Shown here: positions 1 through 64,000 of the stretch, piece after piece
Numbering within the stretch: position 1 is the first letter of the stretch
Layout of the letters: every line of letters begins with the position of its first letter
Assembly (NCBI GenBank): GCA_027487215.1
Contig: JAIYDZ010000006.1
Span: forward strand, 135,762-199,761
Length of the DNA stretch: 64,000 bases
Direction of reading: 5' to 3'
From: Pseudomonadota bacterium
GTDB taxonomy: Bacteria > Babelota > Babeliae > Babelales > CAIQNR01
Translations under genes and position numbers: made by a program
Notes under the pieces: model-generated
What the model was told of the DNA's origin: nothing
What the model saw: the letters and a program-made list of their open reading frames with translations, nothing else
Database searches by the model: none

Positions 1-272
1 AGACCTACTAGAACAAGAAATAAGAGAAACTTCACTTCCTATTTTTTCACCGTCTATTGTTTTTTGATGCTCAAGAACTAGAAAAGAACCATCTCCACCA
101 AACGATGAGGGAAACACTTTTACATTTTCATTGTGTATAGTAAACAACGTACGTTGAGTTTTAACATCAATGAGCACCGCTTCTTTTTGTAATCGACTAA
201 ATTTTCGGGAAACCAGTACTTTCTGGGCTGCATTATCAAAATAACAAGAAGGAGAAAAACCAAAAGTGCCTA
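1..272 (-). CDS. Shifted-frame continuation of the beta-propeller protein gene (partial, runs off the left edge)
   Basis: The minus-strand frame with codons 240..238 onward has no stop in all 80 codons down to position 1. It joins the upstream ORF if the G9 tract at 273..281 is read as G8. The translation (GTFGFSPSCYFDNAAQKVLVSRKF..VLIDVKTQRTLFTIHNENVKVF..GDGSFLVLEH) continues the strand-rich repeat style. Confidence 0.45.
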
Positions 273-1561
273 CCCCCCCCCAAATCAGCTAAAGGCTTTC
301 CAGATGAAGCATCCCAGACAAAACAATCCTTAATTTCCTTACCCCCTGCTATAAAGAGTTTGCCTTCAGGAGTAAATTGCACTGCATATATTTTTTTAAA
401 ACCTGTAATTGTATCAAGCAACTCTCCAGTTGCTACTTCTCTTATTTCCATAACAGGTTCATCGCTATCAGGAGTCGGTATAAACGCTACTTTTGTACCG
501 TCGTGACTTACTGCGCTTGCTCCAATCTCACTTAAATCTACTTTAAACATACTTACTTGCTTTTTAGTCTTTCTATCCCATATTTCAAAATGCTTATTAC
601 ACGTATGTACTAACTGTCCTGTAGGGGTAAAATACACCTTTCCTGAACCAGTCATTTTTATAGGAAAAGTAAGAACAGGCATTCCTCCATCATCTCTTAC
701 TTCAACTTCCCATTCCTCTTCATTTCCATACTGATAGTTGCCCAAATTGTCTTCAACAATAGGTGTTTTCATATACGCAATAAACTTTCCACAAGGGCTT
801 GAAGCCAGCTGCTCAATTGGGGTATCTAAAAAAGCAATCTGTTGATGTCTAAATGTCGCTTGAGCATTTTCATTATTATGCAATTTATAAAGCTTACAAT
901 TTGAAGATTCTAAATCACTCTTTCCATAGTTAACTGAAGGTATTTCTCTCACAGCCCCAAATACCATTTGATGAGTACTATCAGGAAAGCAGGACCCAGT
1001 ATTATGGCATGTCCCTGCTGCAAATTGTCTTTCAAAAGAATGACGAGCATGATGCGGATGAGGATCAATTTCTGTAAGAATCACATCAGCTCTCCATGGA
1101 ATTATTCCCAAGAGCTCTTGACAACATTCCTTATTAAATTCTGGATCACTTTCAATAAGAGGAATGATTTCTTCTTGCAATGATTTATCTTCAAGTACTC
1201 TTTTATAAAATAGAGATTTTAGTACATTAAGACGGTCAAATAAGGGTTCGTGAGTTTCTTTATCACACAAAGGTTGTAATCCAAGCCGAACTGCTGCAAG
1301 TAGAGTACGCGCATGATGTTTTTGAGTCAAAGTGGATAAAACTCTTTCAAACCCTTCTTGAGAATGACATTTAACAAGCTGATCAAGGGTTTGTATATCT
1401 CCTACTTTACAAGGAGGTTGAATTGAAAATTGTTGGCTTCCTGTTTCTTGTAAAAAAGAGGAAGCTAAAAAAAGTTCTTCGCTTGCACGAATCTTAATCT
1501 CTGGTGTTTTTTGACCTCCTGAGATACTAAAAAAAAACAATAAGCTTATTAAACGCTTCAT
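236..1561 (-). CDS. Secreted protein with C-terminal WD40/TolB-like beta-propeller repeats; the frame ends 11 codons after the G9 tract
   Basis: Long ORF. The ATG at 1561 gives MKRLISLLFFFSISGG, which looks like a signal peptide. The C-terminal half has repeats such as VSHDGTKVAFIPTPD and VQFTPEGKLFIAGG. Confidence 0.6.
   Translation of the reverse strand: MKRLISLLFFFSISGGQKTPEIKIRASEELFLASSFLQETGSQQFSIQPPCKVGDIQTLDQLVKCHSQEGFERVLSTLTQKHHARTLLAAVRLGLQPLCDKETHEPLFDRLNVLKSLFYKRVLEDKSLQEEIIPLIESDPEFNKECCQELLGIIPWRADVILTEIDPHPHHARHSFERQFAAGTCHNTGSCFPDSTHQMVFGAVREIPSVNYGKSDLESSNCKLYKLHNNENAQATFRHQQIAFLDTPIEQLASSPCGKFIAYMKTPIVEDNLGNYQYGNEEEWEVEVRDDGGMPVLTFPIKMTGSGKVYFTPTGQLVHTCNKHFEIWDRKTKKQVSMFKVDLSEIGASAVSHDGTKVAFIPTPDSDEPVMEIREVATGELLDTITGFKKIYAVQFTPEGKLFIAGGKEIKDCFVWDASSGKPLADLGGGRHFWFFSFLLF
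273..281. repeat. C9 (plus strand) / G9 (coding strand) homopolymer tract inside a coding region
   Basis: Read directly: tacccccccc+c at 271..281. It is the longest G/C homopolymer I saw in this AT-rich window. Confidence 0.95.
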
Positions 1562-1644
1562 TAAAACTCCTTTAATCTGTTCACTGGATAAAACAACCAC
1601 AGTGTACAAAAATATCATAGTTAATCAAAAGAAATTAAAGACCA

Positions 1645-2163
1645 TTAATGAATATAAAGGTCTTGCATCACATCAGCGGTTAATGATGCTGGCTGATTAC
1701 AGCAACGACCTTTTAAAATTGCTAGAAGTTTTTTGTCTGCCGATCTATTTAAAACCAGCTTTTGCCATACTGCCTGTTGTAATAGTTTAACCCTATCTTG
1801 CTGTTTCAATTGATATCGTAATGCAGCATACGTAACTGCAATGAGATCTTTTTGAGATATTTCCTGCAAAGAAGACTGAAACCTCTCAGAACTACTTTTT
1901 TTAATAAGAGTATCAAGAGATTGTAAAGGTCGTGCAAGATTCTTTAAAACCACCATTCGATAATGACTTTCAGATTCTATGGGATAATAACTATCCCATT
2001 CTGCACATGCAACAATGCACTTATAAGAAACAGTAATAATCATTTCATTTTTTTCAAGAACATAATCTTTAAGAATCGGAACCGATTTAGACCCTCCAAA
2101 AGCATCTGTAAAAAGGACCGCAAGAAAAAAATATATCCCAAAAAAAGACATCCATTCCCTCAT
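1645..2163 (-). CDS. Hypothetical exported protein
   Basis: ORF with the ATG at 2163 preceded by GGAG. The N-terminus is hydrophobic (MSFFGIYFFLAVLFTDAFG). I recognise no family. Confidence 0.5.
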   Translation of the reverse strand: MREWMSFFGIYFFLAVLFTDAFGGSKSVPILKDYVLEKNEMIITVSYKCIVACAEWDSYYPIESESHYRMVVLKNLARPLQSLDTLIKKSSSERFQSSLQEISQKDLIAVTYAALRYQLKQQDRVKLLQQAVWQKLVLNRSADKKLLAILKGRCCNQPASLTADVMQDLYIH

Positions 2164-2249
2164 TCCATTCTCCAACCATTTTTAACCCTCATACATTGAG
2201 TATAGCTCGATTGAAAGGTGTAATTGAAGAACCTAAATTTTTATGTAAT

Positions 2250-2283
2250 AAAAAAAGCGGACAGTTTTTAACTATCCGCTTTA
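2250..2283 (-). terminator. Rho-independent terminator downstream of metG
   Basis: On the minus strand: AAAGCGGA tagttaaaaactg TCCGCTTT followed by a T7 run. Confidence 0.7.
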
Positions 2284-2318
2284 AATTTATTAAAAAATAC
2301 TTTTTTAAAACTTCTAAA

Positions 2319-4238
2319 CTATTTTACTCTACTACCATTTTTTGCACCTACCGCAGGAGTAAGCATCGTAATAGTGCCATCTTCTTTTTCTGCCGTTAAC
2401 ATCATACCTTCAGAAATAGAGCCCATCATTTTACGTGGTTTAAGATTCACCACAAAAATGCCCTGTTTTCCAATAAGCTGTTCGGGAGTATAAAATGCCC
2501 GAATACCAGAAAAAATATTTCTTATGCCACATTCACCCACATCAACGGTCAAACGAAGCAGCTTGTCAGAACCATCAACAAACTCACATGCCGTAATCGT
2601 GCCTGAACGCATGTCTACTTTTACAAACTCTTCAATACCGATGTATGATTCTTCTTTTTTTACTTCTGGTTGCTCAGCAACTACTGTTGGTTCTGGTTTA
2701 ATAAACAAGGCATCGCCCTTTCTAATGGTAAATGAACCGGTCCACGGTTGTGTAATACGTGCAACAAGGTCCTGATTTGGTTGATAGTCACGTCCGATAC
2801 GCTCACATAACTGTTCCATTTTTTGCGGCATAAACGGCCACAAAAGTATTCCAGCAGTATGAAGTGCATGACAGGTTGCAGTGAGCACTCGTTGACAGGC
2901 TACATCGTCTTTGCCAGCAAGCTTCCACGGAGATGAGGCATGAAAATAAGCATTTGCATGATGTAAAAGCTGCCATACTTGCGCAAGAGCAAGATGATAA
3001 AACCCACGCTCCATCTCTTTATCAAACAGTTCAATTACTGTTTGTGCTTGGCCGTAGAGAGCTTTTTCTTCATCATTCCATGCATCAACTGTGAGTGTGG
3101 TAAATCCTAACTTATCAGCAAGCATAGTCGTGCGTTGAAGAAGGTTGCCTAAATCGTTTGCAAGATCTGAACCAATTTTTTGTTCAAGATCCTGACGCGT
3201 AAATTGTCCGTCTTGAGTAATAGCAAGTTGACGGGCTAAATAATAACGCACTGCATCAGCGCCATAGTCGTTCAAGAGTTCTTGTGGATTAACACTGTTA
3301 CCACGTGATTTTGACATTTTATGCTCACCAACTTTGATCCATCCATGCACCAACAGTTTGCGAGGAAGCGGTAATCCTGATGCCATCAAAAATGCTGGCC
3401 AGTAGATGGCATGAAATCTCACAATGTCTTTACCCATTACCTGTACATCAGCCGGCCACCACTGAGCAAACTCTTTTTCTTTGCCTTGTTGGCCATACCC
3501 AACACCGGTAATATAGTTGTTAAGCGCATCTGCCCATACATACGTAACGTGCTGCTCATCACCTGGAAAAGGAACTCCCCACGAAATAGTAGTACGTGAA
3601 ATACTTAAATCCTGTAGACCACCTTCTACAAACGAAATAACTTCTGCTAGTCGTTCTTTGGGTGTCACAAAATCAGGATTTTCTCTGTAAAAAGCAAGCA
3701 ACTTATCTTGGTATGCTGAAAGCTTGAAATAGTAACATGATTCTTGGACCAAACTTGTTGGGCGTTCGCATGAAACACAAGGTGGATTTTGCTGACCCTT
3801 TTCATAATCTTTTTCGGTCATAAACGTTTCACACGGGGTACAGTACCACCCTTCATAGGTGCCTTTGTAAATATCACCCTTTTTTTGAAGATCAGAAATC
3901 CAGTGCTGAATCGCTTTTACATGATAAGAATCAGTCGTACGAATGAAATGAGAATATTCAATACTGTACTGCCTCCAGAGGGCTTTATAAGGCTCTATAA
4001 ATTGATCAACAAATGGCTGTGGTTCTTTTCCTGCCGCTTGGGCCGCCTGGGCAACCTTTTGTCCATGTTCATCAGTACCGGTCAAAAAGAAGGTTGGAAT
4101 ATTTTGAATTCTATGCCAACGAGCCGCAATGTCGGCAAGCACTGTTGAATAAAGCGTACCCAAATGAGGCGCCGCCGTTGCATAATAAATAGGAGTTGTT
4201 ATATAAAATTTCTTTTTTTGAACCACGAGTATCTCCAT
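2319..4238 (-). CDS. metG: Methionyl-tRNA synthetase with C-terminal tRNA-binding (Trbp111/EMAPII-like) domain
   Basis: HIGH-type motif (APHLGTLYS), KMSKS motif (HKMSKSRGN), a CxxC zinc knuckle region, and a C-terminal GKQGIFVVNLKPRKMMG tRNA-binding fold. Confidence 0.95.
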   Translation of the reverse strand: MEILVVQKKKFYITTPIYYATAAPHLGTLYSTVLADIAARWHRIQNIPTFFLTGTDEHGQKVAQAAQAAGKEPQPFVDQFIEPYKALWRQYSIEYSHFIRTTDSYHVKAIQHWISDLQKKGDIYKGTYEGWYCTPCETFMTEKDYEKGQQNPPCVSCERPTSLVQESCYYFKLSAYQDKLLAFYRENPDFVTPKERLAEVISFVEGGLQDLSISRTTISWGVPFPGDEQHVTYVWADALNNYITGVGYGQQGKEKEFAQWWPADVQVMGKDIVRFHAIYWPAFLMASGLPLPRKLLVHGWIKVGEHKMSKSRGNSVNPQELLNDYGADAVRYYLARQLAITQDGQFTRQDLEQKIGSDLANDLGNLLQRTTMLADKLGFTTLTVDAWNDEEKALYGQAQTVIELFDKEMERGFYHLALAQVWQLLHHANAYFHASSPWKLAGKDDVACQRVLTATCHALHTAGILLWPFMPQKMEQLCERIGRDYQPNQDLVARITQPWTGSFTIRKGDALFIKPEPTVVAEQPEVKKEESYIGIEEFVKVDMRSGTITACEFVDGSDKLLRLTVDVGECGIRNIFSGIRAFYTPEQLIGKQGIFVVNLKPRKMMGSISEGMMLTAEKEDGTITMLTPAVGAKNGSRVK

Positions 4239-4293
4239 AAAAATGAAGTAAAAAAACGTGAGAGCTAACCCACGTTCTTACTTTAAAAAAGCG

Positions 4294-5373
4294 TTACTGT
4301 GACTTGAGTGCAAGCCATATTTCATTGACCTGCTCATCAGTCAGCTCACTACGAAACAGTTCTATCGGGTAATTGGGGTCATTTAAAACCTCAATTGATT
4401 TTTTAAGTACATCAATATCACTAATATAGGTCGCATCTTTACGTGTTGATAACCACACATACTCTTCAAACGAATGCTCTTGCACTACCGGATCAAACAA
4501 AAAGTTTAACAGTTGATATACCTGATCAGTCTTTTTTGATGTTTTTGGAATAGCATAGTTTTCAAGGCTCAAAAATGTTCCTTCTTCAGGAATCAAAAAT
4601 TCAAAATCAGGATTTTTACGTAATGTCTTCCAAATATAAGAATTTGAAACCATCACAACCGGGCAGTTGCCCGATTCTAAGAAGAAATCCCCACGAAAAT
4701 CTGTGTAAGCTTCTGCGTTCTTTTTTTGCTCACACAACAAACATTTAATTTCTTCTATTTCAGCCTCATTAAGCTTTCTTACTGTGCCATATTTATATTT
4801 CATGGCAACGTTAATAAGATCCCGACAATCATTCATCAAACCAAGATGTTTGGGCATGTATGCTGGATCAAAAACCAGCTTCCAAGAAGCGCGTGGAAGA
4901 CCATCTTTAAAAAATGCTTTATTAATACCAAGACCCAAGATATACCACTCATTAGGAATTGAGTAATCGTTCTCCGGATCGAAATAAAGACCTAAAAATC
5001 GAGGGTGAATTTTGTCATAAAAATCGAGCTTTGATTTATCAATTTTTTGAAGCAGGTCATTTTCAATTAAAATCTTAACCGCATAATCTGAAGGAACAAC
5101 CAGATCGTATCCAGCACCTTTTGTCGCAAGCAGCTTTACAATCAATTCTTCATTAGCCGAATAGTAGTTTACGTTCACTTTAATGCCGGTTTTTTGTTCA
5201 AATTCATGAATGAGCTTTGGATCAACCACGCCCGGCCACATAAACACATTAAGCGATTCTTGAGTGACATAACGAGTTGCCAATGGTGAGTAAAGAAATG
5301 AAAAAATAAGAGTTACCCATACCGCAACGATAACGGCCCGAATAGATATTTTTTTTAGCATGCCGCTTACCAT
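4294..5373 (-). CDS. potD: Spermidine/putrescine ABC transporter substrate-binding protein
   Basis: N-terminal anchor followed by the PotD-like core (LNVFMWPGVVDPKLIHEFEQKTGIKVNVNYYSANEE..GYDLVVPSDY). It is the last gene of the potABCD order. Confidence 0.85.
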   Translation of the reverse strand: MVSGMLKKISIRAVIVAVWVTLIFSFLYSPLATRYVTQESLNVFMWPGVVDPKLIHEFEQKTGIKVNVNYYSANEELIVKLLATKGAGYDLVVPSDYAVKILIENDLLQKIDKSKLDFYDKIHPRFLGLYFDPENDYSIPNEWYILGLGINKAFFKDGLPRASWKLVFDPAYMPKHLGLMNDCRDLINVAMKYKYGTVRKLNEAEIEEIKCLLCEQKKNAEAYTDFRGDFFLESGNCPVVMVSNSYIWKTLRKNPDFEFLIPEEGTFLSLENYAIPKTSKKTDQVYQLLNFLFDPVVQEHSFEEYVWLSTRKDATYISDIDVLKKSIEVLNDPNYPIELFRSELTDEQVNEIWLALKSQ

Positions 5374-6152
5374 AATGTTTCTTTCGTTTTAATCGAACAG
5401 AAGACCATTACCAACAAGCTACTGACTACCAGCATGAGTGTTGCAAGCGCATTAACAACCGGAGAAACTCCCGAGCGAATCATTGAAAAAATATACAAAG
5501 AAAGCGTTTGGGCAGAAGTTCCACCACAGAAAAACGCCATCAAAAAATCATCAAGTGACAAAATAAAAATCAACAATGAAGCTGCCACAATAGCCGGCAT
5601 TAAAAGTGGCAATACAATTCTAAAAAAAGTTTGACGATGCGTTGCACCTAAATCAAGGGACGCCTCAATTAAACGCCTATCAAGCGAGGCCAGTCGTGTG
5701 TAAATAAGAGGAACAGCATACCCAAATCCTAAAAGCGTGTGCCCTACAATAAGTGACGGAAACCCAAGAGGAACTTCCAAAAACACAAAGGTACTTAAAA
5801 GCCCAACTGCCACCACAATTTCAGGAACCACTAAGTTAGGATAAAAAAATGCAAGCAGGTAGTTTCGTTTTCGTTGAGAACACCACAACACAAAAAAAAG
5901 CGCCAATGTCACACTTAAAAAAACTGATGATCCTGCAATCATTAATGAATTTTTAGCCGCTTCCCAGATTTCTGATGATAAAAAGAGTTCATAATACCAA
6001 TGCAGAGAAAAGCTTTCCCAACGGTAGGGAAACGCAATGGAATTGAAAGAGAAAACCGCCAAAATAATGAGCGGTACGTATAAGAACAGATAAGTACCTG
6101 CAACCCAGGTCATAAGTAAATTTTTTTTAAGACCACGCCATACATTATCCAC
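5367..6152 (-). CDS. potC: Spermidine/putrescine ABC transporter permease
   Basis: Six-TM BPD-transporter permease with an EAA-like loop (IEASLDLGATHRQTFFRIVLPLLMP). It overlaps its neighbours by a few nt. Confidence 0.85.
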   Translation of the reverse strand: MDNVWRGLKKNLLMTWVAGTYLFLYVPLIILAVFSFNSIAFPYRWESFSLHWYYELFLSSEIWEAAKNSLMIAGSSVFLSVTLALFFVLWCSQRKRNYLLAFFYPNLVVPEIVVAVGLLSTFVFLEVPLGFPSLIVGHTLLGFGYAVPLIYTRLASLDRRLIEASLDLGATHRQTFFRIVLPLLMPAIVAASLLIFILSLDDFLMAFFCGGTSAQTLSLYIFSMIRSGVSPVVNALATLMLVVSSLLVMVFCSIKTKETLW

Positions 6153-7011
6153 GTTGCTCCCCCTTACGCAGCAAAAAATGGGTCATAAATATGCCCAACA
6201 AAACCAACACCAACGCGCAGGATGCAACACACGTAAATGCTGAACCCATAGGGACATCACGCATTGCCAAAAAGTAATGAGTAATAACTGAACCGATATA
6301 CATCTGTTTATCGCCACCAAGCAAGGCCGGAATAACAAACTCCCCAAACGCCGGAATAAAGACGAGTAACGCACCAGTTTTAATTCCAGGCAAGGTTAAA
6401 GGAAGCATAATTCGGGTAAACGTTTGCCAGTCAGTGGCACCAAGATCACTTGACGCATCAAGCAACCGCTCATCAAATCGTTCAAACGCGCTGTAAAGTG
6501 GTAGTAACATGAACGGAAGATAACAGTAAAACATACCACACAGCACTGCCCCTTGGGTGTGCATCATAAAAAGTGGTTCTGTAATAAATCCAAGTTTTAA
6601 CAACACAGAGTTCACTAGACCATCGCGTTCTAGTAAAAAGTACCATGCGTACACCAAAAGCAAAAAGTTTGTCCAAAATGGCAAAATGAGCAGTGCAAAA
6701 CAGAATGTCTTCCACCGTTTAAGACGCAAAGTTATGTAGTAAGCAACCGGATAGGCAACAATGAGACACATGGTGACCGCAACGAGTGCCAGTAAAAAAG
6801 AGCGTGCAAAAATGGGCACATAAACTGGATTAATAAGAGCTTTATAATGTTCCAGAGTAAAAACATACGAGGTATCTGAAACCTGTTTTACAAAACTGGT
6901 CCCGAGTAAAAACATGAGGGGGGTATAGAAAAAAAGAACCTGCCATAATAAAGCAGGCACACCCCACAAAAATGTTGTCCACGAACCGCCGCCGGCTACT
7001 TCTTTTTCCAT
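6145..7011 (-). CDS. potB: Spermidine/putrescine ABC transporter permease
   Basis: BPD-transporter permease with an EAA loop (LDASSDLGATDWQTFTRIMLPLTLPG). Confidence 0.85.
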   Translation of the reverse strand: MEKEVAGGGSWTTFLWGVPALLWQVLFFYTPLMFLLGTSFVKQVSDTSYVFTLEHYKALINPVYVPIFARSFLLALVAVTMCLIVAYPVAYYITLRLKRWKTFCFALLILPFWTNFLLLVYAWYFLLERDGLVNSVLLKLGFITEPLFMMHTQGAVLCGMFYCYLPFMLLPLYSAFERFDERLLDASSDLGATDWQTFTRIMLPLTLPGIKTGALLVFIPAFGEFVIPALLGGDKQMYIGSVITHYFLAMRDVPMGSAFTCVASCALVLVLLGIFMTHFLLRKGEQRG

Positions 7012-7015
7012 GGTT

Positions 7016-8107
7016 TTATCTTTCTAGCAAAACAACATTCTCTTTTTGCCAATGCAGGTACACTTCATCATCGTAGTCGATTTTTTCTTTGGGGAAATGT
7101 TCTTCGTTTTGTTCAAAAACCTGCACTATGACATCATTTTTTAAACGCACATTATATTGGGTCGCATGACCATGATAGACAATCGCTTCCACTTTACCAA
7201 TCATCATATTGGAAAAATGTTCTTCGCGTTTTTTGCCAATCCATACTTTTTCAGGACGAACTGCCATTAAAATTTCACAACCTTCCTGCATCCAGTCTTG
7301 GCGTGCAGAAATATAGACTTTAAAAACTCCAAGACCCGGCACATCAACACAGACATCCTGGTTTACTGTTTTTAACACTCCGCGGAAAATATTCATTTTA
7401 CCCACAAAAGTTGCCACAAAAGCCGATGCTGGAAATTCATAAATCTGTTGAGGAGTACCAATCTGTTCAATCTTGCCATCAGCATTTAAAATTGCTAACT
7501 GATCTGCCACTGTTAATGCTTCAACCTGATCGTGAGTAACATACACAAAGGTTGTTTTTAAGGTTTCTTGTAGATCCATCAATTCAATAAGCATCTGCTC
7601 ACGAAGTTTTACATCAAGCGCTGCAAGCGGTTCATCAAGCAAAAGAACTTCAGGTTCAGTAATAATTGCACGTGCAATAGCAACACGCTGTTGCTGACCA
7701 CCTGAAAGTTGTTGGATCGGCTTGTGCATATGCGCTTCAAGATGAACTGCTTTAAGAATTTTAACCACTCGTTGACGCACTGTTTCTTTATCAACGTTTT
7801 TAATATGCAAACTGTAGGCAACGTTATCAAAAACGTTCATATGCGGAAAAAGTGCATAGTTTTGAAATACCGTACTGACTCTCCGTTTGTAGATAGGTAC
7901 ATGAGTAATATCCTCATCACCCAACATAACAGTGCCACTCTCGGGCTGTTCAAAGCCACCGATGATACGTAAAACTGTGGTTTTACCGCATCCACTAGGC
8001 CCAAGGAGCGCAAAAAATTTGCCCTCAGGAACCGTGAGTGAAAACTTCTCGAGGATTATATCCCCCTCAAATGACTTGTTAATATCTTTAAGGTAAATGG
8101 TTTTCAT
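7016..8107 (-). CDS. potA: Spermidine/putrescine ABC transporter ATP-binding protein
   Basis: Walker A (GPSGCGKTT), ABC signature (LSGGQQQRVAIARA), Walker B (LLLDEPL), and a C-terminal TOBE-like extension. Confidence 0.9.
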   Translation of the reverse strand: MKTIYLKDINKSFEGDIILEKFSLTVPEGKFFALLGPSGCGKTTVLRIIGGFEQPESGTVMLGDEDITHVPIYKRRVSTVFQNYALFPHMNVFDNVAYSLHIKNVDKETVRQRVVKILKAVHLEAHMHKPIQQLSGGQQQRVAIARAIITEPEVLLLDEPLAALDVKLREQMLIELMDLQETLKTTFVYVTHDQVEALTVADQLAILNADGKIEQIGTPQQIYEFPASAFVATFVGKMNIFRGVLKTVNQDVCVDVPGLGVFKVYISARQDWMQEGCEILMAVRPEKVWIGKKREEHFSNMMIGKVEAIVYHGHATQYNVRLKNDVIVQVFEQNEEHFPKEKIDYDDEVYLHWQKENVVLLER

Positions 8108-8796
8108 TTACGAGATCTACCTTCTTTTGCAAAAAACAGTGGAATAACTACATCAGACATGGTGCACGGAATAACAACCGCGCCGAGTAACATAATAAAA
8201 ATAGCTCCCATATGATTGTGCCAATCAGCAAAGCCATAAGAAACCATGTATAACAATGATGCAACTGAGCTTACAAATATGTGAGCAAAGTGTGACCACA
8301 ATGAATAAGAGGATTGATCCTGTTCTTTTTGTTGAGCAAGAACCCATCCATTAAGCATTCCAATAATTAAAAACGGTAACACGTTGCCTAAATCTTGAAT
8401 AAAACAAATATGCAGGTCCATCGGAACGCCAAGCAATCTTCCACCGACATAAGGTAAAAGTGCATCAGAAAGCACACAGAAAAACACGGTAGAAAGTGAT
8501 CCGACAATGATGCCTTTGACCACATTTTTTGAGTATCTAAAATAGGTAAGCATTGCGCCCGTTGCTGCAAACACTACGTGCATAAAATGAAATGTGTGAA
8601 AAAGCGTATGTGATCCTGCTTTAATAATGCTTTGATCTGCACCAAATGAGAAGTAATTAAGAAGCGCTACCCCAGCAATACTAAATGCAAGTGAAAACAC
8701 TGCATAAGGAAAGTGAACGAATAACTCTTCCATCATTGAACCACCACCACAATTGTGACTCGTGCTATGACAGTCCCCATGCTTATGTTGTGCCAT
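8104..8796 (-). CDS. Polytopic membrane protein with His/Cys-rich N-terminus and intramembrane His clusters (possible metal-related transporter)
   Basis: The ATG at 8796 is preceded by GGGGGA. The N-terminus reads MAQHKHGDCHSTSHNCGGGS. TM segments carry HTLFHTFHFMH, WSHFAH and DWHNHMG. The stop overlaps the potA start (ATGA). Confidence 0.6.
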   Translation of the reverse strand: MAQHKHGDCHSTSHNCGGGSMMEELFVHFPYAVFSLAFSIAGVALLNYFSFGADQSIIKAGSHTLFHTFHFMHVVFAATGAMLTYFRYSKNVVKGIIVGSLSTVFFCVLSDALLPYVGGRLLGVPMDLHICFIQDLGNVLPFLIIGMLNGWVLAQQKEQDQSSYSLWSHFAHIFVSSVASLLYMVSYGFADWHNHMGAIFIMLLGAVVIPCTMSDVVIPLFFAKEGRSRK

Positions 8797-8879
8797 TAGA
8801 TCCCCCTGGGTTAGCAACTAATAATTTATTATTCCCCGAATATAAAACGTTTTGGCTCTTAAAGCAAAGAAATATCTTT

Positions 8880-19371: not shown

Positions 19372-19538
19372 AGCGCGCCATGCAGGCGACAAAACGCCGT
19401 CAGGCGTTCTTCGTAAGCATTGCGTCGCGTGTATTGAAAAAGAGATGGGGGTCTAGGGGGGTCAGCTCAGGCACCCCCTTTGTGCTGCCTGCATAAGGCC
19501 CTGCAAACTTGAAAATTAAAAATACGGAATAACAATGC
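19372..19538 (+). ncRNA. Candidate structured RNA (arm B of the inverted repeat)
   Basis: Hairpin AACGCC-GTCA-GGCGTT (19393..19408) at the position homologous to the arm A hairpin, with three compensatory pair changes. There is also an ATGCAGGC..GCCTGCAT closing stem. About 58 percent G+C over 19371..19500 by hand count. Confidence 0.3.
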
Positions 19539-19630
19539 AATTGACTTTAGATACACAAAATATGATTTTAAATTGAAAAAAAGTGTTTTTAAAAAAGTGG
19601 TAAAGCTCACAATGAAGCTTATCAACGATC

Positions 19631-19903
19631 TTAATCAGTCAAAAAACGATTTTCCTGTTTGTGCCATTCAAGAACAACGCCTTCTTTTTCAAGGTACGCA
19701 ATAAGCTCAAGGAAGATTGATTCAGTTGCGTGTGGAACAAAAAACTCAAAAATGTTCTCTTTTTTATCAAGTGCACGATCAAAACAGACATGTTCTGTAC
19801 CACGCATAACAGCAGCCATAAACCATGCTCGTGGACGATCTACACGAACAAGATAATAGAGACAGAGCGGTGATTGCAAATAGGAAGTTATTTGAGTATC
19901 CAC
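19631..19903 (-). CDS. Small conserved-looking hypothetical protein (90 aa)
   Basis: Clean ORF with a compact alpha/beta-like sequence (YYLVRVDRPRAWFMAAVMRGTEHVCFDR..FEFFVP). I cannot name the family with confidence. Confidence 0.5.
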   Translation of the reverse strand: MDTQITSYLQSPLCLYYLVRVDRPRAWFMAAVMRGTEHVCFDRALDKKENIFEFFVPHATESIFLELIAYLEKEGVVLEWHKQENRFLTD

Positions 19904-20011
19904 GAACAGTTCCTCACACTTAAAAATGAAGCCTACTTTAAAAGCTTAAGACTTTTAAGTATACTGGCCCCTTGTGTATTGTCTAACCTTCTTGCTTTTA
20001 AAAGGAAATCC

Positions 20012-21211
20012 ATGTCTACGAGTAACTCTGACAAAATTGGAGTATCTACTGCCACTATCATTGGCATGAACGCAATGATAGGTGCGGGAATTTTTGCAAT
20101 TCCAAGCACATTGGCTACTGAAGTAGGACCAGCTGGAATTATCTCATTTGCTTTTATGGCAGTCTCTGTATGGTTCATGGCACAATCAGTCGCACGGGTT
20201 GCACAACTCTATCCTCAAGAAGGTTCATTTTACACCTATGCTCGCCAATGGGGCGGACACACTGCAGGGATTGTCGCAAGCGGATGTTATTTTGTTGGAC
20301 TACTGATTGCAATGGGACTACTTACCCATTCAGCTGGTGAACATTTAGTGCGCTATATACCCGATTTTGCTCCCCATACACTCGGGCTTATTACCCTTGC
20401 AACACTTACCATTCTTAATATGATTGGCGTATCTCTCTCTTCACTTGGTCAACAAATTTTAATTATTTTAACAGTACTTCCGTTGTTACTTACTACCGGG
20501 ATGTGTTTAACAAAAGCAAGTTTAGTAAATCTTGTGCCTTTCATGCCAGCAGGGCCACTGAGTGTTTTTAAAGCAACGCGCATTGTGGCATTTTCATTCT
20601 TTGGATTTGAAGCTGCGGCATCATTATTTGATATTATTAAAGATCCAGAAAAAAACGTCCCACGCGCACTGACCTATTCACTTATGGCGGTAGCAGGATT
20701 ATACCTTACCTTTGTTGCATCACTGATTCTTGCAGTACCACTTTCGCTCTTTCAAGCAAATCCAGGACCTGCATCAGGCGCCCTTTCAATTATTTTTCCT
20801 GATTATCCATGGGCTATTGAATGTATTCACATTGCAAGTATCTCTGCAATTCTGGGAACTCTTCATTCAATGATCTGGTCAGCAGGCGCGCTGTTTCTTT
20901 CATTCATGAAAAAATTTCATAGCAAAAATGCTCAGTTTGTACTCGCACACGGAATTATCAACCACGCAACTGCAACACTCCTTATTGGAATTGCAATATT
21001 TGCAAGTTACACAATCTTTACTAATGAAATGTTTTTCAACCTGACCGCTTTATTTTTACTTATTGCGTACTCATCAGCAATGATCACCCTTTTAACTCTT
21101 GAACGTGAATGGAAATCAGGACAAAATTATATCACCTGCGCAGGACTGGCTACCGCTGCTCTTGTATTTTATTTTGCAGTAACTGATATTATTGCAGCAA
21201 TTCGTTTTTAA
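20012..21211 (+). CDS. Amino acid permease (APC superfamily)
   Basis: The ATG at 20012 gives MSTSNSDKIGVSTATIIGMNAMIGAGIF, the typical APC N-terminal motif. About 12 TM segments. Confidence 0.85.
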   Translation: MSTSNSDKIGVSTATIIGMNAMIGAGIFAIPSTLATEVGPAGIISFAFMAVSVWFMAQSVARVAQLYPQEGSFYTYARQWGGHTAGIVASGCYFVGLLIAMGLLTHSAGEHLVRYIPDFAPHTLGLITLATLTILNMIGVSLSSLGQQILIILTVLPLLLTTGMCLTKASLVNLVPFMPAGPLSVFKATRIVAFSFFGFEAAASLFDIIKDPEKNVPRALTYSLMAVAGLYLTFVASLILAVPLSLFQANPGPASGALSIIFPDYPWAIECIHIASISAILGTLHSMIWSAGALFLSFMKKFHSKNAQFVLAHGIINHATATLLIGIAIFASYTIFTNEMFFNLTALFLLIAYSSAMITLLTLEREWKSGQNYITCAGLATAALVFYFAVTDIIAAIRF

Positions 21212-21285
21212 GAACGTTATTTGACGTTATGAAAAACAAGGTGCTATAACTTGAACATCGATTTTGACCAGAAGAAAGGATTGTA

Positions 21286-22716
21286 ATGAACAGAACGATA
21301 CTGGCTGCTGCTGCTCTCTTTTGCTTGAGCACCGGAATTATGACAGCCAACTATACAGCCAGCCAAAATGATTTTGCTCCTCTTTATACCACGCGCTATC
21401 CGTTTGGTTTTTTAAATGAAAACCGTAAAGAGTTTGAAAAAGGTTTAACAAAACAGACCATTAAAGAACGTGTACAACTTTCTGCAACGCTCTATGGCCA
21501 ACAAGCAGATGTCGCTGGAGGAAGCGATCAAAATAAAACTGAATGCAATAACGGAGACATTCACGGTCGTTGGAATATGATCGGACTCACTTATGGAGCA
21601 GTACCTACCCGACAAACACGTCCCGCATTGTTAACTGCTGCCGCAGCTGCAACATACTCTGATGGACAAAGGCTCGATCATGAGAATTATTCAGATACGA
21701 TAGATGCATTAGGACATTTTACAATCCCTTTAAAATATCGTAAAACCGGCGCTCGCATGACATTTTCAGCGCGCATTTTTAATGACATCGTGCTATCAGT
21801 ACAAGGTGGTGTGGCTGATATTAAACAAACCTATACTGCATTTGAAAACTACGGCAGAACAAAAGCAGCTGCACTTACCAGTAATCCTGAAACCTACTAT
21901 GGTGTTAAACCTGCTGACCCTGCCACTGCCGTTCCTCAAGATCTTAATACGGTTGATGCCAACTTAATGGATCCTTACGAACAGATTTTTGATCAAATGG
22001 GTCTTAATATTCTTGATAATCATGAAACGGGTGCTGAAGATGTGTATGTTTCTTTTGTATGGAGACACAACAAACATGTTAACGACCCAGACAGTTCGGG
22101 TGATTACATTTATGAAGAAGATGAATGGGAACGCTTTATTTTAATTCCCTTCTTTAAACTCACAACTGGTATTGGAATGGGCAAGAAAAAAGACCCTTCT
22201 GTAGCATTTTCTCTTCCTTTTGGTAACAACGGTCACCACTCACTTGATGTAACATTTGGAATCAGTGCTGACTTCTATCAGGATGTTGAACTCACCTTTG
22301 ATGTAGGAGCAACCCACTTTTTCAAACGTGAAATTCATGGCATGTTTGTGCCAACCGATGAGCGCCAAACCGGTATATTTCCATTCAAAACGGATGTGAA
22401 CTATGAGCCAGGAAAAACCTTACATGGGGGTGTTTCGCTTAATGCCTATCACTTTTTAGATAAAGTTTCATGCTATGTACAATATATGTATGTAACTCAC
22501 ACCTCAGATTCTATCACTCTCTTAACTGCAGACAGTGCGTTTAAACCGTCAGTTTTAGAAGATGTAACAAAATGGACAATTCATGCGGCAAACGTCGGAT
22601 TTAATGTTGATTTATCACCAAATATGAGCTTTGGAGCTGCGTGGCAAGCACCGATTGCACGTCGCGGAGCATACAAAACAAACACTATTGCACTTAGTTT
22701 AGTCGGTACATTTTGA
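21286..22716 (+). CDS. Putative outer-membrane beta-barrel protein/porin
   Basis: Signal peptide (MNRTILAAAALFCLSTGIMTA), alternating amphipathic strands, and a C-terminal aromatic residue (..ALSLVGTF). Confidence 0.7.
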   Translation: MNRTILAAAALFCLSTGIMTANYTASQNDFAPLYTTRYPFGFLNENRKEFEKGLTKQTIKERVQLSATLYGQQADVAGGSDQNKTECNNGDIHGRWNMIGLTYGAVPTRQTRPALLTAAAAATYSDGQRLDHENYSDTIDALGHFTIPLKYRKTGARMTFSARIFNDIVLSVQGGVADIKQTYTAFENYGRTKAAALTSNPETYYGVKPADPATAVPQDLNTVDANLMDPYEQIFDQMGLNILDNHETGAEDVYVSFVWRHNKHVNDPDSSGDYIYEEDEWERFILIPFFKLTTGIGMGKKKDPSVAFSLPFGNNGHHSLDVTFGISADFYQDVELTFDVGATHFFKREIHGMFVPTDERQTGIFPFKTDVNYEPGKTLHGGVSLNAYHFLDKVSCYVQYMYVTHTSDSITLLTADSAFKPSVLEDVTKWTIHAANVGFNVDLSPNMSFGAAWQAPIARRGAYKTNTIALSLVGTF

Positions 22717-22748
22717 GCTCAAAAAATCTAAATCCTGCTCTATAAATT

Positions 22749-22799
22749 AAAAAGTCTAGAACTTCCACTTACTCGATGTAAGGAAGGGCTAGACTTTTT
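22749..22799 (+). terminator. Rho-independent terminator after the OMP gene
   Basis: AAAAAGTCTAG..CTTCC..GGAAG..CTAGACTTTTT long hairpin. It is flanked by two copies of the palindrome TTTTGAGCTCAA (22711 and 22796). Confidence 0.7.
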
Positions 22800-22902
22800 G
22801 AGCTCAACCCGCTATTATAAGTGAAATACAAATTTGTAAGGTTACCTTTAAGTAACTGGGTTTTAGAGTAAAAGTTTGATTCGAAAGGAAGATGAAACTC
22901 CT

Positions 22903-23112
22903 ATGTCTAAAAAGAGCAACATAGAAATCAGCGTAGCAGGAAACGTAGAACGCTCACTTCGTCAATTAAAGAAAAAAATTGAACGTGAAGGTGTAGTTCG
23001 TGATATGAAACGTTGTGTTTACTTCGAATCTCCTACACAAAAACGTCGTAAAAGATTAATGCGCGCTATCAAGCAAAATTTCATGCGCATGGTCTCACAA
23101 CGTCTTGTTTAA
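22903..23112 (+). CDS. rpsU: 30S ribosomal protein S21
   Basis: 69-aa basic protein with the S21 pattern (ERSLRQLKKKIEREGVVRDMKRCVYFESPTQKRRKR). Confidence 0.9.
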   Translation: MSKKSNIEISVAGNVERSLRQLKKKIEREGVVRDMKRCVYFESPTQKRRKRLMRAIKQNFMRMVSQRLV

Positions 23113-23139
23113 TTACACGTCGTCTAAGAATAGAAGCCT

Positions 23140-23511
23140 ATGAACAACAGACGCGTAAGCGATATTAAACGAGCACAGAAAACCTCTCTGTTGTTTAGAA
23201 CTATTGCGCAGCTTTTTGCACAAACATTGTTTGACAATAAAGAACTCACTGGTTTTTATGTTAACCGTGTTGAGCTCTCTCCTGATAAAGGATTGTGCTA
23301 CGTATTCTTTTGCGCCCCTGGCGGAGAAGAAGGTTTTAAAGAAAAGCTGCCCATTCTTAAACTCTACAAACCATCAGTACGTGCTGCGATAGCAAAAGAA
23401 GTTCCTGGTCGTTATGCACCTGACATTCTTTTCAAGTTTGATAAAACAGACGAAAAATCCCGCCGCATTGATGACATTCTTTATAAATTAAAAAACAACG
23501 GCGATCTTTAA
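23140..23511 (+). CDS. rbfA: Ribosome-binding factor A
   Basis: RbfA length and pattern (RRVSDIKRAQKTSLLFRTIAQLF..VNRVELSPDKGLCYVFF). Confidence 0.85.
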   Translation: MNNRRVSDIKRAQKTSLLFRTIAQLFAQTLFDNKELTGFYVNRVELSPDKGLCYVFFCAPGGEEGFKEKLPILKLYKPSVRAAIAKEVPGRYAPDILFKFDKTDEKSRRIDDILYKLKNNGDL

Positions 23512-23513
23512 TA

Positions 23514-24176
23514 ATGATACACAATGCGTTAATGGTGTTAAGTGCATTGTGTACAAGTGTTATTGCCGCTCTGTGTGGACTGTATCTTGTTAAAGATCAT
23601 GTTCCTTCAAATGCTTTGACCCGCATAAGAACACTTGTTCTTGTGACCTTAAGTACGTTTTTTTTCATCTGGTATTTTAATACCATTTCTTACTCACCCA
23701 CTCTTGCATCGTTCTTACTTTTAGTGTGGAGTTTTGCACTTGCTGTTACTGCTCACACTGATGCTCATACACTTTTAATTTCACCCTGGTGCACACTGTA
23801 CCTGATTCCTCTTGGACTTTTGGGTGCATGGCAAAACTGGTTACCTGTTACTTTCTTTGAAAGCGTGATAGGAATCATTTTTGGAGCAGGAGTTTTGTTA
23901 ATCACCGCAACAATTGGACGATGGTATTATAAAACAGAAGCGCTGGGACAAGGCGACATTGAACTTCTTGCACTATGTGGAGCCTTTCTAGGTCCAATCA
24001 GTTGTTTTCGTATTTTACTCTATGGATCAATTATTGGTTCATTATGGGGAACATTCTGCATTATCTTTTATAAAGGCCACGTACATACACTCAAACTTCC
24101 TTTTGGAACATTTCTTGCTCTGGCTGGGCTTGTTGAATTATGGTTATTATGCACAACAGCTGGCTATCTTTTATAA
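23514..24176 (+). CDS. Prepilin peptidase (A24 family), short form without the N-terminal methyltransferase region
   Basis: Polytopic membrane protein with both Asp motifs (AHTDAHTLLI and GQGDIELLALCGAFLG). Confidence 0.8.
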   Translation: MIHNALMVLSALCTSVIAALCGLYLVKDHVPSNALTRIRTLVLVTLSTFFFIWYFNTISYSPTLASFLLLVWSFALAVTAHTDAHTLLISPWCTLYLIPLGLLGAWQNWLPVTFFESVIGIIFGAGVLLITATIGRWYYKTEALGQGDIELLALCGAFLGPISCFRILLYGSIIGSLWGTFCIIFYKGHVHTLKLPFGTFLALAGLVELWLLCTTAGYLL

Positions 24177-24211
24177 TCGAAATACATAACTTTCTCAGAT
24201 AAGGAAACATC

Positions 24212-24571
24212 ATGAAAAAGCTACTTCTTTTTTCTGTTGTAATTTTGACCAGTTCACTTTACAGTCATCCTTTTCGTAGCATTTTAAGTACTTTAAGATA
24301 TGCGCCTTTACAAAAAAGATCTCCTCACTCTCATACACCATACTCTCAGAATGAGCTAACTCAACTGGCAAAAATAAGAGAAGACTATTATAAAAAACTT
24401 GGAGCTCTTGCAGAACAAGAACAAGCACTTGCTCTAAAAAGAATTAATCTTGAAAAAGAATATGCTCAAGCAAAATCAACACTTATAAGCACTTGTCTTT
24501 TAAAAAAAAGCGAACATTCATCTCTTACTACAAAATCGTCCAGTTATAACGCTAGCAGACAACCAGAATAA
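24212..24571 (+). CDS. Hypothetical secreted protein
   Basis: MKKLLLFSVVILTSSLYS signal peptide, a helical K/E/Q-rich body and a Ser-rich tail. Confidence 0.55.
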   Translation: MKKLLLFSVVILTSSLYSHPFRSILSTLRYAPLQKRSPHSHTPYSQNELTQLAKIREDYYKKLGALAEQEQALALKRINLEKEYAQAKSTLISTCLLKKSEHSSLTTKSSSYNASRQPE

Positions 24572-24677
24572 AATAATAAAACACAGAGTAAAAGTAGAAA
24601 AAACTCTCATAAAAGAGTACTGTAGATTTTTATTAAAAAACTGTTTGTATATAAGGATGTTTTAAGTGATTACAAAA

Positions 24678-25403
24678 ATGAAATTACTGCTTTTACTACT
24701 CTGTAGTTTTGTAAGTCATTCTCACGCAGCTCTCTTTAACCCGCTAAAAGTTGCTCTTAGCGCATTACAATCGCAAAAAAATCTTGCTACCAAAGTTTCT
24801 GATCTTTGCGCGTGTATCCAAAAAGAGAAAACAACAAATGATGCAATCATAGAATCTATAAAAACTGGTTTTACAACTATGGCTGCTGATTATAAAAAAA
24901 ATCCTGATGCATGCGCAAAAGAATTAGAAAAAGCACAAGCACAATCACTGCGAGCAATAAAAAGTCAGGAAGATTTCTTAAAATCTTTAATTAAAGAACG
25001 AAATGAACGCGGCGGATGTGCCTTTATTAATGCAAAAACAAGAGTATGGTGCCCTGATCATCCTGAACATCAAGAAAACGAACGAATAAGCAAACTAGAA
25101 ATAAGCACCCCTTGCCTCTGCATAGAAGAAGAAAAAAAAACAACCGCTGAAATGATACAAAGGATAGAAGCCGGATTTGAATCTAGAACTAATGCTTATC
25201 AGATAAACAATCGTTATTGTGATAATAAAGTAGAAATAGAAAAAGCATATAATGCATCACAAAAAGTGATAAAAAGATGCAAAGACTCTTTAAACGAGTT
25301 TATCCTAAGCCACAAACAGCGAGGTGGATGTGCATTACATAATCCAAAAACAAAAATTCAATGCCCCCATAATGCAGCACCTCAAAAAGCAAAAACTAAC
25401 TGA
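24678..25403 (+). CDS. Secreted Cys-rich protein with an internal tandem duplication (two roughly 110-aa repeats)
   Basis: MKLLLLLLCSFVSHSHA signal peptide. The repeats share CxCI.(K/E)EK(T/K)T....I..I..GF, RGGCA and K(T)..(W/Q)CP(D)H. Confidence 0.65.
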   Translation: MKLLLLLLCSFVSHSHAALFNPLKVALSALQSQKNLATKVSDLCACIQKEKTTNDAIIESIKTGFTTMAADYKKNPDACAKELEKAQAQSLRAIKSQEDFLKSLIKERNERGGCAFINAKTRVWCPDHPEHQENERISKLEISTPCLCIEEEKKTTAEMIQRIEAGFESRTNAYQINNRYCDNKVEIEKAYNASQKVIKRCKDSLNEFILSHKQRGGCALHNPKTKIQCPHNAAPQKAKTN

Positions 25404-25468
25404 GACAACACGACTAAATATTCTCAAAAAAAATAATTACTTTCCCCACTATCAAAGGACTGTTTATA

Positions 25469-25945
25469 ATGAAAGCATTACTTACAAAAAAACTTTTAAT
25501 GGTGAGTGCGTTTGTTACTCACAACACCTACGCTGTTCATACTAATCCGCTTACAACACTTGCAGCACGCGCATTAAAACAACGAGCATCTTTTTATAGC
25601 TCAGCAAGAAAAACAGTAAGCTGTCCTTTTTTAGAAAGAGTGGCCCCTTTTATTAAAGAACAAGAAGAACTGTTAAAAGTCAGGCTTGAAACATCACGCT
25701 TAGAGTATGAACTCTTTCGAGCAAACCTTCAGCGAATTAATTTTCAAAGCGGCTACCCTTTTGTAGCAATCGCAGCACAAAATGCCAAAAATCAACAACA
25801 TGCAGCTCTTGAAGATTTTCAAAAAGCTGTAAAAGAAAAAGCAGATGAAATTTGCAAAGAGCTTGCTAAAGAGATGCAAGAATCTCAACACTTGAAATGC
25901 TGCCCTGACGCACAACCAAAATCAGGCCGTTCCGACAATCAATAA
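25469..25945 (+). CDS. Hypothetical secreted protein (same local family)
   Basis: Signal peptide MKALLTKKLLMVSAFVTHNTYA. The mature N-terminus HTNPLTTLAARAL resembles LFNPLKVALSAL of the preceding gene. Confidence 0.6.
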   Translation: MKALLTKKLLMVSAFVTHNTYAVHTNPLTTLAARALKQRASFYSSARKTVSCPFLERVAPFIKEQEELLKVRLETSRLEYELFRANLQRINFQSGYPFVAIAAQNAKNQQHAALEDFQKAVKEKADEICKELAKEMQESQHLKCCPDAQPKSGRSDNQ

Positions 25946-26400
25946 TAGCGGAAGGCTGATCATTGATTTCAGAATCATTTCCTACCAGACAAGCAACTGG
26001 CTGTAAAATAGTTAGCAAAATAGCTGTAAATGAACGCGATATCAGCTGTTGAATTATAGTGGCACTTGTTAAAAATAAAGACCCTGTAAGGTTTACCGAC
26101 TTTCTAATAGACGCATGAGCGAGGACTTGAAAAACAATTATGCCATCAACTCCCTTCATACAAAAAGGTAAAGATTCTTTTGTTATAAAAATAATGGTCA
26201 GTGGTCCTGGCCAATATTTTTATAATATTTTTTACAAATAGAATATCATTTTTGCGCGCATAGTGCGTAAGTTGATTATTGTCAGACAGCAGCATTAAAT
26301 AGGGTTTTTCAGAACATCTTTTAACGTTATTTATCCCAAAAAACCTTCAGGACTTGTTGACGCAAATAAGCCTAAAACAGTATCTGTGGCCCCTTAAATA
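25866..26400 (-). pseudogene. tsaC: Decayed L-threonylcarbamoyladenylate synthase (TsaC/YrdC family)
   Basis: YrdC motifs are spread over two frames. ATDTVLGLFAS (starts 26390) has a TAA directly upstream. YWPGPLTIIF is shifted by 1 nt within an A-rich run. LTSATIIQQ replaces STSANxSG. ..PSAIIDC.. is retained. The 3' end overlaps the convergent gene by 80 bp. Confidence 0.6.
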
Positions 26401-26677
26401 AGCTTAACCTAACTTAACCTGCCCACTAAAACTTAGATTGTATCTGCTGATTTCCAGCTTAAAACCTTCTTTTCTATTTTTTCACTTTTGAAATTAAAGT
26501 TAAATATAAACCTCAATTAATATTACCAGTTTGACAATATCAAACAATTGCCTACACTTATACCATATTCATTCATATACTACCAGCAGAGTGTTTACAT
26601 AGCCACACAGAGTAGAAACAGGCATAAAAAAGGCTTGGCAAGCGCTAAAAGTAGGGTAAAAAGAAAAGGGAAGGTCT

Positions 26678-28099
26678 ATGAGCACTATAAAACAAGCAAT
26701 TCCACAAAAAGAAACCGTATCAATACTCAGACAAAGAAACTACTCAGAAGTCGTTGAGTTTTTTGATAAACATTGGTCAGTTAGCCTTGATGGTAAGGGC
26801 AAAGAACGAGTTGCAAAACTTGATAAACTTTTTAATAACCCTTCGCAAAAATTAAGAACTATTTTTATTACCGGGACAAACGGTAAATCTTTAACCGCCC
26901 ACTTTGCATCAAAATTATTAAAGCGCGAAGGCCTCACTGTTGGTACCTTCACTTCGCCACACATTTTGACCTACAACGAACGTTTTGTGTGTGACAATGA
27001 AACTATTGCCAACAGAACTTTTACAGAACTTGCAAATGATGTTATTAATGCCGCAGACACTGCAGGAATTGTTGCCAACACTAAAGAACTCTTAACACAG
27101 TTGGCATTTAACTACTTTGCATCAAACAATGTTGATGTTGCTATTTTTGAAATTGATGGCTCAGGAATAACTGATGCGGCAACGCTCTGTACTCCTGATG
27201 TACTTGCAATCACTCGACTTATTGAAACACAAGCTGATGCTGCTGGAAAATTACCAGAATCACTCTTACAAGAATATGTCAGTCTTGCAAAAAAGCAGAC
27301 CTCTGTTGTCTCTGCTGATCAAAATAAATCGAATCTTAAAACGCTTAATGAACTGGTTGATGCAAGTGGCGCCCAATGGAGCATGCCTATCAGAAAAGTA
27401 GTAGCGCTTGCCTATCCTTTTGAACAACTTCATGGACGTTGTGCAGCGCTTGCAGAACGTGTTGCAACCCTCTTTGTTAATAACGTTGCAAACAAAAATG
27501 CCTTGGTTCTTACAGACAGTCTTCTTGCAAAAGAAAAAGGCAGAAGAGGTCGTCCAACGCTTGAAACTAAAAAGCAGTTAGAACTCAATCCAAAAAAGAC
27601 TATTGAACAATTTTGGAAAGACGTAAGCAGCGAACTTGGCGGAAGATTCCAGATTCTTGATAAAGAAAAACCAACAATTCTGCTTGATAACTCTTGCAAT
27701 AGCGATGCCTTTGAAAACGTGTTACTTGGTATCCGTTTACTTCATTACCAACGCCCTTTAAAAGGTCTTACTCTCATTGTTGCCTGTGAAGAAGGTGCAG
27801 TTGATCCTGAACTCTTTGCAAAACAGATCCGTTATTTCTTTAAAAAGATTTCTGGCCATATTATTCTTTGTCCTCTTGGTAAAACAGCCGGCTGGCAAAA
27901 ACCATCATGGGATATTGAAAAAATTAACAATGCCTTTAAAGCGGTAAAAATAAAAGCTCGCACCGCGACACATTTTAAAGATGCATTTGATACTGCTAAA
28001 AAACTGGTTAACGATCGTCATGGCTTAATTGCTGTGCTTGGATCAACCGGTGTTTTACAAGAATATTGGATCTATAAAGGTATTAAGAAAGTATCCTAA
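26678..28099 (+). CDS. folC: Folylpolyglutamate synthase/dihydrofolate synthase (Mur ligase family)
   Basis: P-loop IFITGTNGKSLTAHF followed by GTFTSPHILTYNERF, the typical FolC N-terminal core. Confidence 0.85.
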   Translation: MSTIKQAIPQKETVSILRQRNYSEVVEFFDKHWSVSLDGKGKERVAKLDKLFNNPSQKLRTIFITGTNGKSLTAHFASKLLKREGLTVGTFTSPHILTYNERFVCDNETIANRTFTELANDVINAADTAGIVANTKELLTQLAFNYFASNNVDVAIFEIDGSGITDAATLCTPDVLAITRLIETQADAAGKLPESLLQEYVSLAKKQTSVVSADQNKSNLKTLNELVDASGAQWSMPIRKVVALAYPFEQLHGRCAALAERVATLFVNNVANKNALVLTDSLLAKEKGRRGRPTLETKKQLELNPKKTIEQFWKDVSSELGGRFQILDKEKPTILLDNSCNSDAFENVLLGIRLLHYQRPLKGLTLIVACEEGAVDPELFAKQIRYFFKKISGHIILCPLGKTAGWQKPSWDIEKINNAFKAVKIKARTATHFKDAFDTAKKLVNDRHGLIAVLGSTGVLQEYWIYKGIKKVS

Positions 28100-28104
28100 T
28101 CATC

Positions 28105-28407
28105 ATGATGATACCAGAACCTGTTTACGCCTTTTTTATGAGCACTGTTGCTGGTATCATGTATGGCTATCTTTTTGCAGCGAGCAAAAGCTTTTTATGG
28201 AGGGAGAACCGTTTTAATGGACAATGGCCATTAAAAACGTTTCTCCTTTCCTCTTTATTAGCTATTTTTAGAATTGGCCTTATCGGGCTTCTTTTTTTCT
28301 TTATATTGCGCACTCAGTTAATGAGTATTATACTGATTTCCATATCATCTTTCCTGGCAGGTTTTTGGGTTGTCATAGTCAGAAAGAAAGCGCATGAACA
28401 CTGTTAA
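28105..28407 (+). CDS. Small membrane protein upstream of atpB (AtpI/AtpZ-like position)
   Basis: 100 aa with 3-4 TM segments. It starts 5 nt after the folC stop and overlaps the atpB start. The assignment rests on position only. Confidence 0.4.
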   Translation: MMIPEPVYAFFMSTVAGIMYGYLFAASKSFLWRENRFNGQWPLKTFLLSSLLAIFRIGLIGLLFFFILRTQLMSIILISISSFLAGFWVVIVRKKAHEHC

Positions 28408-29137
28408 TTTTCATGGAATTAAAGAAAAATGGCACCTTCTTAAATGGATGGGTGTTAATCATCCATTATTAGCATTGACGCCTAACACTTTAATAGCAAC
28501 ATGGATCGTAATAGGATGTCTTTTTGCGACACTTCTTTTTGCAAAAATTTTTTTTCATAAAAAAGATGGTGTTGTTCGATTTATGACACTCTCGACCGTT
28601 TCAGCATTTATGAATTTAAACAGACAAACTCTCGGTTTTTTTGACTACCGCCATTTTAGTTTTATGACCACCCTCTTTCTCTTTATTCTTTATTGTAACT
28701 TGGCAAGTCTTATCCCTTTTGTAGAAGAACCGACGGCAGATCTTAATACGACACTGGCGCTTGGAATTATTTCATTTTTATATGTCAATATTCATGCAAT
28801 AAAACACCACGGCCTTAAAGGATATGTTGCTGAATACTTTCGCCCTTTTGTGGTGATGTTTCCACTTCATGTAGTAGGTAAACTTGCAAGTATTATATCA
28901 ATTTCATTCCGATTATTTGGAAACCTTCTTGGTGGTTCGGTTATTACAAAACTTTTTTTATCAATGGTAGGCACTGCCCCTAGCGCGTGGTATTTTTATT
29001 TTGTTCCTATTTTAGGATCTCTAATAAGTCTTATATTTTTTGGGTTCTTTAGCGTCTTTGAAGGCGCAGTACAAGCATTCATTTTTATGATGTTGTCATT
29101 GACCTACCTTTCTTCAGCACTTTCAGACGAGGGATAA
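28394..29137 (+). CDS. atpB: F-type ATP synthase Fo subunit a
   Basis: Conserved stator arginine motif (ISFRLFGNLLGG) and C-terminal helix motif (FEGAVQAFIFMMLSLTY). Confidence 0.9.
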   Translation: MNTVNFHGIKEKWHLLKWMGVNHPLLALTPNTLIATWIVIGCLFATLLFAKIFFHKKDGVVRFMTLSTVSAFMNLNRQTLGFFDYRHFSFMTTLFLFILYCNLASLIPFVEEPTADLNTTLALGIISFLYVNIHAIKHHGLKGYVAEYFRPFVVMFPLHVVGKLASIISISFRLFGNLLGGSVITKLFLSMVGTAPSAWYFYFVPILGSLISLIFFGFFSVFEGAVQAFIFMMLSLTYLSSALSDEG

Positions 29138-29140
29138 CAA

Positions 29141-30097
29141 ATGGAGTATTCATATTTTTTTTATCACTACATCACTACTGCGCTTGTCGTCTCAGTCAAT
29201 GCAATCAGCGTAGGCCTTGGAGATGGATTTTTAAGTATTTCTGCACTAGAAGCAGCGCAAACTCAGCCCCATGCAAAACCTGAAATTTTCAGAACCCTTC
29301 TTCTTGGGTTAGCTCTTATTGAAACAACGGCGGTTGTAGGGCTTGTAATAGGACTTATGCTTTTTAGTACTAATGTAGAAAACTTTTCAGAATATGCACA
29401 CTATGCGCAGTTGGGCATTGCGTTTGCAATCTGTATTTCAGGTGCCGTTATTGGATTTGTGTCAGCATATCCTGCACGCGAAGCCTGTTTTGCGGTTGCA
29501 CGCCAACCATTTTTCGGAAGAAAAATTCAACTTCTTATGCTTCTTACACTTTCTTTAATGCAAACTCCTATTATTTTTGCCTTCATTGTTGCGCTACTTA
29601 TTAAAGGCCAGCTTGCAGGAGTAAATACTTTTGGAGAAGCAGCACGCCTTATTGGTAGTGGTCTTTGTATTGGTATTGGTAGCATCGGACCAGCGCTAGG
29701 ACTTGGTTCATTTTCAAAAGCAGTCTGTAAAAGTATCGGCATTAACCGACATGCTTATCCCCAACTCTTTCAGTTTACTTTGTTTAGTGAAGCACTTATT
29801 GAATCGCCTCTTATCTTTACCTTTGTTGTCTCAATCATCATTTTACAACTACGCACCCAAGAACCTTTAGATTTTATTCAAGGAATAGGATTTCTAACAG
29901 CTGGACTTTGTATGGGCTTAGGTACGGTAGGACCAGGCATTGGTTCAGGAAATGTTGCATCGGGAGCTGCTACTCAAATTGCACTCACCCCACAGCATTT
30001 TTCATCAATCATGCGTACCAGTCTTTTAGGCCAAGTACTTATTGAGACAAGTGCTATTTACGCATTGATTATCGCGATCGCAATTATTTTCATATAA
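29141..30097 (+). CDS. atpE: Fused four-hairpin Fo subunit c (318 aa, 8 predicted TM helices)
   Basis: Four consecutive c-subunit hairpins with an approximately 80-aa period. The ion-site residues are E61, Q141, E221 and E302 (GAA 29321, CAA 29561, GAA 29801, GAG 30044). Hairpin 2 keeps the ARQP loop. G-rich TM1 motifs are present (GIGSIGPALGLG, GLGTVGPGIGSG). Confidence 0.85.
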   Translation: MEYSYFFYHYITTALVVSVNAISVGLGDGFLSISALEAAQTQPHAKPEIFRTLLLGLALIETTAVVGLVIGLMLFSTNVENFSEYAHYAQLGIAFAICISGAVIGFVSAYPAREACFAVARQPFFGRKIQLLMLLTLSLMQTPIIFAFIVALLIKGQLAGVNTFGEAARLIGSGLCIGIGSIGPALGLGSFSKAVCKSIGINRHAYPQLFQFTLFSEALIESPLIFTFVVSIIILQLRTQEPLDFIQGIGFLTAGLCMGLGTVGPGIGSGNVASGAATQIALTPQHFSSIMRTSLLGQVLIETSAIYALIIAIAIIFI

Positions 30098-30250
30098 GCC
30101 TCCTGCATAACATAGCTACCTCCCCAATAGATCATAACTCTTACCAACCCTTTACTCAGGACAATTGCTGTATTTCTTTATTTTTTAAATTTGAGTATTG
30201 TTAAATCTATAGAAACTGTCGTATCTATTTTCTAGAGTTGTTTTTTAGGA

Positions 30251-30282
30251 ATGGGATCTTTATGAATTTGGAATCTTTATGA
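30251..30282 (+). promoter_or_regulatory. Chain of two mini-uORFs created by a 16/17-nt tandem duplication of the start region
   Basis: ATGGGATCTTTATGA (MGSL*) and ATGAATTTGGAATCTTTATGA (MNLESL*). Each stop overlaps the next ATG as ATGA. The third ATG (30279) opens the 669-aa ORF. Confidence 0.3.
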
Positions 30283-32288
30283 ATTATCGAAGTATGCAAT
30301 TTACAATGTTCATGCTTTTTGCAGGGTCTTTTACATTATGCTTTGGAGCAGGTCCTAATCAAAAAAATGCTTTTAGCAGAGATTTTTTTGAAGGTTTTGA
30401 TGGAAGAGAAGTTTCACTAGAAAAAGCTGAAGCAGAACGCAAAGCTGCTGAAAACCTTAAACATAGAACCGATATTCTCTTAACCCCTCGTCTTACGGAC
30501 AAGCAAATGTTTACAGTGCTCGATACTGCTGAAACAACCTTTCGTGAAACGCATTCCACAGCAGGAAAAAAATCAAAACTTACTCCTATTCAACGCGCTC
30601 ACCATTATTTTTATAAAGATCTTTTTTCTCACATTTTAAAAACATTACTTACTTCACAACTAAGATTGCATAAAGGTTTTTATGCAAAAGATCTTACCGA
30701 TGAAGAACAACGTGGAATATTTGCAGTACCTCTTAATATTGACGACTATTATGAACAGCTGAGTGCACCACAAGCATTTCTTGATAACCCTCAACTTCAT
30801 AGTGCTGCACTTAAAGTAATTCAACTTTCACAACATACCAACAAACTTGTTCAAAAAATCCCTGTAGGTCAGATACGTTCCAATGAGCCTTTTAATAAGT
30901 CACTTACTACTCTTGAAACTCTGGTAGACTCTATAAACCTTAACGATCCCCACGAAAGCTATAAAATATTTGTAAACTGTTTATACTCTTTAACCCTGGG
31001 TACTATTAATGGACGTTATGCAAGAGCATTTGGTTCTCTTAGTGATACTCTACCGGATGAATATGAAAATCTGATAAAAAAAGCACAAGCCCTAAAAAAT
31101 CCTTTATTTGTGCCATTTCTTAACAATCTTTCAGGAATAATGCTGGCGGCCGATCTACAAACAGATCCTCACAATGCTTATCTAGAAAAGCTTTCTGATT
31201 CATCTTACAATTTTAAACCCTGGGTTAAAGAATTCTATACAAAAACACTGGGTCTTTGGAAAAGCAATTTTCCCACAGAAAGCACAATCTATACTTTTGA
31301 TAAAATTGCTTATCATATGCCTGACACTCTTGATATGCCATTCACTCTAAAAGAAGATCCTCAAGCGTCTTCTTTAAAGGTTCTTACCGCTACAGATGAG
31401 TGGCTACCCTCTACTCATCACACTCAAAAAACTGGTAAGGGCCATCACAAAAGTAAATCTAAAAACGAAACCTCAGCGTCATTCACATCGCAAACTAAAG
31501 AATCTCCCGCTATTCCTTCAGAATTAACAAAGAAAAAGAAATCAAAGAAAGATAGAAATGAAAAACAGGAAGATGGTGAATCTGCTCATGAAGTACCAGA
31601 TACAACAGAACCATTAGTTAGTATCGACGATAGCGCTCAAAAAACTCTAGCTAAAGCCGAACCAAAAGAATCTCTTACCCCTGCCTGGTATTATACAAGT
31701 AATATTGGAAAATGGTTTGATCCTAAAAAAGCAGAAAAACTTCTAGTAACCGACGGATACCTCAATCCAAGAGCCGCTACCCCTTTTGAAAAGGAACGAC
31801 GACATATTTTTCTTAACGTTTTACGGATTCATGAAAATAATGAAGAATCTGCAAAACAAGCGATCATTACTGCTCATACCGTTCCCACTCAGGCAGACAA
31901 ACATCTCTTTTTGAAAGTTCCGGAACAATTAAGCCCTTTTACTTACAAACTTGAATCTCTTGTTTTACGCCGCATTCATGAACACCAGTCATTTGGAACA
32001 TTTGAAATTATCTATGAAAAGCCTGACAAAGGACCGCTTATAGTTTTTCACCGACTTGTCAAATCTATGAATCGCGCTCAGTTTGAACAACTTTTTGATA
32101 TTCAAGCGGCTCTTACAGAAGTCAAAGATTCAGAAAGTCTGATTGATGACGAACTCCGCTCTCAAAAACTAGAAGAAGAAACTGCATGGCAACCTGTCCA
32201 AGGAGACTGGATAGAAGATACTACAGATCACTCATTTGTCCTTCTAACCCATCCAAAAACAGACGAAAAAATATATATCATTAAATAA
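30279..32288 (+). CDS. Large hypothetical secreted protein (669 aa) with a central K/S/E-rich disordered linker
   Basis: Long ORF with a hydrophobic N-terminus (MQFTMFMLFAGSFTLCFGA). I recognise no domain. Confidence 0.7.
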   Translation: MNYRSMQFTMFMLFAGSFTLCFGAGPNQKNAFSRDFFEGFDGREVSLEKAEAERKAAENLKHRTDILLTPRLTDKQMFTVLDTAETTFRETHSTAGKKSKLTPIQRAHHYFYKDLFSHILKTLLTSQLRLHKGFYAKDLTDEEQRGIFAVPLNIDDYYEQLSAPQAFLDNPQLHSAALKVIQLSQHTNKLVQKIPVGQIRSNEPFNKSLTTLETLVDSINLNDPHESYKIFVNCLYSLTLGTINGRYARAFGSLSDTLPDEYENLIKKAQALKNPLFVPFLNNLSGIMLAADLQTDPHNAYLEKLSDSSYNFKPWVKEFYTKTLGLWKSNFPTESTIYTFDKIAYHMPDTLDMPFTLKEDPQASSLKVLTATDEWLPSTHHTQKTGKGHHKSKSKNETSASFTSQTKESPAIPSELTKKKKSKKDRNEKQEDGESAHEVPDTTEPLVSIDDSAQKTLAKAEPKESLTPAWYYTSNIGKWFDPKKAEKLLVTDGYLNPRAATPFEKERRHIFLNVLRIHENNEESAKQAIITAHTVPTQADKHLFLKVPEQLSPFTYKLESLVLRRIHEHQSFGTFEIIYEKPDKGPLIVFHRLVKSMNRAQFEQLFDIQAALTEVKDSESLIDDELRSQKLEEETAWQPVQGDWIEDTTDHSFVLLTHPKTDEKIYIIK

Positions 32289-32379
32289 GTAATACCAAAA
32301 AATAGATTTCAATTAAAAAAGGCGCTGCCATTTATTACATGACTGCACCTTTTTTTAACTTTTAAATCCGCTGTTGATA

Positions 32380-32913
32380 TTATTTTTCTTTTTTTAAGTT
32401 ATAAGCATTCTGTCTTTTTAACGCGGGAGGCTTTGGCAGACTCGCGACCGCCACCACCTCTACTGCCATTTTCTTTGTAGGAGCCTGCTCTTCTTGTGTA
32501 AGCAAAGCTTTTATATTGTCTTTAGTAACCTTATAACATCTATGGGCAATTTTAGTTGTGGATAGTATGTCATGTAAAGACAAAGGTATTGTATAGCCGT
32601 GGGAAAAAGATTGTGGAAAAATGAGAGTCTTGTTTATGCGATTGATAATTAACTCTTGAGATGTACCATCATGAATACATTCATGTCTTCAAATACTCTC
32701 TCCTAACAAACGCTCAATTTCTGAAGTGGTACACAAAGGAACCCATCCTTTACAAGGAACTTTAAATTCATTCCAACCTGCTGTCTCAGTTTTTAACGAC
32801 TTTGCTTCTTGCAGTTGATCAGAGTGTTGTATTTCACTTGCGTGAAGATGACCACATTTTATAACTATAAAAAGCACTACAATAAAAACATTTCTAAAAA
32901 TCAAAAGTTTCAT
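32380..32913 (-). pseudogene. Secreted-protein gene interrupted by a single in-frame TGA (32689..32691)
   Basis: ORFs 32689..32913 and 32380..32583 are in the same frame, with no other stop between them. The neighbouring paralog aligns across the stop position (ERLLVATHACTQHLCASQEF versus ERLLGESI*RHECIHDGTSQEL). Confidence 0.5.
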
Positions 32914-32970
32914 TTTCTGTTTTCTTCAATGAAAGTATAAATAAGTACTCTCAGTATAGCATTATCGCAC

Positions 32971-33339
32971 TTATTTGAGTACCTCCTTTTTATCTAGTTC
33001 ACAACACCTACCTTTTAAAGACCTTACGATTTGTTCCAGCTGTTCAAACTTTTCATTATTTACTCTTTTACGAGCCCTAGCAGAAATTGATGACCCATTA
33101 TCAGGCATTGAATATGCCTGATAAAGAATGTCTAGTGTAAATTCTTGAGATGCACACAAATGTTGAGTACAGGCATGAGTTGCTACTAAAAGCCTTTCCC
33201 AATTAGTATTTTTTTCCTCTAATTTCCAGCCTGGACACTGTAAAAAACTGGAAGAAGTTTTAAATGACGCTAAGGAGTTTTCTGATGCACAAAGAGTAGA
33301 ACTCATTACTAATAAAATTGCCTTAAATAGATAATTCAT
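32971..33339 (-). CDS. Hypothetical secreted protein, paralog of the interrupted gene
   Basis: The ATG at 33339 gives MNYLFKAILLVMSSTLCASE, a signal peptide. The longer ORF-track start would overlap the cysK-like gene. Confidence 0.55.
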   Translation of the reverse strand: MNYLFKAILLVMSSTLCASENSLASFKTSSSFLQCPGWKLEEKNTNWERLLVATHACTQHLCASQEFTLDILYQAYSMPDNGSSISARARKRVNNEKFEQLEQIVRSLKGRCCELDKKEVLK

Positions 33340-33434
33340 ACATTTCTTTCGCGTTGAATAATTCACATTATCAAAGAGCAATGATACGATAGTTTTGTAC
33401 AAAAAATGCGCATGTGCAATAAAAGGAACTTTCA

Positions 33435-34433
33435 ATGTCATATCCATCTCTTTTAGGGGCAATTGGCAATACACCGCTTGTTGCAGTTCCTCTTCAATCT
33501 GAAGGAACAATTCTTGCAAAATTAGAATATTTAAATCCAGGCGGCAGTGTCAAAGATCGCTCTGCACTTTATATGGTAGAGCACGCAGAAAAGGCTGGAA
33601 TACTCAAACCTGGTGGCACTTTGATTGATGCTTCTTCAGGCAACCATGGTATTGCTTTGGCAATGATTGGGGCCATTAAGGGATATCGTGTTATTATTGT
33701 TGTCTCAGAAAAAATTAGTAAAGAAAAATTACAAACGATCAAAGCATACGGTGCCGAAGTTATCGTCTGTAAACCGACCGAATTCATTGATGATCCACAA
33801 AGTTATCATTTTGTTGCACAGCGTCTTGCGCAAGAAATTCCTAATTCATTCATGCCCAACCAGTACTATAATGTGGTTAATCGTGAAGCACATCAAAGTC
33901 TTCTTGGACCTGAAATGTGGAATCAAACGAATGGAACTATCACCCATTTTTTTGCAGGAGCAGGAACAGGTGGTACTGTTAGCGGGGTTGGACGCTATTT
34001 AAAATCAAAAAATCCAAACATTAAAGTGTATGGTATCGATTCAGTAAATTCATTCCGCTCAACAAACGGACACCCAAAACCTTATTCACTTGAAGGTATT
34101 GGAATTGATTTCACCTCAGAAGTTCTTGATTATAATGTGATTGATAAAATTGTAACCGTCTCTGATGCTGAATCTATTGATGCACTTAAACTTCTTGCAA
34201 AAGAGTTTGGAATGCTCATAGGACCAAGCAGCGGCGCAGTATTTGCAGGACTTTTAAAAGAAAAAGATACTTTCACCAAAGATTCAGTCGCGGTCATTAT
34301 GTTTAGCGATTCTGGTCGTGCGTATTTGAGTAAGGGTTTTTATGATGTGCAAGGTGAAACTGTTGCCCAAGCTTACTCAAACACAATGAGTTCTGAGGCA
34401 GTTCAGTTTGATGGTCCTGCCACCACAAAGTAA
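33435..34433 (+). CDS. cysK: PLP-dependent cysteine synthase / cystathionine beta-synthase family enzyme
   Basis: LNPGGSVKDRSALYMV (the PLP lysine), SSGNHGIALA and a GTGGTVSG loop. It carries a C-terminal tail of about 28 aa beyond the usual end. Confidence 0.85.
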   Translation: MSYPSLLGAIGNTPLVAVPLQSEGTILAKLEYLNPGGSVKDRSALYMVEHAEKAGILKPGGTLIDASSGNHGIALAMIGAIKGYRVIIVVSEKISKEKLQTIKAYGAEVIVCKPTEFIDDPQSYHFVAQRLAQEIPNSFMPNQYYNVVNREAHQSLLGPEMWNQTNGTITHFFAGAGTGGTVSGVGRYLKSKNPNIKVYGIDSVNSFRSTNGHPKPYSLEGIGIDFTSEVLDYNVIDKIVTVSDAESIDALKLLAKEFGMLIGPSSGAVFAGLLKEKDTFTKDSVAVIMFSDSGRAYLSKGFYDVQGETVAQAYSNTMSSEAVQFDGPATTK

Positions 34434-35400
34434 GACGTTCAATCGGGGTTTCAAACATATCAGTTCCAAAATGAAATGTTCCCCAGTGCATAGGAATAAA
34501 ATAGCGGGCGCCGCAGTCCAGAAATGCTTGGCCCGCTTGCTCTGCACTCATATGTGAACGACGCATCATATGGTCAGGGTCACAAGGCCCCACTGGCATA
34601 AGAGCAACACCAATGTTAGGAAACATTTGGCCAATTGTTTTAAAATAAAATTCACAGTAGGCAGTGTCTCCAGCAAAAAAAACAGTATCATCCTGAGTCT
34701 GAAAAACCCACCCACACCACAATGTTTTATTATGATCAAACAACGTACGCTGTGACCAATGCCACACAGGCACACACGAAATATCTACCCCTTTATATTC
34801 ATACGTTTCCCACCAGATTAACTCCTCAACGTTCTTTATGTTCCGACTCAAAAACCAACTTTTATTTCCTTCAGGAACTAAAAACAAAGGATTATGATTT
34901 TGATGCAAAAAATGAATCGTCGGCTCATCCATATGATCCCGGTGATTATGAGAAATCACTACTACATCAATGGGTGGCAATTTTTGAGGATCAATTCCCA
35001 AAGGCAAAACCCGTGGGAATAACAAAGAAGGACTTTCAAAGATAGGGTCTGCCAAAATGTTGATATTTCCTAACTGAATCAACATGGTTGCATGACCAAG
35101 CCAGGTAATAAGAGGTTCGTAAGAATGAGCATACTCTTTATAAGGTTCAATCCAAGCATCAAGATTAGGATTTTTTGCACGTAAGAATCTTTTTTTGAGG
35201 CTACTAAAAAACATTCTTATAGACGGCAAAAACCATTCAGGAGATTCATGAAGATGCTCATTATTATAATTAAAAAATTTACCGTGACGCTTAAGAGGAG
35301 TAAATGGTGGCTTAAAAAGATGCTTTTTCACCACAGGAACCTTTTCAAGAAATTTCCCCCATCCGGCAGAACGTCGGATAGGGGAAATGGAGGTTATCAA
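34303..35400 (-). CDS. MBL-fold metallo-hydrolase (NAPE-PLD-like / Lactamase_B_2)
   Basis: HxHxDH motif (VVISHNHRDHMD), downstream His/Asp ligands (FAGDTAY, IPMHWGTF). Confidence 0.8.
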   Translation of the reverse strand: MITSISPIRRSAGWGKFLEKVPVVKKHLFKPPFTPLKRHGKFFNYNNEHLHESPEWFLPSIRMFFSSLKKRFLRAKNPNLDAWIEPYKEYAHSYEPLITWLGHATMLIQLGNINILADPIFESPSLLFPRVLPLGIDPQKLPPIDVVVISHNHRDHMDEPTIHFLHQNHNPLFLVPEGNKSWFLSRNIKNVEELIWWETYEYKGVDISCVPVWHWSQRTLFDHNKTLWCGWVFQTQDDTVFFAGDTAYCEFYFKTIGQMFPNIGVALMPVGPCDPDHMMRRSHMSAEQAGQAFLDCGARYFIPMHWGTFHFGTDMFETPIERLTLWWQDHQTELPQNSLCLSKLGQQFHLAHHKNPYSNTHDQNR

Positions 35401-35809
35401 AAATAAAAATTGTCTTCTTCGAAAGACAGGTTAATACTAACTGATAAAAAAATAAAAAGCAAATGTTTTAAGAAACAGTAAACCCTCTATCGGCACGGCA
35501 TCAGACAGCTCTTTAGCCATACAAAACAAGCTTATCTTTCTCTTTACTCATTAAAAATTTATTACTCTCAGAGGTATACTGATAGATCGTTTACCACACT
35601 GTTTTGGACTCTGCTTGAAGGTATACTTTAGTATTAATTTTACTCATCTTTTTTTATTTTAAAATACGCGCTTATAACAATCTCTTATTATCTTAATCCT
35701 GTAACAAAAACAAGACTGCTCGACTCTTTTTTTCTGATCTGTATAGTTATTACTGTGCTCAGCAAATGTAAACATACCACTCATCAAATGGTACGAAAGT
35801 ACACACATT

Positions 35810-36442
35810 ATGAAAACATTAAAAAAAGGTTTGCTTATCGCTGTTGAGGGAATCGACGGCTCAGGCAAGTCAGTATTATGTACTCATTTAAAAGATCGCC
35901 TTTCTCAAAAGTATGACCTGGTTGTCACTAAAGAACCGGGTGGGACTATGCTGGGTAAAGGTTTACGAGAAACTTTACTAGCTAAAGATGTTCCTGTATG
36001 CCAAAAAGCTGAATTTCTTTTGTTTGCAACAGACCGTGCACAGCACTTTGCACAAGTTATTACTCCTGCATTAGAAGCAGGTAAAATTGTCATCTCAGAT
36101 CGTATGGCTGACTCATCACTTGTCTATCAAGGATATGGAAGAAACCTTGATATTTCAGTAATAAACACCGTTAACAACTGGGCAATGAATGATAGACAAC
36201 CTGATCTAGTATTTTATTTAAAAATTACTGCCCAAGAAGCGTACAAAAGAATGCGCCACAGAAATATTCCTTTAAATTCATTTGAAAAAGAAATTGCATT
36301 CATGCACAAACTTACTGATGGATTTGACACACTCGTGGCACCGCGTCCCAATGTAGTAACCCTTGATGCACTTGCTGAAACTGAACAAGTTGCCGATCAG
36401 GCTTTTGCAGTACTTAAAAAACTTATTGAACAAAACCAATGA
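35810..36442 (+). CDS. tmk: Thymidylate kinase
   Basis: P-loop IAVEGIDGSGKS, a TKEPGGT motif and a DRMADSSLVYQG lid region. Confidence 0.9.
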   Translation: MKTLKKGLLIAVEGIDGSGKSVLCTHLKDRLSQKYDLVVTKEPGGTMLGKGLRETLLAKDVPVCQKAEFLLFATDRAQHFAQVITPALEAGKIVISDRMADSSLVYQGYGRNLDISVINTVNNWAMNDRQPDLVFYLKITAQEAYKRMRHRNIPLNSFEKEIAFMHKLTDGFDTLVAPRPNVVTLDALAETEQVADQAFAVLKKLIEQNQ

Positions 36443-37170
36443 TAACAGCCACACACGCACGACTACTTATCGGTACCAAACTGGCAACTGAAAAAGAAGC
36501 TCTTGCCCTTTTACAAAATTCACTTTGTACGCACAGTGCCTGTGGAACCTGTTTTACTTGCACACAAATTACCTCAAAGTTACATCACAATACTTTGTGG
36601 ATTGCTCCAGAAAAACGATACTCAATTGATGATCTAGAAATCATTTTTCAAAAAACACAACTCGGCCTTGATCAGAATGAACTTTGTTTTTTTATTATTA
36701 CCAAAGCAGACTTTCTCAATCAAACGTGCGCCAATAGTCTTTTAAAAATTGTAGAAGAACCCCCACAAGGTTATCAGTTTCTCTTTTTAGCAGAACGCTC
36801 TGAAACGGTCCTTCCTACTATCCGTTCGCGCTGCGTACAAAAAAACTGTACAAGTACAGGAACGGCAGAAGAACTTCCAGCCTTGGTCCATCACTTTAAA
36901 AGCTTTCACAGCGACCCCGTTTCGTTTTCTAAAGAAGTATCTCAATCCACAATGACTGAACAGGATTGCCTTTCTTTTATCGATGACCTACTGCGTTATT
37001 GGGTTGACACTTATAAACGATCAATTGAAACTCAAAACACCACTCAATCATCAAAATGCCTTGCAATGATTACCCTTTTAAAAAAAGCACTCGCTCAACC
37101 GCCCGCTCCAGGAAGCAGCAAAATCTTTTGGAAAAATCTTTATTTACAACGCGAACTTTATCTTTCATAA
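36439..37170 (+). CDS. holB: DNA polymerase III delta-prime subunit (short form)
   Basis: NSLLKIVEEPP and TIRSRC motifs, an ATGA overlap with tmk, and the typical tmk-holB order. Confidence 0.75.
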   Translation: MITATHARLLIGTKLATEKEALALLQNSLCTHSACGTCFTCTQITSKLHHNTLWIAPEKRYSIDDLEIIFQKTQLGLDQNELCFFIITKADFLNQTCANSLLKIVEEPPQGYQFLFLAERSETVLPTIRSRCVQKNCTSTGTAEELPALVHHFKSFHSDPVSFSKEVSQSTMTEQDCLSFIDDLLRYWVDTYKRSIETQNTTQSSKCLAMITLLKKALAQPPAPGSSKIFWKNLYLQRELYLS

Positions 37171-37291
37171 ACATTCTGGTCAAAACTCACCACAATTTAA
37201 AAGACCTAAAAAATAATACTCAGAATTTTTAATTAACTTACCAGCAACACTCTGTTATCATATTTTGCACACCACCATTACGGAGATATTG

Positions 37292-37738
37292 ATGGCATTA
37301 GGAATGCATGAACTGCTACGCGGAATTTTTAAAAATGATGAATGGAAGTTCCAACTTCTTTCTGAGTGGACCTCTATTGTCGGAAATCTTGGTGATAAAA
37401 TGCGTCTTGAAAAAATCGACAATGACACACTTGTTATTGGTGTTTATCAGGCAACCTGGCTTCAAGAACTGTATCTTCTTTCAAACGTATTGCTTCATTC
37501 AATTAACCAGCATTTAAAATATCCTCACGTAAAAAAACTACGATTTAAACATGCCTCAGTCTATGAACATAAGGCTACTGCTGAAAAAGCCGAAGTTGTT
37601 GCACCTCTTAAAAAAATTCCACCTTTCATTCTTTCATATGATGAACGGCGCGCACTGAGCACTATTAAAGATCAGGATCTTAAAAAAGCATTACAAGACT
37701 TTCTTCAACGATGTCATACCCAAAGGAATCTTTCATGA
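37292..37738 (+). CDS. DUF721/DciA-like protein
   Basis: The ATG at 37292 is preceded by GGAG. The pattern W..IVG..L......EKIDNDTLVIGVYQATWLQELYLL..LL..IN is typical of DUF721. Confidence 0.6.
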   Translation: MALGMHELLRGIFKNDEWKFQLLSEWTSIVGNLGDKMRLEKIDNDTLVIGVYQATWLQELYLLSNVLLHSINQHLKYPHVKKLRFKHASVYEHKATAEKAEVVAPLKKIPPFILSYDERRALSTIKDQDLKKALQDFLQRCHTQRNLS

Positions 37739-38760
37739 AGCGGACGATCTGCTGTGTTGCAGGAAAATCAGGCGGACACATTATTCCCTGTCTTAATCAA
37801 GCTCTTACACGTATCAAACAGGATCCTGAACAACAGGTTCTTTTTTTTAGTACAACCTCTACACTTGACCGTCAAATTGCACAAAATTATTCATGCATTA
37901 CACAGCATGTTCCCCTTGCGTTACAAAATATTCCTTACAAACGCTGGTGGAGATTTCCACTATTTGTTTGGAGTTTTATCAGTTCATGCATAACGACATT
38001 TTCTTATTTGCGTAAATACAAACCTGAACTTGTTATGAGCACCGGTGGGGCATTAAGTATTCCAGTCTGTTTAATTGCACGCCTCATGGGCATACCTGTT
38101 GAACTGTATGAACTCAATGTAGTACCTGGAAAGGCAACAAAGTTTTTGTCCCGCTACGCATCGATAGTACATACCTGTTTTCCTGAAACAAAAAATTATC
38201 TTCCCGCTGTACAATGTGTCATGAGCCCCTATCCTTTAAATCCACGTTATTCGACACCAGGGCGTTCACGAGAAATAATTATGTCTGAGTATGGGCTCTC
38301 TGAACATAAAAAAACGGTTCTTATTTTGGGCGGATCACAAGGTTCTCAAACTTTAAATACGTTACTCCCGCAAGTACTGGGTCAAGTACCGGGCGCTTCT
38401 TATACCATTCAAGTTGTTCATCAGGCGGGACATAACGATCTGTATGGACCTCAAACTGCTTACCACAAAGCTGCTGTTGATGCCCGTGTTATTGCATTTC
38501 ATAATGCAATTCAAGAACTGTATACCATAGCAGATGTAGTCATCTGTAGATCAGGTGCAGGAAGCCTATTTGAAACATTACATTTTAACAAAAAGTGCAT
38601 TACCATTCCGCTTGAAGCTGATACCACGCTTCACCAAATTGATAATGCACAATCATTTGCTAATAATTACCCTGATTCGTTTGTCATGTTTAAACAATCA
38701 GAGATTCAAAATGACCCACAGCAATTTATTACTACTCTTGATCGTTTTTTACAGGAGTAG
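37735..38760 (+). CDS. murG: UDP-N-acetylglucosamine--N-acetylmuramyl-(pentapeptide) pyrophosphoryl-undecaprenol GlcNAc transferase
   Basis: AGKSGGHIIPCL, GGSQGS and CRSGAGSLFE motifs. ATGA overlap with the upstream gene. Confidence 0.9.
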   Translation: MKRTICCVAGKSGGHIIPCLNQALTRIKQDPEQQVLFFSTTSTLDRQIAQNYSCITQHVPLALQNIPYKRWWRFPLFVWSFISSCITTFSYLRKYKPELVMSTGGALSIPVCLIARLMGIPVELYELNVVPGKATKFLSRYASIVHTCFPETKNYLPAVQCVMSPYPLNPRYSTPGRSREIIMSEYGLSEHKKTVLILGGSQGSQTLNTLLPQVLGQVPGASYTIQVVHQAGHNDLYGPQTAYHKAAVDARVIAFHNAIQELYTIADVVICRSGAGSLFETLHFNKKCITIPLEADTTLHQIDNAQSFANNYPDSFVMFKQSEIQNDPQQFITTLDRFLQE

Positions 38761-40888
38761 AATCTTGCGTTTCTACTGGTTTTGGTTGAGAGATAATAAC
38801 TTTACCGGCAAGGTCAATTGTTTCTGAAGGCTGCCATGTCACGACCTGCTTTCCTGTTTTATCTTTGTAACCAGGAACAGAACCGTAGGTATAAACATAG
38901 TTATTAGTTCCCGCAGAATAAATGAGTGGAGCTTTAGTAATACTGTTAGGACCTGTTAAAATCATTCCAACCGCCTGCATTCCCAACGAAGAAAACGTTT
39001 TAGAAGAGGTATTATTTTTTACAAATAACTGTTCCATTCCATACTCTTGCAAAAACTTTTCAACCTGAGGGCGTAAGTTCTTTATTGCTTGGTTAATCGT
39101 TTGAGACTGCGCAGCTTTAGTCACCCAGTCTGCCAATGCTTTATAGGCAGCTGCCTGATCTTCATCTGAAATAATCTGATTTCCAGAACCATCTTGCGCA
39201 TTGCGACGCATATAACCACCCAGAGAGTGCACATAGAGATTGCTCAAAGTCACTTTTGGTGGGTACAATGTGTAATAGTATGGCCCTTGACCCGCACCAT
39301 ATGCAGTAAAAAGATCATAATTTAAAATAAACCCACTCACTCCCGATTGTGTGTCATTTATAAGTCCTTGATTTTCAGGAAGCTTATTTGCAAAAAGTGT
39401 ATTTTTAATCGTTTGTCCCAATTGTCCGTCTGTCACTTGTGTATTAAATTCCACACGAGCAGGCTTTGGGAGCTTTCCATCAATAAGATTTTGTAAAAAC
39501 TGTCGTGCCTTTTTTTCATCGATGGTATCAAGTGATACAATGTACAGTTCTGCTTTAGTTGTTTGTGGCGCGGTAGTTTTAATGTACTGCGAAAGATTAA
39601 GAACAAGTGACTGATCTTGAGATTCTTGAGATGACTTTTTATTCGAAAGATCAGTCGATTGCTTAGTTGTTTTTGAAGAAGTGGAACCGATAGGAGAACT
39701 ATCAATTTTTTCAGAACCTTCAAATTCAGTTTCTTGGACCGTAAGAAGTTCCTCAGAAGTTAAGTACTTACTCCCATCAATAGAAGGGCGCATGATATAC
39801 CACTCAACGGCTTTACCTGCTGGGATTTGTACCATCACGGTATCATTTACTGAAAATGTTTTATTTGACCATCCTGGGGTACTGTAGACGCACCAGACAG
39901 AACGAGAACCTTGGTCAATTGAAATACTGGTAAGAAGCTGGCCCTCTTGCACCGGTGATGTTGCTTGAGCAGCTGACGTGTTCCATACACTACATCTTAT
40001 CGGAGTAATATTGCGCACACGTTTATTGGTAGGTTGTGTGTAATTACCGGGGTTAAATCCTGCCGTAACAACTTTGGTAACTGCTTTACCTGATTTATCG
40101 ACATTTTCAATAATTTCATGATGGTATTGAAGTGGCATTACATTTGTCCAGACCCCTTTGTCTTCTTTTCCTGTAGCAAGACCTGCACTCAGTACAGAAA
40201 TTTTTCCCGCAGTTCCACAGTCAATAAATGCAGCATCTTTAACAGGACGCATACAATGAGGAATATCTTTGTCTGACTGCAACATATTATGAGAATCTTT
40301 ATCAAGAACAACAGAAAAACGTTGCCCTGCGTAGTCAAATGAAACGGTCTGCACCGTTGAAAGACTATTATAAATTGACCCTAAATAAAGATCAGTTGTT
40401 GTATATCCTTTGCCAATATTTTCAGCAGCAATCCCAGCCTTGGTTTCAAACACATGAAAGTGATAAATCGTTTTGTCATGCTTAGCCGCAAGTTTAGTAA
40501 TACTTTCAGTAAAGCTCCCTTCTGGCCACTTTAACTCAACATCAAGATAAAGGTTTAATGCATTAAACCCTGTCTGACCAGTATCTTGAGACGGAGTAAG
40601 AGTCATCTCTTTAATTGTTCCTTTGCGCGCCTTAATTCCTTGAAAAGATTTAATACGATGCGCTTGAACCGTCACTGATTCTGATGAATCATTAAAAACT
40701 CGAAAAGAATATTCATAATCAGGTGGATTCATGCCAAAACTTTCAGCCATTCCCATGCCAAAGCTCTTAACACTATCCCCAATACCCGTCATAGTACTTT
40801 TAAACTCTCCCCACGTACTTTTTGCATGTACAGAGAATGAAAGAGTTCCACACAAAAGTAGTCCCACCCTAATGACACGATGCACCAT
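38732..40888 (-). CDS. Large hypothetical secreted protein (718 aa)
   Basis: AAGGAG precedes the ATG at 40888. MVHRVIRVGLLLCGTLSFSVHA looks like a signal peptide. The sequence is beta-rich with a central S/T/Q-rich linker. I recognise no family. Confidence 0.7.
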   Translation of the reverse strand: MVHRVIRVGLLLCGTLSFSVHAKSTWGEFKSTMTGIGDSVKSFGMGMAESFGMNPPDYEYSFRVFNDSSESVTVQAHRIKSFQGIKARKGTIKEMTLTPSQDTGQTGFNALNLYLDVELKWPEGSFTESITKLAAKHDKTIYHFHVFETKAGIAAENIGKGYTTTDLYLGSIYNSLSTVQTVSFDYAGQRFSVVLDKDSHNMLQSDKDIPHCMRPVKDAAFIDCGTAGKISVLSAGLATGKEDKGVWTNVMPLQYHHEIIENVDKSGKAVTKVVTAGFNPGNYTQPTNKRVRNITPIRCSVWNTSAAQATSPVQEGQLLTSISIDQGSRSVWCVYSTPGWSNKTFSVNDTVMVQIPAGKAVEWYIMRPSIDGSKYLTSEELLTVQETEFEGSEKIDSSPIGSTSSKTTKQSTDLSNKKSSQESQDQSLVLNLSQYIKTTAPQTTKAELYIVSLDTIDEKKARQFLQNLIDGKLPKPARVEFNTQVTDGQLGQTIKNTLFANKLPENQGLINDTQSGVSGFILNYDLFTAYGAGQGPYYYTLYPPKVTLSNLYVHSLGGYMRRNAQDGSGNQIISDEDQAAAYKALADWVTKAAQSQTINQAIKNLRPQVEKFLQEYGMEQLFVKNNTSSKTFSSLGMQAVGMILTGPNSITKAPLIYSAGTNNYVYTYGSVPGYKDKTGKQVVTWQPSETIDLAGKVIISQPKPVETQDSTPVKNDQE

Positions 40889-40959
40889 GCGCAGCTCCTT
40901 TTTCTGATATAGCATGTACTAAGGTGTATAAAACGGTTTAAAGCCGTGTCAATAAAGCA

Positions 40960-42876
40960 TCAGACAAGTAAGGCAAATACCTGAGACCCTGAACACTCAG
41001 AAACAATTTTACCTGTCTGAATATCTGCAAATACTCGCGTAAGTGATGAATCATGAGAGAACTGCTTAGTGTTTGTTGGTATACCTTTGTGGTAATCAAG
41101 CCAAATTGGATACGCAGTATAAAGTGGAAAAACATCTTGCCCCATAGATCGGTTATCATCATAACCAACATAAGCAACAGTAGTAAGCTCTGGTGTTGAA
41201 CCTGCAAACCAACACGTTCGTGAATCATTAGTAGTCCCTGTCTTACCAATTGCATCAGAATCAATCCATTTGCCGTCTACACGTTTCTTATATCGATCAA
41301 AACCAAAGCCAAGCACTTGAGCAACCTGATGAGCTATACGCGGCTCCATAACGTGCTCACGTATCGGTTCAGCTTTATAAATTTTTACACCCCAACGATC
41401 TTTTACCCATTCAATAAGATGTGGTTGTACAAATTCTCCATTATTTGCAAACACATTAAACATGCCTGCAACTTCAACTGCAGTACTGTCAACACATCCT
41501 AGAGCAAGCGAAGGATACGGCAGCAAAGGTCCTTTAATATGACATCGCTGAGCAAGATCAACAACAGATTGAGCGCCTACAGCAAGAAGAGTTTTTATAG
41601 TAATAATATTGTTTGAATAAGAAAGTGCACTAGCAAGAGTCATAGAACCTTCAAATTTTGAATTGTAATTTTTGGGCTGCCAAAGCTCAGCACCCTGTTG
41701 CATTACAAAAGGTTCATCAACGGCAGTATCAAGAAACGATATCCCTTTTTGTAATGCCGTTGCATACACAAACGGTTTAAACACCGATCCTTGCTGACGA
41801 CGCGCTTGCAGAGCACGATTGAATTGTGACTGACTAAATGAAGCACCTCCAACTAACGCTCTAATCATTCCTGTTTTAACATCAATACTTATAAAAGCTC
41901 CTTCAATGACTTGCCCGATTTCCCGTTTTAAACGCTCTATCTGAGTTGCAAATACTTCTTGAGCATGTTTTTGTGCACGACGATTAAGGGTTGTTTTTAT
42001 GCGAAGTCCACCAGCATAAACTCGTTGTTTACCAAAGAGTGCTTCTACATATCCCCGAATAGTTTCTCGGGCATGAGGTGCAAACTGATGTGCCTCCTGG
42101 TCTTTTACATCAAGCAAACAAAGCTGTTGCGCGCGCAACGCTTCATACTGCGCCTGAGTAATATACAAACATTTGCGCATTTGATTTAAAACAACATTTC
42201 TTCTTTCTTGCGCTGATAAGGGACAACGAATAGGAGAATAACGACCAGGAGATCGCACCATACCTGCAAGCAAGGCTGATTGAACCAATGAAAGCTCTGA
42301 AGTTGAAATACCCCAAAAGCGTTGGGCTGCTGCCTCTACGCCATAAATACCGTGACCAAAATATACGTGGTTTAAATAGGTCTCTAGAATCTGTTGTTTA
42401 GTAAACTGTTGTTCAACGAGTAAAGAATAGAACTGCTCATGCAACTTACGTTTAAATGTCCTTTTTGAATCAAAAAAAAGTAACTTTACCAGCTGCTGAG
42501 TAATAGTGCTTGCACCCTGAACAATTCCACCACGAGAGATATTAACCACTGTAGAACGAATAATGCCTTTAAAAGAAATTCCTGAATGCTTGAAAAATTT
42601 CCAATCTTCTGCTGCAACAAATGCATTAATTAGATGTTGAGGAAACTGTGAATACGGAACAGGCTGACGACGGTCCAACTGAAAGCGAGCCCACTCATTA
42701 CCTTCATCATCAAGAAGTAACGTTGGCTTGCCCGGATCGTACCGCTCCAACACTGAGAAATCAACGGTGTAATTACTTGTCACATACAAAGCCATACCCC
42801 ATAAAAAAGCTCCGCCACACAGTGCTGTGACTAAGGTAATCTTAGTAAATGAAAGTAACCACTTTTTAATAACCAT
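40960..42876 (-). CDS. mrcA: Class A penicillin-binding protein (transglycosylase + transpeptidase)
   Basis: GT51 motifs (AAEDWKFFKHSG, GASTITQQLVK), and transpeptidase SxxK (GSVFKPF), SxN (SYSNN) and KTG (GKTGTTND) motifs. Confidence 0.9.
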   Translation of the reverse strand: MVIKKWLLSFTKITLVTALCGGAFLWGMALYVTSNYTVDFSVLERYDPGKPTLLLDDEGNEWARFQLDRRQPVPYSQFPQHLINAFVAAEDWKFFKHSGISFKGIIRSTVVNISRGGIVQGASTITQQLVKLLFFDSKRTFKRKLHEQFYSLLVEQQFTKQQILETYLNHVYFGHGIYGVEAAAQRFWGISTSELSLVQSALLAGMVRSPGRYSPIRCPLSAQERRNVVLNQMRKCLYITQAQYEALRAQQLCLLDVKDQEAHQFAPHARETIRGYVEALFGKQRVYAGGLRIKTTLNRRAQKHAQEVFATQIERLKREIGQVIEGAFISIDVKTGMIRALVGGASFSQSQFNRALQARRQQGSVFKPFVYATALQKGISFLDTAVDEPFVMQQGAELWQPKNYNSKFEGSMTLASALSYSNNIITIKTLLAVGAQSVVDLAQRCHIKGPLLPYPSLALGCVDSTAVEVAGMFNVFANNGEFVQPHLIEWVKDRWGVKIYKAEPIREHVMEPRIAHQVAQVLGFGFDRYKKRVDGKWIDSDAIGKTGTTNDSRTCWFAGSTPELTTVAYVGYDDNRSMGQDVFPLYTAYPIWLDYHKGIPTNTKQFSHDSSLTRVFADIQTGKIVSECSGSQVFALLV

Positions 42877-42979
42877 TCATGCTAACTTTTTTTAAATGAC
42901 TAGAACTTCATGTAATAGACAAAGACCTTAATACAAGGATCTTTAGTATAAAGCATAAGAGAAAGTTAGTAACCTTTTA

Positions 42980-43336
42980 TCAAGCAATAACTGGAGTTAA
43001 TTGAACATTGTTTTTTGATCGACTTTTTAAATAAGAATACACACCGTATCCTACAGCAGCGCTAAAAACAACCACCGCTGCAACTTTTACTGCGTGATCA
43101 AGAGAATCAATAGAATAGCCAGCTTCTAGACATTTCCTGCACAGATATCGCGCTGTCCACTCACCTGCTTGGGCTGAAAGATAATAGGAAAATACCGCTA
43201 GTTCCACTTTTTCCTCTATCGGACACAAAGTGCCTTTTACATAATTAGTGTAATGCACTGTATCAGTAGTAACTTCGATACTATTAACAGGAATAAAAAT
43301 CATAAGACTAAAAGAAAAAATAATTTTTTTAATCAT
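42980..43336 (-). CDS. Small exported protein with a C-terminal TM anchor
   Basis: Signal-like N-terminus MIKKIIFSFSLMIFIPVNS and a C-terminal segment VAAVVVFSAAVGYGVYSYLKSRSKNN. Confidence 0.55.
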   Translation of the reverse strand: MIKKIIFSFSLMIFIPVNSIEVTTDTVHYTNYVKGTLCPIEEKVELAVFSYYLSAQAGEWTARYLCRKCLEAGYSIDSLDHAVKVAAVVVFSAAVGYGVYSYLKSRSKNNVQLTPVIA

Positions 43337-43361
43337 TAGAAAAGACCTTTCTCTTCTTGTA

Positions 43362-43392
43362 CAAAAAAGGACCTTAATAAGCGGTCCTTTCT
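43362..43392 (-). terminator. Rho-independent terminator between the two tail-anchored paralogs
   Basis: On the minus strand: GGACC gcttattaa GGTCC followed by T6. Confidence 0.65.
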
Positions 43393-43414
43393 TGTAAAGC
43401 TTAAGAAGAATTAA

Positions 43415-44065
43415 TTATGCTCTGCGCACAACTACTTCTTCGTTTTTTGAATTATTTTGATAATACTTGTAGTAAGCAATAGCTCCAACAACTCCAGCAG
43501 TTGCGACAACTACAGCAACTTTTGTTTTAGTATCAAATGCATCAACATAGGCCACTGCATCTTGTCCTGCTACATACGTTTTATGAGTAAAATCAGAAAA
43601 TACTGTTTTAATATAAGGCAAATATGAAGTAGGTGCTGTTTGTAAAGCTGCTCCAAACGATGATTCTACGGGTACTTGTGCAGTCGCAAGAATTGCCGAT
43701 TTATGAGTAACATCTTCAAGTATTTTGACACTTGCGCCTGTGACAGTATCAATTTTTGCACATGCATCTTTAGTTACTTCAATAACAGCTAGCCCCATTG
43801 CTTTTCCAGTCTCAGCAATTTCATAAGCCCCTTGAGCAGCTTTTTGAGTCAAAGCTTCAACTGCCGCGTCAGCTGCATGAGTAACCTGTTTAATTTCTTC
43901 TACCCCAGCAGCAACCACTTGTTGTTTTTCTGCAGTTACTACGTTGGAAATTAATTCTACACCTTGTTTGAATTTCTCATTAAGATAGTCTCCAACACTA
44001 ACAGCTTTAACCTGACCACCTACCAAACCACATGTTAAAACAATTGCAACAAATGAGTTTTTCAT
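43415..44065 (-). CDS. Exported Ala/Val-rich helical protein with a C-terminal TM anchor
   Basis: Signal peptide MKNSFVAIVLTCGLVGGQVKA and a C-terminal segment VAVVVATAGVVGAIAYYKYYQNNSKNEE that resembles the neighbour's. Confidence 0.6.
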   Translation of the reverse strand: MKNSFVAIVLTCGLVGGQVKAVSVGDYLNEKFKQGVELISNVVTAEKQQVVAAGVEEIKQVTHAADAAVEALTQKAAQGAYEIAETGKAMGLAVIEVTKDACAKIDTVTGASVKILEDVTHKSAILATAQVPVESSFGAALQTAPTSYLPYIKTVFSDFTHKTYVAGQDAVAYVDAFDTKTKVAVVVATAGVVGAIAYYKYYQNNSKNEEVVVRRA

Positions 44066-44162
44066 ATAAGACTCCTAATAGTGAAAACATTATAAGATCT
44101 TAAAAAACCTCCTCACGGTAACAGAAAACGTTCGTTTTGCAACACTTGAAAAAATTTAAGCC

Positions 44163-44621
44163 ATGAAAAAAATTATTACCAGTTTACTGCTCTTCTTTCT
44201 CTCATTTATTACCGATTCAGCAACTTACTATTTTTTAGCATTTCCTTATGCACACGCTCTCCTTGTTTATACCATTGTTACTTTTTTAAGTACTCACCAC
44301 TGGCTTCCTTTTATACTCGGGATAACAGCTCTTACCTTCCAAGGTTTTTTACTTTACGACGTAGTAGGTATCAACTACCTCTATTTGATACCGCTTTTTA
44401 TGATAATTGGGATACTTAAACAGTTTCTTCACTCACGGCTCCTTGTTGCAACAAGCGGACTGATTACAGCTATCACATTTGAAACATTTTTTTTAGTGCT
44501 ATGTAAAGGCTCTGCCTGGCCCTCTTTTGCCTATACTTTTATCCAAATTGGTGTTAATTTAATACTGTCATATAGGTATTTGAAATGTTTTCCCACAGCA
44601 GGACGAGGCAATCGCTTTTAG
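44163..44621 (+). CDS. Small polytopic membrane protein (MreD-like size and topology, unverified)
   Basis: 152 aa with 4-5 TM segments. The last roughly 32 nt overlap the 5' end of RNase P RNA. Confidence 0.5.
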   Translation: MKKIITSLLLFFLSFITDSATYYFLAFPYAHALLVYTIVTFLSTHHWLPFILGITALTFQGFLLYDVVGINYLYLIPLFMIIGILKQFLHSRLLVATSGLITAITFETFFLVLCKGSAWPSFAYTFIQIGVNLILSYRYLKCFPTAGRGNRF

Positions 44622-44955
44622 GCTTGCTTAAGAGAGGAAAGTCCGGACTCCTAACAAACAAGATGCCGTGAAAAGATGGTTAAATCATTATAGTCACGGA
44701 AAGCGCGAGCTTATGGAAAGTGCCACAGAAAATAACCGCCTGTAAAAGGGTAAGGGTGAAAACGTGCGGTAAGAGCGCACGAGTTGGCTTAGTAATAAGT
44801 TGACGGGGTAAACCCCATTTGGAGCAAGGCAAAATAGGCGTGGACGGTTGTTTGTTCCGGTTTTAACACGCGGGTATGTCGCTCAGATACATGGTTGCCG
44901 CACAGTGCCTTAAAACACTGCGTACAGAATCCGGCTTATTGTCAAGCTGTGGGAA
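44590..44955 (+). ncRNA. rnpB: RNase P RNA, bacterial type A
   Basis: Universal P4 strands GAGGAAAGTCCGG (44633..) and ACAGAATCCGGCTTA (44925..). GGTAAGGGTGAAA, GCGGTAAGAGCGCAC and GGAGCAAGGC are also present. A perfect 10-bp P1 pairs TTCCCACAGC (44590..44599) with GCTGTGGGAA (44946..44955). Confidence 0.9.
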
Positions 44956-44983
44956 GCGCTTAACTGATTGATAAGTAACACTC

Positions 44984-45703
44984 ATGAATCCAGTTTATGA
45001 AAAATCTTTTATTGCTCGGTATTCATGGACCATTCCTTTTCTATGCGTCTTTGCAGGATATTTTACTGTTAAATTTTTAACTCCTCATAGATTTGTCACT
45101 ATGCCTCAACTGATAGGTACGTCATTGCACGAAGGTCTTGCGCTAGTGGCACCACTGCAACTCAATGTGCGCTTGCTAACTCAAAAAGAAAATATTCATG
45201 TAAAAGAAGGCACTATCATCAGTCAAACCCCGACTGTTGGGCAATCTATTAAACCACATCAAACGGTATACCTTGTAACTACCAAACATCCTGGAAAACA
45301 AAGAGCTCCTTATATCGTGGGAATGAATAGTGAGGAAGCAAAAAAACTGCTTACTGCTAAAAAAATTTCTTATAAGCTGTATCCCGTTTCTTCTGAACAA
45401 AAAACAAACACCTGCGTAGCACAAATTCCATCAGAAGGAACACCACTTACCGATGCCTGCATGGTTCTCTATTATTCACATACTACTTGCTTAGACCTGG
45501 TTATCGTTCCTTCATTTGTTGGTAAAACAATGGAAGAAGTTATTCCTTTTCTTGCTCGGTACGAAATACAACCACAAGTTTTTCATACCCATTCTCATAC
45601 AGGTCATGCACAATGCACTGACTGCATCATCAAAGAACAACGCCCTCTTGCAGGTACCTTAATCGATCTTCACAAACCACTCTCAGTACAACTGAAAGTA
45701 TAA
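44984..45703 (+). CDS. Membrane-anchored protein with three PASTA domains and no kinase or PBP domain
   Basis: An N-terminal TM segment, then three repeats of about 65 aa: MPQLIGTSLHEGLA..ISQTPTVGQSIKPHQTVYLV, PYIVGMNSEEAKKLL..AQIPSEGTPL, and VPSFVGKTMEEVIPFL..KEQRPLAGTLI. Confidence 0.75.
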   Translation: MNPVYEKSFIARYSWTIPFLCVFAGYFTVKFLTPHRFVTMPQLIGTSLHEGLALVAPLQLNVRLLTQKENIHVKEGTIISQTPTVGQSIKPHQTVYLVTTKHPGKQRAPYIVGMNSEEAKKLLTAKKISYKLYPVSSEQKTNTCVAQIPSEGTPLTDACMVLYYSHTTCLDLVIVPSFVGKTMEEVIPFLARYEIQPQVFHTHSHTGHAQCTDCIIKEQRPLAGTLIDLHKPLSVQLKV

Positions 45704-45789
45704 ACCTTGTAATTCCTGCATAAAACGCAGTACCTTTTTTTATACTTCCCCGATTAAGAAAAACCCTTTTGCAAGCAAGGATATAACCC

Positions 45790-46407
45790 ATGCGTAATTA
45801 CTTGGTTATGGCCCCCTTACTCATTTTTTCTTCTGCATGTGCAGACATTTCATCGCTTGTGCAACGTCTTGAACTTTTTCACACACAGGCAGGAAACCGC
45901 GGCATTACAATCCCACAAGCTATGTACATATTTAATGAAACACTGAGCGAACTTGATCGGATTAACCAAGCACTTGACCCAATTGCCATCTCTGCCAATC
46001 AAGCCGTACAAGCAATGCTGATACTAAGCGCTGATATTAATAATGTATGCAAACAAATGAATCAACTGTGCGATAAACAACTGAATAAAATTTCTTCAAA
46101 ACTAACTACTAAAAAGGCCAGTCGCATTCCTGTTATTGAACGCGCAGTAAAAAAAGTACAAATTACCATCGCAAAGTTTGCTCTCAAAAAAAGAGCCGCA
46201 CTTCCTGATGTTGTCGACGCACTTGAAACTATTTTAACTGAAATGCGGGTCATAGAAGATGGTTTAAGAGATCTTATTGCTTGTTCTAACAGAGCAGCTG
46301 TATTAACTGTTACAACAGTATTGTCTCTAGGAATGATTAGCGAACGCATGTGCGACATGGTTGGAACATCTGATGGAGACTGTGCTCCACTACCATATGA
46401 CTTGTAA
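45790..46407 (+). CDS. Secreted helical protein, paralog pair member 1
   Basis: Signal peptide. It aligns with the next gene (..PVIERAVKKVQITI..VVDALETILTEMRVIEDGLRDL.. versus ..TVVEKAITRIEKAL..IVEALEVAITEITHVRDELRNL..). Confidence 0.6.
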   Translation: MRNYLVMAPLLIFSSACADISSLVQRLELFHTQAGNRGITIPQAMYIFNETLSELDRINQALDPIAISANQAVQAMLILSADINNVCKQMNQLCDKQLNKISSKLTTKKASRIPVIERAVKKVQITIAKFALKKRAALPDVVDALETILTEMRVIEDGLRDLIACSNRAAVLTVTTVLSLGMISERMCDMVGTSDGDCAPLPYDL

Positions 46408-46491
46408 CCATTGATGCTTAAAAAGGTTTTATTTATACTTGGCCGGATCTTAAAAAGTGATAATGTATCACCTGATTGAAAGGAATTTCTT

Positions 46492-47142
46492 ATGAAAAAA
46501 CTCTTATTGTGGTTTTCGCCTCTTCTTCTTTTATCGACCGCACATGCAATGCATACTCCTTTAGATACCACTCTTAATAATCTTTTAAGATGCAAAGTAA
46601 GAACACACGATAGTTCTCTTCCAAACATCATCGATGTACTAAGCAAAGCACTTGTTGAAATGCATGCCTTAAGAACTGATCTTGAATTCCTTTGTGTACA
46701 AGCAACCGATGCAACAAGCGCAGTCCTTCAACTTTCATCTGAAATCAATAGAATTTCTGAAAGCGTTCATGGTCTTATTGGTGGCGATGCACAACGCGTT
46801 ATCTTAAAAACACAAGATTTAAAACCTCGTCAAATCACCGTCGTAGAAAAAGCAATCACACGTATTGAAAAAGCTCTTTCAATGACAACACGTGATGGCG
46901 CACTTAATCTTGTAAAAATTGTGGAAGCTCTTGAAGTAGCAATTACAGAAATTACTCACGTGCGCGATGAACTTCGCAACTTGAATGCTACTTCAGTACG
47001 TGCAATTGCAACTATTAACGGAACAGCTCTTGCTATTGCAACACTTGCACAACGTGTTGGTGTATTAGTTGGTGAAGAGTCAGCTCCTGAAACTGAAACT
47101 ACTACAGCTACCGCAGAAATTGCTCCAACAGAAGCTGCTTAA
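46492..47142 (+). CDS. Secreted helical protein, paralog pair member 2
   Basis: MKKLLLWFSPLLLLSTAHA signal peptide. Paralogous to 45790..46407. The tail is T/E/A-rich. Confidence 0.65.
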   Translation: MKKLLLWFSPLLLLSTAHAMHTPLDTTLNNLLRCKVRTHDSSLPNIIDVLSKALVEMHALRTDLEFLCVQATDATSAVLQLSSEINRISESVHGLIGGDAQRVILKTQDLKPRQITVVEKAITRIEKALSMTTRDGALNLVKIVEALEVAITEITHVRDELRNLNATSVRAIATINGTALAIATLAQRVGVLVGEESAPETETTTATAEIAPTEAA

Positions 47143-47164
47143 GTAAAGACCTCAAAAGACCTGA

Positions 47165-47186
47165 GGGGCCATCCGGCCCCTTTTTT
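47165..47186 (+). terminator. Rho-independent terminator between convergent genes
   Basis: GGGGCC atcc GGCCCC followed by T6. Confidence 0.8.
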
Positions 47187-47188
47187 AT

Positions 47189-48157
47189 TTATAATTTTTG
47201 AATAAATTCAGGAATTGAGACTGTTCCTTGCATAATATTATAAAGACCTTCAAACAATGGTAATGAAAGCTGTTGCGTAGCTATAAGTTGTTTAACAGAG
47301 ATAACTGAATTAAATGCTTCGGGAACAGCTTCTAAAGAAGCCTGAATTGAAGAAACTGATTCACCTTTTCCTACACGTTGGCCTGCTGCCAAATTTCTGC
47401 TGTACTTTCCAAACGCGGTCAAAACAAGATCACCAATTCCTGCTAGTCCCAGTAATGTTTCTGGTTGACCTTTGCATGAACTCATAAGTGTTTTTGTTTC
47501 TTCAAAAATTTTTACAAAAAATAATGATTTGGTGTTATCAGCATACCCGGCACCATCAAGCACACCAATACCAAAGGTAATCACATTTTTAAGGGCAGCA
47601 CATAACTGCACGCCCACCACGTCAGTTGCTGGAATGATTTTAAGGTACTCGTTTTCAAGAAGAGTTTTTAGATCTTTAAGCAGGGAACTCTGTCCCGTTG
47701 CAGCAATTACACCCGTCAGCTGTTTTTGCGCAAGATCTTTGGCAAAACTGGGACCACTGACCACTACATGCTGGGTTCTTGTGCCACAGGTTTCAAGTAA
47801 AATTTGCGAAGGAAGCAACGCTGTTTCCTGTTCAATACCTTTACTTAATAGTACAAATTTATGGTCTTGACGTATCTGAGAAGCAGCCGCAACAAAAACT
47901 GAACGTAAAAACTGTACCGGAACTGCTTCAAAAATCCATTCTGAAGATCTGCATGCTTCATGCAATGAAGTGGTTGCACTGATTGACTCATGAAGTACCA
48001 CATCGGGCAGAAACGCAGAATTAGTATGCTTTTGATTGATTTCATGAGCACACTCAGTTTCATGACTCCATATAATTACCCGGTGACCATTATGGGCAAG
48101 CACCGTAGCAATTGCAGTCCCCCATGCACCCGATCCCAAAATTGTTATTGGCTTCAT
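47189..48157 (-). CDS. gpsA: NAD(P)H-dependent glycerol-3-phosphate dehydrogenase
   Basis: ILGSGAWGTAIA dinucleotide fold, a GPSFA motif, and ALKNVITFG / GLAGIGDLVLT signatures. Confidence 0.9.
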   Translation of the reverse strand: MKPITILGSGAWGTAIATVLAHNGHRVIIWSHETECAHEINQKHTNSAFLPDVVLHESISATTSLHEACRSSEWIFEAVPVQFLRSVFVAAASQIRQDHKFVLLSKGIEQETALLPSQILLETCGTRTQHVVVSGPSFAKDLAQKQLTGVIAATGQSSLLKDLKTLLENEYLKIIPATDVVGVQLCAALKNVITFGIGVLDGAGYADNTKSLFFVKIFEETKTLMSSCKGQPETLLGLAGIGDLVLTAFGKYSRNLAAGQRVGKGESVSSIQASLEAVPEAFNSVISVKQLIATQQLSLPLFEGLYNIMQGTVSIPEFIQKL

Positions 48158-48846
48158 ACTCCGAAATTTCTTTTTATTTGTAAAAACTCAGCAACAGCCT
48201 GCTCGAGATGTCCTTTTGTTATTTCTGGCCAGAAACAATCAAGAAAGCACAGCTCACTATAGGCAGCTTGATACAACAAAAAATTACTGAGTCGTTTGAC
48301 TCCACCAGTTCTTATGACTAAATCAGGAGACGGAACACCCGCCATCCACAAACTCTCTTCAAATGTTTTCTCAGAAATGTCTGCCGGTTTAAGCAAACCC
48401 TGTTGTAATTTTTCAACGATCGTTTTAACTCCGGCCACAATTTCTTGACGACCACCATAACAGAACAAAATGTTAAGATGTAGCTTTGTATTGTTTTCAG
48501 TTGCTTTTTCAAGCTCTTGAGCTGTTTTAAGAACTTCCTGAGGGAACAACGCACGATCCCCCACAAACTTAATTTTAATTCCGTTTTTGATACTCTTTTC
48601 AAGCAAGTTCTGGGCTTGGGAAACAATTAAATGAAAAAGAAATTTTTTTTCCTGCTCAGTTCTTTTAAGATTCTCAAGAGAAAACGCATACACCGATAAA
48701 TAAACAATACCGCGCTCAAGACAAAATTCTACTGTTGTTTCAAGCGCTTGCACCCCACCACGACTATGGCCTAAAAAAACTTCCATGTGGTTTTTTTTTG
48801 CCCATCGACGGTTACCATCCATAACTACGGCCAGGTGTTGCATCAT
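48154..48846 (-). CDS. uppS: Undecaprenyl diphosphate synthase
   Basis: VVMDGNRRWAKK and RTGGVKRLSNFLLYQAAYSEL motifs. Confidence 0.9.
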   Translation of the reverse strand: MMQHLAVVMDGNRRWAKKNHMEVFLGHSRGGVQALETTVEFCLERGIVYLSVYAFSLENLKRTEQEKKFLFHLIVSQAQNLLEKSIKNGIKIKFVGDRALFPQEVLKTAQELEKATENNTKLHLNILFCYGGRQEIVAGVKTIVEKLQQGLLKPADISEKTFEESLWMAGVPSPDLVIRTGGVKRLSNFLLYQAAYSELCFLDCFWPEITKGHLEQAVAEFLQIKRNFGV

Positions 48847-49499
48847 TGAACAGCTCTTAGATAAACACGGTTAAAGAAGGAGGTTAAAACTGTACGAGCA
48901 GAAACAACATAATAATAAGAAGCGGTCATTCCTAAAGCAAAAATAAAACGTTCAAATGCAACTACAGGAATCAATGCCATCCAATCTGCTGGTGTTGAAA
49001 TCGGTCCCCAATACAAAAAGATCACACTTCCTACGGCATGCGCGAGAAAAGTACTGGTAAGAGCACGAGCAAAAATTATGGTACGCGGTAGAAAAGCAAA
49101 CAATACTGGAATTAACCAATAGAGTGCATACGGTGCAGCCAAAGATCCTACTGGATGAGCAATAAAGAGCGCAATACATGCCAAAAAAACTACTACCGGG
49201 TAAAGTCTTGAAGAAAATGCCCAATAGGTTGATGCACAGAGCGTAGGAATATAGTATACTAGCCCTGAAAGTGGTCCTCCACTCATAAGCAAGGTGAGAA
49301 GTATACGACCGATTGTCATAACTCCTACTCCGGCAACTCCCCATAATCCAGACAACGGTAATAAAACACTCACCAGTGAAAACTGAGTAAATGGATTGAT
49401 CGCTGTATTATTTAAAAGAGCGGCACACACTAAAAAAACTGATCCTACAAGAGCAGTTGCTGCCACAGAAAATGGTAAAACTTTGAATTGAGAGTTCAT
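48843..49499 (-). CDS. Polytopic membrane protein (about 6 TM), function unknown
   Basis: Hydrophobic 218-aa ORF translationally overlapping uppS. No family assigned. Confidence 0.6.
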   Translation of the reverse strand: MNSQFKVLPFSVAATALVGSVFLVCAALLNNTAINPFTQFSLVSVLLPLSGLWGVAGVGVMTIGRILLTLLMSGGPLSGLVYYIPTLCASTYWAFSSRLYPVVVFLACIALFIAHPVGSLAAPYALYWLIPVLFAFLPRTIIFARALTSTFLAHAVGSVIFLYWGPISTPADWMALIPVVAFERFIFALGMTASYYYVVSARTVLTSFFNRVYLRAVQ

Positions 49500-49605
49500 A
49501 GTACTGTATCCTTATGAGTAAGGGTAGGTGAATGATCACCGTATTAAGGTACTACGAACCTGGTAAAATTCAACCAAAAGTTATGACATCAAAAGAGGTA
49601 CTATT

Positions 49606-50286
49606 ATGAAATACAAAGCAATAATTTTCGATATGGACGGGACAATTGTTGATTCAGACCACATCTGGGACACCGTCACACGCGAACTCATTTTAAGTAA
49701 AGTCGCAGATGCCCAAGAACACCATCTTGAAGAAATTCAAAATAAAGTTAAAGGTCTCGCGCTTCATGCCAGTTGCCATGTTATTAAAGAATATTTTGAT
49801 CTTGAACATGAACTGGTCCATCTGATTGCAGAAAAAAAACAACGAGCGCTCCTTAAATACCAAGAACAGATCCATTTTATTGAGGGTTTTTTAGACTTCT
49901 TGCTAAAAGTACAGGCAACAGAACTCAAGATCGGTATTGCAACCAACGCTGACGACCACACCCTTGAAGCAAGCATTAAAAAACTTAAGCTTGATGTGAT
50001 CTTTGGAGAGCACATTTATAACATCACTCATGTAAACAATAAGCACAAACCTGCTCCTGATCTTTATTTACACGCAGCGGGTAAGCTTGGAATCGATCCA
50101 AAAGACTGTATTGCTATCGAGGATTCTCATCACGGCATTAGAGCAGCAGTGGACGCCGGTATGTTTTGTATTGGTATTAATACCTCAAAAAATAGAGAAC
50201 ATTTAAAAGAGTCTCACCTTATTATTGAACATTATGATGAGATTTGCCTTAAAACACTTTTATATAATAAAACTGATAAAAAATAA
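49606..50286 (+). CDS. HAD-superfamily hydrolase (beta-phosphoglucomutase/phosphatase-like, subfamily IA)
   Basis: Motif I AIIFDMDGTIVDS, motif II GIATNA, and motif IV AIEDSHHG. Confidence 0.85.
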   Translation: MKYKAIIFDMDGTIVDSDHIWDTVTRELILSKVADAQEHHLEEIQNKVKGLALHASCHVIKEYFDLEHELVHLIAEKKQRALLKYQEQIHFIEGFLDFLLKVQATELKIGIATNADDHTLEASIKKLKLDVIFGEHIYNITHVNNKHKPAPDLYLHAAGKLGIDPKDCIAIEDSHHGIRAAVDAGMFCIGINTSKNREHLKESHLIIEHYDEICLKTLLYNKTDKK

Positions 50287-50313
50287 TCTAAATTTAATCT
50301 AATCCTATCTTTT

Positions 50314-50356
50314 AAGCTTAAAAGAGTTGTATACATCTCTTTTAAGCTTTATTTAG
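50314..50356 (+). terminator. Probable terminator hairpin
   Basis: Perfect 13-bp stem AAGCTTAAAAGAG / CTCTTTTAAGCTT with a 10-nt loop. The T tract after it is weak. Confidence 0.5.
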
Positions 50357-50438
50357 TGTTATACTCCCATTTGACAACCAAAAGAGTCTAATTCATGCTA
50401 TTAAAAGGTATTTTAGGGGCTTTTAGGAACGATCTTAA

Positions 50439-51329
50439 ATGGAGAAACTCGTGAAAAAAAATTCACTTTTATTGGTAGTAGGACTTTGGTTTATGGCGCA
50501 CTCTTTTGCCGCTGAAACAGATACTATGATAACTTCAAAAAATTATGTCGCTAGTAACACCACAAAAAAAGATATTTTTTGTGATTTACATGGAGTGCTT
50601 TTAGTAAAAAACTTCCGTACGCTTATGTGTGGTGGAGTCGGGAATTTACTTTCAACAAAAGAAACTGTATACGGAAAGTTATCCCTACTTATCCAATTTA
50701 TTCTTGTTGCTGGAGACTACCGTTTTTACAAACAAATGTATGCACTGACCCATTTAAAGGATCAAGAAGGCCGCAGCCTTGGCAAAGATAAAATAACTGA
50801 AAGCTATTTTAATAGTATTAAAGATTTAGGGTATCACGATGTGTATGATGCCTTAGTATCATTTGCTAATAATATTTTTGTACCTAATGAAAAACTTATT
50901 GCTGATCTTAAAACCCTTAAAGCCCAAGGTCACAGACTTCATATTTTTTCAAATATTGGAAGCGCAACATTAAAAGATGCCCATACCAAATTTCCAGAGT
51001 TGTTTAGAATTTTTGATGACGCTCAGAACCGAATCAATCACGATATAGAAGAAGGCGAAATTTATACAATCTGGAAACCACAAAAAGCTGCATTTGATGC
51101 TGTTCTAGAGACAACAGGTGCAACCCCTGAAAACAGTATTATGATTGATGACAAACTGGTTAATCTTCCAACCGCCCAAGGTACCCAAGCTGCCGCTGCA
51201 AAAGCAGCAAAAAAAGGTTATTACCTTGAAACAGCTGATCCTTTATGGATGAATGGTAGAGGCGGCGTTCAGTACAGCAAAAAAAATCATGAAACTGCAA
51301 TCGAACAACTTAAAGAACTTTGTAAATAA
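50439..51329 (+). CDS. Signal-peptide-bearing HAD-like protein with a variant motif I (DLHGV)
   Basis: Hydrophobic N-terminus (NSLLLVVGLWFMAHSFA). IFCDLHGVLLV, HIFSNIG and MIDDKLVN correspond to HAD motifs I, II and IV. A GTG at 50451 is an alternative start. Confidence 0.6.
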   Translation: MEKLVKKNSLLLVVGLWFMAHSFAAETDTMITSKNYVASNTTKKDIFCDLHGVLLVKNFRTLMCGGVGNLLSTKETVYGKLSLLIQFILVAGDYRFYKQMYALTHLKDQEGRSLGKDKITESYFNSIKDLGYHDVYDALVSFANNIFVPNEKLIADLKTLKAQGHRLHIFSNIGSATLKDAHTKFPELFRIFDDAQNRINHDIEEGEIYTIWKPQKAAFDAVLETTGATPENSIMIDDKLVNLPTAQGTQAAAAKAAKKGYYLETADPLWMNGRGGVQYSKKNHETAIEQLKELCK

Positions 51330-51351
51330 TATTTATTAAATAGAGATTATC

Positions 51352-52029
51352 ATGAATAAACTGTTAATAGTATTTTCTCTCTGCGCTCTTTCATCTTCAA
51401 TTCTCGAATGTTTTCAATCGCTAGGGAGCAACTCAAGCGGAAGAAGAAGCGCATTTCAACCTGTTGCAAAACATGCTGCGATTGCAAAACCTGCTCCACT
51501 CTCTGGCCGTGAAACTCCAATGGCAGGTATCACATTCGAATCTGAAGAAGAAGAAGAAGAAACAATTACCTTTGAACAACGTCAAAGACAGATTAGTACT
51601 TCTTCATATGCATCATCATCTGAAGGCCGTAAAAGAACAGATAGCAGCTCTTCAACTGCTTCAAATGCATCATCAGCGGTAAGTATGTTTGGGGTTGAAA
51701 AAGAAAAAACACTGTATGAACAAACCTTAGAGGCTGCAGCGACAGCAACGGCTGAAATGATTAAAGCTGACGAAGAGGAACTAGACGCTCTTTTTACTGA
51801 TTTTACTCTTTCAAAAAAACCTACACAACCTTTTATCAATGAAGTCGAGCAACCATTTTTACACCACGCTGCCCCGGCTGTAATGCAAGGAGAAATACCT
51901 CACGCTCACGCAAATGCCAAAAAAGAAGAACGAAAAATTGCAATTGCAGCAAGAAGAAAGCAACGCATTGATCCAATGGAGCGCAGAGCAGAAATTTATA
52001 GACAAATAAATAAAAATTCTGATCTCTAA
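51352..52029 (+). CDS. Secreted low-complexity (S/E/A-rich) protein
   Basis: Signal peptide MNKLLIVFSLCALSSSILEC, an EEEEEE run and Ser-rich stretches. Confidence 0.55.
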   Translation: MNKLLIVFSLCALSSSILECFQSLGSNSSGRRSAFQPVAKHAAIAKPAPLSGRETPMAGITFESEEEEEETITFEQRQRQISTSSYASSSEGRKRTDSSSSTASNASSAVSMFGVEKEKTLYEQTLEAAATATAEMIKADEEELDALFTDFTLSKKPTQPFINEVEQPFLHHAAPAVMQGEIPHAHANAKKEERKIAIAARRKQRIDPMERRAEIYRQINKNSDL

Positions 52030-52110
52030 ACCAGAACAACGACAATAGAGTAATTGTCCTGCTAAAATTTTGTAATTAATATAATGAATGTTTTATAAAT
52101 GGAAATTATC

Positions 52111-52626
52111 ATGAAAAAACTGTTACTTGCACTCTCACTTTTTACCCTTGCATCTTCAACAAAATCTTTTGAATTCTCACCAAGCGTAGATGACCTCCAT
52201 CAACATCTTAGAAAGGCATCTCAAGAAATTGATGATACGCGCCAGAAATTTAAAGAAAAACCAAAAGACAGATGTAACAATTCTCCAAAGAAATCCCTCA
52301 GAAATACTATTAAAAAGATCGATAGTAAATCTGAAGTACCTCTTTCAATAGTAACCCAAGAACCAACAGGATTGGTGGTTTTTATAAATGCTTCAAGTCA
52401 AGATCTCACTTTTGTTAAAAAAATAAACTCTGCCCCAGGGCGCAGATCAGGAATGCTTGCTCAAGGGTGTTTTTTAGTGGCACCTGCTGATGGAACAACA
52501 TTCTTCTGTTTATTGCCACATTATGACGCTTATGAAATAAAAGATGATGCCAAGCTCTATGTAGTAATAAGAGATAATCCTCAAAGACACATGTATCGTA
52601 GATCGCTAAAACCAAAACACAGATAG
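52111..52626 (+). CDS. Hypothetical secreted protein
   Basis: The ATG at 52111 (MKKLLLALSLFTLASS) shares the upstream ATTATCATGAA.AAACTGTTA context with 51352. Confidence 0.55.
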   Translation: MKKLLLALSLFTLASSTKSFEFSPSVDDLHQHLRKASQEIDDTRQKFKEKPKDRCNNSPKKSLRNTIKKIDSKSEVPLSIVTQEPTGLVVFINASSQDLTFVKKINSAPGRRSGMLAQGCFLVAPADGTTFFCLLPHYDAYEIKDDAKLYVVIRDNPQRHMYRRSLKPKHR

Positions 52627-52664
52627 ACCATAAACTATTTTATATCAGCTAAATTTAAATAGTA

Positions 52665-52711
52665 AAAAAGAGTCTCAATAATGGCAAAAGCTTTTATTGA
52701 GACTCTTTTTT
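52665..52711 (+). terminator. Rho-independent terminator
   Basis: AAAAAGAGTCTCAATAA / TTATTGAGACTCTTTTT stem followed by a T-run. Confidence 0.75.
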
Positions 52712-52875
52712 ACTGTTTAAAAATAAAAATCAATTAACATCTTTAAGCTTAATTGATTCACTTTCAAAATATGTTATTATTCCAAAAACAGCTTTAATTA
52801 AAGCTATTTTTACTTTTTATATACAACAACGCTACACCTCACTTAATTTCATTTTACTTCAAGGAAATACTTTTA

Positions 52876-53940
52876 ATGAAAAAACTGATCTTTGTCTCTC
52901 TTACCCTTTTCTCATTTAATACCATTATTTACTCTGCAGAAGAAAATGATGGAACTCCTGATAGAAAAAAAGGCTGTTACAGAGAAAAAGCTGCCAGTCC
53001 TTATTTAATACTTTCAGAAGAAGAACATTTTGAAGACAGCGACGATGAAGAAAAAGAAGTTTCTGAAAAAATTGTTTTTATTGAACAACAAGAAGCAGGA
53101 AAATCTTTTCTTTTCAGCATAAAAACACCTGAAAAACCTTCTACACCTAATTGCCCACCTTTCTTTATCGCTCCTTCAACGTTCGATTCAATGGAATACC
53201 AAGAATCTCCACTCAAAAGCTATCGCCCTCAATCTTCTTGTGCAGAGGCTACTCCAGTTCCAGTAAAAAAAATAATCCCTACTTTCAGTCGACTACCATC
53301 AAGAAAACTCTTTGAACGATTAAACTTTTCTGGCTCATCTGCACCCAAACAGCCTTTATTAGATTCATCTGTTTGTGCAAACCCTATACAGCTTTTTGAT
53401 TATGATAAAAAGAAACAACTACACAATAAAACGTCACATCTTTCAGCTGACGCACAAGTAGAACCACTCATAGAGGATTTTGAAGAAGAAGAAGAACTCT
53501 GTGAAGAACTTGCACGATCCGCATCTGTATCGTGTTATGAGGGCTTTTATTCAACAACTCCCTCAAGCACAGCATTTGAAGCACCTCGTGGAGGATCAAG
53601 AAATTCAAGCATGGATAGCCAAGCGGTAAACAAACATTTTGAAGATTACAGCTCATCACCAGTCAATTTTGCAAAACGAAACTTTAGAGCTGCAAACGGA
53701 AACCAAGAATCACGATTTGCAACATCAACTCCTGTTAGTTTCGATCCAGCACTTCCTGCAGACCAACGGCCCAAAAGTAAAGCTCGCAGAAGTACTCCTG
53801 AAGTTCTTGCTGCAGCAGCAGTTGCTCGTAAAGAATTTGAGGCTTCAAGAGCACAAAGTGTCCCACCTAGCAAAATACAAGAGAAAGAAGAGGAAATTGA
53901 CACACGCGCGCAAAAAAAACATCGCACAAAACAACCTTAG
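52876..53940 (+). CDS. Secreted, largely disordered protein (S/P/E/K-rich)
   Basis: Signal peptide MKKLIFVSLTLFSFNTIIYSA, acidic runs (DSDDEEKE, EDFEEEEE) and a basic C-terminus. Confidence 0.55.
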   Translation: MKKLIFVSLTLFSFNTIIYSAEENDGTPDRKKGCYREKAASPYLILSEEEHFEDSDDEEKEVSEKIVFIEQQEAGKSFLFSIKTPEKPSTPNCPPFFIAPSTFDSMEYQESPLKSYRPQSSCAEATPVPVKKIIPTFSRLPSRKLFERLNFSGSSAPKQPLLDSSVCANPIQLFDYDKKKQLHNKTSHLSADAQVEPLIEDFEEEEELCEELARSASVSCYEGFYSTTPSSTAFEAPRGGSRNSSMDSQAVNKHFEDYSSSPVNFAKRNFRAANGNQESRFATSTPVSFDPALPADQRPKSKARRSTPEVLAAAAVARKEFEASRAQSVPPSKIQEKEEEIDTRAQKKHRTKQP

Positions 53941-54017
53941 AGGGTTAATTTTTAATCAAATTCCTTTGTGATATACTGCAAAGAATTTGGTAATTCTTGC
54001 TTACGAAAGGTTTTGTA

Positions 54018-55381
54018 TGAATGTTGGACTGTTTATAGGAGTAATGGTTGCGCTGAGCGCACTCTATCTAACTTTAGGATGGATGACTTCAAAGAAACAT
54101 GTCTCATCTCATGCTGACCTTTTTCTTGCAGGACGAGGACTCACTCTCTTTCCTTTGACTGCAACATTACTTGCCACTCAAATTGGCGGTGGAATGTTTA
54201 TTGGCACTGCACAAGATCCCTTTCGTGGTATTTTGTATGTTGCAGGATTAGTTCTTGGATTTCTGTTTTTGGGAATGGGCGTTGCTCAAAAATTTAGATC
54301 TTTCAATGTCGAAACTCTAGGTGGTATTTTTGGAACGCTTTATAAAAGTAAAACACTCCAATCAATCTGCGACTTAATTTCAATTGTTACCTTGTGCGGC
54401 ATTTTATTAAGTCAGGCGCTGGCAATGGAATCAGTAGTCAGAAGCTTTACTGGCCCGATGGGAGACTATTTATTTCCCGGCTTGTGGCTCACCATTGTGG
54501 TGTATACATTGCTTGGTGGACTCTATGCAGTGGTAATTACGGATGTTATACAGATTGGTATTATTATTGCTGTGTTTACGGCACTTTTTGCATACAGTCT
54601 TTTTACCAATCCGGTACCGTTTTTTACAGTTGATATGTATCACACCTTAGCAAAAATCTTTGAAAGCTCATCACTTTCAATTCCTGAAATAATAAAAATT
54701 GTAATGGTTGCAACCCTCTATTCCATGCTCACCCAAGATGTTGCTCAAAGATTTTTTGCAGCAAAGACACAAACAACCGCACGGTTAGCAGCACTCTATG
54801 CAAGTGTTCTGCTTTTTGCTTTTGCTATTATTCCTTTTTATTTTGGAATTCAGGCCCAGCTTCAAGGCCTTTCAGGGGCATGCAATCCCTTGTTTGCAGT
54901 TCTAGAAAAAACTGTTTCTGGACTTGCACTCGTGTTAGGAATGTGTGCACTTATGGCTGCACTATCATCAACAATTGACTCGCTCCTGTGCACAATATCT
55001 TCAATAATATGCAGTTTTGCATCGCCGTATCTGCGTTCTACCATAAAAAATGAAACCCATTTATCACAGATAATAATTGTTATATGTGGAGTAGGAATTT
55101 TAACCGGTTCCTATTTCTGTCCAAAACATATCATCGACACTTTAATTAGCAGTTATGAGCTAGCGACCGTGTGTCTTTTTGTCCCGGTTATTGCCGCGTG
55201 CATCAAACGTAAAGAGTCGCTGCATTACATTTCTGCTTACTATGCATTACTAGGCGGCTTTTTAGGCTTTATTGTCTGCGCAACAGTCAACATCCCCCTC
55301 TTTAAAAACTGGGGAACCTTTATCGCCTTAGGACTTTCTCTTATGGGATACCTGGTTGGTGATCTTGCCAGATCAAAGTAA
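54018..55381 (+). CDS. Sodium:solute symporter family transporter
   Basis: The ATG at 54018 follows GAAAGG. It has 12-13 TM segments and SSF-like motifs (FLAGRGLTLFPLTATLLATQIGGG). Confidence 0.85.
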
Positions 55382-55548
55382 GCCCTTTTGAAAGCATCTT
55401 ACCTCAGGCTTAAACAAGCTTAAAGCATGACCTGTTGCGGGCTTCCAGCGTTCTGATAAACTTAATTATAGTTAAATAAATGGGAGAGCTAAAAAAGCAA
55501 TTTTAAGCTCAAGTTCTCTTTTGGTGCTTATAAATGGAAGGTATTAGT

Positions 55549-56127
55549 ATGAAGAAATTATTACTGTTTTCGTTACTTCTTAGTTCTGCTGTTATTACAC
55601 CTGTATTTGCTAAAAAAACCACTCCGGTTGAAAAAATACAACAGTATGTTTCACTTACAGACGATTTGATTGAATACACTGCACTTAACCTTGCAGTTGA
55701 ACAGGTTGAACTGGACAAAGAAGGCATTGCTCTTCTTGCAGCGTGTGGACTGGCCCCTTCTATCATTGAAAGCAATAAAGACCTCACACCAGAAGTTCTT
55801 TCAACTATTACTTTAAAATCATATGAACTATTTAATAGTCCATTAGACGCAACAACTTTTGAAACTATTAACTCTGAGCTAGCTGAAGTGGAAGAAATGC
55901 TTACAGATCTTACTACTGTCAAAAATAAAATTGAGACAGGAAAAGCACTTATTACTCAGAACATCAAAACTTCTGACCTTCACTACTTTAAAGATCAACT
56001 TGCAGACATTACAGAACTTGAGCAAGAAGTTCAAAACTTACGCAACTTCTATCTTTTTAGCAAAGCAGCATTAGTTGGTCAGAAAAAAGCGGCTGAAGAA
56101 CTTGTAAAAACATCTGCTCAACAGTAA
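55549..56127 (+). CDS. Secreted helical protein, tandem array member 1
   Basis: MKKLLLFSLLLSSAVITPVFA follows GGAAGG. The ORF track's alternative start is 55534 (MEGISMKK..). Confidence 0.65.
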   Translation: MKKLLLFSLLLSSAVITPVFAKKTTPVEKIQQYVSLTDDLIEYTALNLAVEQVELDKEGIALLAACGLAPSIIESNKDLTPEVLSTITLKSYELFNSPLDATTFETINSELAEVEEMLTDLTTVKNKIETGKALITQNIKTSDLHYFKDQLADITELEQEVQNLRNFYLFSKAALVGQKKAAEELVKTSAQQ

Positions 56128-56161
56128 AAGTCTTTAATCGTTCTTAAATGGAAGGTATGTT

Positions 56162-56809
56162 ATGAAGAAAATTTTTTGGTTCTCAATAGCTGTAATAATT
56201 GTTTCTAGTGTGATTTTTTTTGCTAAATACAGCGAGTCTAATCGTATAGATTCATCAACTTCTGATATGCCTCTCCATCAGCTGCTCTACAAAACTACTG
56301 ATAAGAAAGAACTATCAATTGAAGGACTTAATCAATTTATCAGTTATATAGAACAGTTACTTGCTGATACAAAAATGAATTGTGATAAGAAAAAGTCTTA
56401 TTTAGAAAAATTAAATATTAATACTGATCAATTTGACCAACCATATTATCTTTCTGATAATGTTCTTGCAGAAATTGAAATTAAAGGATTTAAAGAAGTA
56501 TTTGCTATGTACCTATCCTCAAGAGACGTAACTGACTACTCATCTGAATATGCACGTCTTAGTGATTGTCTAAAGTCTATCGAAACAACCACACAAGAAT
56601 TTGTGCTCATTTTTAAAGAAGTTGATTTAGCTTTTAACTTGCTTACTACAGCACATAAACTTAATCCTTGCGATCATTACTCAGAAGCTCTTAATAAAAT
56701 ACAATCTTTTAAAAAAGAATATTATAGTTTCTTGAATTTTCAACTTGCCTATGATGCTTTTTTCAAAGGCGCTATGAGAGCACTTAAAACAGTCTCTAAT
56801 CGTTCATAA
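56162..56809 (+). CDS. Membrane-anchored/secreted helical protein, tandem array member 2
   Basis: MKKIFWFSIAVIIVSSVIFFA start. The C-terminus ..MRALKTVSNRS is shared with member 3. Confidence 0.65.
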   Translation: MKKIFWFSIAVIIVSSVIFFAKYSESNRIDSSTSDMPLHQLLYKTTDKKELSIEGLNQFISYIEQLLADTKMNCDKKKSYLEKLNINTDQFDQPYYLSDNVLAEIEIKGFKEVFAMYLSSRDVTDYSSEYARLSDCLKSIETTTQEFVLIFKEVDLAFNLLTTAHKLNPCDHYSEALNKIQSFKKEYYSFLNFQLAYDAFFKGAMRALKTVSNRS

Positions 56810-56853
56810 ATGGAAGGTATTAGTATGAAGAAGCTATTATTATTTTCGTTACT
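56780..56853 (+). repeat. 74-nt conserved inter-cassette junction, copy 1
   Basis: GCACTTAAAACAGTCTCTAATCGTTCATAAATGGAAGGTATTAGTATGAAGAAGCTATTATTATTTTCGTTACT. It matches 57431..57504 at 69/74 positions. Confidence 0.9.
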
Positions 56854-57460
56854 ACTCAGTTGTACACATTCTCTTGAGATTTGTGCAGATAATAAACAAC
56901 AAGAACCCACTACTCTAGTTGCTCCCTTAGAAACTTTACAGCAATTAGAAACAACTCTTAAAAAGCATGAACAAGAAATAAGAGCAATGGTCGCACCTGA
57001 TCAATTAGAGAAGTATGAACAGCTGCTTCCTAAAATTAATATCACCGCTTTAGAGTTTTTGGTGTGTTGTGGCTTTCCTTGGCTCTCAATTATAAAACAT
57101 GTTTCTGACTCGCTTGCTTTTTTTAAATCTATTAAAAAAGATTCTTTTGAAACAAAGCTTGCCTACTATCAATCACTTACTCCTGAAACTTCTCTTGATA
57201 GTCAACAGGTATCACACATCAATTTACAATTAAAACAACTTCTTGAAAAAATAGATCAAAAGAACAATGAAATTTTTGAAATTCGAAAAACTATAACAAC
57301 AATTGAGCAAGCTTTAACAAACTCAAAAAAATCTACAACAAACGATTACATCGATGCTCTTAATAAAACTTATTATCATCTTAATGATTTAAATAGCATC
57401 AATAGAGCTCTGGTAGAAGGTGAAAAAAAAGCACTTAAGACAGTTTTTAATCGTTCATAA
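56825..57460 (+). CDS. Secreted helical protein, tandem array member 3
   Basis: MKKLLLFSLLLSCTHS start. Alternative start at 56810, immediately after the upstream TAA. The C-terminus is ..KKALKTVFNRS. Confidence 0.65.
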   Translation: MKKLLLFSLLLSCTHSLEICADNKQQEPTTLVAPLETLQQLETTLKKHEQEIRAMVAPDQLEKYEQLLPKINITALEFLVCCGFPWLSIIKHVSDSLAFFKSIKKDSFETKLAYYQSLTPETSLDSQQVSHINLQLKQLLEKIDQKNNEIFEIRKTITTIEQALTNSKKSTTNDYIDALNKTYYHLNDLNSINRALVEGEKKALKTVFNRS

Positions 57461-57504
57461 ATGGAAGGTATTAGTATGAAGAAATTATTATTATTTTCGT
57501 TACT
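57431..57504 (+). repeat. 74-nt conserved inter-cassette junction, copy 2
   Basis: GCACTTAAGACAGTTTTTAATCGTTCATAAATGGAAGGTATTAGTATGAAGAAATTATTATTATTTTCGTTACT. Partial copies lie at 55527..55577 and 56127..56175. Confidence 0.9.
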
Positions 57505-58090
57505 GTTTGTTTCTGGTATATGTGCTAATCCACAATCAGGCGATACTAAACGCACTGAAAAAATGCTTACTCATACTTCAAAAAAAATTGACGAAATACT
57601 TACTGTGCATGGCAAAGTGATAGAAAAACTCAAACCGTTTGATCAAAAACGTTCAATGAGAGAATTTGAACTTATTGAAAAAGAAGTAGCACACATTATT
57701 CGTGGGTTTGAACTTAACTTTTCATTTTTCACAGAGTTTTTTGCAGGCGATACATGCCAAGCATTAAAGGATCACCCTTTTGTATGGTACTACTCAGAGC
57801 TTCAAAAAAGTAATTCTACCTTAACTCGTGTTAATAACATGTGCAAAAAACACATCAAGCTTCTCACTAAAAAACTCAATCACAAAAAACTCGCTGAAGA
57901 AGATAAGCTGCGTTACGAGCGCTGCCTTAAACAAGTTGAAAACACAATGAATGAAGCAACTGATCTAATTATTGCTCTTTCACATGTTGAAAAGTTTATC
58001 AAACTCAGTGATTCATATGTTCGTGAAAAACAACTTTATAGCAACACGACCAAACCGGTATCAAACTTAATTATTGTTTCTCATCGTTAA
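57476..58090 (+). CDS. Secreted helical protein, tandem array member 4
   Basis: MKKLLLFSLLFVSGICA start. Alternative start at 57461. The C-terminus has diverged (..NLIIVSHR). Confidence 0.65.
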   Translation: MKKLLLFSLLFVSGICANPQSGDTKRTEKMLTHTSKKIDEILTVHGKVIEKLKPFDQKRSMREFELIEKEVAHIIRGFELNFSFFTEFFAGDTCQALKDHPFVWYYSELQKSNSTLTRVNNMCKKHIKLLTKKLNHKKLAEEDKLRYERCLKQVENTMNEATDLIIALSHVEKFIKLSDSYVREKQLYSNTTKPVSNLIIVSHR

Positions 58091-58763
58091 TTGAGTTTAG
58101 TTGACACCCTGTGTGTTTATGCAAATGATTGAAGGCTTCTGTTAGATCGTCCGTTACAAACAGTAACGATGCATCGTGCGATAACAGGAGCCCTTCTTTT
58201 TGTGCTCCCTCAACCCATTCAAGCAGCGGTTTCCAGTAGGCTGTATTTATAAGAACCACTGGAACCCTTTCAAGGTGTCCTGTCTGCATCAATGTTAAAG
58301 TCTCAAACAGCTCATCCAAGGTGCCAAAGCCTCCCGGAAATACTACAAATCCATCTGCGTAGCGTGTAAGCAGCCATTTTCGAGTAAAAAAATAACGAGT
58401 AGTAATGAGTTCATCCAAACATCCATTTTCACGCTCTTGTGATAGATTTTCAACGGTAATTCCGACGCTCTTTCCACGAAGATCTGGATCTTGATCAAGA
58501 GCACCACAATTCATTGCCTGCATAATTCCTGGGCCACCGCCCGTAATAACTGATATCTGATGCGTCAGGAGCATATTTGAAAGTTTGTGTGCATGTTGGG
58601 TAAAAGGATGATATTGAGAAAGACGTGTTCCTCCAAATACCGAAACAACCGGTCGACGTAACTTTGATAACGTCCACACCCCACGCACTAATCTGAAATA
58701 ATCATCAAGAAGATTGATCATCAGATCATAAATACCGTACATACTATAAAAAAATGACAACAT
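58071..58763 (-). CDS. LOG family (TIGR00730) Rossmann-fold protein
   Basis: VFGGTRLS, GGGPGIMQA and PGGFGTLDELFE motifs. Confidence 0.85.
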   Translation of the reverse strand: MLSFFYSMYGIYDLMINLLDDYFRLVRGVWTLSKLRRPVVSVFGGTRLSQYHPFTQHAHKLSNMLLTHQISVITGGGPGIMQAMNCGALDQDPDLRGKSVGITVENLSQERENGCLDELITTRYFFTRKWLLTRYADGFVVFPGGFGTLDELFETLTLMQTGHLERVPVVLINTAYWKPLLEWVEGAQKEGLLLSHDASLLFVTDDLTEAFNHLHKHTGCQLNSINDEKQ

Positions 58764-58787
58764 TTTATCCCCTTTTGTTGGTAATGT

Positions 58788-59627
58788 ATGATACTGAGAT
58801 TTGCTTTTTTGAGTAAAGTACTGTTCATTCTTATTTTCCAGATTCCACTCTGGTCACAAGAACCATCCTTTGTTGTTCTTATCTGTTCATACAATAATGA
58901 ACAATGGGTTGATGCTAACTTAGAATCGGTACGCTCACAAACCTATAAACAGTACCGAATCATCTATATCGATGATTGTTCAACTGACAACACCTTCAAA
59001 AAAGTTTCTGCTTTCTGTGACCAAAATCCTGCCATTCCGGTAACGCTTATTAAAAATAAACATCGTGCATATAAACTTGCAAACTTGTACGATGCAATTC
59101 ATTCATCGTGCAAAAATAATGAAATTGTAGTTGAGCTTGATGGCGATGATTGTTTTTTTAACTCCACTGTTCTTGAAACATTAAAAACGGTTTACACCAC
59201 AACAAATGCATGGATGACCTATGGGGGATTTATCACCTGGCCGCATCAGTACAAACATTTAAAAACTTCCACAATACCTCCAGAGATTGTACTTTCAAAC
59301 AGCTTTCGATACTTTTACAAAACTGGCTATATATTTATGGCATTGCGTAGTTTCTATACGTGGCTTTTTAAAAATATTAAAAAAGAAGATCTTCAAGAAA
59401 ATGGAGAATTTTTTAAATGCGGATCAGATATTGCAACGATGATTCCGATGTTTGAAATGGCAGGCGATCATTTCTATTACCTTACAGAGCAACTCTATTT
59501 ATACAATACCGATACCGGTATTAATGATTTTATAAGACATCCAAAAGGACAAAAGGAGGTTTCTTCCCTGATTGAAAAGAAACCTCCTTATACACGTATT
59601 ACTGAGCAACCACCTTTGGAGTGGTAA
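58788..59627 (+). CDS. Signal-anchored family 2 (GT-A) glycosyltransferase, short paralog
   Basis: VVLICSYNNEQWVDANLESVRSQTYKQYRIIYIDDCSTDNT and a DxD motif (ELDGDDCF). Confidence 0.8.
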   Translation: MILRFAFLSKVLFILIFQIPLWSQEPSFVVLICSYNNEQWVDANLESVRSQTYKQYRIIYIDDCSTDNTFKKVSAFCDQNPAIPVTLIKNKHRAYKLANLYDAIHSSCKNNEIVVELDGDDCFFNSTVLETLKTVYTTTNAWMTYGGFITWPHQYKHLKTSTIPPEIVLSNSFRYFYKTGYIFMALRSFYTWLFKNIKKEDLQENGEFFKCGSDIATMIPMFEMAGDHFYYLTEQLYLYNTDTGINDFIRHPKGQKEVSSLIEKKPPYTRITEQPPLEW

Positions 59628-61077
59628 ATGCAAAACCTATACGAGTTATTGTTGGGTCTTGAATAAAGAGCATGCCTGGCGCAAAAAGATTAGGAAGCAA
59701 ACTCTGGGTAATGAGTGTGTCATCAAGGTACGCAATGCGCTCTCTGATTAACTCTTTGCGTGACAACATGCAGAGTCTTTGATCTCCAGAAATCCATGAT
59801 CGATCTGCGTATGCCAGACGCCACACATAATATCCATCATGAAGATGGACGCACGGTGCTTGTGAAGGATCAGTAATAGCAACTGCTGGGAAACATCCAA
59901 ACGCTTGTGCTTCATCAATAACATTGACCATTTCTTGTGCATGCAACGGTTCAACACAACGCATACCATTATGAATAAAGAACACATGTTCACTACTGTA
60001 CCACCAGTTATGAAGTGATTTTACCAATAGCTGTTTTAAACTTAAAAAGTTTTGGCGGTTCATTAAATGGCCATCTTGATACTGGGCAATTGAAAATCCT
60101 TGTGTATCAACCACATAAATATTACTGATAGCGTCCACATGCTCAATGCATGAATCAATCGTGTAAGAACAGTCATCGGAAAACGAGTCTGCAATCACAA
60201 AAATATCAATTCCTTTAAACTGTTTTTTCGTGCGTGCTGGTGGAACCATTACTGGTTCATACTTCTTTTTATGAAGCAAAATATTACTCGCTACAATTTG
60301 AGGAACTCTATTTACTTTAAAATCATTAATAGGTGACTGCACGTTATGAATATAAATAATCTTATCAATATATTTAAAGTGTGAACCGACCATTTCCATC
60401 ATTGGATAAGAAAACGCAAGGTCACAACTTGCAGGGTAAAACTTACCAAATGAGGCATCGTCATGATCCCATAAAAGATCTTCAAGTTTGATTCGTTTAA
60501 ATACCCATGCATAAAATGTACGCAGTTGACCAGGAGTCCAGTAGGTTTCACGATAAAGACGATCATTTACTATTTTCTGCGGTGTCTGTTTGCAATAACC
60601 ACGCACACCCTTTGGCCAATCCTCAAATGATCCATAGGTAAGCCATACATTCTGATCTTCATACGTTTCATTTAAAAGTGAAAGTACTTTAGTGTCAGGA
60701 AACCAGTCATCTCCATCAAGCTGTACTACAATGTCCCAATCATCACACAAATGAGTCGCAATATAATGGTTAGCAAGAGCACCTTTGCGTTCAGTATTTG
60801 CAATGATATGAACACGATCTTGCATGCCGCATTCACGGACATAATCAGCTACTAATTGAGCCGTTCCATCGTGCGAGCAATCATCAACATAAATTGCATG
60901 CCAATTTGAATATTCTTGGTTAAAAAGACTATCAAGATTATGTTTGTACCACAGTGCGTTATTGTAAGAAGGAATAACCACAGCCATTCGCTTTTCTTCT
61001 TTAACAACAGCTGCACACTCTAAAAAGAATAATCCTGCTGCAACAAACAGAAAGATTTTTTTATAACTGAACTTCAT
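59599..61077 (-). CDS. Signal-anchored GT-A glycosyltransferase with an extra C-terminal domain of about 220 aa
   Basis: VVIPSYNNALWYKHNLDSLFNQEYSNWHAIYVDDCSHDGT and QLDGDDWF. I do not recognise the C-terminal half. Confidence 0.8.
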   Translation of the reverse strand: MKFSYKKIFLFVAAGLFFLECAAVVKEEKRMAVVIPSYNNALWYKHNLDSLFNQEYSNWHAIYVDDCSHDGTAQLVADYVRECGMQDRVHIIANTERKGALANHYIATHLCDDWDIVVQLDGDDWFPDTKVLSLLNETYEDQNVWLTYGSFEDWPKGVRGYCKQTPQKIVNDRLYRETYWTPGQLRTFYAWVFKRIKLEDLLWDHDDASFGKFYPASCDLAFSYPMMEMVGSHFKYIDKIIYIHNVQSPINDFKVNRVPQIVASNILLHKKKYEPVMVPPARTKKQFKGIDIFVIADSFSDDCSYTIDSCIEHVDAISNIYVVDTQGFSIAQYQDGHLMNRQNFLSLKQLLVKSLHNWWYSSEHVFFIHNGMRCVEPLHAQEMVNVIDEAQAFGCFPAVAITDPSQAPCVHLHDGYYVWRLAYADRSWISGDQRLCMLSRKELIRERIAYLDDTLITQSLLPNLFAPGMLFIQDPTITRIGFAFTTPKVVAQ

Positions 61078-62587
61078 CTACTTCTCCAGACATAAGGGGA
61101 GCCATTACATATAATTCATCAGCCGGCGCACTACTTTGAACTGCAGCAAGAAACGTGTGGAAATTGGGATGGAAAATCTCAAGGTTTTCTACCATTTTTA
61201 TACACTCTTCCTTTTTTAAAAGAAGACCGCTGCAATCAGTAATCTGCTCAAAAACATCATGATACAACCATGAGTTAAAAAGATACGCATTATAAGAAGC
61301 GCCCCATGGAGCAACATCATATCCTTTTTGCTCAAGAATCTCTTTATTACCTTTTCCAAATACAACACCTGTAGAACCAGTTGCTTCAACCGTTTTTAAA
61401 AGCTCACCAAAATTAAGATGATCTGCTTCTAGTAAATGCTGTGTTGAAAGTAATACGTACTGACCTCGACATTTTTGCAATGACTTTAAAAGTTTGTCTT
61501 TAAAGTTCACGCGATGCGTATACACCTGATCAAGAGAATAACCAATATCAAGTGTTGAAAAATGATTACAATAGGTACGCATTGTTCTGTTTTTACGAGG
61601 ATCTTCATTGCCTACTTTTATCACAGAATCAAAAAACACTCCTTCAGATTCACGCTTTTTAAAAAATCGTGCAACATCGTGCTCTTCTTCCATGAAAATT
61701 ACATAAGAAAGCAATTGTTCTTTATCGTGTTGAGTAAATGAAGTTTCTTTATATTGAGGATAGGGCTTTCTATTGCGAGTAATTAAATCGTAATAAATTT
61801 GAAATTCGAATTTTGATTTAAAAAGATTAATCGCATTATCGGTGTTATAGACATATAAAATATCATGAATGTATTTATAACGATCACGAGCCATTTCAAA
61901 AAGCGGCAACATAAACGCAACGTCTGTTGCCATCATCAAAAACTTACCGTTGTGCATAAGGTCTTGTGCTTTAATTTTCTTAAAAAGTCCTGCATAAAAA
62001 GTACGGGGATGCACACCACGAAAACCAAGCTGTCTAAAACCATATTGTGCTAGCTCTTCTTTGGTGTAATCGCGATATCCTATTTTTTGACCTGTTGAAC
62101 TGCGAGACGCATTTCCCACTGAAAGCAATACACCTTCATCGGTATACAAATCATTAAGATATGAAAGAACTTCATTATGACTCAACCAGTCATCCCCATC
62201 CAGTAGAAGAATAATGGCATTATCGTTACATGCATGAATAGCTTTATAACGATTGAAAAGTTGACCATAACGTACTTTGTTTTTAATCAGTAAACATTTA
62301 TGTTCTAAATTTCGCTCTTGTATATAAAGCTCAACCAGATCACCCGTTCCATCTGGAGAACAATCGTCAAGGTAAATCACGCGATAGTTAGAATAGTTTT
62401 GAGAAAATACTGAATCAAGATTTTTCTTATACCAGTCTTTATTATTATAAGAAGGTATAACCACCACAATCTCCTTTTCAGGAAATCTCTGGGATTCAGA
62501 CTCTCGGCAAATAGTAACAGAATTTAAAAATAAACTGAGCACTAAACAGCTCATTAAAAAGTTCACCTTAAAACGTTTTACTGACAT
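61061..62587 (-). CDS. Signal-anchored GT-A glycosyltransferase with an extra C-terminal domain of about 220 aa
   Basis: VVIPSYNNKDWYKKNLDSVFSQNYSNYRVIYLDDCSPDGT and LLDGDDWL. It overlaps the downstream paralog by 17 nt. Confidence 0.8.
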   Translation of the reverse strand: MSVKRFKVNFLMSCLVLSLFLNSVTICRESESQRFPEKEIVVVIPSYNNKDWYKKNLDSVFSQNYSNYRVIYLDDCSPDGTGDLVELYIQERNLEHKCLLIKNKVRYGQLFNRYKAIHACNDNAIILLLDGDDWLSHNEVLSYLNDLYTDEGVLLSVGNASRSSTGQKIGYRDYTKEELAQYGFRQLGFRGVHPRTFYAGLFKKIKAQDLMHNGKFLMMATDVAFMLPLFEMARDRYKYIHDILYVYNTDNAINLFKSKFEFQIYYDLITRNRKPYPQYKETSFTQHDKEQLLSYVIFMEEEHDVARFFKKRESEGVFFDSVIKVGNEDPRKNRTMRTYCNHFSTLDIGYSLDQVYTHRVNFKDKLLKSLQKCRGQYVLLSTQHLLEADHLNFGELLKTVEATGSTGVVFGKGNKEILEQKGYDVAPWGASYNAYLFNSWLYHDVFEQITDCSGLLLKKEECIKMVENLEIFHPNFHTFLAAVQSSAPADELYVMAPLMSGEVDEVQL

Positions 62588-62698
62588 AACGTCCTCCCCC
62601 GGTTACCCCCATTGATTTGTAACTCTTTTATATTTTTTTACCGAATATAAATTTCATTTGTCAACAAAGTAAGCGTTCTAATGCCGGGTTTCAGGAGT

Positions 62699-64000
62699 TC
62701 ATCGTTGTTTTTTCTTTTCAGAAAAATCAATTGACTCAAACACACGAAATTGACCATGTTTCCACGCATCTTTTTCAAGGCTTGCTTTAAGGTTTAACTC
62801 CTCCAATGTCTGGGTAAGAGTCCATCCATGTTCACGTGCAACAGAAGGTAAAAATACTGCACTCCGATCAGCAGCATCAAGAATAATGCCATGTTTACCA
62901 ATAGAGATTGCTTCATAGTTTTTAACTGAAACTATGTCAGTAAGAACTGATACTTTAAAGATAAGCCCACTCAGCTCTGTTTTAGTAACAGGCTCAAAAC
63001 GCCCGTCTTTAAATGCTGCACTCAGCGCTTTATCATGTATCGTTTTATGCAAAGGATAAGGGCTGACGATACTTCCCATGCATCCTCGTAGTTCATCAGC
63101 TTTATTGAGAGTCACATACGCACCGCGACGTTCCTGTAAAGCTGGAGAAATAAGGGGATAAATAAGTCGCTGATTAAGTTGTTTAGTAAATGAATTAGTA
63201 ACGGCATCACGCGCAAGCTGTAAGAGCGATTCCTTTTCATAACCGGTCAAATAGGTTACATCCTTTTTTTTGGGGACATACGCAATAGCAGCATAACTTA
63301 CACTATTAACAATCTCTTTTGCGTGATCAGATGAGGTAGCATAGGCCAGTAAACTTGGATAAAGATCTTTCCAAGTGCCTTTTTCAAGCAAAGCCAATAA
63401 AATCATTAAAGGAAGCCGACCGCACACCGTAGCTTCCGTTTTTTTAATCGTACTGAAAAATCGATCAACTGACGGAACAAAAAGAGGCTGCATTACTTCA
63501 TTATCGAGTGCTCGAATGCGCTCTTTAACGTGAGTAGTAAAAGGAACATACTCAAAACTTTTTCCATAATGGGTAAAATCAGAACTTGCAACAACCACCG
63601 TATGGTCATCGATAAATGCAGAAAGACCCTTGGCAAAAGCTCTTGCATCATCAGGAGTTATCCCTCCGCCAATCAACAAAGGAATAATATGTGCCTGAGG
63701 AACATAATGCTTAATAAAAGGAAGCTCAACTTCTAAAGAATGTTCCACATCAAAAGGATTGTGTGGTTTTAAAGTTGAAGCACGCTTTACCAGTTTTTTA
63801 GAAATCATTTTGTGAATTGATTTAGTATCAAGGGCAACTGAACCATTGGGAACAAAATAATCAGAAATACCATCAAGAACAGCAACTCCTTGAAACACAA
63901 TCTTATGGCAAGGAGCAAGAAGTATAATACGCTTTACCTTTTGAGGATCTAACAGCCTAAAAGCTGATGCTGCAACACTCCCGGAATAACGATACCCCGC
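62699..64000 (-). CDS. Memo (AmmeMemoRadiSam protein B)-AMMECR1 (protein A) fusion, 5' end beyond the window
   Basis: The frame is open to 64000 (AGYRYSGSVAASAF..LLAPCH). The Memo core carries EHSLEVELPF and SSDFTHYG. The C-terminal AMMECR1 core carries GAYVTLNK..LRGCMGS, FKDGRFEPV and HGIILD..RSAVFLPSVA. Confidence 0.85.
   Translation of the reverse strand, partial: AGYRYSGSVAASAFRLLDPQKVKRIILLAPCHKIVFQGVAVLDGISDYFVPNGSVALDTKSIHKMISKKLVKRASTLKPHNPFDVEHSLEVELPFIKHYVPQAHIIPLLIGGGITPDDARAFAKGLSAFIDDHTVVVASSDFTHYGKSFEYVPFTTHVKERIRALDNEVMQPLFVPSVDRFFSTIKKTEATVCGRLPLMILLALLEKGTWKDLYPSLLAYATSSDHAKEIVNSVSYAAIAYVPKKKDVTYLTGYEKESLLQLARDAVTNSFTKQLNQRLIYPLISPALQERRGAYVTLNKADELRGCMGSIVSPYPLHKTIHDKALSAAFKDGRFEPVTKTELSGLIFKVSVLTDIVSVKNYEAISIGKHGIILDAADRSAVFLPSVAREHGWTLTQTLEELNLKASLEKDAWKHGQFRVFESIDFSEKKKQR

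Follow-up and report, generated by a model that had tools for sequence, protein, structure and literature searches.

The 64-kb stretch of DNA analysed here (the window) encodes subunit a of an F-type ATP synthase and, directly after it, a rotor subunit in which four c hairpins are joined in one polypeptide and one of the four ion-binding carboxylates is replaced by glutamine. With a probability of roughly 75%, this locus is the rotor and stator part of the single F1Fo enzyme of Dependentiae, and the four-hairpin subunit (c4) most likely forms its ring, which would then contain 4n hairpins and 3n ion sites.

The fused c subunit

The c4 gene, atpE4 (29141..30097; all features described here lie on the forward strand), is an open reading frame of 318 aa with no internal stop that encodes four F-type c hairpins, comprising eight transmembrane (TM) helices. 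The Pfam family PF00137 matches the whole protein with E=4e-34 in four stretches, and hairpins 1 to 4 taken singly score 39.0, 27.0, 36.8 and 52.4 bits against a gathering cut-off of 24 bits, with hairpin 4 obtaining the highest score. The intact reading frame and the individual hairpin scores bear out the first-pass annotation of this DNA, which had described one 318-aa protein made of four c hairpins. The whole protein also passes the NF009998 model (122.5 bits against a cut-off of 116). The AlphaFold2 model of c4 (pLDDT 95.8, pTM 0.92) predicts long helices with short, single-residue breaks, an arrangement consistent with eight TM helices.

Conservation was counted over 122 sequences of the c4 family. 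Hairpin 1 (29141..29386) has an active site at E61 (GAA, 29321-29323) in the motif IETT, with E in 119 sequences and D in 3 at this column and T62 invariant. Its loop has the form xQP (Q42 in 121/122, P43 invariant), and position 28 of its first helix is D in the window and E or Q in relatives, the family counts being 66 for E, 48 for Q and 4 for D. Hairpin 2 (29387..29626) has lost its site, the position being occupied by Q141 (CAA, 29561-29563; motif MQTP) in all 122 sequences and followed by nearly invariant T142 and P143. The cytoplasmic loop of this hairpin, ARQPF, has R121, Q122, P123 and F124 invariant or nearly so. Hairpin 3 (29627..29869) has its active site at E221 (GAA, 29801-29803; motif IESP, family motif E-S/T-P..F), which is likewise present in 122/122, together with P223 in 121/122 and an invariant N202 in the loop. 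The active site of hairpin 4 (29870..30094) is E302 (GAG, 30044-30046; motif ETS..Y), a column with E in 84 sequences and D in 38, accompanied by Y307 in 121/122 and an invariant S269 at the helix-1 'Q32' position. The helix-2 carboxylate is therefore present in hairpins 1, 3 and 4 and missing from hairpin 2. Direct reading of the DNA returned the same four codons (from 29321, 29561, 29801 and 30044) that had been listed before, and the motifs IETT, MQTP, IESP and IETS and the ARQP loop of hairpin 2 had likewise been quoted correctly.

The assignment of Q141 to the ion-site column also stands. When c4 is aligned with c subunits of a single hairpin, Q141 shares a column with E. coli D61, I. tartaricus E65 and PS3 E56. 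Independently, the ion-site region of c4 is matched to the E and Q hairpins of Acetobacterium woodii c1 in a phmmer search of the PDB. Mean conservation of hairpin 2 is 0.68, no lower than that of the other hairpins, and the pattern of conservation indicates that the Q hairpin is under full constraint. The R-Q-P-type polar loop that contacts gamma and epsilon is represented by ARQPF in hairpin 2 and by the invariant Q-P of hairpin 1, while the diverged loops of hairpins 3 and 4 read N-R and x-P. The Na+-binding motif is defined as a helix-1 Q or E combined with E and S/T (PMC7793690). At these positions hairpin 1 shows D/E/Q together with E-T, the helix-1 residue of hairpin 3 is L, and hairpin 4 combines the invariant S with E-T-S..Y. 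Hairpin 4 is the c4 hairpin most like Na+-type c subunits.

A recent tandem duplication was considered as the origin of c4 and rejected, because the gene has no repeat of ~240 bp at the DNA level and identity between the hairpins amounts to only 15-27%. The absence of a DNA-level tandem repeat implies that the quadruplication is old. Proteins of the c4 type, encoded by a single open reading frame of ~315-323 aa, number more than 450 in the databases, several of them named Candidatus Dependentiae, and c4 homologues occur in 100 species genomes of a GTDB-based collection. Among the 80 c4 genomes listed, most carry the names TM6, Dependentiae, Babeliales or Vermiphilus, and the names of the others are uninformative or probably wrong. 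The c4 of the nearest reference genome is only 58% identical to that of the window. Linker lengths are conserved across the family, as are 21 invariant and ~60 nearly invariant columns. On the strength of these comparisons, the fusion of four hairpins is ancient and fixed across Dependentiae (TM6/Babelota).

These data leave a negligible probability that c4 is an artefact or a decaying gene, whether four neighbouring c genes mis-joined through errors of assembly or sequencing or a pseudogene whose site is dead. Such an origin has nothing in its favour beyond how odd the fusion looks a priori. Hundreds of assemblies made independently, among them closed chromosomes and that of the cultured Babela, have the reading frame uninterrupted, and the conserved linkers, the conserved columns and the confidence of the structural model would be unexpected for a misassembly or a pseudogene. 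The occurrence of the same fusion in related genomes, a point raised in the first-pass annotation, is thus confirmed by the >450 proteins and 100 species genomes, and the fusion is therefore not an assembly artefact.

Neighbouring genes

The gene for Fo subunit a, the stator and ion channel, is atpB (28394..29137), which ends 3 nt before the start of c4. Its product of 247 aa matches PF00119 with E=8e-39 and TIGR01131 with 105.5 bits (cut-off 102.6), and carries R173 in the motif SISFRLFGN. R173, L174, G176 and N177 are invariant in 76/76 orthologues, which agrees with the earlier identification of a bona fide subunit a with the RLFGN arginine. The protein is 37% identical to a subunit a from a complete atp operon of the Desulfobacterales type.

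The start of atpB is overlapped by 14 nt by a small membrane reading frame (28105..28407), whose AtpI-like product is 100 aa long and contains three hydrophobic segments. Members of this family, ~85-110 aa long, are found at the equivalent position in 72 related loci, with G17 and R56 invariant. The commonest Pfam match in the family is ATP-synt_I (PF03899), found in 6 of 36 members with a best E of 0.0028, and TIGR03165 (AtpR type) matches 2 of 36 faintly (E=0.017). The small protein is a candidate AtpI-like assembly factor for the c ring. Its identification as a b subunit was rejected in view of the lack of an ATP-synt_B match, the three hydrophobic segments and the weak resemblance to AtpI.

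Only 5 nt separate the small reading frame from the end of a folC-like gene of the Mur ligase family (26678..28099), which scores 135 bits for TIGR01499 folC, below the cut-off of 162.65, and matches Mur_ligase_M/C weakly. A homologue of this gene lies directly upstream of the atpB-c4 pair in 75 of 80 Dependentiae loci, and the order folC-like, atpI-like, atpB and c4 is kept in about 75 of 80 species genomes. The folC-like gene is probably co-transcribed with the atp genes. The best sigma-70-like promoter match (TTGACA-16-TACACT, 26531..26558) lies upstream of the folC-like gene and serves only as a lead, as promoter-like sites are not enriched in the DNA (8 found against 13 expected from shuffles). 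The terminator scan gave no convincing terminator downstream of c4.

Location of the remaining ATP synthase genes

The window contains only the atpI-like, atpB and atpE members of the canonical contiguous operon (atpIBEFHAGDC). Pfam scans of essentially all open reading frames of at least 110 aa detected no other atp gene in the 64 kb, a lax scan (E<=1) of ten unannotated reading frames, most of them small, detected no atp match, the F1 P-loop motif is absent from the window and tblastn of E. coli AtpD and Babela AtpG against it returned no match. The first-pass annotation was thus correct in reporting no atpF, atpH, atpA, atpG, atpD or atpC within the 64 kb. Other atp genes, those of F1 included, are also absent within 10 kb of the folC-like, atpI-like, atpB and c4 genes in 80 related loci.

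In its title the first-pass annotation had called the locus a stand-alone Fo module, a reading that the evidence does not support. The COG table of Babela massiliensis lists AtpA, AtpD, AtpG, AtpH, AtpC, AtpF and AtpB at one copy each, and the c4 of this bacterium (E/Q/E/D) adjoins its only atpB, with atpG 190 kb away. Babela AtpG has 665 homologues, some of them named Dependentiae. In Dependentiae, atpG is solitary and either adjoins TsaE/YacP or lies ~7 kb from them. Both c4 and atpG are found on contig_7006 (1,194,016 bp) and on the closed chromosome OY969428.1 (1,733,188 bp), and on such shared chromosomes the two genes are 0.7-1 Mb apart. The wider gene order of the window matches that of Dependentiae contigs of 1.09 and 1.24 Mb. 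The atp genes are dispersed around Dependentiae chromosomes, and the missing atp neighbours of c4 are explained by this scattered gene order. We infer from these relatives that the genome of the window has an F1 encoded elsewhere.

An a-c4 module that works without F1, as an ion conduit, a leak or a motor for another machine, is consequently very improbable. Such a module would account for the absence of F1, b and delta genes from the 64 kb here and from within 10 kb in any relative, and for the fact that the tight phylum-wide linkage of the pair is with the folC-like gene and not with other atp genes. It is, however, at odds with the presence of atpG in genomes that have c4 and with the full F1, b and delta set of Babela, whose one subunit a is encoded beside c4 and whose F1 would be left with no stator if the a-c4 pair worked alone. 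The invariant F1-contacting RQP loop and the position of the AtpI-like gene before atpB, as in canonical operons, also argue against such a module. Of the two interpretations that the first-pass annotation had offered, the ring with three of four active sites is therefore favoured by the invariant site pattern, the RQP loop and the stator arginine, and the ion conduit or other machine is not.

Comparison with known systems

The closest solved protein to c4 is A. woodii c1 (PDB 4BEM chain J, 4bem_J), which ranks first in the PDB by sequence (E=2e-18) as well as by structure. Like c4, it is an F-type c subunit with more than one hairpin per polypeptide, its second hairpin also carries Q (AVAQTTGIY, compared with SLMQTPIIF in c4) and it reduces the number of sites per ring. 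The two proteins differ in that A. woodii c1 comprises two hairpins, of which one carries a site, and occurs once per ring, whereas c4 has four hairpins with three sites. In addition, c1 shares its ring with nine single-hairpin c2/3 subunits, whose genes belong to the same complete operon, whereas no single-hairpin c gene lies near c4 and the operon of c4 is broken up.

Multiplied hairpins are also known from the proteolipids of V- and A-type enzymes (E. hirae NtpK, the eukaryotic Vo c/c'/c'' and archaeal c subunits with 2, 3 or 13 hairpins), which have fewer carboxylates than hairpins, a feature tied to pump function (reviewed in PMC9171764). The PDB matches to A. woodii c1 and to V-type proteolipids each cover half of c4, and the V-/A-type folds superpose on half of c4 with a TM-score of 0.8 relative to the target. 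These proteolipids nevertheless belong to a different class, with V1/A1 heads and another subunit a, and their site loss is usually one in two, compared with one in four in c4. Membership of c4 among V-type proteolipids was rejected, since its scores with the V-type K models (32-42 bits) fall far below the cut-offs (101-211) and the window has no V1 genes. An N-type ATPase (atpDCQRBEFAG) was rejected as well, given scores of 108.5 bits for TIGR03322 (cut-off 130.85) and 94 bits for TIGR03306 (cut-off 302) and a different operon order.

F-type c genes with 4, 5 or 6 hairpins are abundant in Desulfobacterales/Thermodesulfobacteriota, where they have more than 2,200 members, examples being P0360 (324 aa), P0285 (406 aa) and forms of 481-487 aa. 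The first-pass annotation was right that F-type c subunits in bacteria normally consist of one hairpin, but these genes qualify the statement. No description of them was found in the searchable literature. A collinear BLASTP alignment that spans all four hairpins relates one of the Desulfobacterales proteins to the c4 of the window with 32% identity over 299 aa and 3 gaps; this full-length alignment is better evidence than the hairpin-by-hairpin identity matrix, in which the diagonal signal is weak. In it, Q stands opposite Q141 of hairpin 2, and the first and fourth hairpins both have E. The Desulfobacterales proteins share with c4 an inner-hairpin motif (E/Q)-T-P..F and a last-hairpin motif (E/Q)-S/T-x..Y, and their genes follow atpI and atpB, as c4 does. 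Only one or two of their carboxylates remain (E/Q/Q/E, E/Q/Q/Q or E/Q/Q/Q/Q), compared with three of four in c4. Their genes are followed by those for a single-hairpin c, b', b, delta, alpha, gamma, beta and epsilon, whereas c4 stands alone.

These relatives raise the question of a hybrid rotor, in which c4 would be mixed with an ordinary single-hairpin c encoded elsewhere and the ring size need not be a multiple of four. A hybrid has a documented precedent in A. woodii (nine c2/3 and one c1), a single-hairpin c always follows the multi-hairpin c in operons of the Desulfobacterales type, and the COG table of Babela counts two for COG0636, which may reflect either a second gene or domains counted twice. 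Of the features of the A. woodii hybrid, an E-to-Q multi-hairpin c is present and a co-encoded single-hairpin c is absent from the window and the related loci. A second c-like sequence (E<1e-5) was found neither in the window nor in at least 80 Dependentiae loci of ~20 kb each (10 kb on either side of c4), and no second c-like gene lies near Dependentiae atpG. Furthermore, c4 keeps three of its four sites, as fits the main or sole component of a ring, while proteins of the hybrid type mostly keep one or two. We consequently regard the hybrid as unlikely, and c4 is apparently the sole rotor subunit of Dependentiae.

Proposed mechanism

The number of ion sites on the rotor sets the number of ions transported per ATP. 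In the favoured reading, with c4 as the ring of the Dependentiae enzyme, a ring of 4n hairpins and 3n ion sites would be assembled from n copies of c4, where n is most plausibly 3 but could also be 2 or 4. This ring would turn against R173 of subunit a, and the conserved cytoplasmic loops of c4 would couple it to the stalk that gamma and epsilon form in F1. One hairpin in four would pass the stator ion-free, giving n ions per ATP instead of 4n/3, which in the case of (c4)3 amounts to 3 ions per ATP instead of 4.

Engineered proteins show that an F-type ring built from covalently joined hairpins can work (PMC8809890, which cites Mitome 2004). The engineered fusions (Bacillus PS3 c2 to c10 and E. 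coli c2 to c4) differ from c4 in having artificial linkers and keeping all sites. In the fused c10 of PS3, a single E56Q abolished ATP synthesis (PMC8809890), whereas natural c4 has Q in every fourth hairpin; one Q in four must therefore be accompanied by adaptations in the Dependentiae enzyme.

Dependentiae have no electron transport chain and possess ATP/ADP translocases, and their ATP synthase has been proposed to run in reverse (PMC4776705, PMC6561590). Because a respiratory chain is lacking and host ATP is imported, the enzyme is thought to be mainly an ATP-driven pump, for which fewer ions per ATP would permit a larger membrane potential per ATP, as is argued for V-type proteolipids and for c1 of A. 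woodii.

A more specific version of this scheme, which we put forward tentatively and consider less probable than not, is a symmetry-matched pump. Three c4 polypeptides would here be the sole c subunits of a 12-hairpin ring with three-fold symmetry and nine carboxylates, so that one ATP would correspond to the rotor turn of exactly one polypeptide and to exactly three ions. The a/c interface would have adapted so that the uncharged Q hairpin can pass the stator arginine, a passage that in engineered rings abolishes ATP synthesis. An F-type lineage would, in that event, have independently taken the first F-to-V step from synthase to pump and fixed it throughout a phylum.

Implications

On the textbook route from a synthase to a V-type pump, the c hairpin is duplicated and a carboxylate is subsequently lost. 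The F-type enzyme of the energy-parasitic Dependentiae may represent an intermediate state frozen phylum-wide, with a fourfold fusion and one site in four lost. The searchable full texts include no paper that combines four hairpins with an ATP synthase, although an earlier mention elsewhere is possible. The one supplementary file of Deeg 2019 contains no atp-gene terms, and papers on Dependentiae mention only "an ATP synthase", possibly run in reverse (PMC4776705, PMC6561590).

The multi-hairpin c subunits in complete operons of sulfate-reducing Desulfobacterales are common, with 4 to 6 hairpins each, so that the gearing of rotors through fused hairpins may be far more widespread among bacteria than A. 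woodii, as a single example, would suggest. Gearing of this kind would affect ATP-yield calculations for energy-limited anaerobes. Some members of the phylum, Babela and Vermiphilus among them, are cultivable in amoebae, and the ring stoichiometry, the ion specificity, the thresholds for pumping and synthesis and the passage of Q past the arginine are therefore measurable.

Organization of the locus

The c4 gene (atpE4), which encodes a 318-aa four-hairpin F-type c subunit, occupies positions 29141-30097 of the forward strand. The ORF listing, direct reading of the sequence and the presence of four ATP-synt_C domains all confirm the single four-hairpin ORF described in the first-pass annotation, and each quarter of the protein exceeds the Pfam gathering score when scanned separately (39, 27, 37 and 52 bits). 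Three nucleotides separate its start from the stop of atpB (28394-29137, forward strand, 247 aa). The assignment of atpB as a true subunit a is borne out by a PF00119 match (E=8e-39), by a TIGR01131 match that passes the cut-off and by the arginine in S-x-S-F-R-L-F-G-N, which is kept in 76 of 76 orthologues.

The atpB gene overlaps by 14 nt a small hydrophobic ORF of 100 aa (28105-28407, forward strand), which was identified from the ORF listing and by direct reading. Counterparts of about 85-110 aa are found at the equivalent position in 72 loci, and G17 and R56 are invariant in this family. The commonest Pfam match of the family is ATP-synt_I (6 of 36 members, best E=0.0028), and two of the 36 faintly match an AtpR-type model. 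These matches are weak, yet the position agrees, and the small ORF fits an AtpI-like protein. AtpI proteins are helpers of c-ring assembly, and Acetobacterium woodii reportedly requires its native AtpI. The locus looks like the opening three genes of a canonical atpIBE... operon.

Directly 5' of the small ORF, and ending 5 nt before it, lies a folC-like gene (26678-28099) with weak Mur-ligase/FolC matches that fall below the TIGR01499 cut-off. Such a gene directly precedes atpI-like/atpB/c4 in 75 of 80 Dependentiae genomes (loci L007-L086), and no functional reason for the linkage is apparent.

Ion-site pattern and predicted fold

The ion sites of c4 are E61, Q141, E221 and E302, and direct reading shows that the codons originally quoted for them are correct (GAA 29321, CAA 29561, GAA 29801 and GAG 30044). 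When c4 is aligned with approximate reference sequences of single-hairpin c subunits, Q141 shares the column of the essential carboxylate. A phmmer search against the PDB independently pairs the site region with both hairpins, E and Q, of A. woodii c1, a two-hairpin F-type c subunit (PDB 4BEM). Across 122 aligned sequences, the four site columns contain E (119) or D (3), Q (122), E (122), and E (84) or D (38). The Q hairpin has a mean conservation of 0.68, as high as that of the other hairpins, and its A-R-Q-P-F cytoplasmic loop is invariant. This loop motif is the canonical contact with the central stalk in F-type enzymes. Judged from its conservation, the Q hairpin is under constraint and not in decay.

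No repeat of ~240 bp is found within the c4 DNA and the hairpins share just 15-27% identity pairwise, which argues that the quadruplication is ancient. An AlphaFold2 model built from the family alignment contains long helices (pLDDT 95.8, pTM 0.92) and is consistent with eight transmembrane helices. Foldseek ranks A. woodii c1 as the closest match to this model, followed by E. hirae NtpK and eukaryotic Vo proteolipids, with each match spanning half of the model at a TM-score of about 0.8 relative to the target. No four-hairpin c subunit was found among solved structures.

Distribution in Dependentiae and location of F1 genes

The fusion is widespread in related genomes. More than 450 homologous proteins of about 315-323 aa were found at 46-92% identity, several of them named Candidatus Dependentiae, and a scan of one genome per species yielded 100 relatives carrying a homologue. 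Among the 80 of these that were listed, the majority bear the titles TM6, Dependentiae, Babeliales, Babelota or Vermiphilus; obviously wrong names are attached to a few metagenome-assembled genomes (MAGs). Several publicly deposited MAGs with a Dependentiae-type c4 and synteny go under the titles 'Alteromonas naphthalenivorans' or 'uncultured Pseudomonadota' (L012, JBLICC010000005.1; L009; L015; L016; others), and these titles are probably taxonomic mislabels.

The absence of atpF/H/A/G/D/C from the 64 kb, already noted from the sequence, is upheld by four concurring searches. Pfam scans of essentially all window ORFs of at least 110 aa revealed no further atp genes, and neither did a lax rescan of ten unannotated, mostly small window ORFs. 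In the window, a search for P-loop motifs picks up only ABC transporters and thymidylate kinase, and E. coli AtpD and Babela AtpG have no tblastn match there. The same arrangement is found in relatives. The window order of GltX, amino-acid permease, RbfA, prepilin peptidase, folC-like gene, small ORF, atpB and c4, followed 3' by a PALP enzyme, a metallo-beta-lactamase fold protein, thymidylate kinase and HolB, is part of a wider gene order shared with Dependentiae contigs of 1.09 and 1.24 Mb. The series folC-like gene, gap of ~90 codons, atpB and c4 is syntenic in 75-79 of the 80 species genomes listed, and in none of the 80 does AtpD or AtpG match anything within 10 kb of c4. By this comparison of sequences, the F1-less atp neighbourhood is a phylum-wide gene order and no oddity of this genome.

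The first-pass annotation had read subunit a and c4 as an Fo module that stands alone without F1. This reading is rejected because F1 genes occur elsewhere in relatives that share the dispersed order. In Babela massiliensis, AtpA, AtpD, AtpG, AtpH, AtpC, AtpF and AtpB are each encoded by one gene, and the TM6SC1 assembly has one of each except AtpF (PMC4378268 and its supplementary tables). The Babela c gene likewise encodes four hairpins (320 aa, sites E/Q/E/D) and adjoins the sole atpB and an 84-aa ORF, while atpG is isolated about 190 kb away. Because the only a subunit in Babela is coupled to c4, its F1 would be left without a stator if the a-c4 pair served otherwise. The Babela AtpG query retrieves 665 homologues, some named Dependentiae. 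c4 and atpG occur together in two records: in contig_7006 (1,194,016 bp) they lie near 240 kb and 965 kb, respectively, and in a closed chromosome (1,733,188 bp) near 646 kb and 1.70 Mb, respectively.

On each of four long contigs atpG stands alone; TsaE and YacP adjoin it directly in three, and in the fourth they are ~7 kb away. It lies at 10001-10840 in each of the retrieved loci L005, L006, L090 and L092. Dependentiae atpG is mostly divergent from the YacP(NYN)-TsaE pair and often has ankyrin-repeat gene arrays 3' of it, and in L090 an IS605 OrfB/TnpB-like gene lies just upstream.

c4 may be the only c subunit. The COG table of PMC4378268 gives a Babela COG0636 (c subunit) count of 2, and a single such gene is present among the annotation rows listed. 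The count may reflect a second c gene or the double counting of four domains, and it matters for the choice between a homomeric and a hybrid rotor.

Relation to other multi-hairpin c subunits

In databases, c4 genes are labeled plainly as 'ATP synthase F0 subunit C', and the Babela table gives the c gene eight transmembrane helices without comment (PMC4378268). No description of a four-hairpin F-type c subunit turned up in the literature searched (two relevant subscription papers lay outside its scope). The principle of hairpin multiplication with carboxylate loss is already well known.

Searched exhaustively, 1.84 billion cluster representatives yielded 163 clusters at E<1e-30, together with other multi-hairpin c proteins, which align repeat-wise. 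F-like proteins with three, four and five hairpins show patterns that include E/Q/Q/E, E/Q/Q/Q and E/Q/Q/Q/Q. Two giants, P0331 (968 aa) and P0385 (1139 aa), have about 12 and about 14 hairpins, respectively, with E at every site; P0385 looks like an A-type c subunit, and P0331 is unusually tryptophan-rich, with the helix 1 repeat 'LWVWIWEW'.

Both multi-hairpin loci that were inspected lie within F-type atp clusters (L087:1287-2604; L089:6688-15324). The longer contig carries a complete operon consisting of atpZ, a 120-aa ORF that occupies the atpI slot and has no Pfam match, atpB, the multi-hairpin c gene, a single-hairpin c gene, b', b, delta, alpha, gamma, beta and epsilon. The other contig, which is shorter, breaks off after atpI, atpB, the two c genes, b' and b. 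The layout is the same as in A. woodii, with a longer fusion. A search from one such protein retrieved over 2,200 sequences with lengths near 324, 404 and 485 aa (four, five and six hairpins), whose named members are Desulfobacterales or Thermodesulfobacteriota. Fusions of this kind are very common in these taxa; no published description of these forms was found in the literature searched. These Desulfobacterales-type proteins (P0360, P0285, P0389-P0507) mostly keep the first carboxylate only, sometimes also the last, and are encoded directly 5' of an ordinary single-hairpin c gene in atp operons.

c4 aligns collinearly with a Desulfobacterales-type protein over 299 residues (32% identity, 3 gaps) with the Q of hairpin 2 opposite Q, and the a subunits are 37% identical. 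Given this collinearity and the a-subunit similarity, c4 is best regarded as having diverged within a larger family of fused F-type c subunits that is apparently undescribed. It differs from the Desulfobacterales type in keeping three of four sites, in having no adjoining single-hairpin c gene and in belonging to a dispersed operon.

Proposed rotor gearing and coupling ion

A ring built from c4 alone would contain 4n hairpins and 3n carboxylates. Since published F-type rings span 8 to 17 hairpins (PMC9171764), n would be 2, 3 or 4 and the ratio 2, 3 or 4 ions per ATP, against 2.7, 4 or 5.3 with every site active. Members of the phylum have no respiratory chain and take up ATP via ATP/ADP translocases, and the two comparative-genomics papers both suggest that their ATP synthase works in reverse, energising the membrane (PMC4776705; PMC6561590). 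Fewer ions per ATP would make a larger gradient attainable per ATP, an argument for low ratios that is established for V-type proteolipids and A. woodii c1 (PMC9171764). The earlier proposal of altered gearing by four-hairpin units with three active sites is supported as an inference from sequence, with ring size and the status of c4 as sole c subunit among its main uncertainties.

A working c4 ring would require the Q hairpin to pass the stator. One E56Q substitution is enough to abolish ATP synthesis in a PS3 ring engineered as a fused c10 (PMC8809890). The A. woodii ring nevertheless tolerates one Q among its eleven hairpins, and in V-type rings one hairpin of every two can be inactive.

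Using the Na+ motif as summarised in PMC7793690, the site residue is followed by S or T in all four hairpins. The helix-1 position of the motif is E, Q or D in hairpin 1, Leu in hairpin 3 and an invariant Ser in hairpin 4, which also carries E-T-S..Y.

Other features of the window

The 669-aa ORF at 30279-32288 has a signal-peptide-like N-terminus, no Pfam or NCBIfam match and tblastn matches in 0 of 80 related loci; relatives have a GT4 glycosyltransferase or other genes in its slot. A 17-bp tandem repeat (30244-30285) overlaps its start. Three successive small ORFs at 24212-25945 (119, 245 and 158 aa) also have signal-peptide-like N-termini and no family match, and the 245-aa ORF contains an internal duplication with paired Cys motifs. 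The set lies between the prepilin peptidase and folC-like genes; relatives carry Sua5 and pseudopilin genes there. At 55534-58090, in the stretch of lowest GC in the window (0.317), four ORFs of 197-216 aa follow one another head to tail; they have no Pfam match and may be a lineage-specific paralogue array.

No tRNA genes are found in the 64-kb window. A full-length bacterial class A RNase P RNA (Rfam RF00010, 221 bits) is located at 44595-44954 on the forward strand, and its 5' end is overlapped by 27 nt by an ORF at 44163-44621. Three family-2 glycosyltransferase genes adjoin one another at 58788-62587; they encode 279, 492 and 508 aa, and the second and third are on the minus strand. Their neighbours are a SLOG/LOG-like gene and, at 62699-63898, an AMMECR1-Memo fusion.

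Follow-up and report, generated by a model that had tools for sequence, protein, structure and literature searches.

The array of four tandem genes described here was found to contain closely similar sequence at its gene boundaries and to differ in gene content between strains, and it is read, with a probability of about 65%, as a strain-variable, operon-like array in which whole open reading frames are exchanged by general homologous recombination anchored at the junctions between the genes. The window, that is, the whole stretch of 64,000 nucleotides that was analysed, lies in a source contig of 340 kb from a Dependentiae (TM6, Babeliales-like) bacterium, and the relatives of its symporter were found to be named Candidatus Dependentiae or Babeliales. 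Recombination-driven variation of this style is known, and it is now found in a little-studied phylum. The Dependentiae are obligate associates of protists. To our knowledge, almost nothing is known of their dealings with their hosts, and a literature search on secreted gene families of the Dependentiae returned nothing relevant.

The array site was found to be fixed, with a sodium:solute symporter gene followed by the presence of four co-directional genes and a LOG-family gene. In every relative the symporter was found to be conserved and to anchor the locus, and the syntenic loci were fetched through symporter orthologues of 100, 89, 61, 54 and 53% identity. The LOG gene is convergent with the last array gene (m4), overlaps it by 20 nt and was found to be syntenic in contigs L060, L061, L064 and L062. 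The features of the locus, in positions of the window, are as follows.

53987..55381, plus strand: sodium:solute symporter (SSF), upstream flank (Pfam PF00474, E 7.5e-14).
55456..55548, plus strand: leader or probable promoter region of the array, with the left end of a tract ~99% identical to strain B.
55527..55577, plus strand: J0, half junction that precedes m1 and contains only the ribosome-binding core and signal-peptide codons; 47/51 identical to J3.
55549..56127, plus strand: m1, open reading frame for a predicted Sec-signal helical protein of 192 aa.
56126..56184, plus strand: J1, degraded junction, with an out-of-frame relic (VFNRS and stop), the ribosome-binding core, a 4-nt spacer variant and the m2 start.
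56162..56809, plus strand: m2, open reading frame for a predicted helical protein of 215 aa with a Sec signal; missing in strain B.
56780..56853, plus strand: J2, full junction, with ALKTVSNRS and stop, the ribosome-binding core and spacer, and MKKLLLFSLL; 69/74 identical to J3.
56825..57460, plus strand: m3, predicted helical protein of 211 aa with a Sec signal; missing in strain B, and carried by strain C with different neighbours.
57431..57504, plus strand: J3, full m3/m4 junction; its right half is joined to the J1 left half in strain B.
57476..58090, plus strand: m4, terminal member of 204 aa, of another, older protein family with only the junction-type 5′ end in common.
58071..58763, minus strand: LOG / lysine-decarboxylase-like gene, downstream flank (Pfam PF03641, E 1.4e-31).

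The four consecutive tandem genes of about 200 aa that an earlier note on this DNA had pointed out were confirmed as plus-strand open reading frames of 192-215 aa with MKK-hydrophobic N-termini and gaps of 15-34 nt. Each member was found to contain its own ribosome-binding site, start codon, signal peptide and stop codon. The signal peptides were judged by eye to end at VFA/K in m1, FFA/K in m2, ICA/D in m3 and ICA/N in m4, and m3 was also found by eye to contain LLSC at residue 13, which raises the question of a lipobox cysteine. The members are predicted to be Sec-exported and all-helical; the AlphaFold models of m3 (all-helical, pLDDT 51) and m4 (four long helices, pLDDT 52.9) are of too low confidence to test a shared fold. 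None of the bodies of m1-m4 was found to reach the cut-off in Pfam, and profile searches of the PDB with the bodies returned coiled-coil noise alone (E 0.0086 or weaker). An exhaustive profile search of 1.84 billion representative proteins returned only four matches, all of this lineage and P0122, P0123 and P0124 among them. No repeats were found by Tandem Repeats Finder in 55300-58200.

The gene bodies proved to be barely alignable, as had been described, with 19-28% of amino acids in common and a nucleotide identity of 0.3-0.5. Weak similarity was found between m2 and m1 (E 3e-3) and between m2 and m3 (E 2e-4 without the signal peptides and 7e-4 at full length). The idea of one family of four is wrong for m4, since m1, m2 and m3 were found to be weakly related whereas m4 was not (hhalign probability of 0.3% between the m1-m3 group and the m4 group). 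By these comparisons m4 belongs to a family unrelated to m1-m3, and not all array members are paralogous; the two families were found to bear the same junction 5′ end. An orthologue of m4 (P0124, 60% identical) and an orthologue of m1 (35-37% identical) were found in relative D, three further homologues of m4 (E_g1-3) in contig L065, and the counterpart of m3 (P0001) was found to be 93% identical in amino acids and 94.2% in nucleotides.

The junctions were found to contain the last ~9 codons and the stop of one gene, followed by the presence of a ribosome-binding core, AAATGGAAGG, and the first ~10 signal-peptide codons of the next gene. The conserved C-terminal motif encoded in the junction is G-x-KKALKT-x-NRS. 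Every gene boundary was found to contain 34-36 nt of exact identity and 74-88 nt at roughly 90% identity, the longest exact repeats being 34 nt (J0/J3) and 36 nt (J2/J3), and the ungapped nucleotide identity was 0.90-0.93 in the junctions against 0.3-0.5 elsewhere. The match of J2 and J3 at 69 of 74 positions and the degraded copy at J1 (left arm 29/32, right arm 19/29) were both reproduced. The 35-nt junction core was found in two copies in the window whereas 0.00 were expected from shuffles, and exact ATGGAAGGT was found in the window at the four junctions and nowhere else. The left side of J0 was found to contain no significant similarity to the left arms of the other junctions, and the possible relic proposed upstream of m1 was not upheld, as 46-471 of 500 shuffles reached the observed score. 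A real relic, GTC TTT AAT CGT TCT TAA (VFNRS and stop), was found at 56130-56147 in another frame, directly past the stop of m1, which is premature relative to the family C-terminus. The common frame of m2, m3 and m4 is true but trivial, because the stop-to-start spacer is 15 nt.

The expression core was found to consist of AAATGGAAGG, followed by 5-7 nt and ATGAARAA. It appears to be phylum-typical, as judged from sequence, and a junction-pattern search of genome contigs returned 56 single chance-level matches and no second array, with three matches in Dependentiae that point to the same phylum-typical core. The search of metagenome contigs returned one chance match, in a contig whose nearby open reading frames were unlike the array locus. 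An ATG directly abutting the TAA had been taken as the gene separator, and this has to be revised: the true start is in all probability the second ATG (MKK...), and the upstream ATG(GAAGG) would belong to the ribosome-binding site. In J1, where it lies at 56148 and reads into TGA, the upstream ATG was found to be out of frame, as it was in the two junctions of L001. The leader motif CTGATAAACTT..TATAGTTAAAT.AATGG.GAGA was found to be retained also in strain C. A consensus sigma-70 site was not found in the array leader, and a promoter and terminator scan returned nothing beyond shuffled expectation; the array genes are probably co-transcribed.

The comparison set consists of short metagenome contigs of 1-5 kb, with the window as the sole complete array, and the three related arrays seen were all fragmentary. 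The arrangements were found to be as follows.

Window: m1-m2-m3-m4.
L063 (strain B): symporter followed by m1-m4, without m2 and m3, with a hybrid J1-left/J3-right junction.
L059 plus L001 (strain C): A-m3-C, where A and C are novel members.
L062: an m1-like gene, then an m4-like gene.
L060/L061: one 85-aa gene.
L064: no array genes.
L065/L066: three m4-family paralogues.

L059 was joined to L001 through an overlap of 19 nt at their ends, a reading frame that runs on across the join and a junction variant found in both, and not through a spanning read. Comparison of array length and order in relatives had been set beforehand as a check, and the content was found to vary, with 0, 1, 2 or 3 genes at the symporter site in the more distant relatives. 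The breakpoints that were looked for in the junctions were also found, since the junctions are where L063 and L001 begin and cease to resemble the window. L001 was found to be 93-100% identical to the window through m3 (94.2% of nucleotides over m3) and ~25% identical past both junctions, and the identity of strain C to the window begins at the ATG inside J2. The alignment of L063 with the window turns near-identical from about 55456, and the near-identical tract ends at AATCGTTC in the junction, followed by the presence of the J3 right half. Thus, the m3 tract common to the window and strain C has both ends within junctions, the m1 tract common to the window and strain B has its right end in a junction and its left end ahead of J0, in the leader, and m1 of strain B is fused to m4 within the junction. 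At least one recombination breakpoint was found inside m4, away from the junctions, and the junctions are therefore preferred, not exclusive, sites. The suggestion of the earlier note that cassettes are shuffled through the junctions is supported by the hybrid m1-m4 junction of strain B and by the A-m3-C order of strain C.

The cassettes m1 and m3 were found to be much younger than the flanks. Between strain B and the window, dS was 0.36 for the symporter, 0.013 for m1 and 0.49 for m4, whereas between strain C and the window it was 1.03 for the symporter and 0.16 for m3 (Fisher tests of cassette-versus-flank divergence, p = 1e-5 and 1e-12). Three junctions of the window and the J0 of strain B were found to contain the spacer GGTATTAGTATG, whereas it was GGTTTATTATG in all three strain C junctions, although m3 is orthologous. 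A spacer that is genome-specific and uniform within the genome reads as a signature of concerted evolution, which bears out the concerted evolution that had been proposed for the gene boundaries.

The exchange of whole open reading frames at the junctions may be pictured as follows. Three ordinary functional pieces per junction (C-terminal codons with the stop, ribosome-binding region, signal-peptide codons) are alike in each member and place stretches of identity at every gene boundary, and this identity would anchor general homologous recombination. Unequal crossing-over within the array would delete or duplicate whole open reading frames, and double crossovers with the DNA of co-occurring relatives would replace or insert them. 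An incoming body would be pre-fitted with a ribosome-binding site and an export signal, and the same exchanges would homogenise the junctions inside one genome. General homologous recombination is proposed because no recombinase, integrase or transposase was found among 9 + 10 Pfam-scanned neighbour proteins or the precomputed Pfam matches of the syntenic genes of L060, through which synteny the open reading frames at 47189-50286 and 59599-62587 were assessed, and the agent would presumably be RecA-type recombination. Exact identity of 34-36 nt is about the lower limit for efficient RecA-dependent exchange in E. coli. As the recombination anchor is the gene boundary, the unit of exchange would be whole proteins, not protein halves. 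A bolder form of the same reading, held tentatively and considered doubtful, is that the junction is a selected 'plug-in' module of a recombinase-free cassette system, in which any body between two junctions is taken into an expressed operon and supplied with a ribosome-binding site and an export signal. If so, co-infecting Dependentiae could trade host-interaction proteins, unrelated families such as m4 included, and a functional analogue of the integron would be made from homologous recombination alone.

The main rival is purifying selection on the ribosome-binding site, the signal peptide and the C-terminal motif together with ordinary gene gain and loss, the junctions having no role in recombination. 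It is consistent with the finding of the AAATGGAAGG..ATGAARAA core ahead of unrelated secreted genes, both elsewhere in the window and among other Dependentiae, and with the protein-level conservation of G-x-KKAL(K/E)T, which extends to member A and even to the distant relative D. The signal-peptide codons in the junctions were found to contain 2-4 synonymous differences per 10 codons, and the similarity is therefore partly kept by selection on the peptide, not by recent conversion. However, the non-coding spacer is identical within a genome and differs between the orthologous junctions of two genomes, the m3 tract both begins and ends within junctions, where the m1 tract also stops on its right and m1 is fused to m4 in strain B, and the rare serine codon TCG was found to be retained in J0, J2, J3, L001 and L063, which makes selection with gene gain and loss an unlikely explanation. 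Recent tandem duplication with extremely fast diversifying selection on the mature proteins and a frozen signal region, as in conotoxin genes, would agree with junctions ~93% identical against bodies with 19-28% of amino acids in common, with the weak m1-m2 and m2-m3 similarity, and with an omega of ~1 for m1 between strains, a value resting on only 8 differences. It is very improbable, since the bodies were found to be stable between strains (98.6% of nucleotides identical in m1 between the window and strain B and 94.2% in m3; omega 0.23 for m3 and 0.18-0.19 for m4), m4 is unrelated and has a 60% identical orthologue in a distant relative, and an m1-like gene already adjoins an m4-like gene in relative D; the picture is therefore one of old bodies and young junction identity.

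The junction might also be a structured RNA element for translational coupling, RNA processing or regulation, as the ribosome-binding site is enclosed between the stop and the next start 15 nt further on, and TTCATA and TATGAA are complementary on paper. Yet the RNAs of six junctions were found to be no better folded than their shuffles (z +0.76 to -1.0), the proposed hairpin was present in no minimum-energy fold, and neither the spacer (4 or 5 nt) nor the distance from stop to start (15, 22 or 34 nt) is constant. Junction RNA folding thus gives no support to the coupling or processing element that had been suggested, and such an element is highly improbable. That the four-gene order is an assembly chimera, with the junction repeats stitching together cassettes of co-occurring strains, is hardly credible. 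Related strains with other arrangements do co-occur in at least one metagenome, and the k=31 Logan assembly breaks at J0 and J2, one contig of the same organism ending at 55559 inside the J0 repeat. These breaks are exactly as expected for k=31, because exact repeats of at least 31 nt are present there, whereas the exact repeats of just 34-36 nt are far under read length and the usual final k. The order m1-J1-m2 was also reproduced by an independent k=31 Logan contig (L068), base-perfect over window 55534-56826, and the source contig is 340 kb in length. Annotators should be aware that assemblies at short k are interrupted by arrays of this kind, and that start codons in them are easily placed too far upstream.

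Under the preferred reading of recombinational exchange at the junctions, the array supplies a defined group of secreted orphan proteins that pass from strain to strain at a much higher rate than the genome around them, and its members are therefore prime candidates for host-interaction factors. A surface or effector role is suggested for them, with arms-race diversification as the possible driver, and one may guess at an action at the interface with the protist host.

In the Borrelia vlp/vsp, Anaplasma msp2 and Helicobacter bab systems, a divergent middle lies between conserved 5′ and 3′ ends, which anchor gene conversion. Silent promoterless cassettes are there copied into one expression site within one genome, with antigen variation during infection. 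Unlike such silent-cassette systems (Borrelia vls/vlp, Neisseria pilS), the members of the present array are all complete genes that have starts of their own, and the differences seen are those between strains. An integron-type cassette array was considered and rejected, as no attC-like inverted repeat and no stable fold were found at the junctions, and no integrase was found among the scanned neighbours. In the immunity arrays of the type VII secretion system (esaG, tsaI), recombination between paralogues is described and the number and composition of the genes vary between strains (PMC9484751). The present array is similar in being a string of non-identical tandem genes that varies between strains, whereas the esaG and tsaI genes encode cytoplasmic immunity proteins similar over their whole length and are not known to have a boundary-confined anchor or an export signal.

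In the Mycoplasma vpma (M. agalactiae) and vsp (M. bovis) families, the 5′ untranslated regions and signal-peptide codons are conserved and the mature parts differ (PMC2268961), and the members of the present array likewise share a conserved 5′ untranslated region and signal-peptide codons. The vpma and vsp genes are subject to site-specific inversion at 5′ untranslated region sites by an adjacent tyrosine recombinase (Xer1), lie in both orientations with a single promoter, and encode lipoproteins with internal repeats. In contrast, the genes described here are all co-directional with their own ribosome-binding sites, their 3′ ends are conserved too, and neither a recombinase among the scanned neighbours nor internal tandem repeats were found.

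The closest likeness was found to the lpl cluster of Staphylococcus aureus in genomic island nuSa-alpha, where a conserved stretch in each gene is a site of homologous recombination (Tsuru and Kobayashi 2008, PMC2568036). The strains differ there by deletions, substitutions and translocations, which unequal crossing-over and inter-strain double crossovers can explain (PMC2568036). Both systems contain co-directional tandem genes for exported proteins that presumably act on the host, with a conserved stretch once per gene between variable regions, and both contain strain rearrangements with breakpoints in the conserved stretch, here in three fragmentary related arrays. The lpl genes have their conserved stretch at the centre of the open reading frame, and the unit consists of the 3′ half of one gene, the region between the genes and the 5′ half of the next, with chimeric proteins as the result (PMC2568036). 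In the present array, the conserved stretch is the gene boundary and the unit would be one whole mature protein; two unrelated families use the same anchor, and no DUF576 or lipoprotein signature was found by Pfam in the four bodies. The whole-protein layout of the array thus complements the classic lpl case of S. aureus.

The array was found to occupy 55.5-58.1 kb of the window as four plus-strand ORFs coding for secreted proteins (m1 to m4), with a symporter gene on one flank and a convergent LOG gene on the other:

53987-55381, sodium:solute symporter (PF00474)
55549-56127, plus strand, m1, ORF of 192 aa
56162-56809, plus strand, m2, ORF of 215 aa
56825-57460, plus strand, m3, ORF of 211 aa
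57476-58090, plus strand, m4, ORF of 204 aa
58071-58763, convergent, LOG/lysine-decarboxylase-like gene (PF03641)

The 3′ ends of m4 and the LOG gene were found to overlap by 20 nt (58071-58090), and no terminator-like hairpin was found between them. No promoter-like or terminator-like signals stood out within the array, which fits its co-transcription. The LOG gene was followed by three family-2 glycosyltransferase genes (58788-62587), a block that was syntenic in contigs of three relatives (L060, L064, and L065) and that persists even in relatives without LOG or without the array.

The relatives of the symporter carried the source labels Candidatus Dependentiae, Babeliales, or TM6. The proteins of the window itself were recorded in one NCBI contig (340,427 nt) and in the Logan assemblies of SRR16126834. 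One Logan contig (L067) was identical (100%) to 50001-55559 and ended within J0, the junction before m1, and another (L068) was an exact match of 55534-56826. The ends of the k=31 Logan contigs coincided precisely with the exact repeats longer than 31 nt, and the stretch m1-J1-m2 (J1 being the m1/m2 junction) was independently reproduced by the k=31 assembly; a chimeric assembly is therefore unlikely, the independent check covering m1-J1-m2.

The junctions were found to contain the final codons ALKTV[S/F]NRS and the TAA stop, followed by AAATGGAAGG, a spacer of 4-5 nt, and ATGAAGAAATTATTATTATTTTCGTTACT, coding for MKKLLLFSLL. The m2/m3 junction (J2, 56780-56853) and the m3/m4 junction (J3, 57431-57504) were identical at 69/74 nt, and J0 (55527-55577) and J3 at 47/51 nt, followed by the arms of J1 with 29/32 nt (left) and 19/29 nt (right). 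A 35-nt junction core occurred twice against 0.00 expected from shuffles, the exact ATGGAAGGT was confined to the four junctions, and the longest exact repeats were of 34 and 36 nt. The bodies between the junctions shared only 19-28% amino-acid identity, and BLASTP without the signal peptides gave E values of 3e-3 (m1-m2) and 2e-4 (m2-m3) and no match for m4 among the members. The core observation of the earlier note, repeated near-identical junctions around divergent bodies, is thus confirmed.

A similar context (ATGGAG or ATGGAA, about 7 nt, ATGAAAAAA) was found upstream of other genes of the window (2319, 11817, 50439, and 52099). The arrangement of AAATGGAAGG, 5-7 nt, and ATGAARAA was found upstream of genes for secreted proteins in three unrelated assemblies of Dependentiae, one of them a Babeliales MAG contig (JBAZAX010000008.1, 894-5136 of L046) with three consecutive secreted genes, each preceded by AAATGGAAGG. 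From this recurrence, the junction centre is the ordinary ribosome-binding region of the lineage, and look-alike 5′ contexts at tandem secreted genes may be common in Dependentiae. The first ATG of the junction (within ATGGAAGG) was rejected as the start codon because, in J1 and in the two junctions of L001 (a contig of metagenomic strain C), its reading frame differs from that of the gene and is closed by a TGA. The motif ATGGAG/ATGGAA(GG) itself holds an ATG, often in frame with the true start (2319, 11817, 50439, 52099, 55534, 56810, and 57461), which gives false N-terminal extensions (MEGIS-, MENY-, MEKL-, MEII-); the Logan gene call of m1 (197 aa) carries one of these. The proposed TTCATA/TATGAA hairpin did not appear in the folds of the junction RNAs, which showed no folding advantage over shuffled sequences (z +0.76 to -1.0). 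The similarity of the suggested relic upstream of m1 was not significant. A true relic, GTC TTT AAT CGT TCT TAA (VFNRS*), was found out of frame at 56130-56147, directly 3′ of the m1 stop, and also in metagenomic strain B. The m1 end (…ELVKTSAQQ*) is premature compared with the paralogues, and the adjacent relic indicates that m1 has lost its original C-terminus.

The Pfam scan of the array proteins gave no family at its cut-off, and PDB profile searches gave only coiled-coil noise. A word-indexed search with m3 gave one relative (P0001). The exhaustive HMMER profile search over 1.84 billion representatives gave four proteins in total, namely P0001 (m3-like), P0122 (m2 itself), P0123 (m1 at 97% identity), and P0124 (m4-like, 60% identity). 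In the profile-profile comparison, the m1/m2/m3 group and the m4 group (m4, P0124, and three paralogues of L065) were related with a probability of 0.3%; m4 thus appears to lie outside the m1/m2/m3 family, not detectably related to it, with the junction-type 5′ end as the only common feature. The AlphaFold models were all-helical and of low confidence (pLDDT 51 for m3 and 53 for m4).

For the strain comparison that the earlier note had called for, syntenic sites were fetched from relatives through symporter orthologues and a few family matches.

Gene content between the symporter and LOG genes in the window and its relatives
Window: m1-m2-m3-m4
Strain B (L063, ENA ERZ27280207), symporter 3′ end 97.6% aa: m1, hybrid junction, m4; without m2 and m3
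Strain C (L059, same metagenome as L063), symporter 89% aa: novel member A, continuing into L001
Strain C (L001): end of A, followed by m3 (94.2% nt) and a novel member C
Relative D (L062, JGI), m4-like 60% aa: m1-like (35-37% aa), m4-like, LOG tail; junction unlike that of the window
L060/L061, symporter 61%: one 85-aa gene and a probable remnant
L064 (TARA), symporter 54%: no array gene; symporter adjoins LOG
L065/L066, symporter 53%: three paralogues of the m4 family, with no conserved junctions

L059 was joined to L001 because their ends overlap by 19 nt, the reading frame runs on across the join, and both contain the same variant of the junction. The site is thus hypervariable. The pair of an m1-like gene beside an m4-like gene is common to strain B and relative D and by parsimony is probably the older state. 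In L060 (11450-12041), the 85-aa secreted gene was followed by about 330 nt resembling frame-disrupted coding sequence, probably a former member of about 200 aa that has become a pseudogene; L061, from a second sample, contained the identical arrangement. In L064 (9274-10736), the symporter was found to overlap LOG, and a DDE transposase (PF01609) was located directly next to LOG.

L001 was 93-100% identical to the window per 30-nt block from the m3 ATG to the last codons of m3, against about 25% outside both junctions. In L063, an identity of about 99% extended from ~55456 up to AATCGTTC within the junction that follows m1; beyond this point, the contig corresponded to the right half of J3 and then to m4. 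Synonymous divergence (dS, Nei-Gojobori) from the window was strongly uneven along the locus, with 0.36 (symporter 3′ end), 0.013 (m1), and 0.49 (5′ part of m4) in strain B and 1.03 (symporter) and 0.16 (m3) in strain C. The mismatch counts of strain B were 8/576 for m1, 19/246 for the symporter end, and 33/228 for m4 (Fisher tests, p = 1e-5 and 1e-12). Whole cassettes, each a body between two junctions, have thus been swapped among lineages at a far later date than the divergence of the flanks. Of the tract ends observed, only one fell outside a junction, namely the left boundary of the m1 tract, which was located in the leader about 90 nt 5′ of the m1 start. Within m4, at least one further breakpoint was found (L063 1042-1269 vs window 57476-57703), the first ~140 nt being ~80% identical and the next 85 nt 100%. 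The junctions are favoured breakpoint sites without being exclusive.

The non-coding spacer was GGTATTAGTATG in three junctions of the window (J0, J2, and J3) and in the J0 of strain B, and GGTTTATTATG in 3/3 junctions of strain C, despite the orthologous m3 genes. Such a pattern, alike within a genome and unlike across genomes, is the classic mark of recombination-driven homogenisation, which the earlier note had proposed for the junctions. The coding parts of the junction contained 2-4 synonymous differences per 10 signal-peptide codons, so that selection on the peptide also accounts for part of the junction similarity.

Other secreted genes were found nearby. A further two secreted paralogues in tandem (45790-47142; 205 and 216 aa, BLASTP E 5.6e-14) adjoined gpsA, and a matching pair (L065 2649-3909; 209 and 200 aa, 56% identity) was found in the same position. 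The symporter was preceded by three signal-peptide proteins (51352-53940; L059 1008-3149) with a high content of E, S, and low-complexity stretches; these shared only 45-58% identity with strain C, against 89% for the symporter. The 354-aa protein at 52876-53940 corresponded to a pair of distinct ORFs (177 and 145 aa) in strain C.

The neighbours scanned included no recombinase, integrase, or transposase, and neither inverted repeats at the gene boundaries nor internal tandem repeats were found in the array. The mechanism that needs the fewest assumptions is general homologous recombination, in which the junctions would serve as anchors. Unequal crossing-over would remove or duplicate ORFs, with the m1-m4 arrangement of strain B as an example, and double crossovers with DNA of co-occurring relatives would replace or insert ORFs, as observed for m1 and m3. 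The cassette shuffling by recombination suggested at the outset is supported by the content differences, breakpoints, cassette ages, and spacers. The array proteins contained Sec-type signals and helical bodies and were lineage-restricted and strain-variable, with other fast-evolving secreted proteins among the neighbours. To our knowledge, the phylum (Dependentiae) is known only as associates of protists; a putative role at the host interface is our best guess from these sequence features.

The array falls within a known class of loci, the recombination-shuffled tandem clusters of exported proteins. The same recombination model was proposed for the lpl cluster of S. aureus (PMC2568036), in which the anchor lies mid-ORF, whereas in the present array it lies at the gene boundary, so that the exchanged unit would be the entire mature protein. 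The vpma and vsp loci of Mycoplasma contain a conserved 5′ UTR and signal peptide, as does the array, but rely on inversions and on a neighbouring recombinase of the Xer1 type (PMC2268961), both of which are absent here. The array is thus distinguished by its boundary-located anchor, the presence of unrelated families with a common anchor, the lack of a recombinase, and its phylum and orphan protein families.
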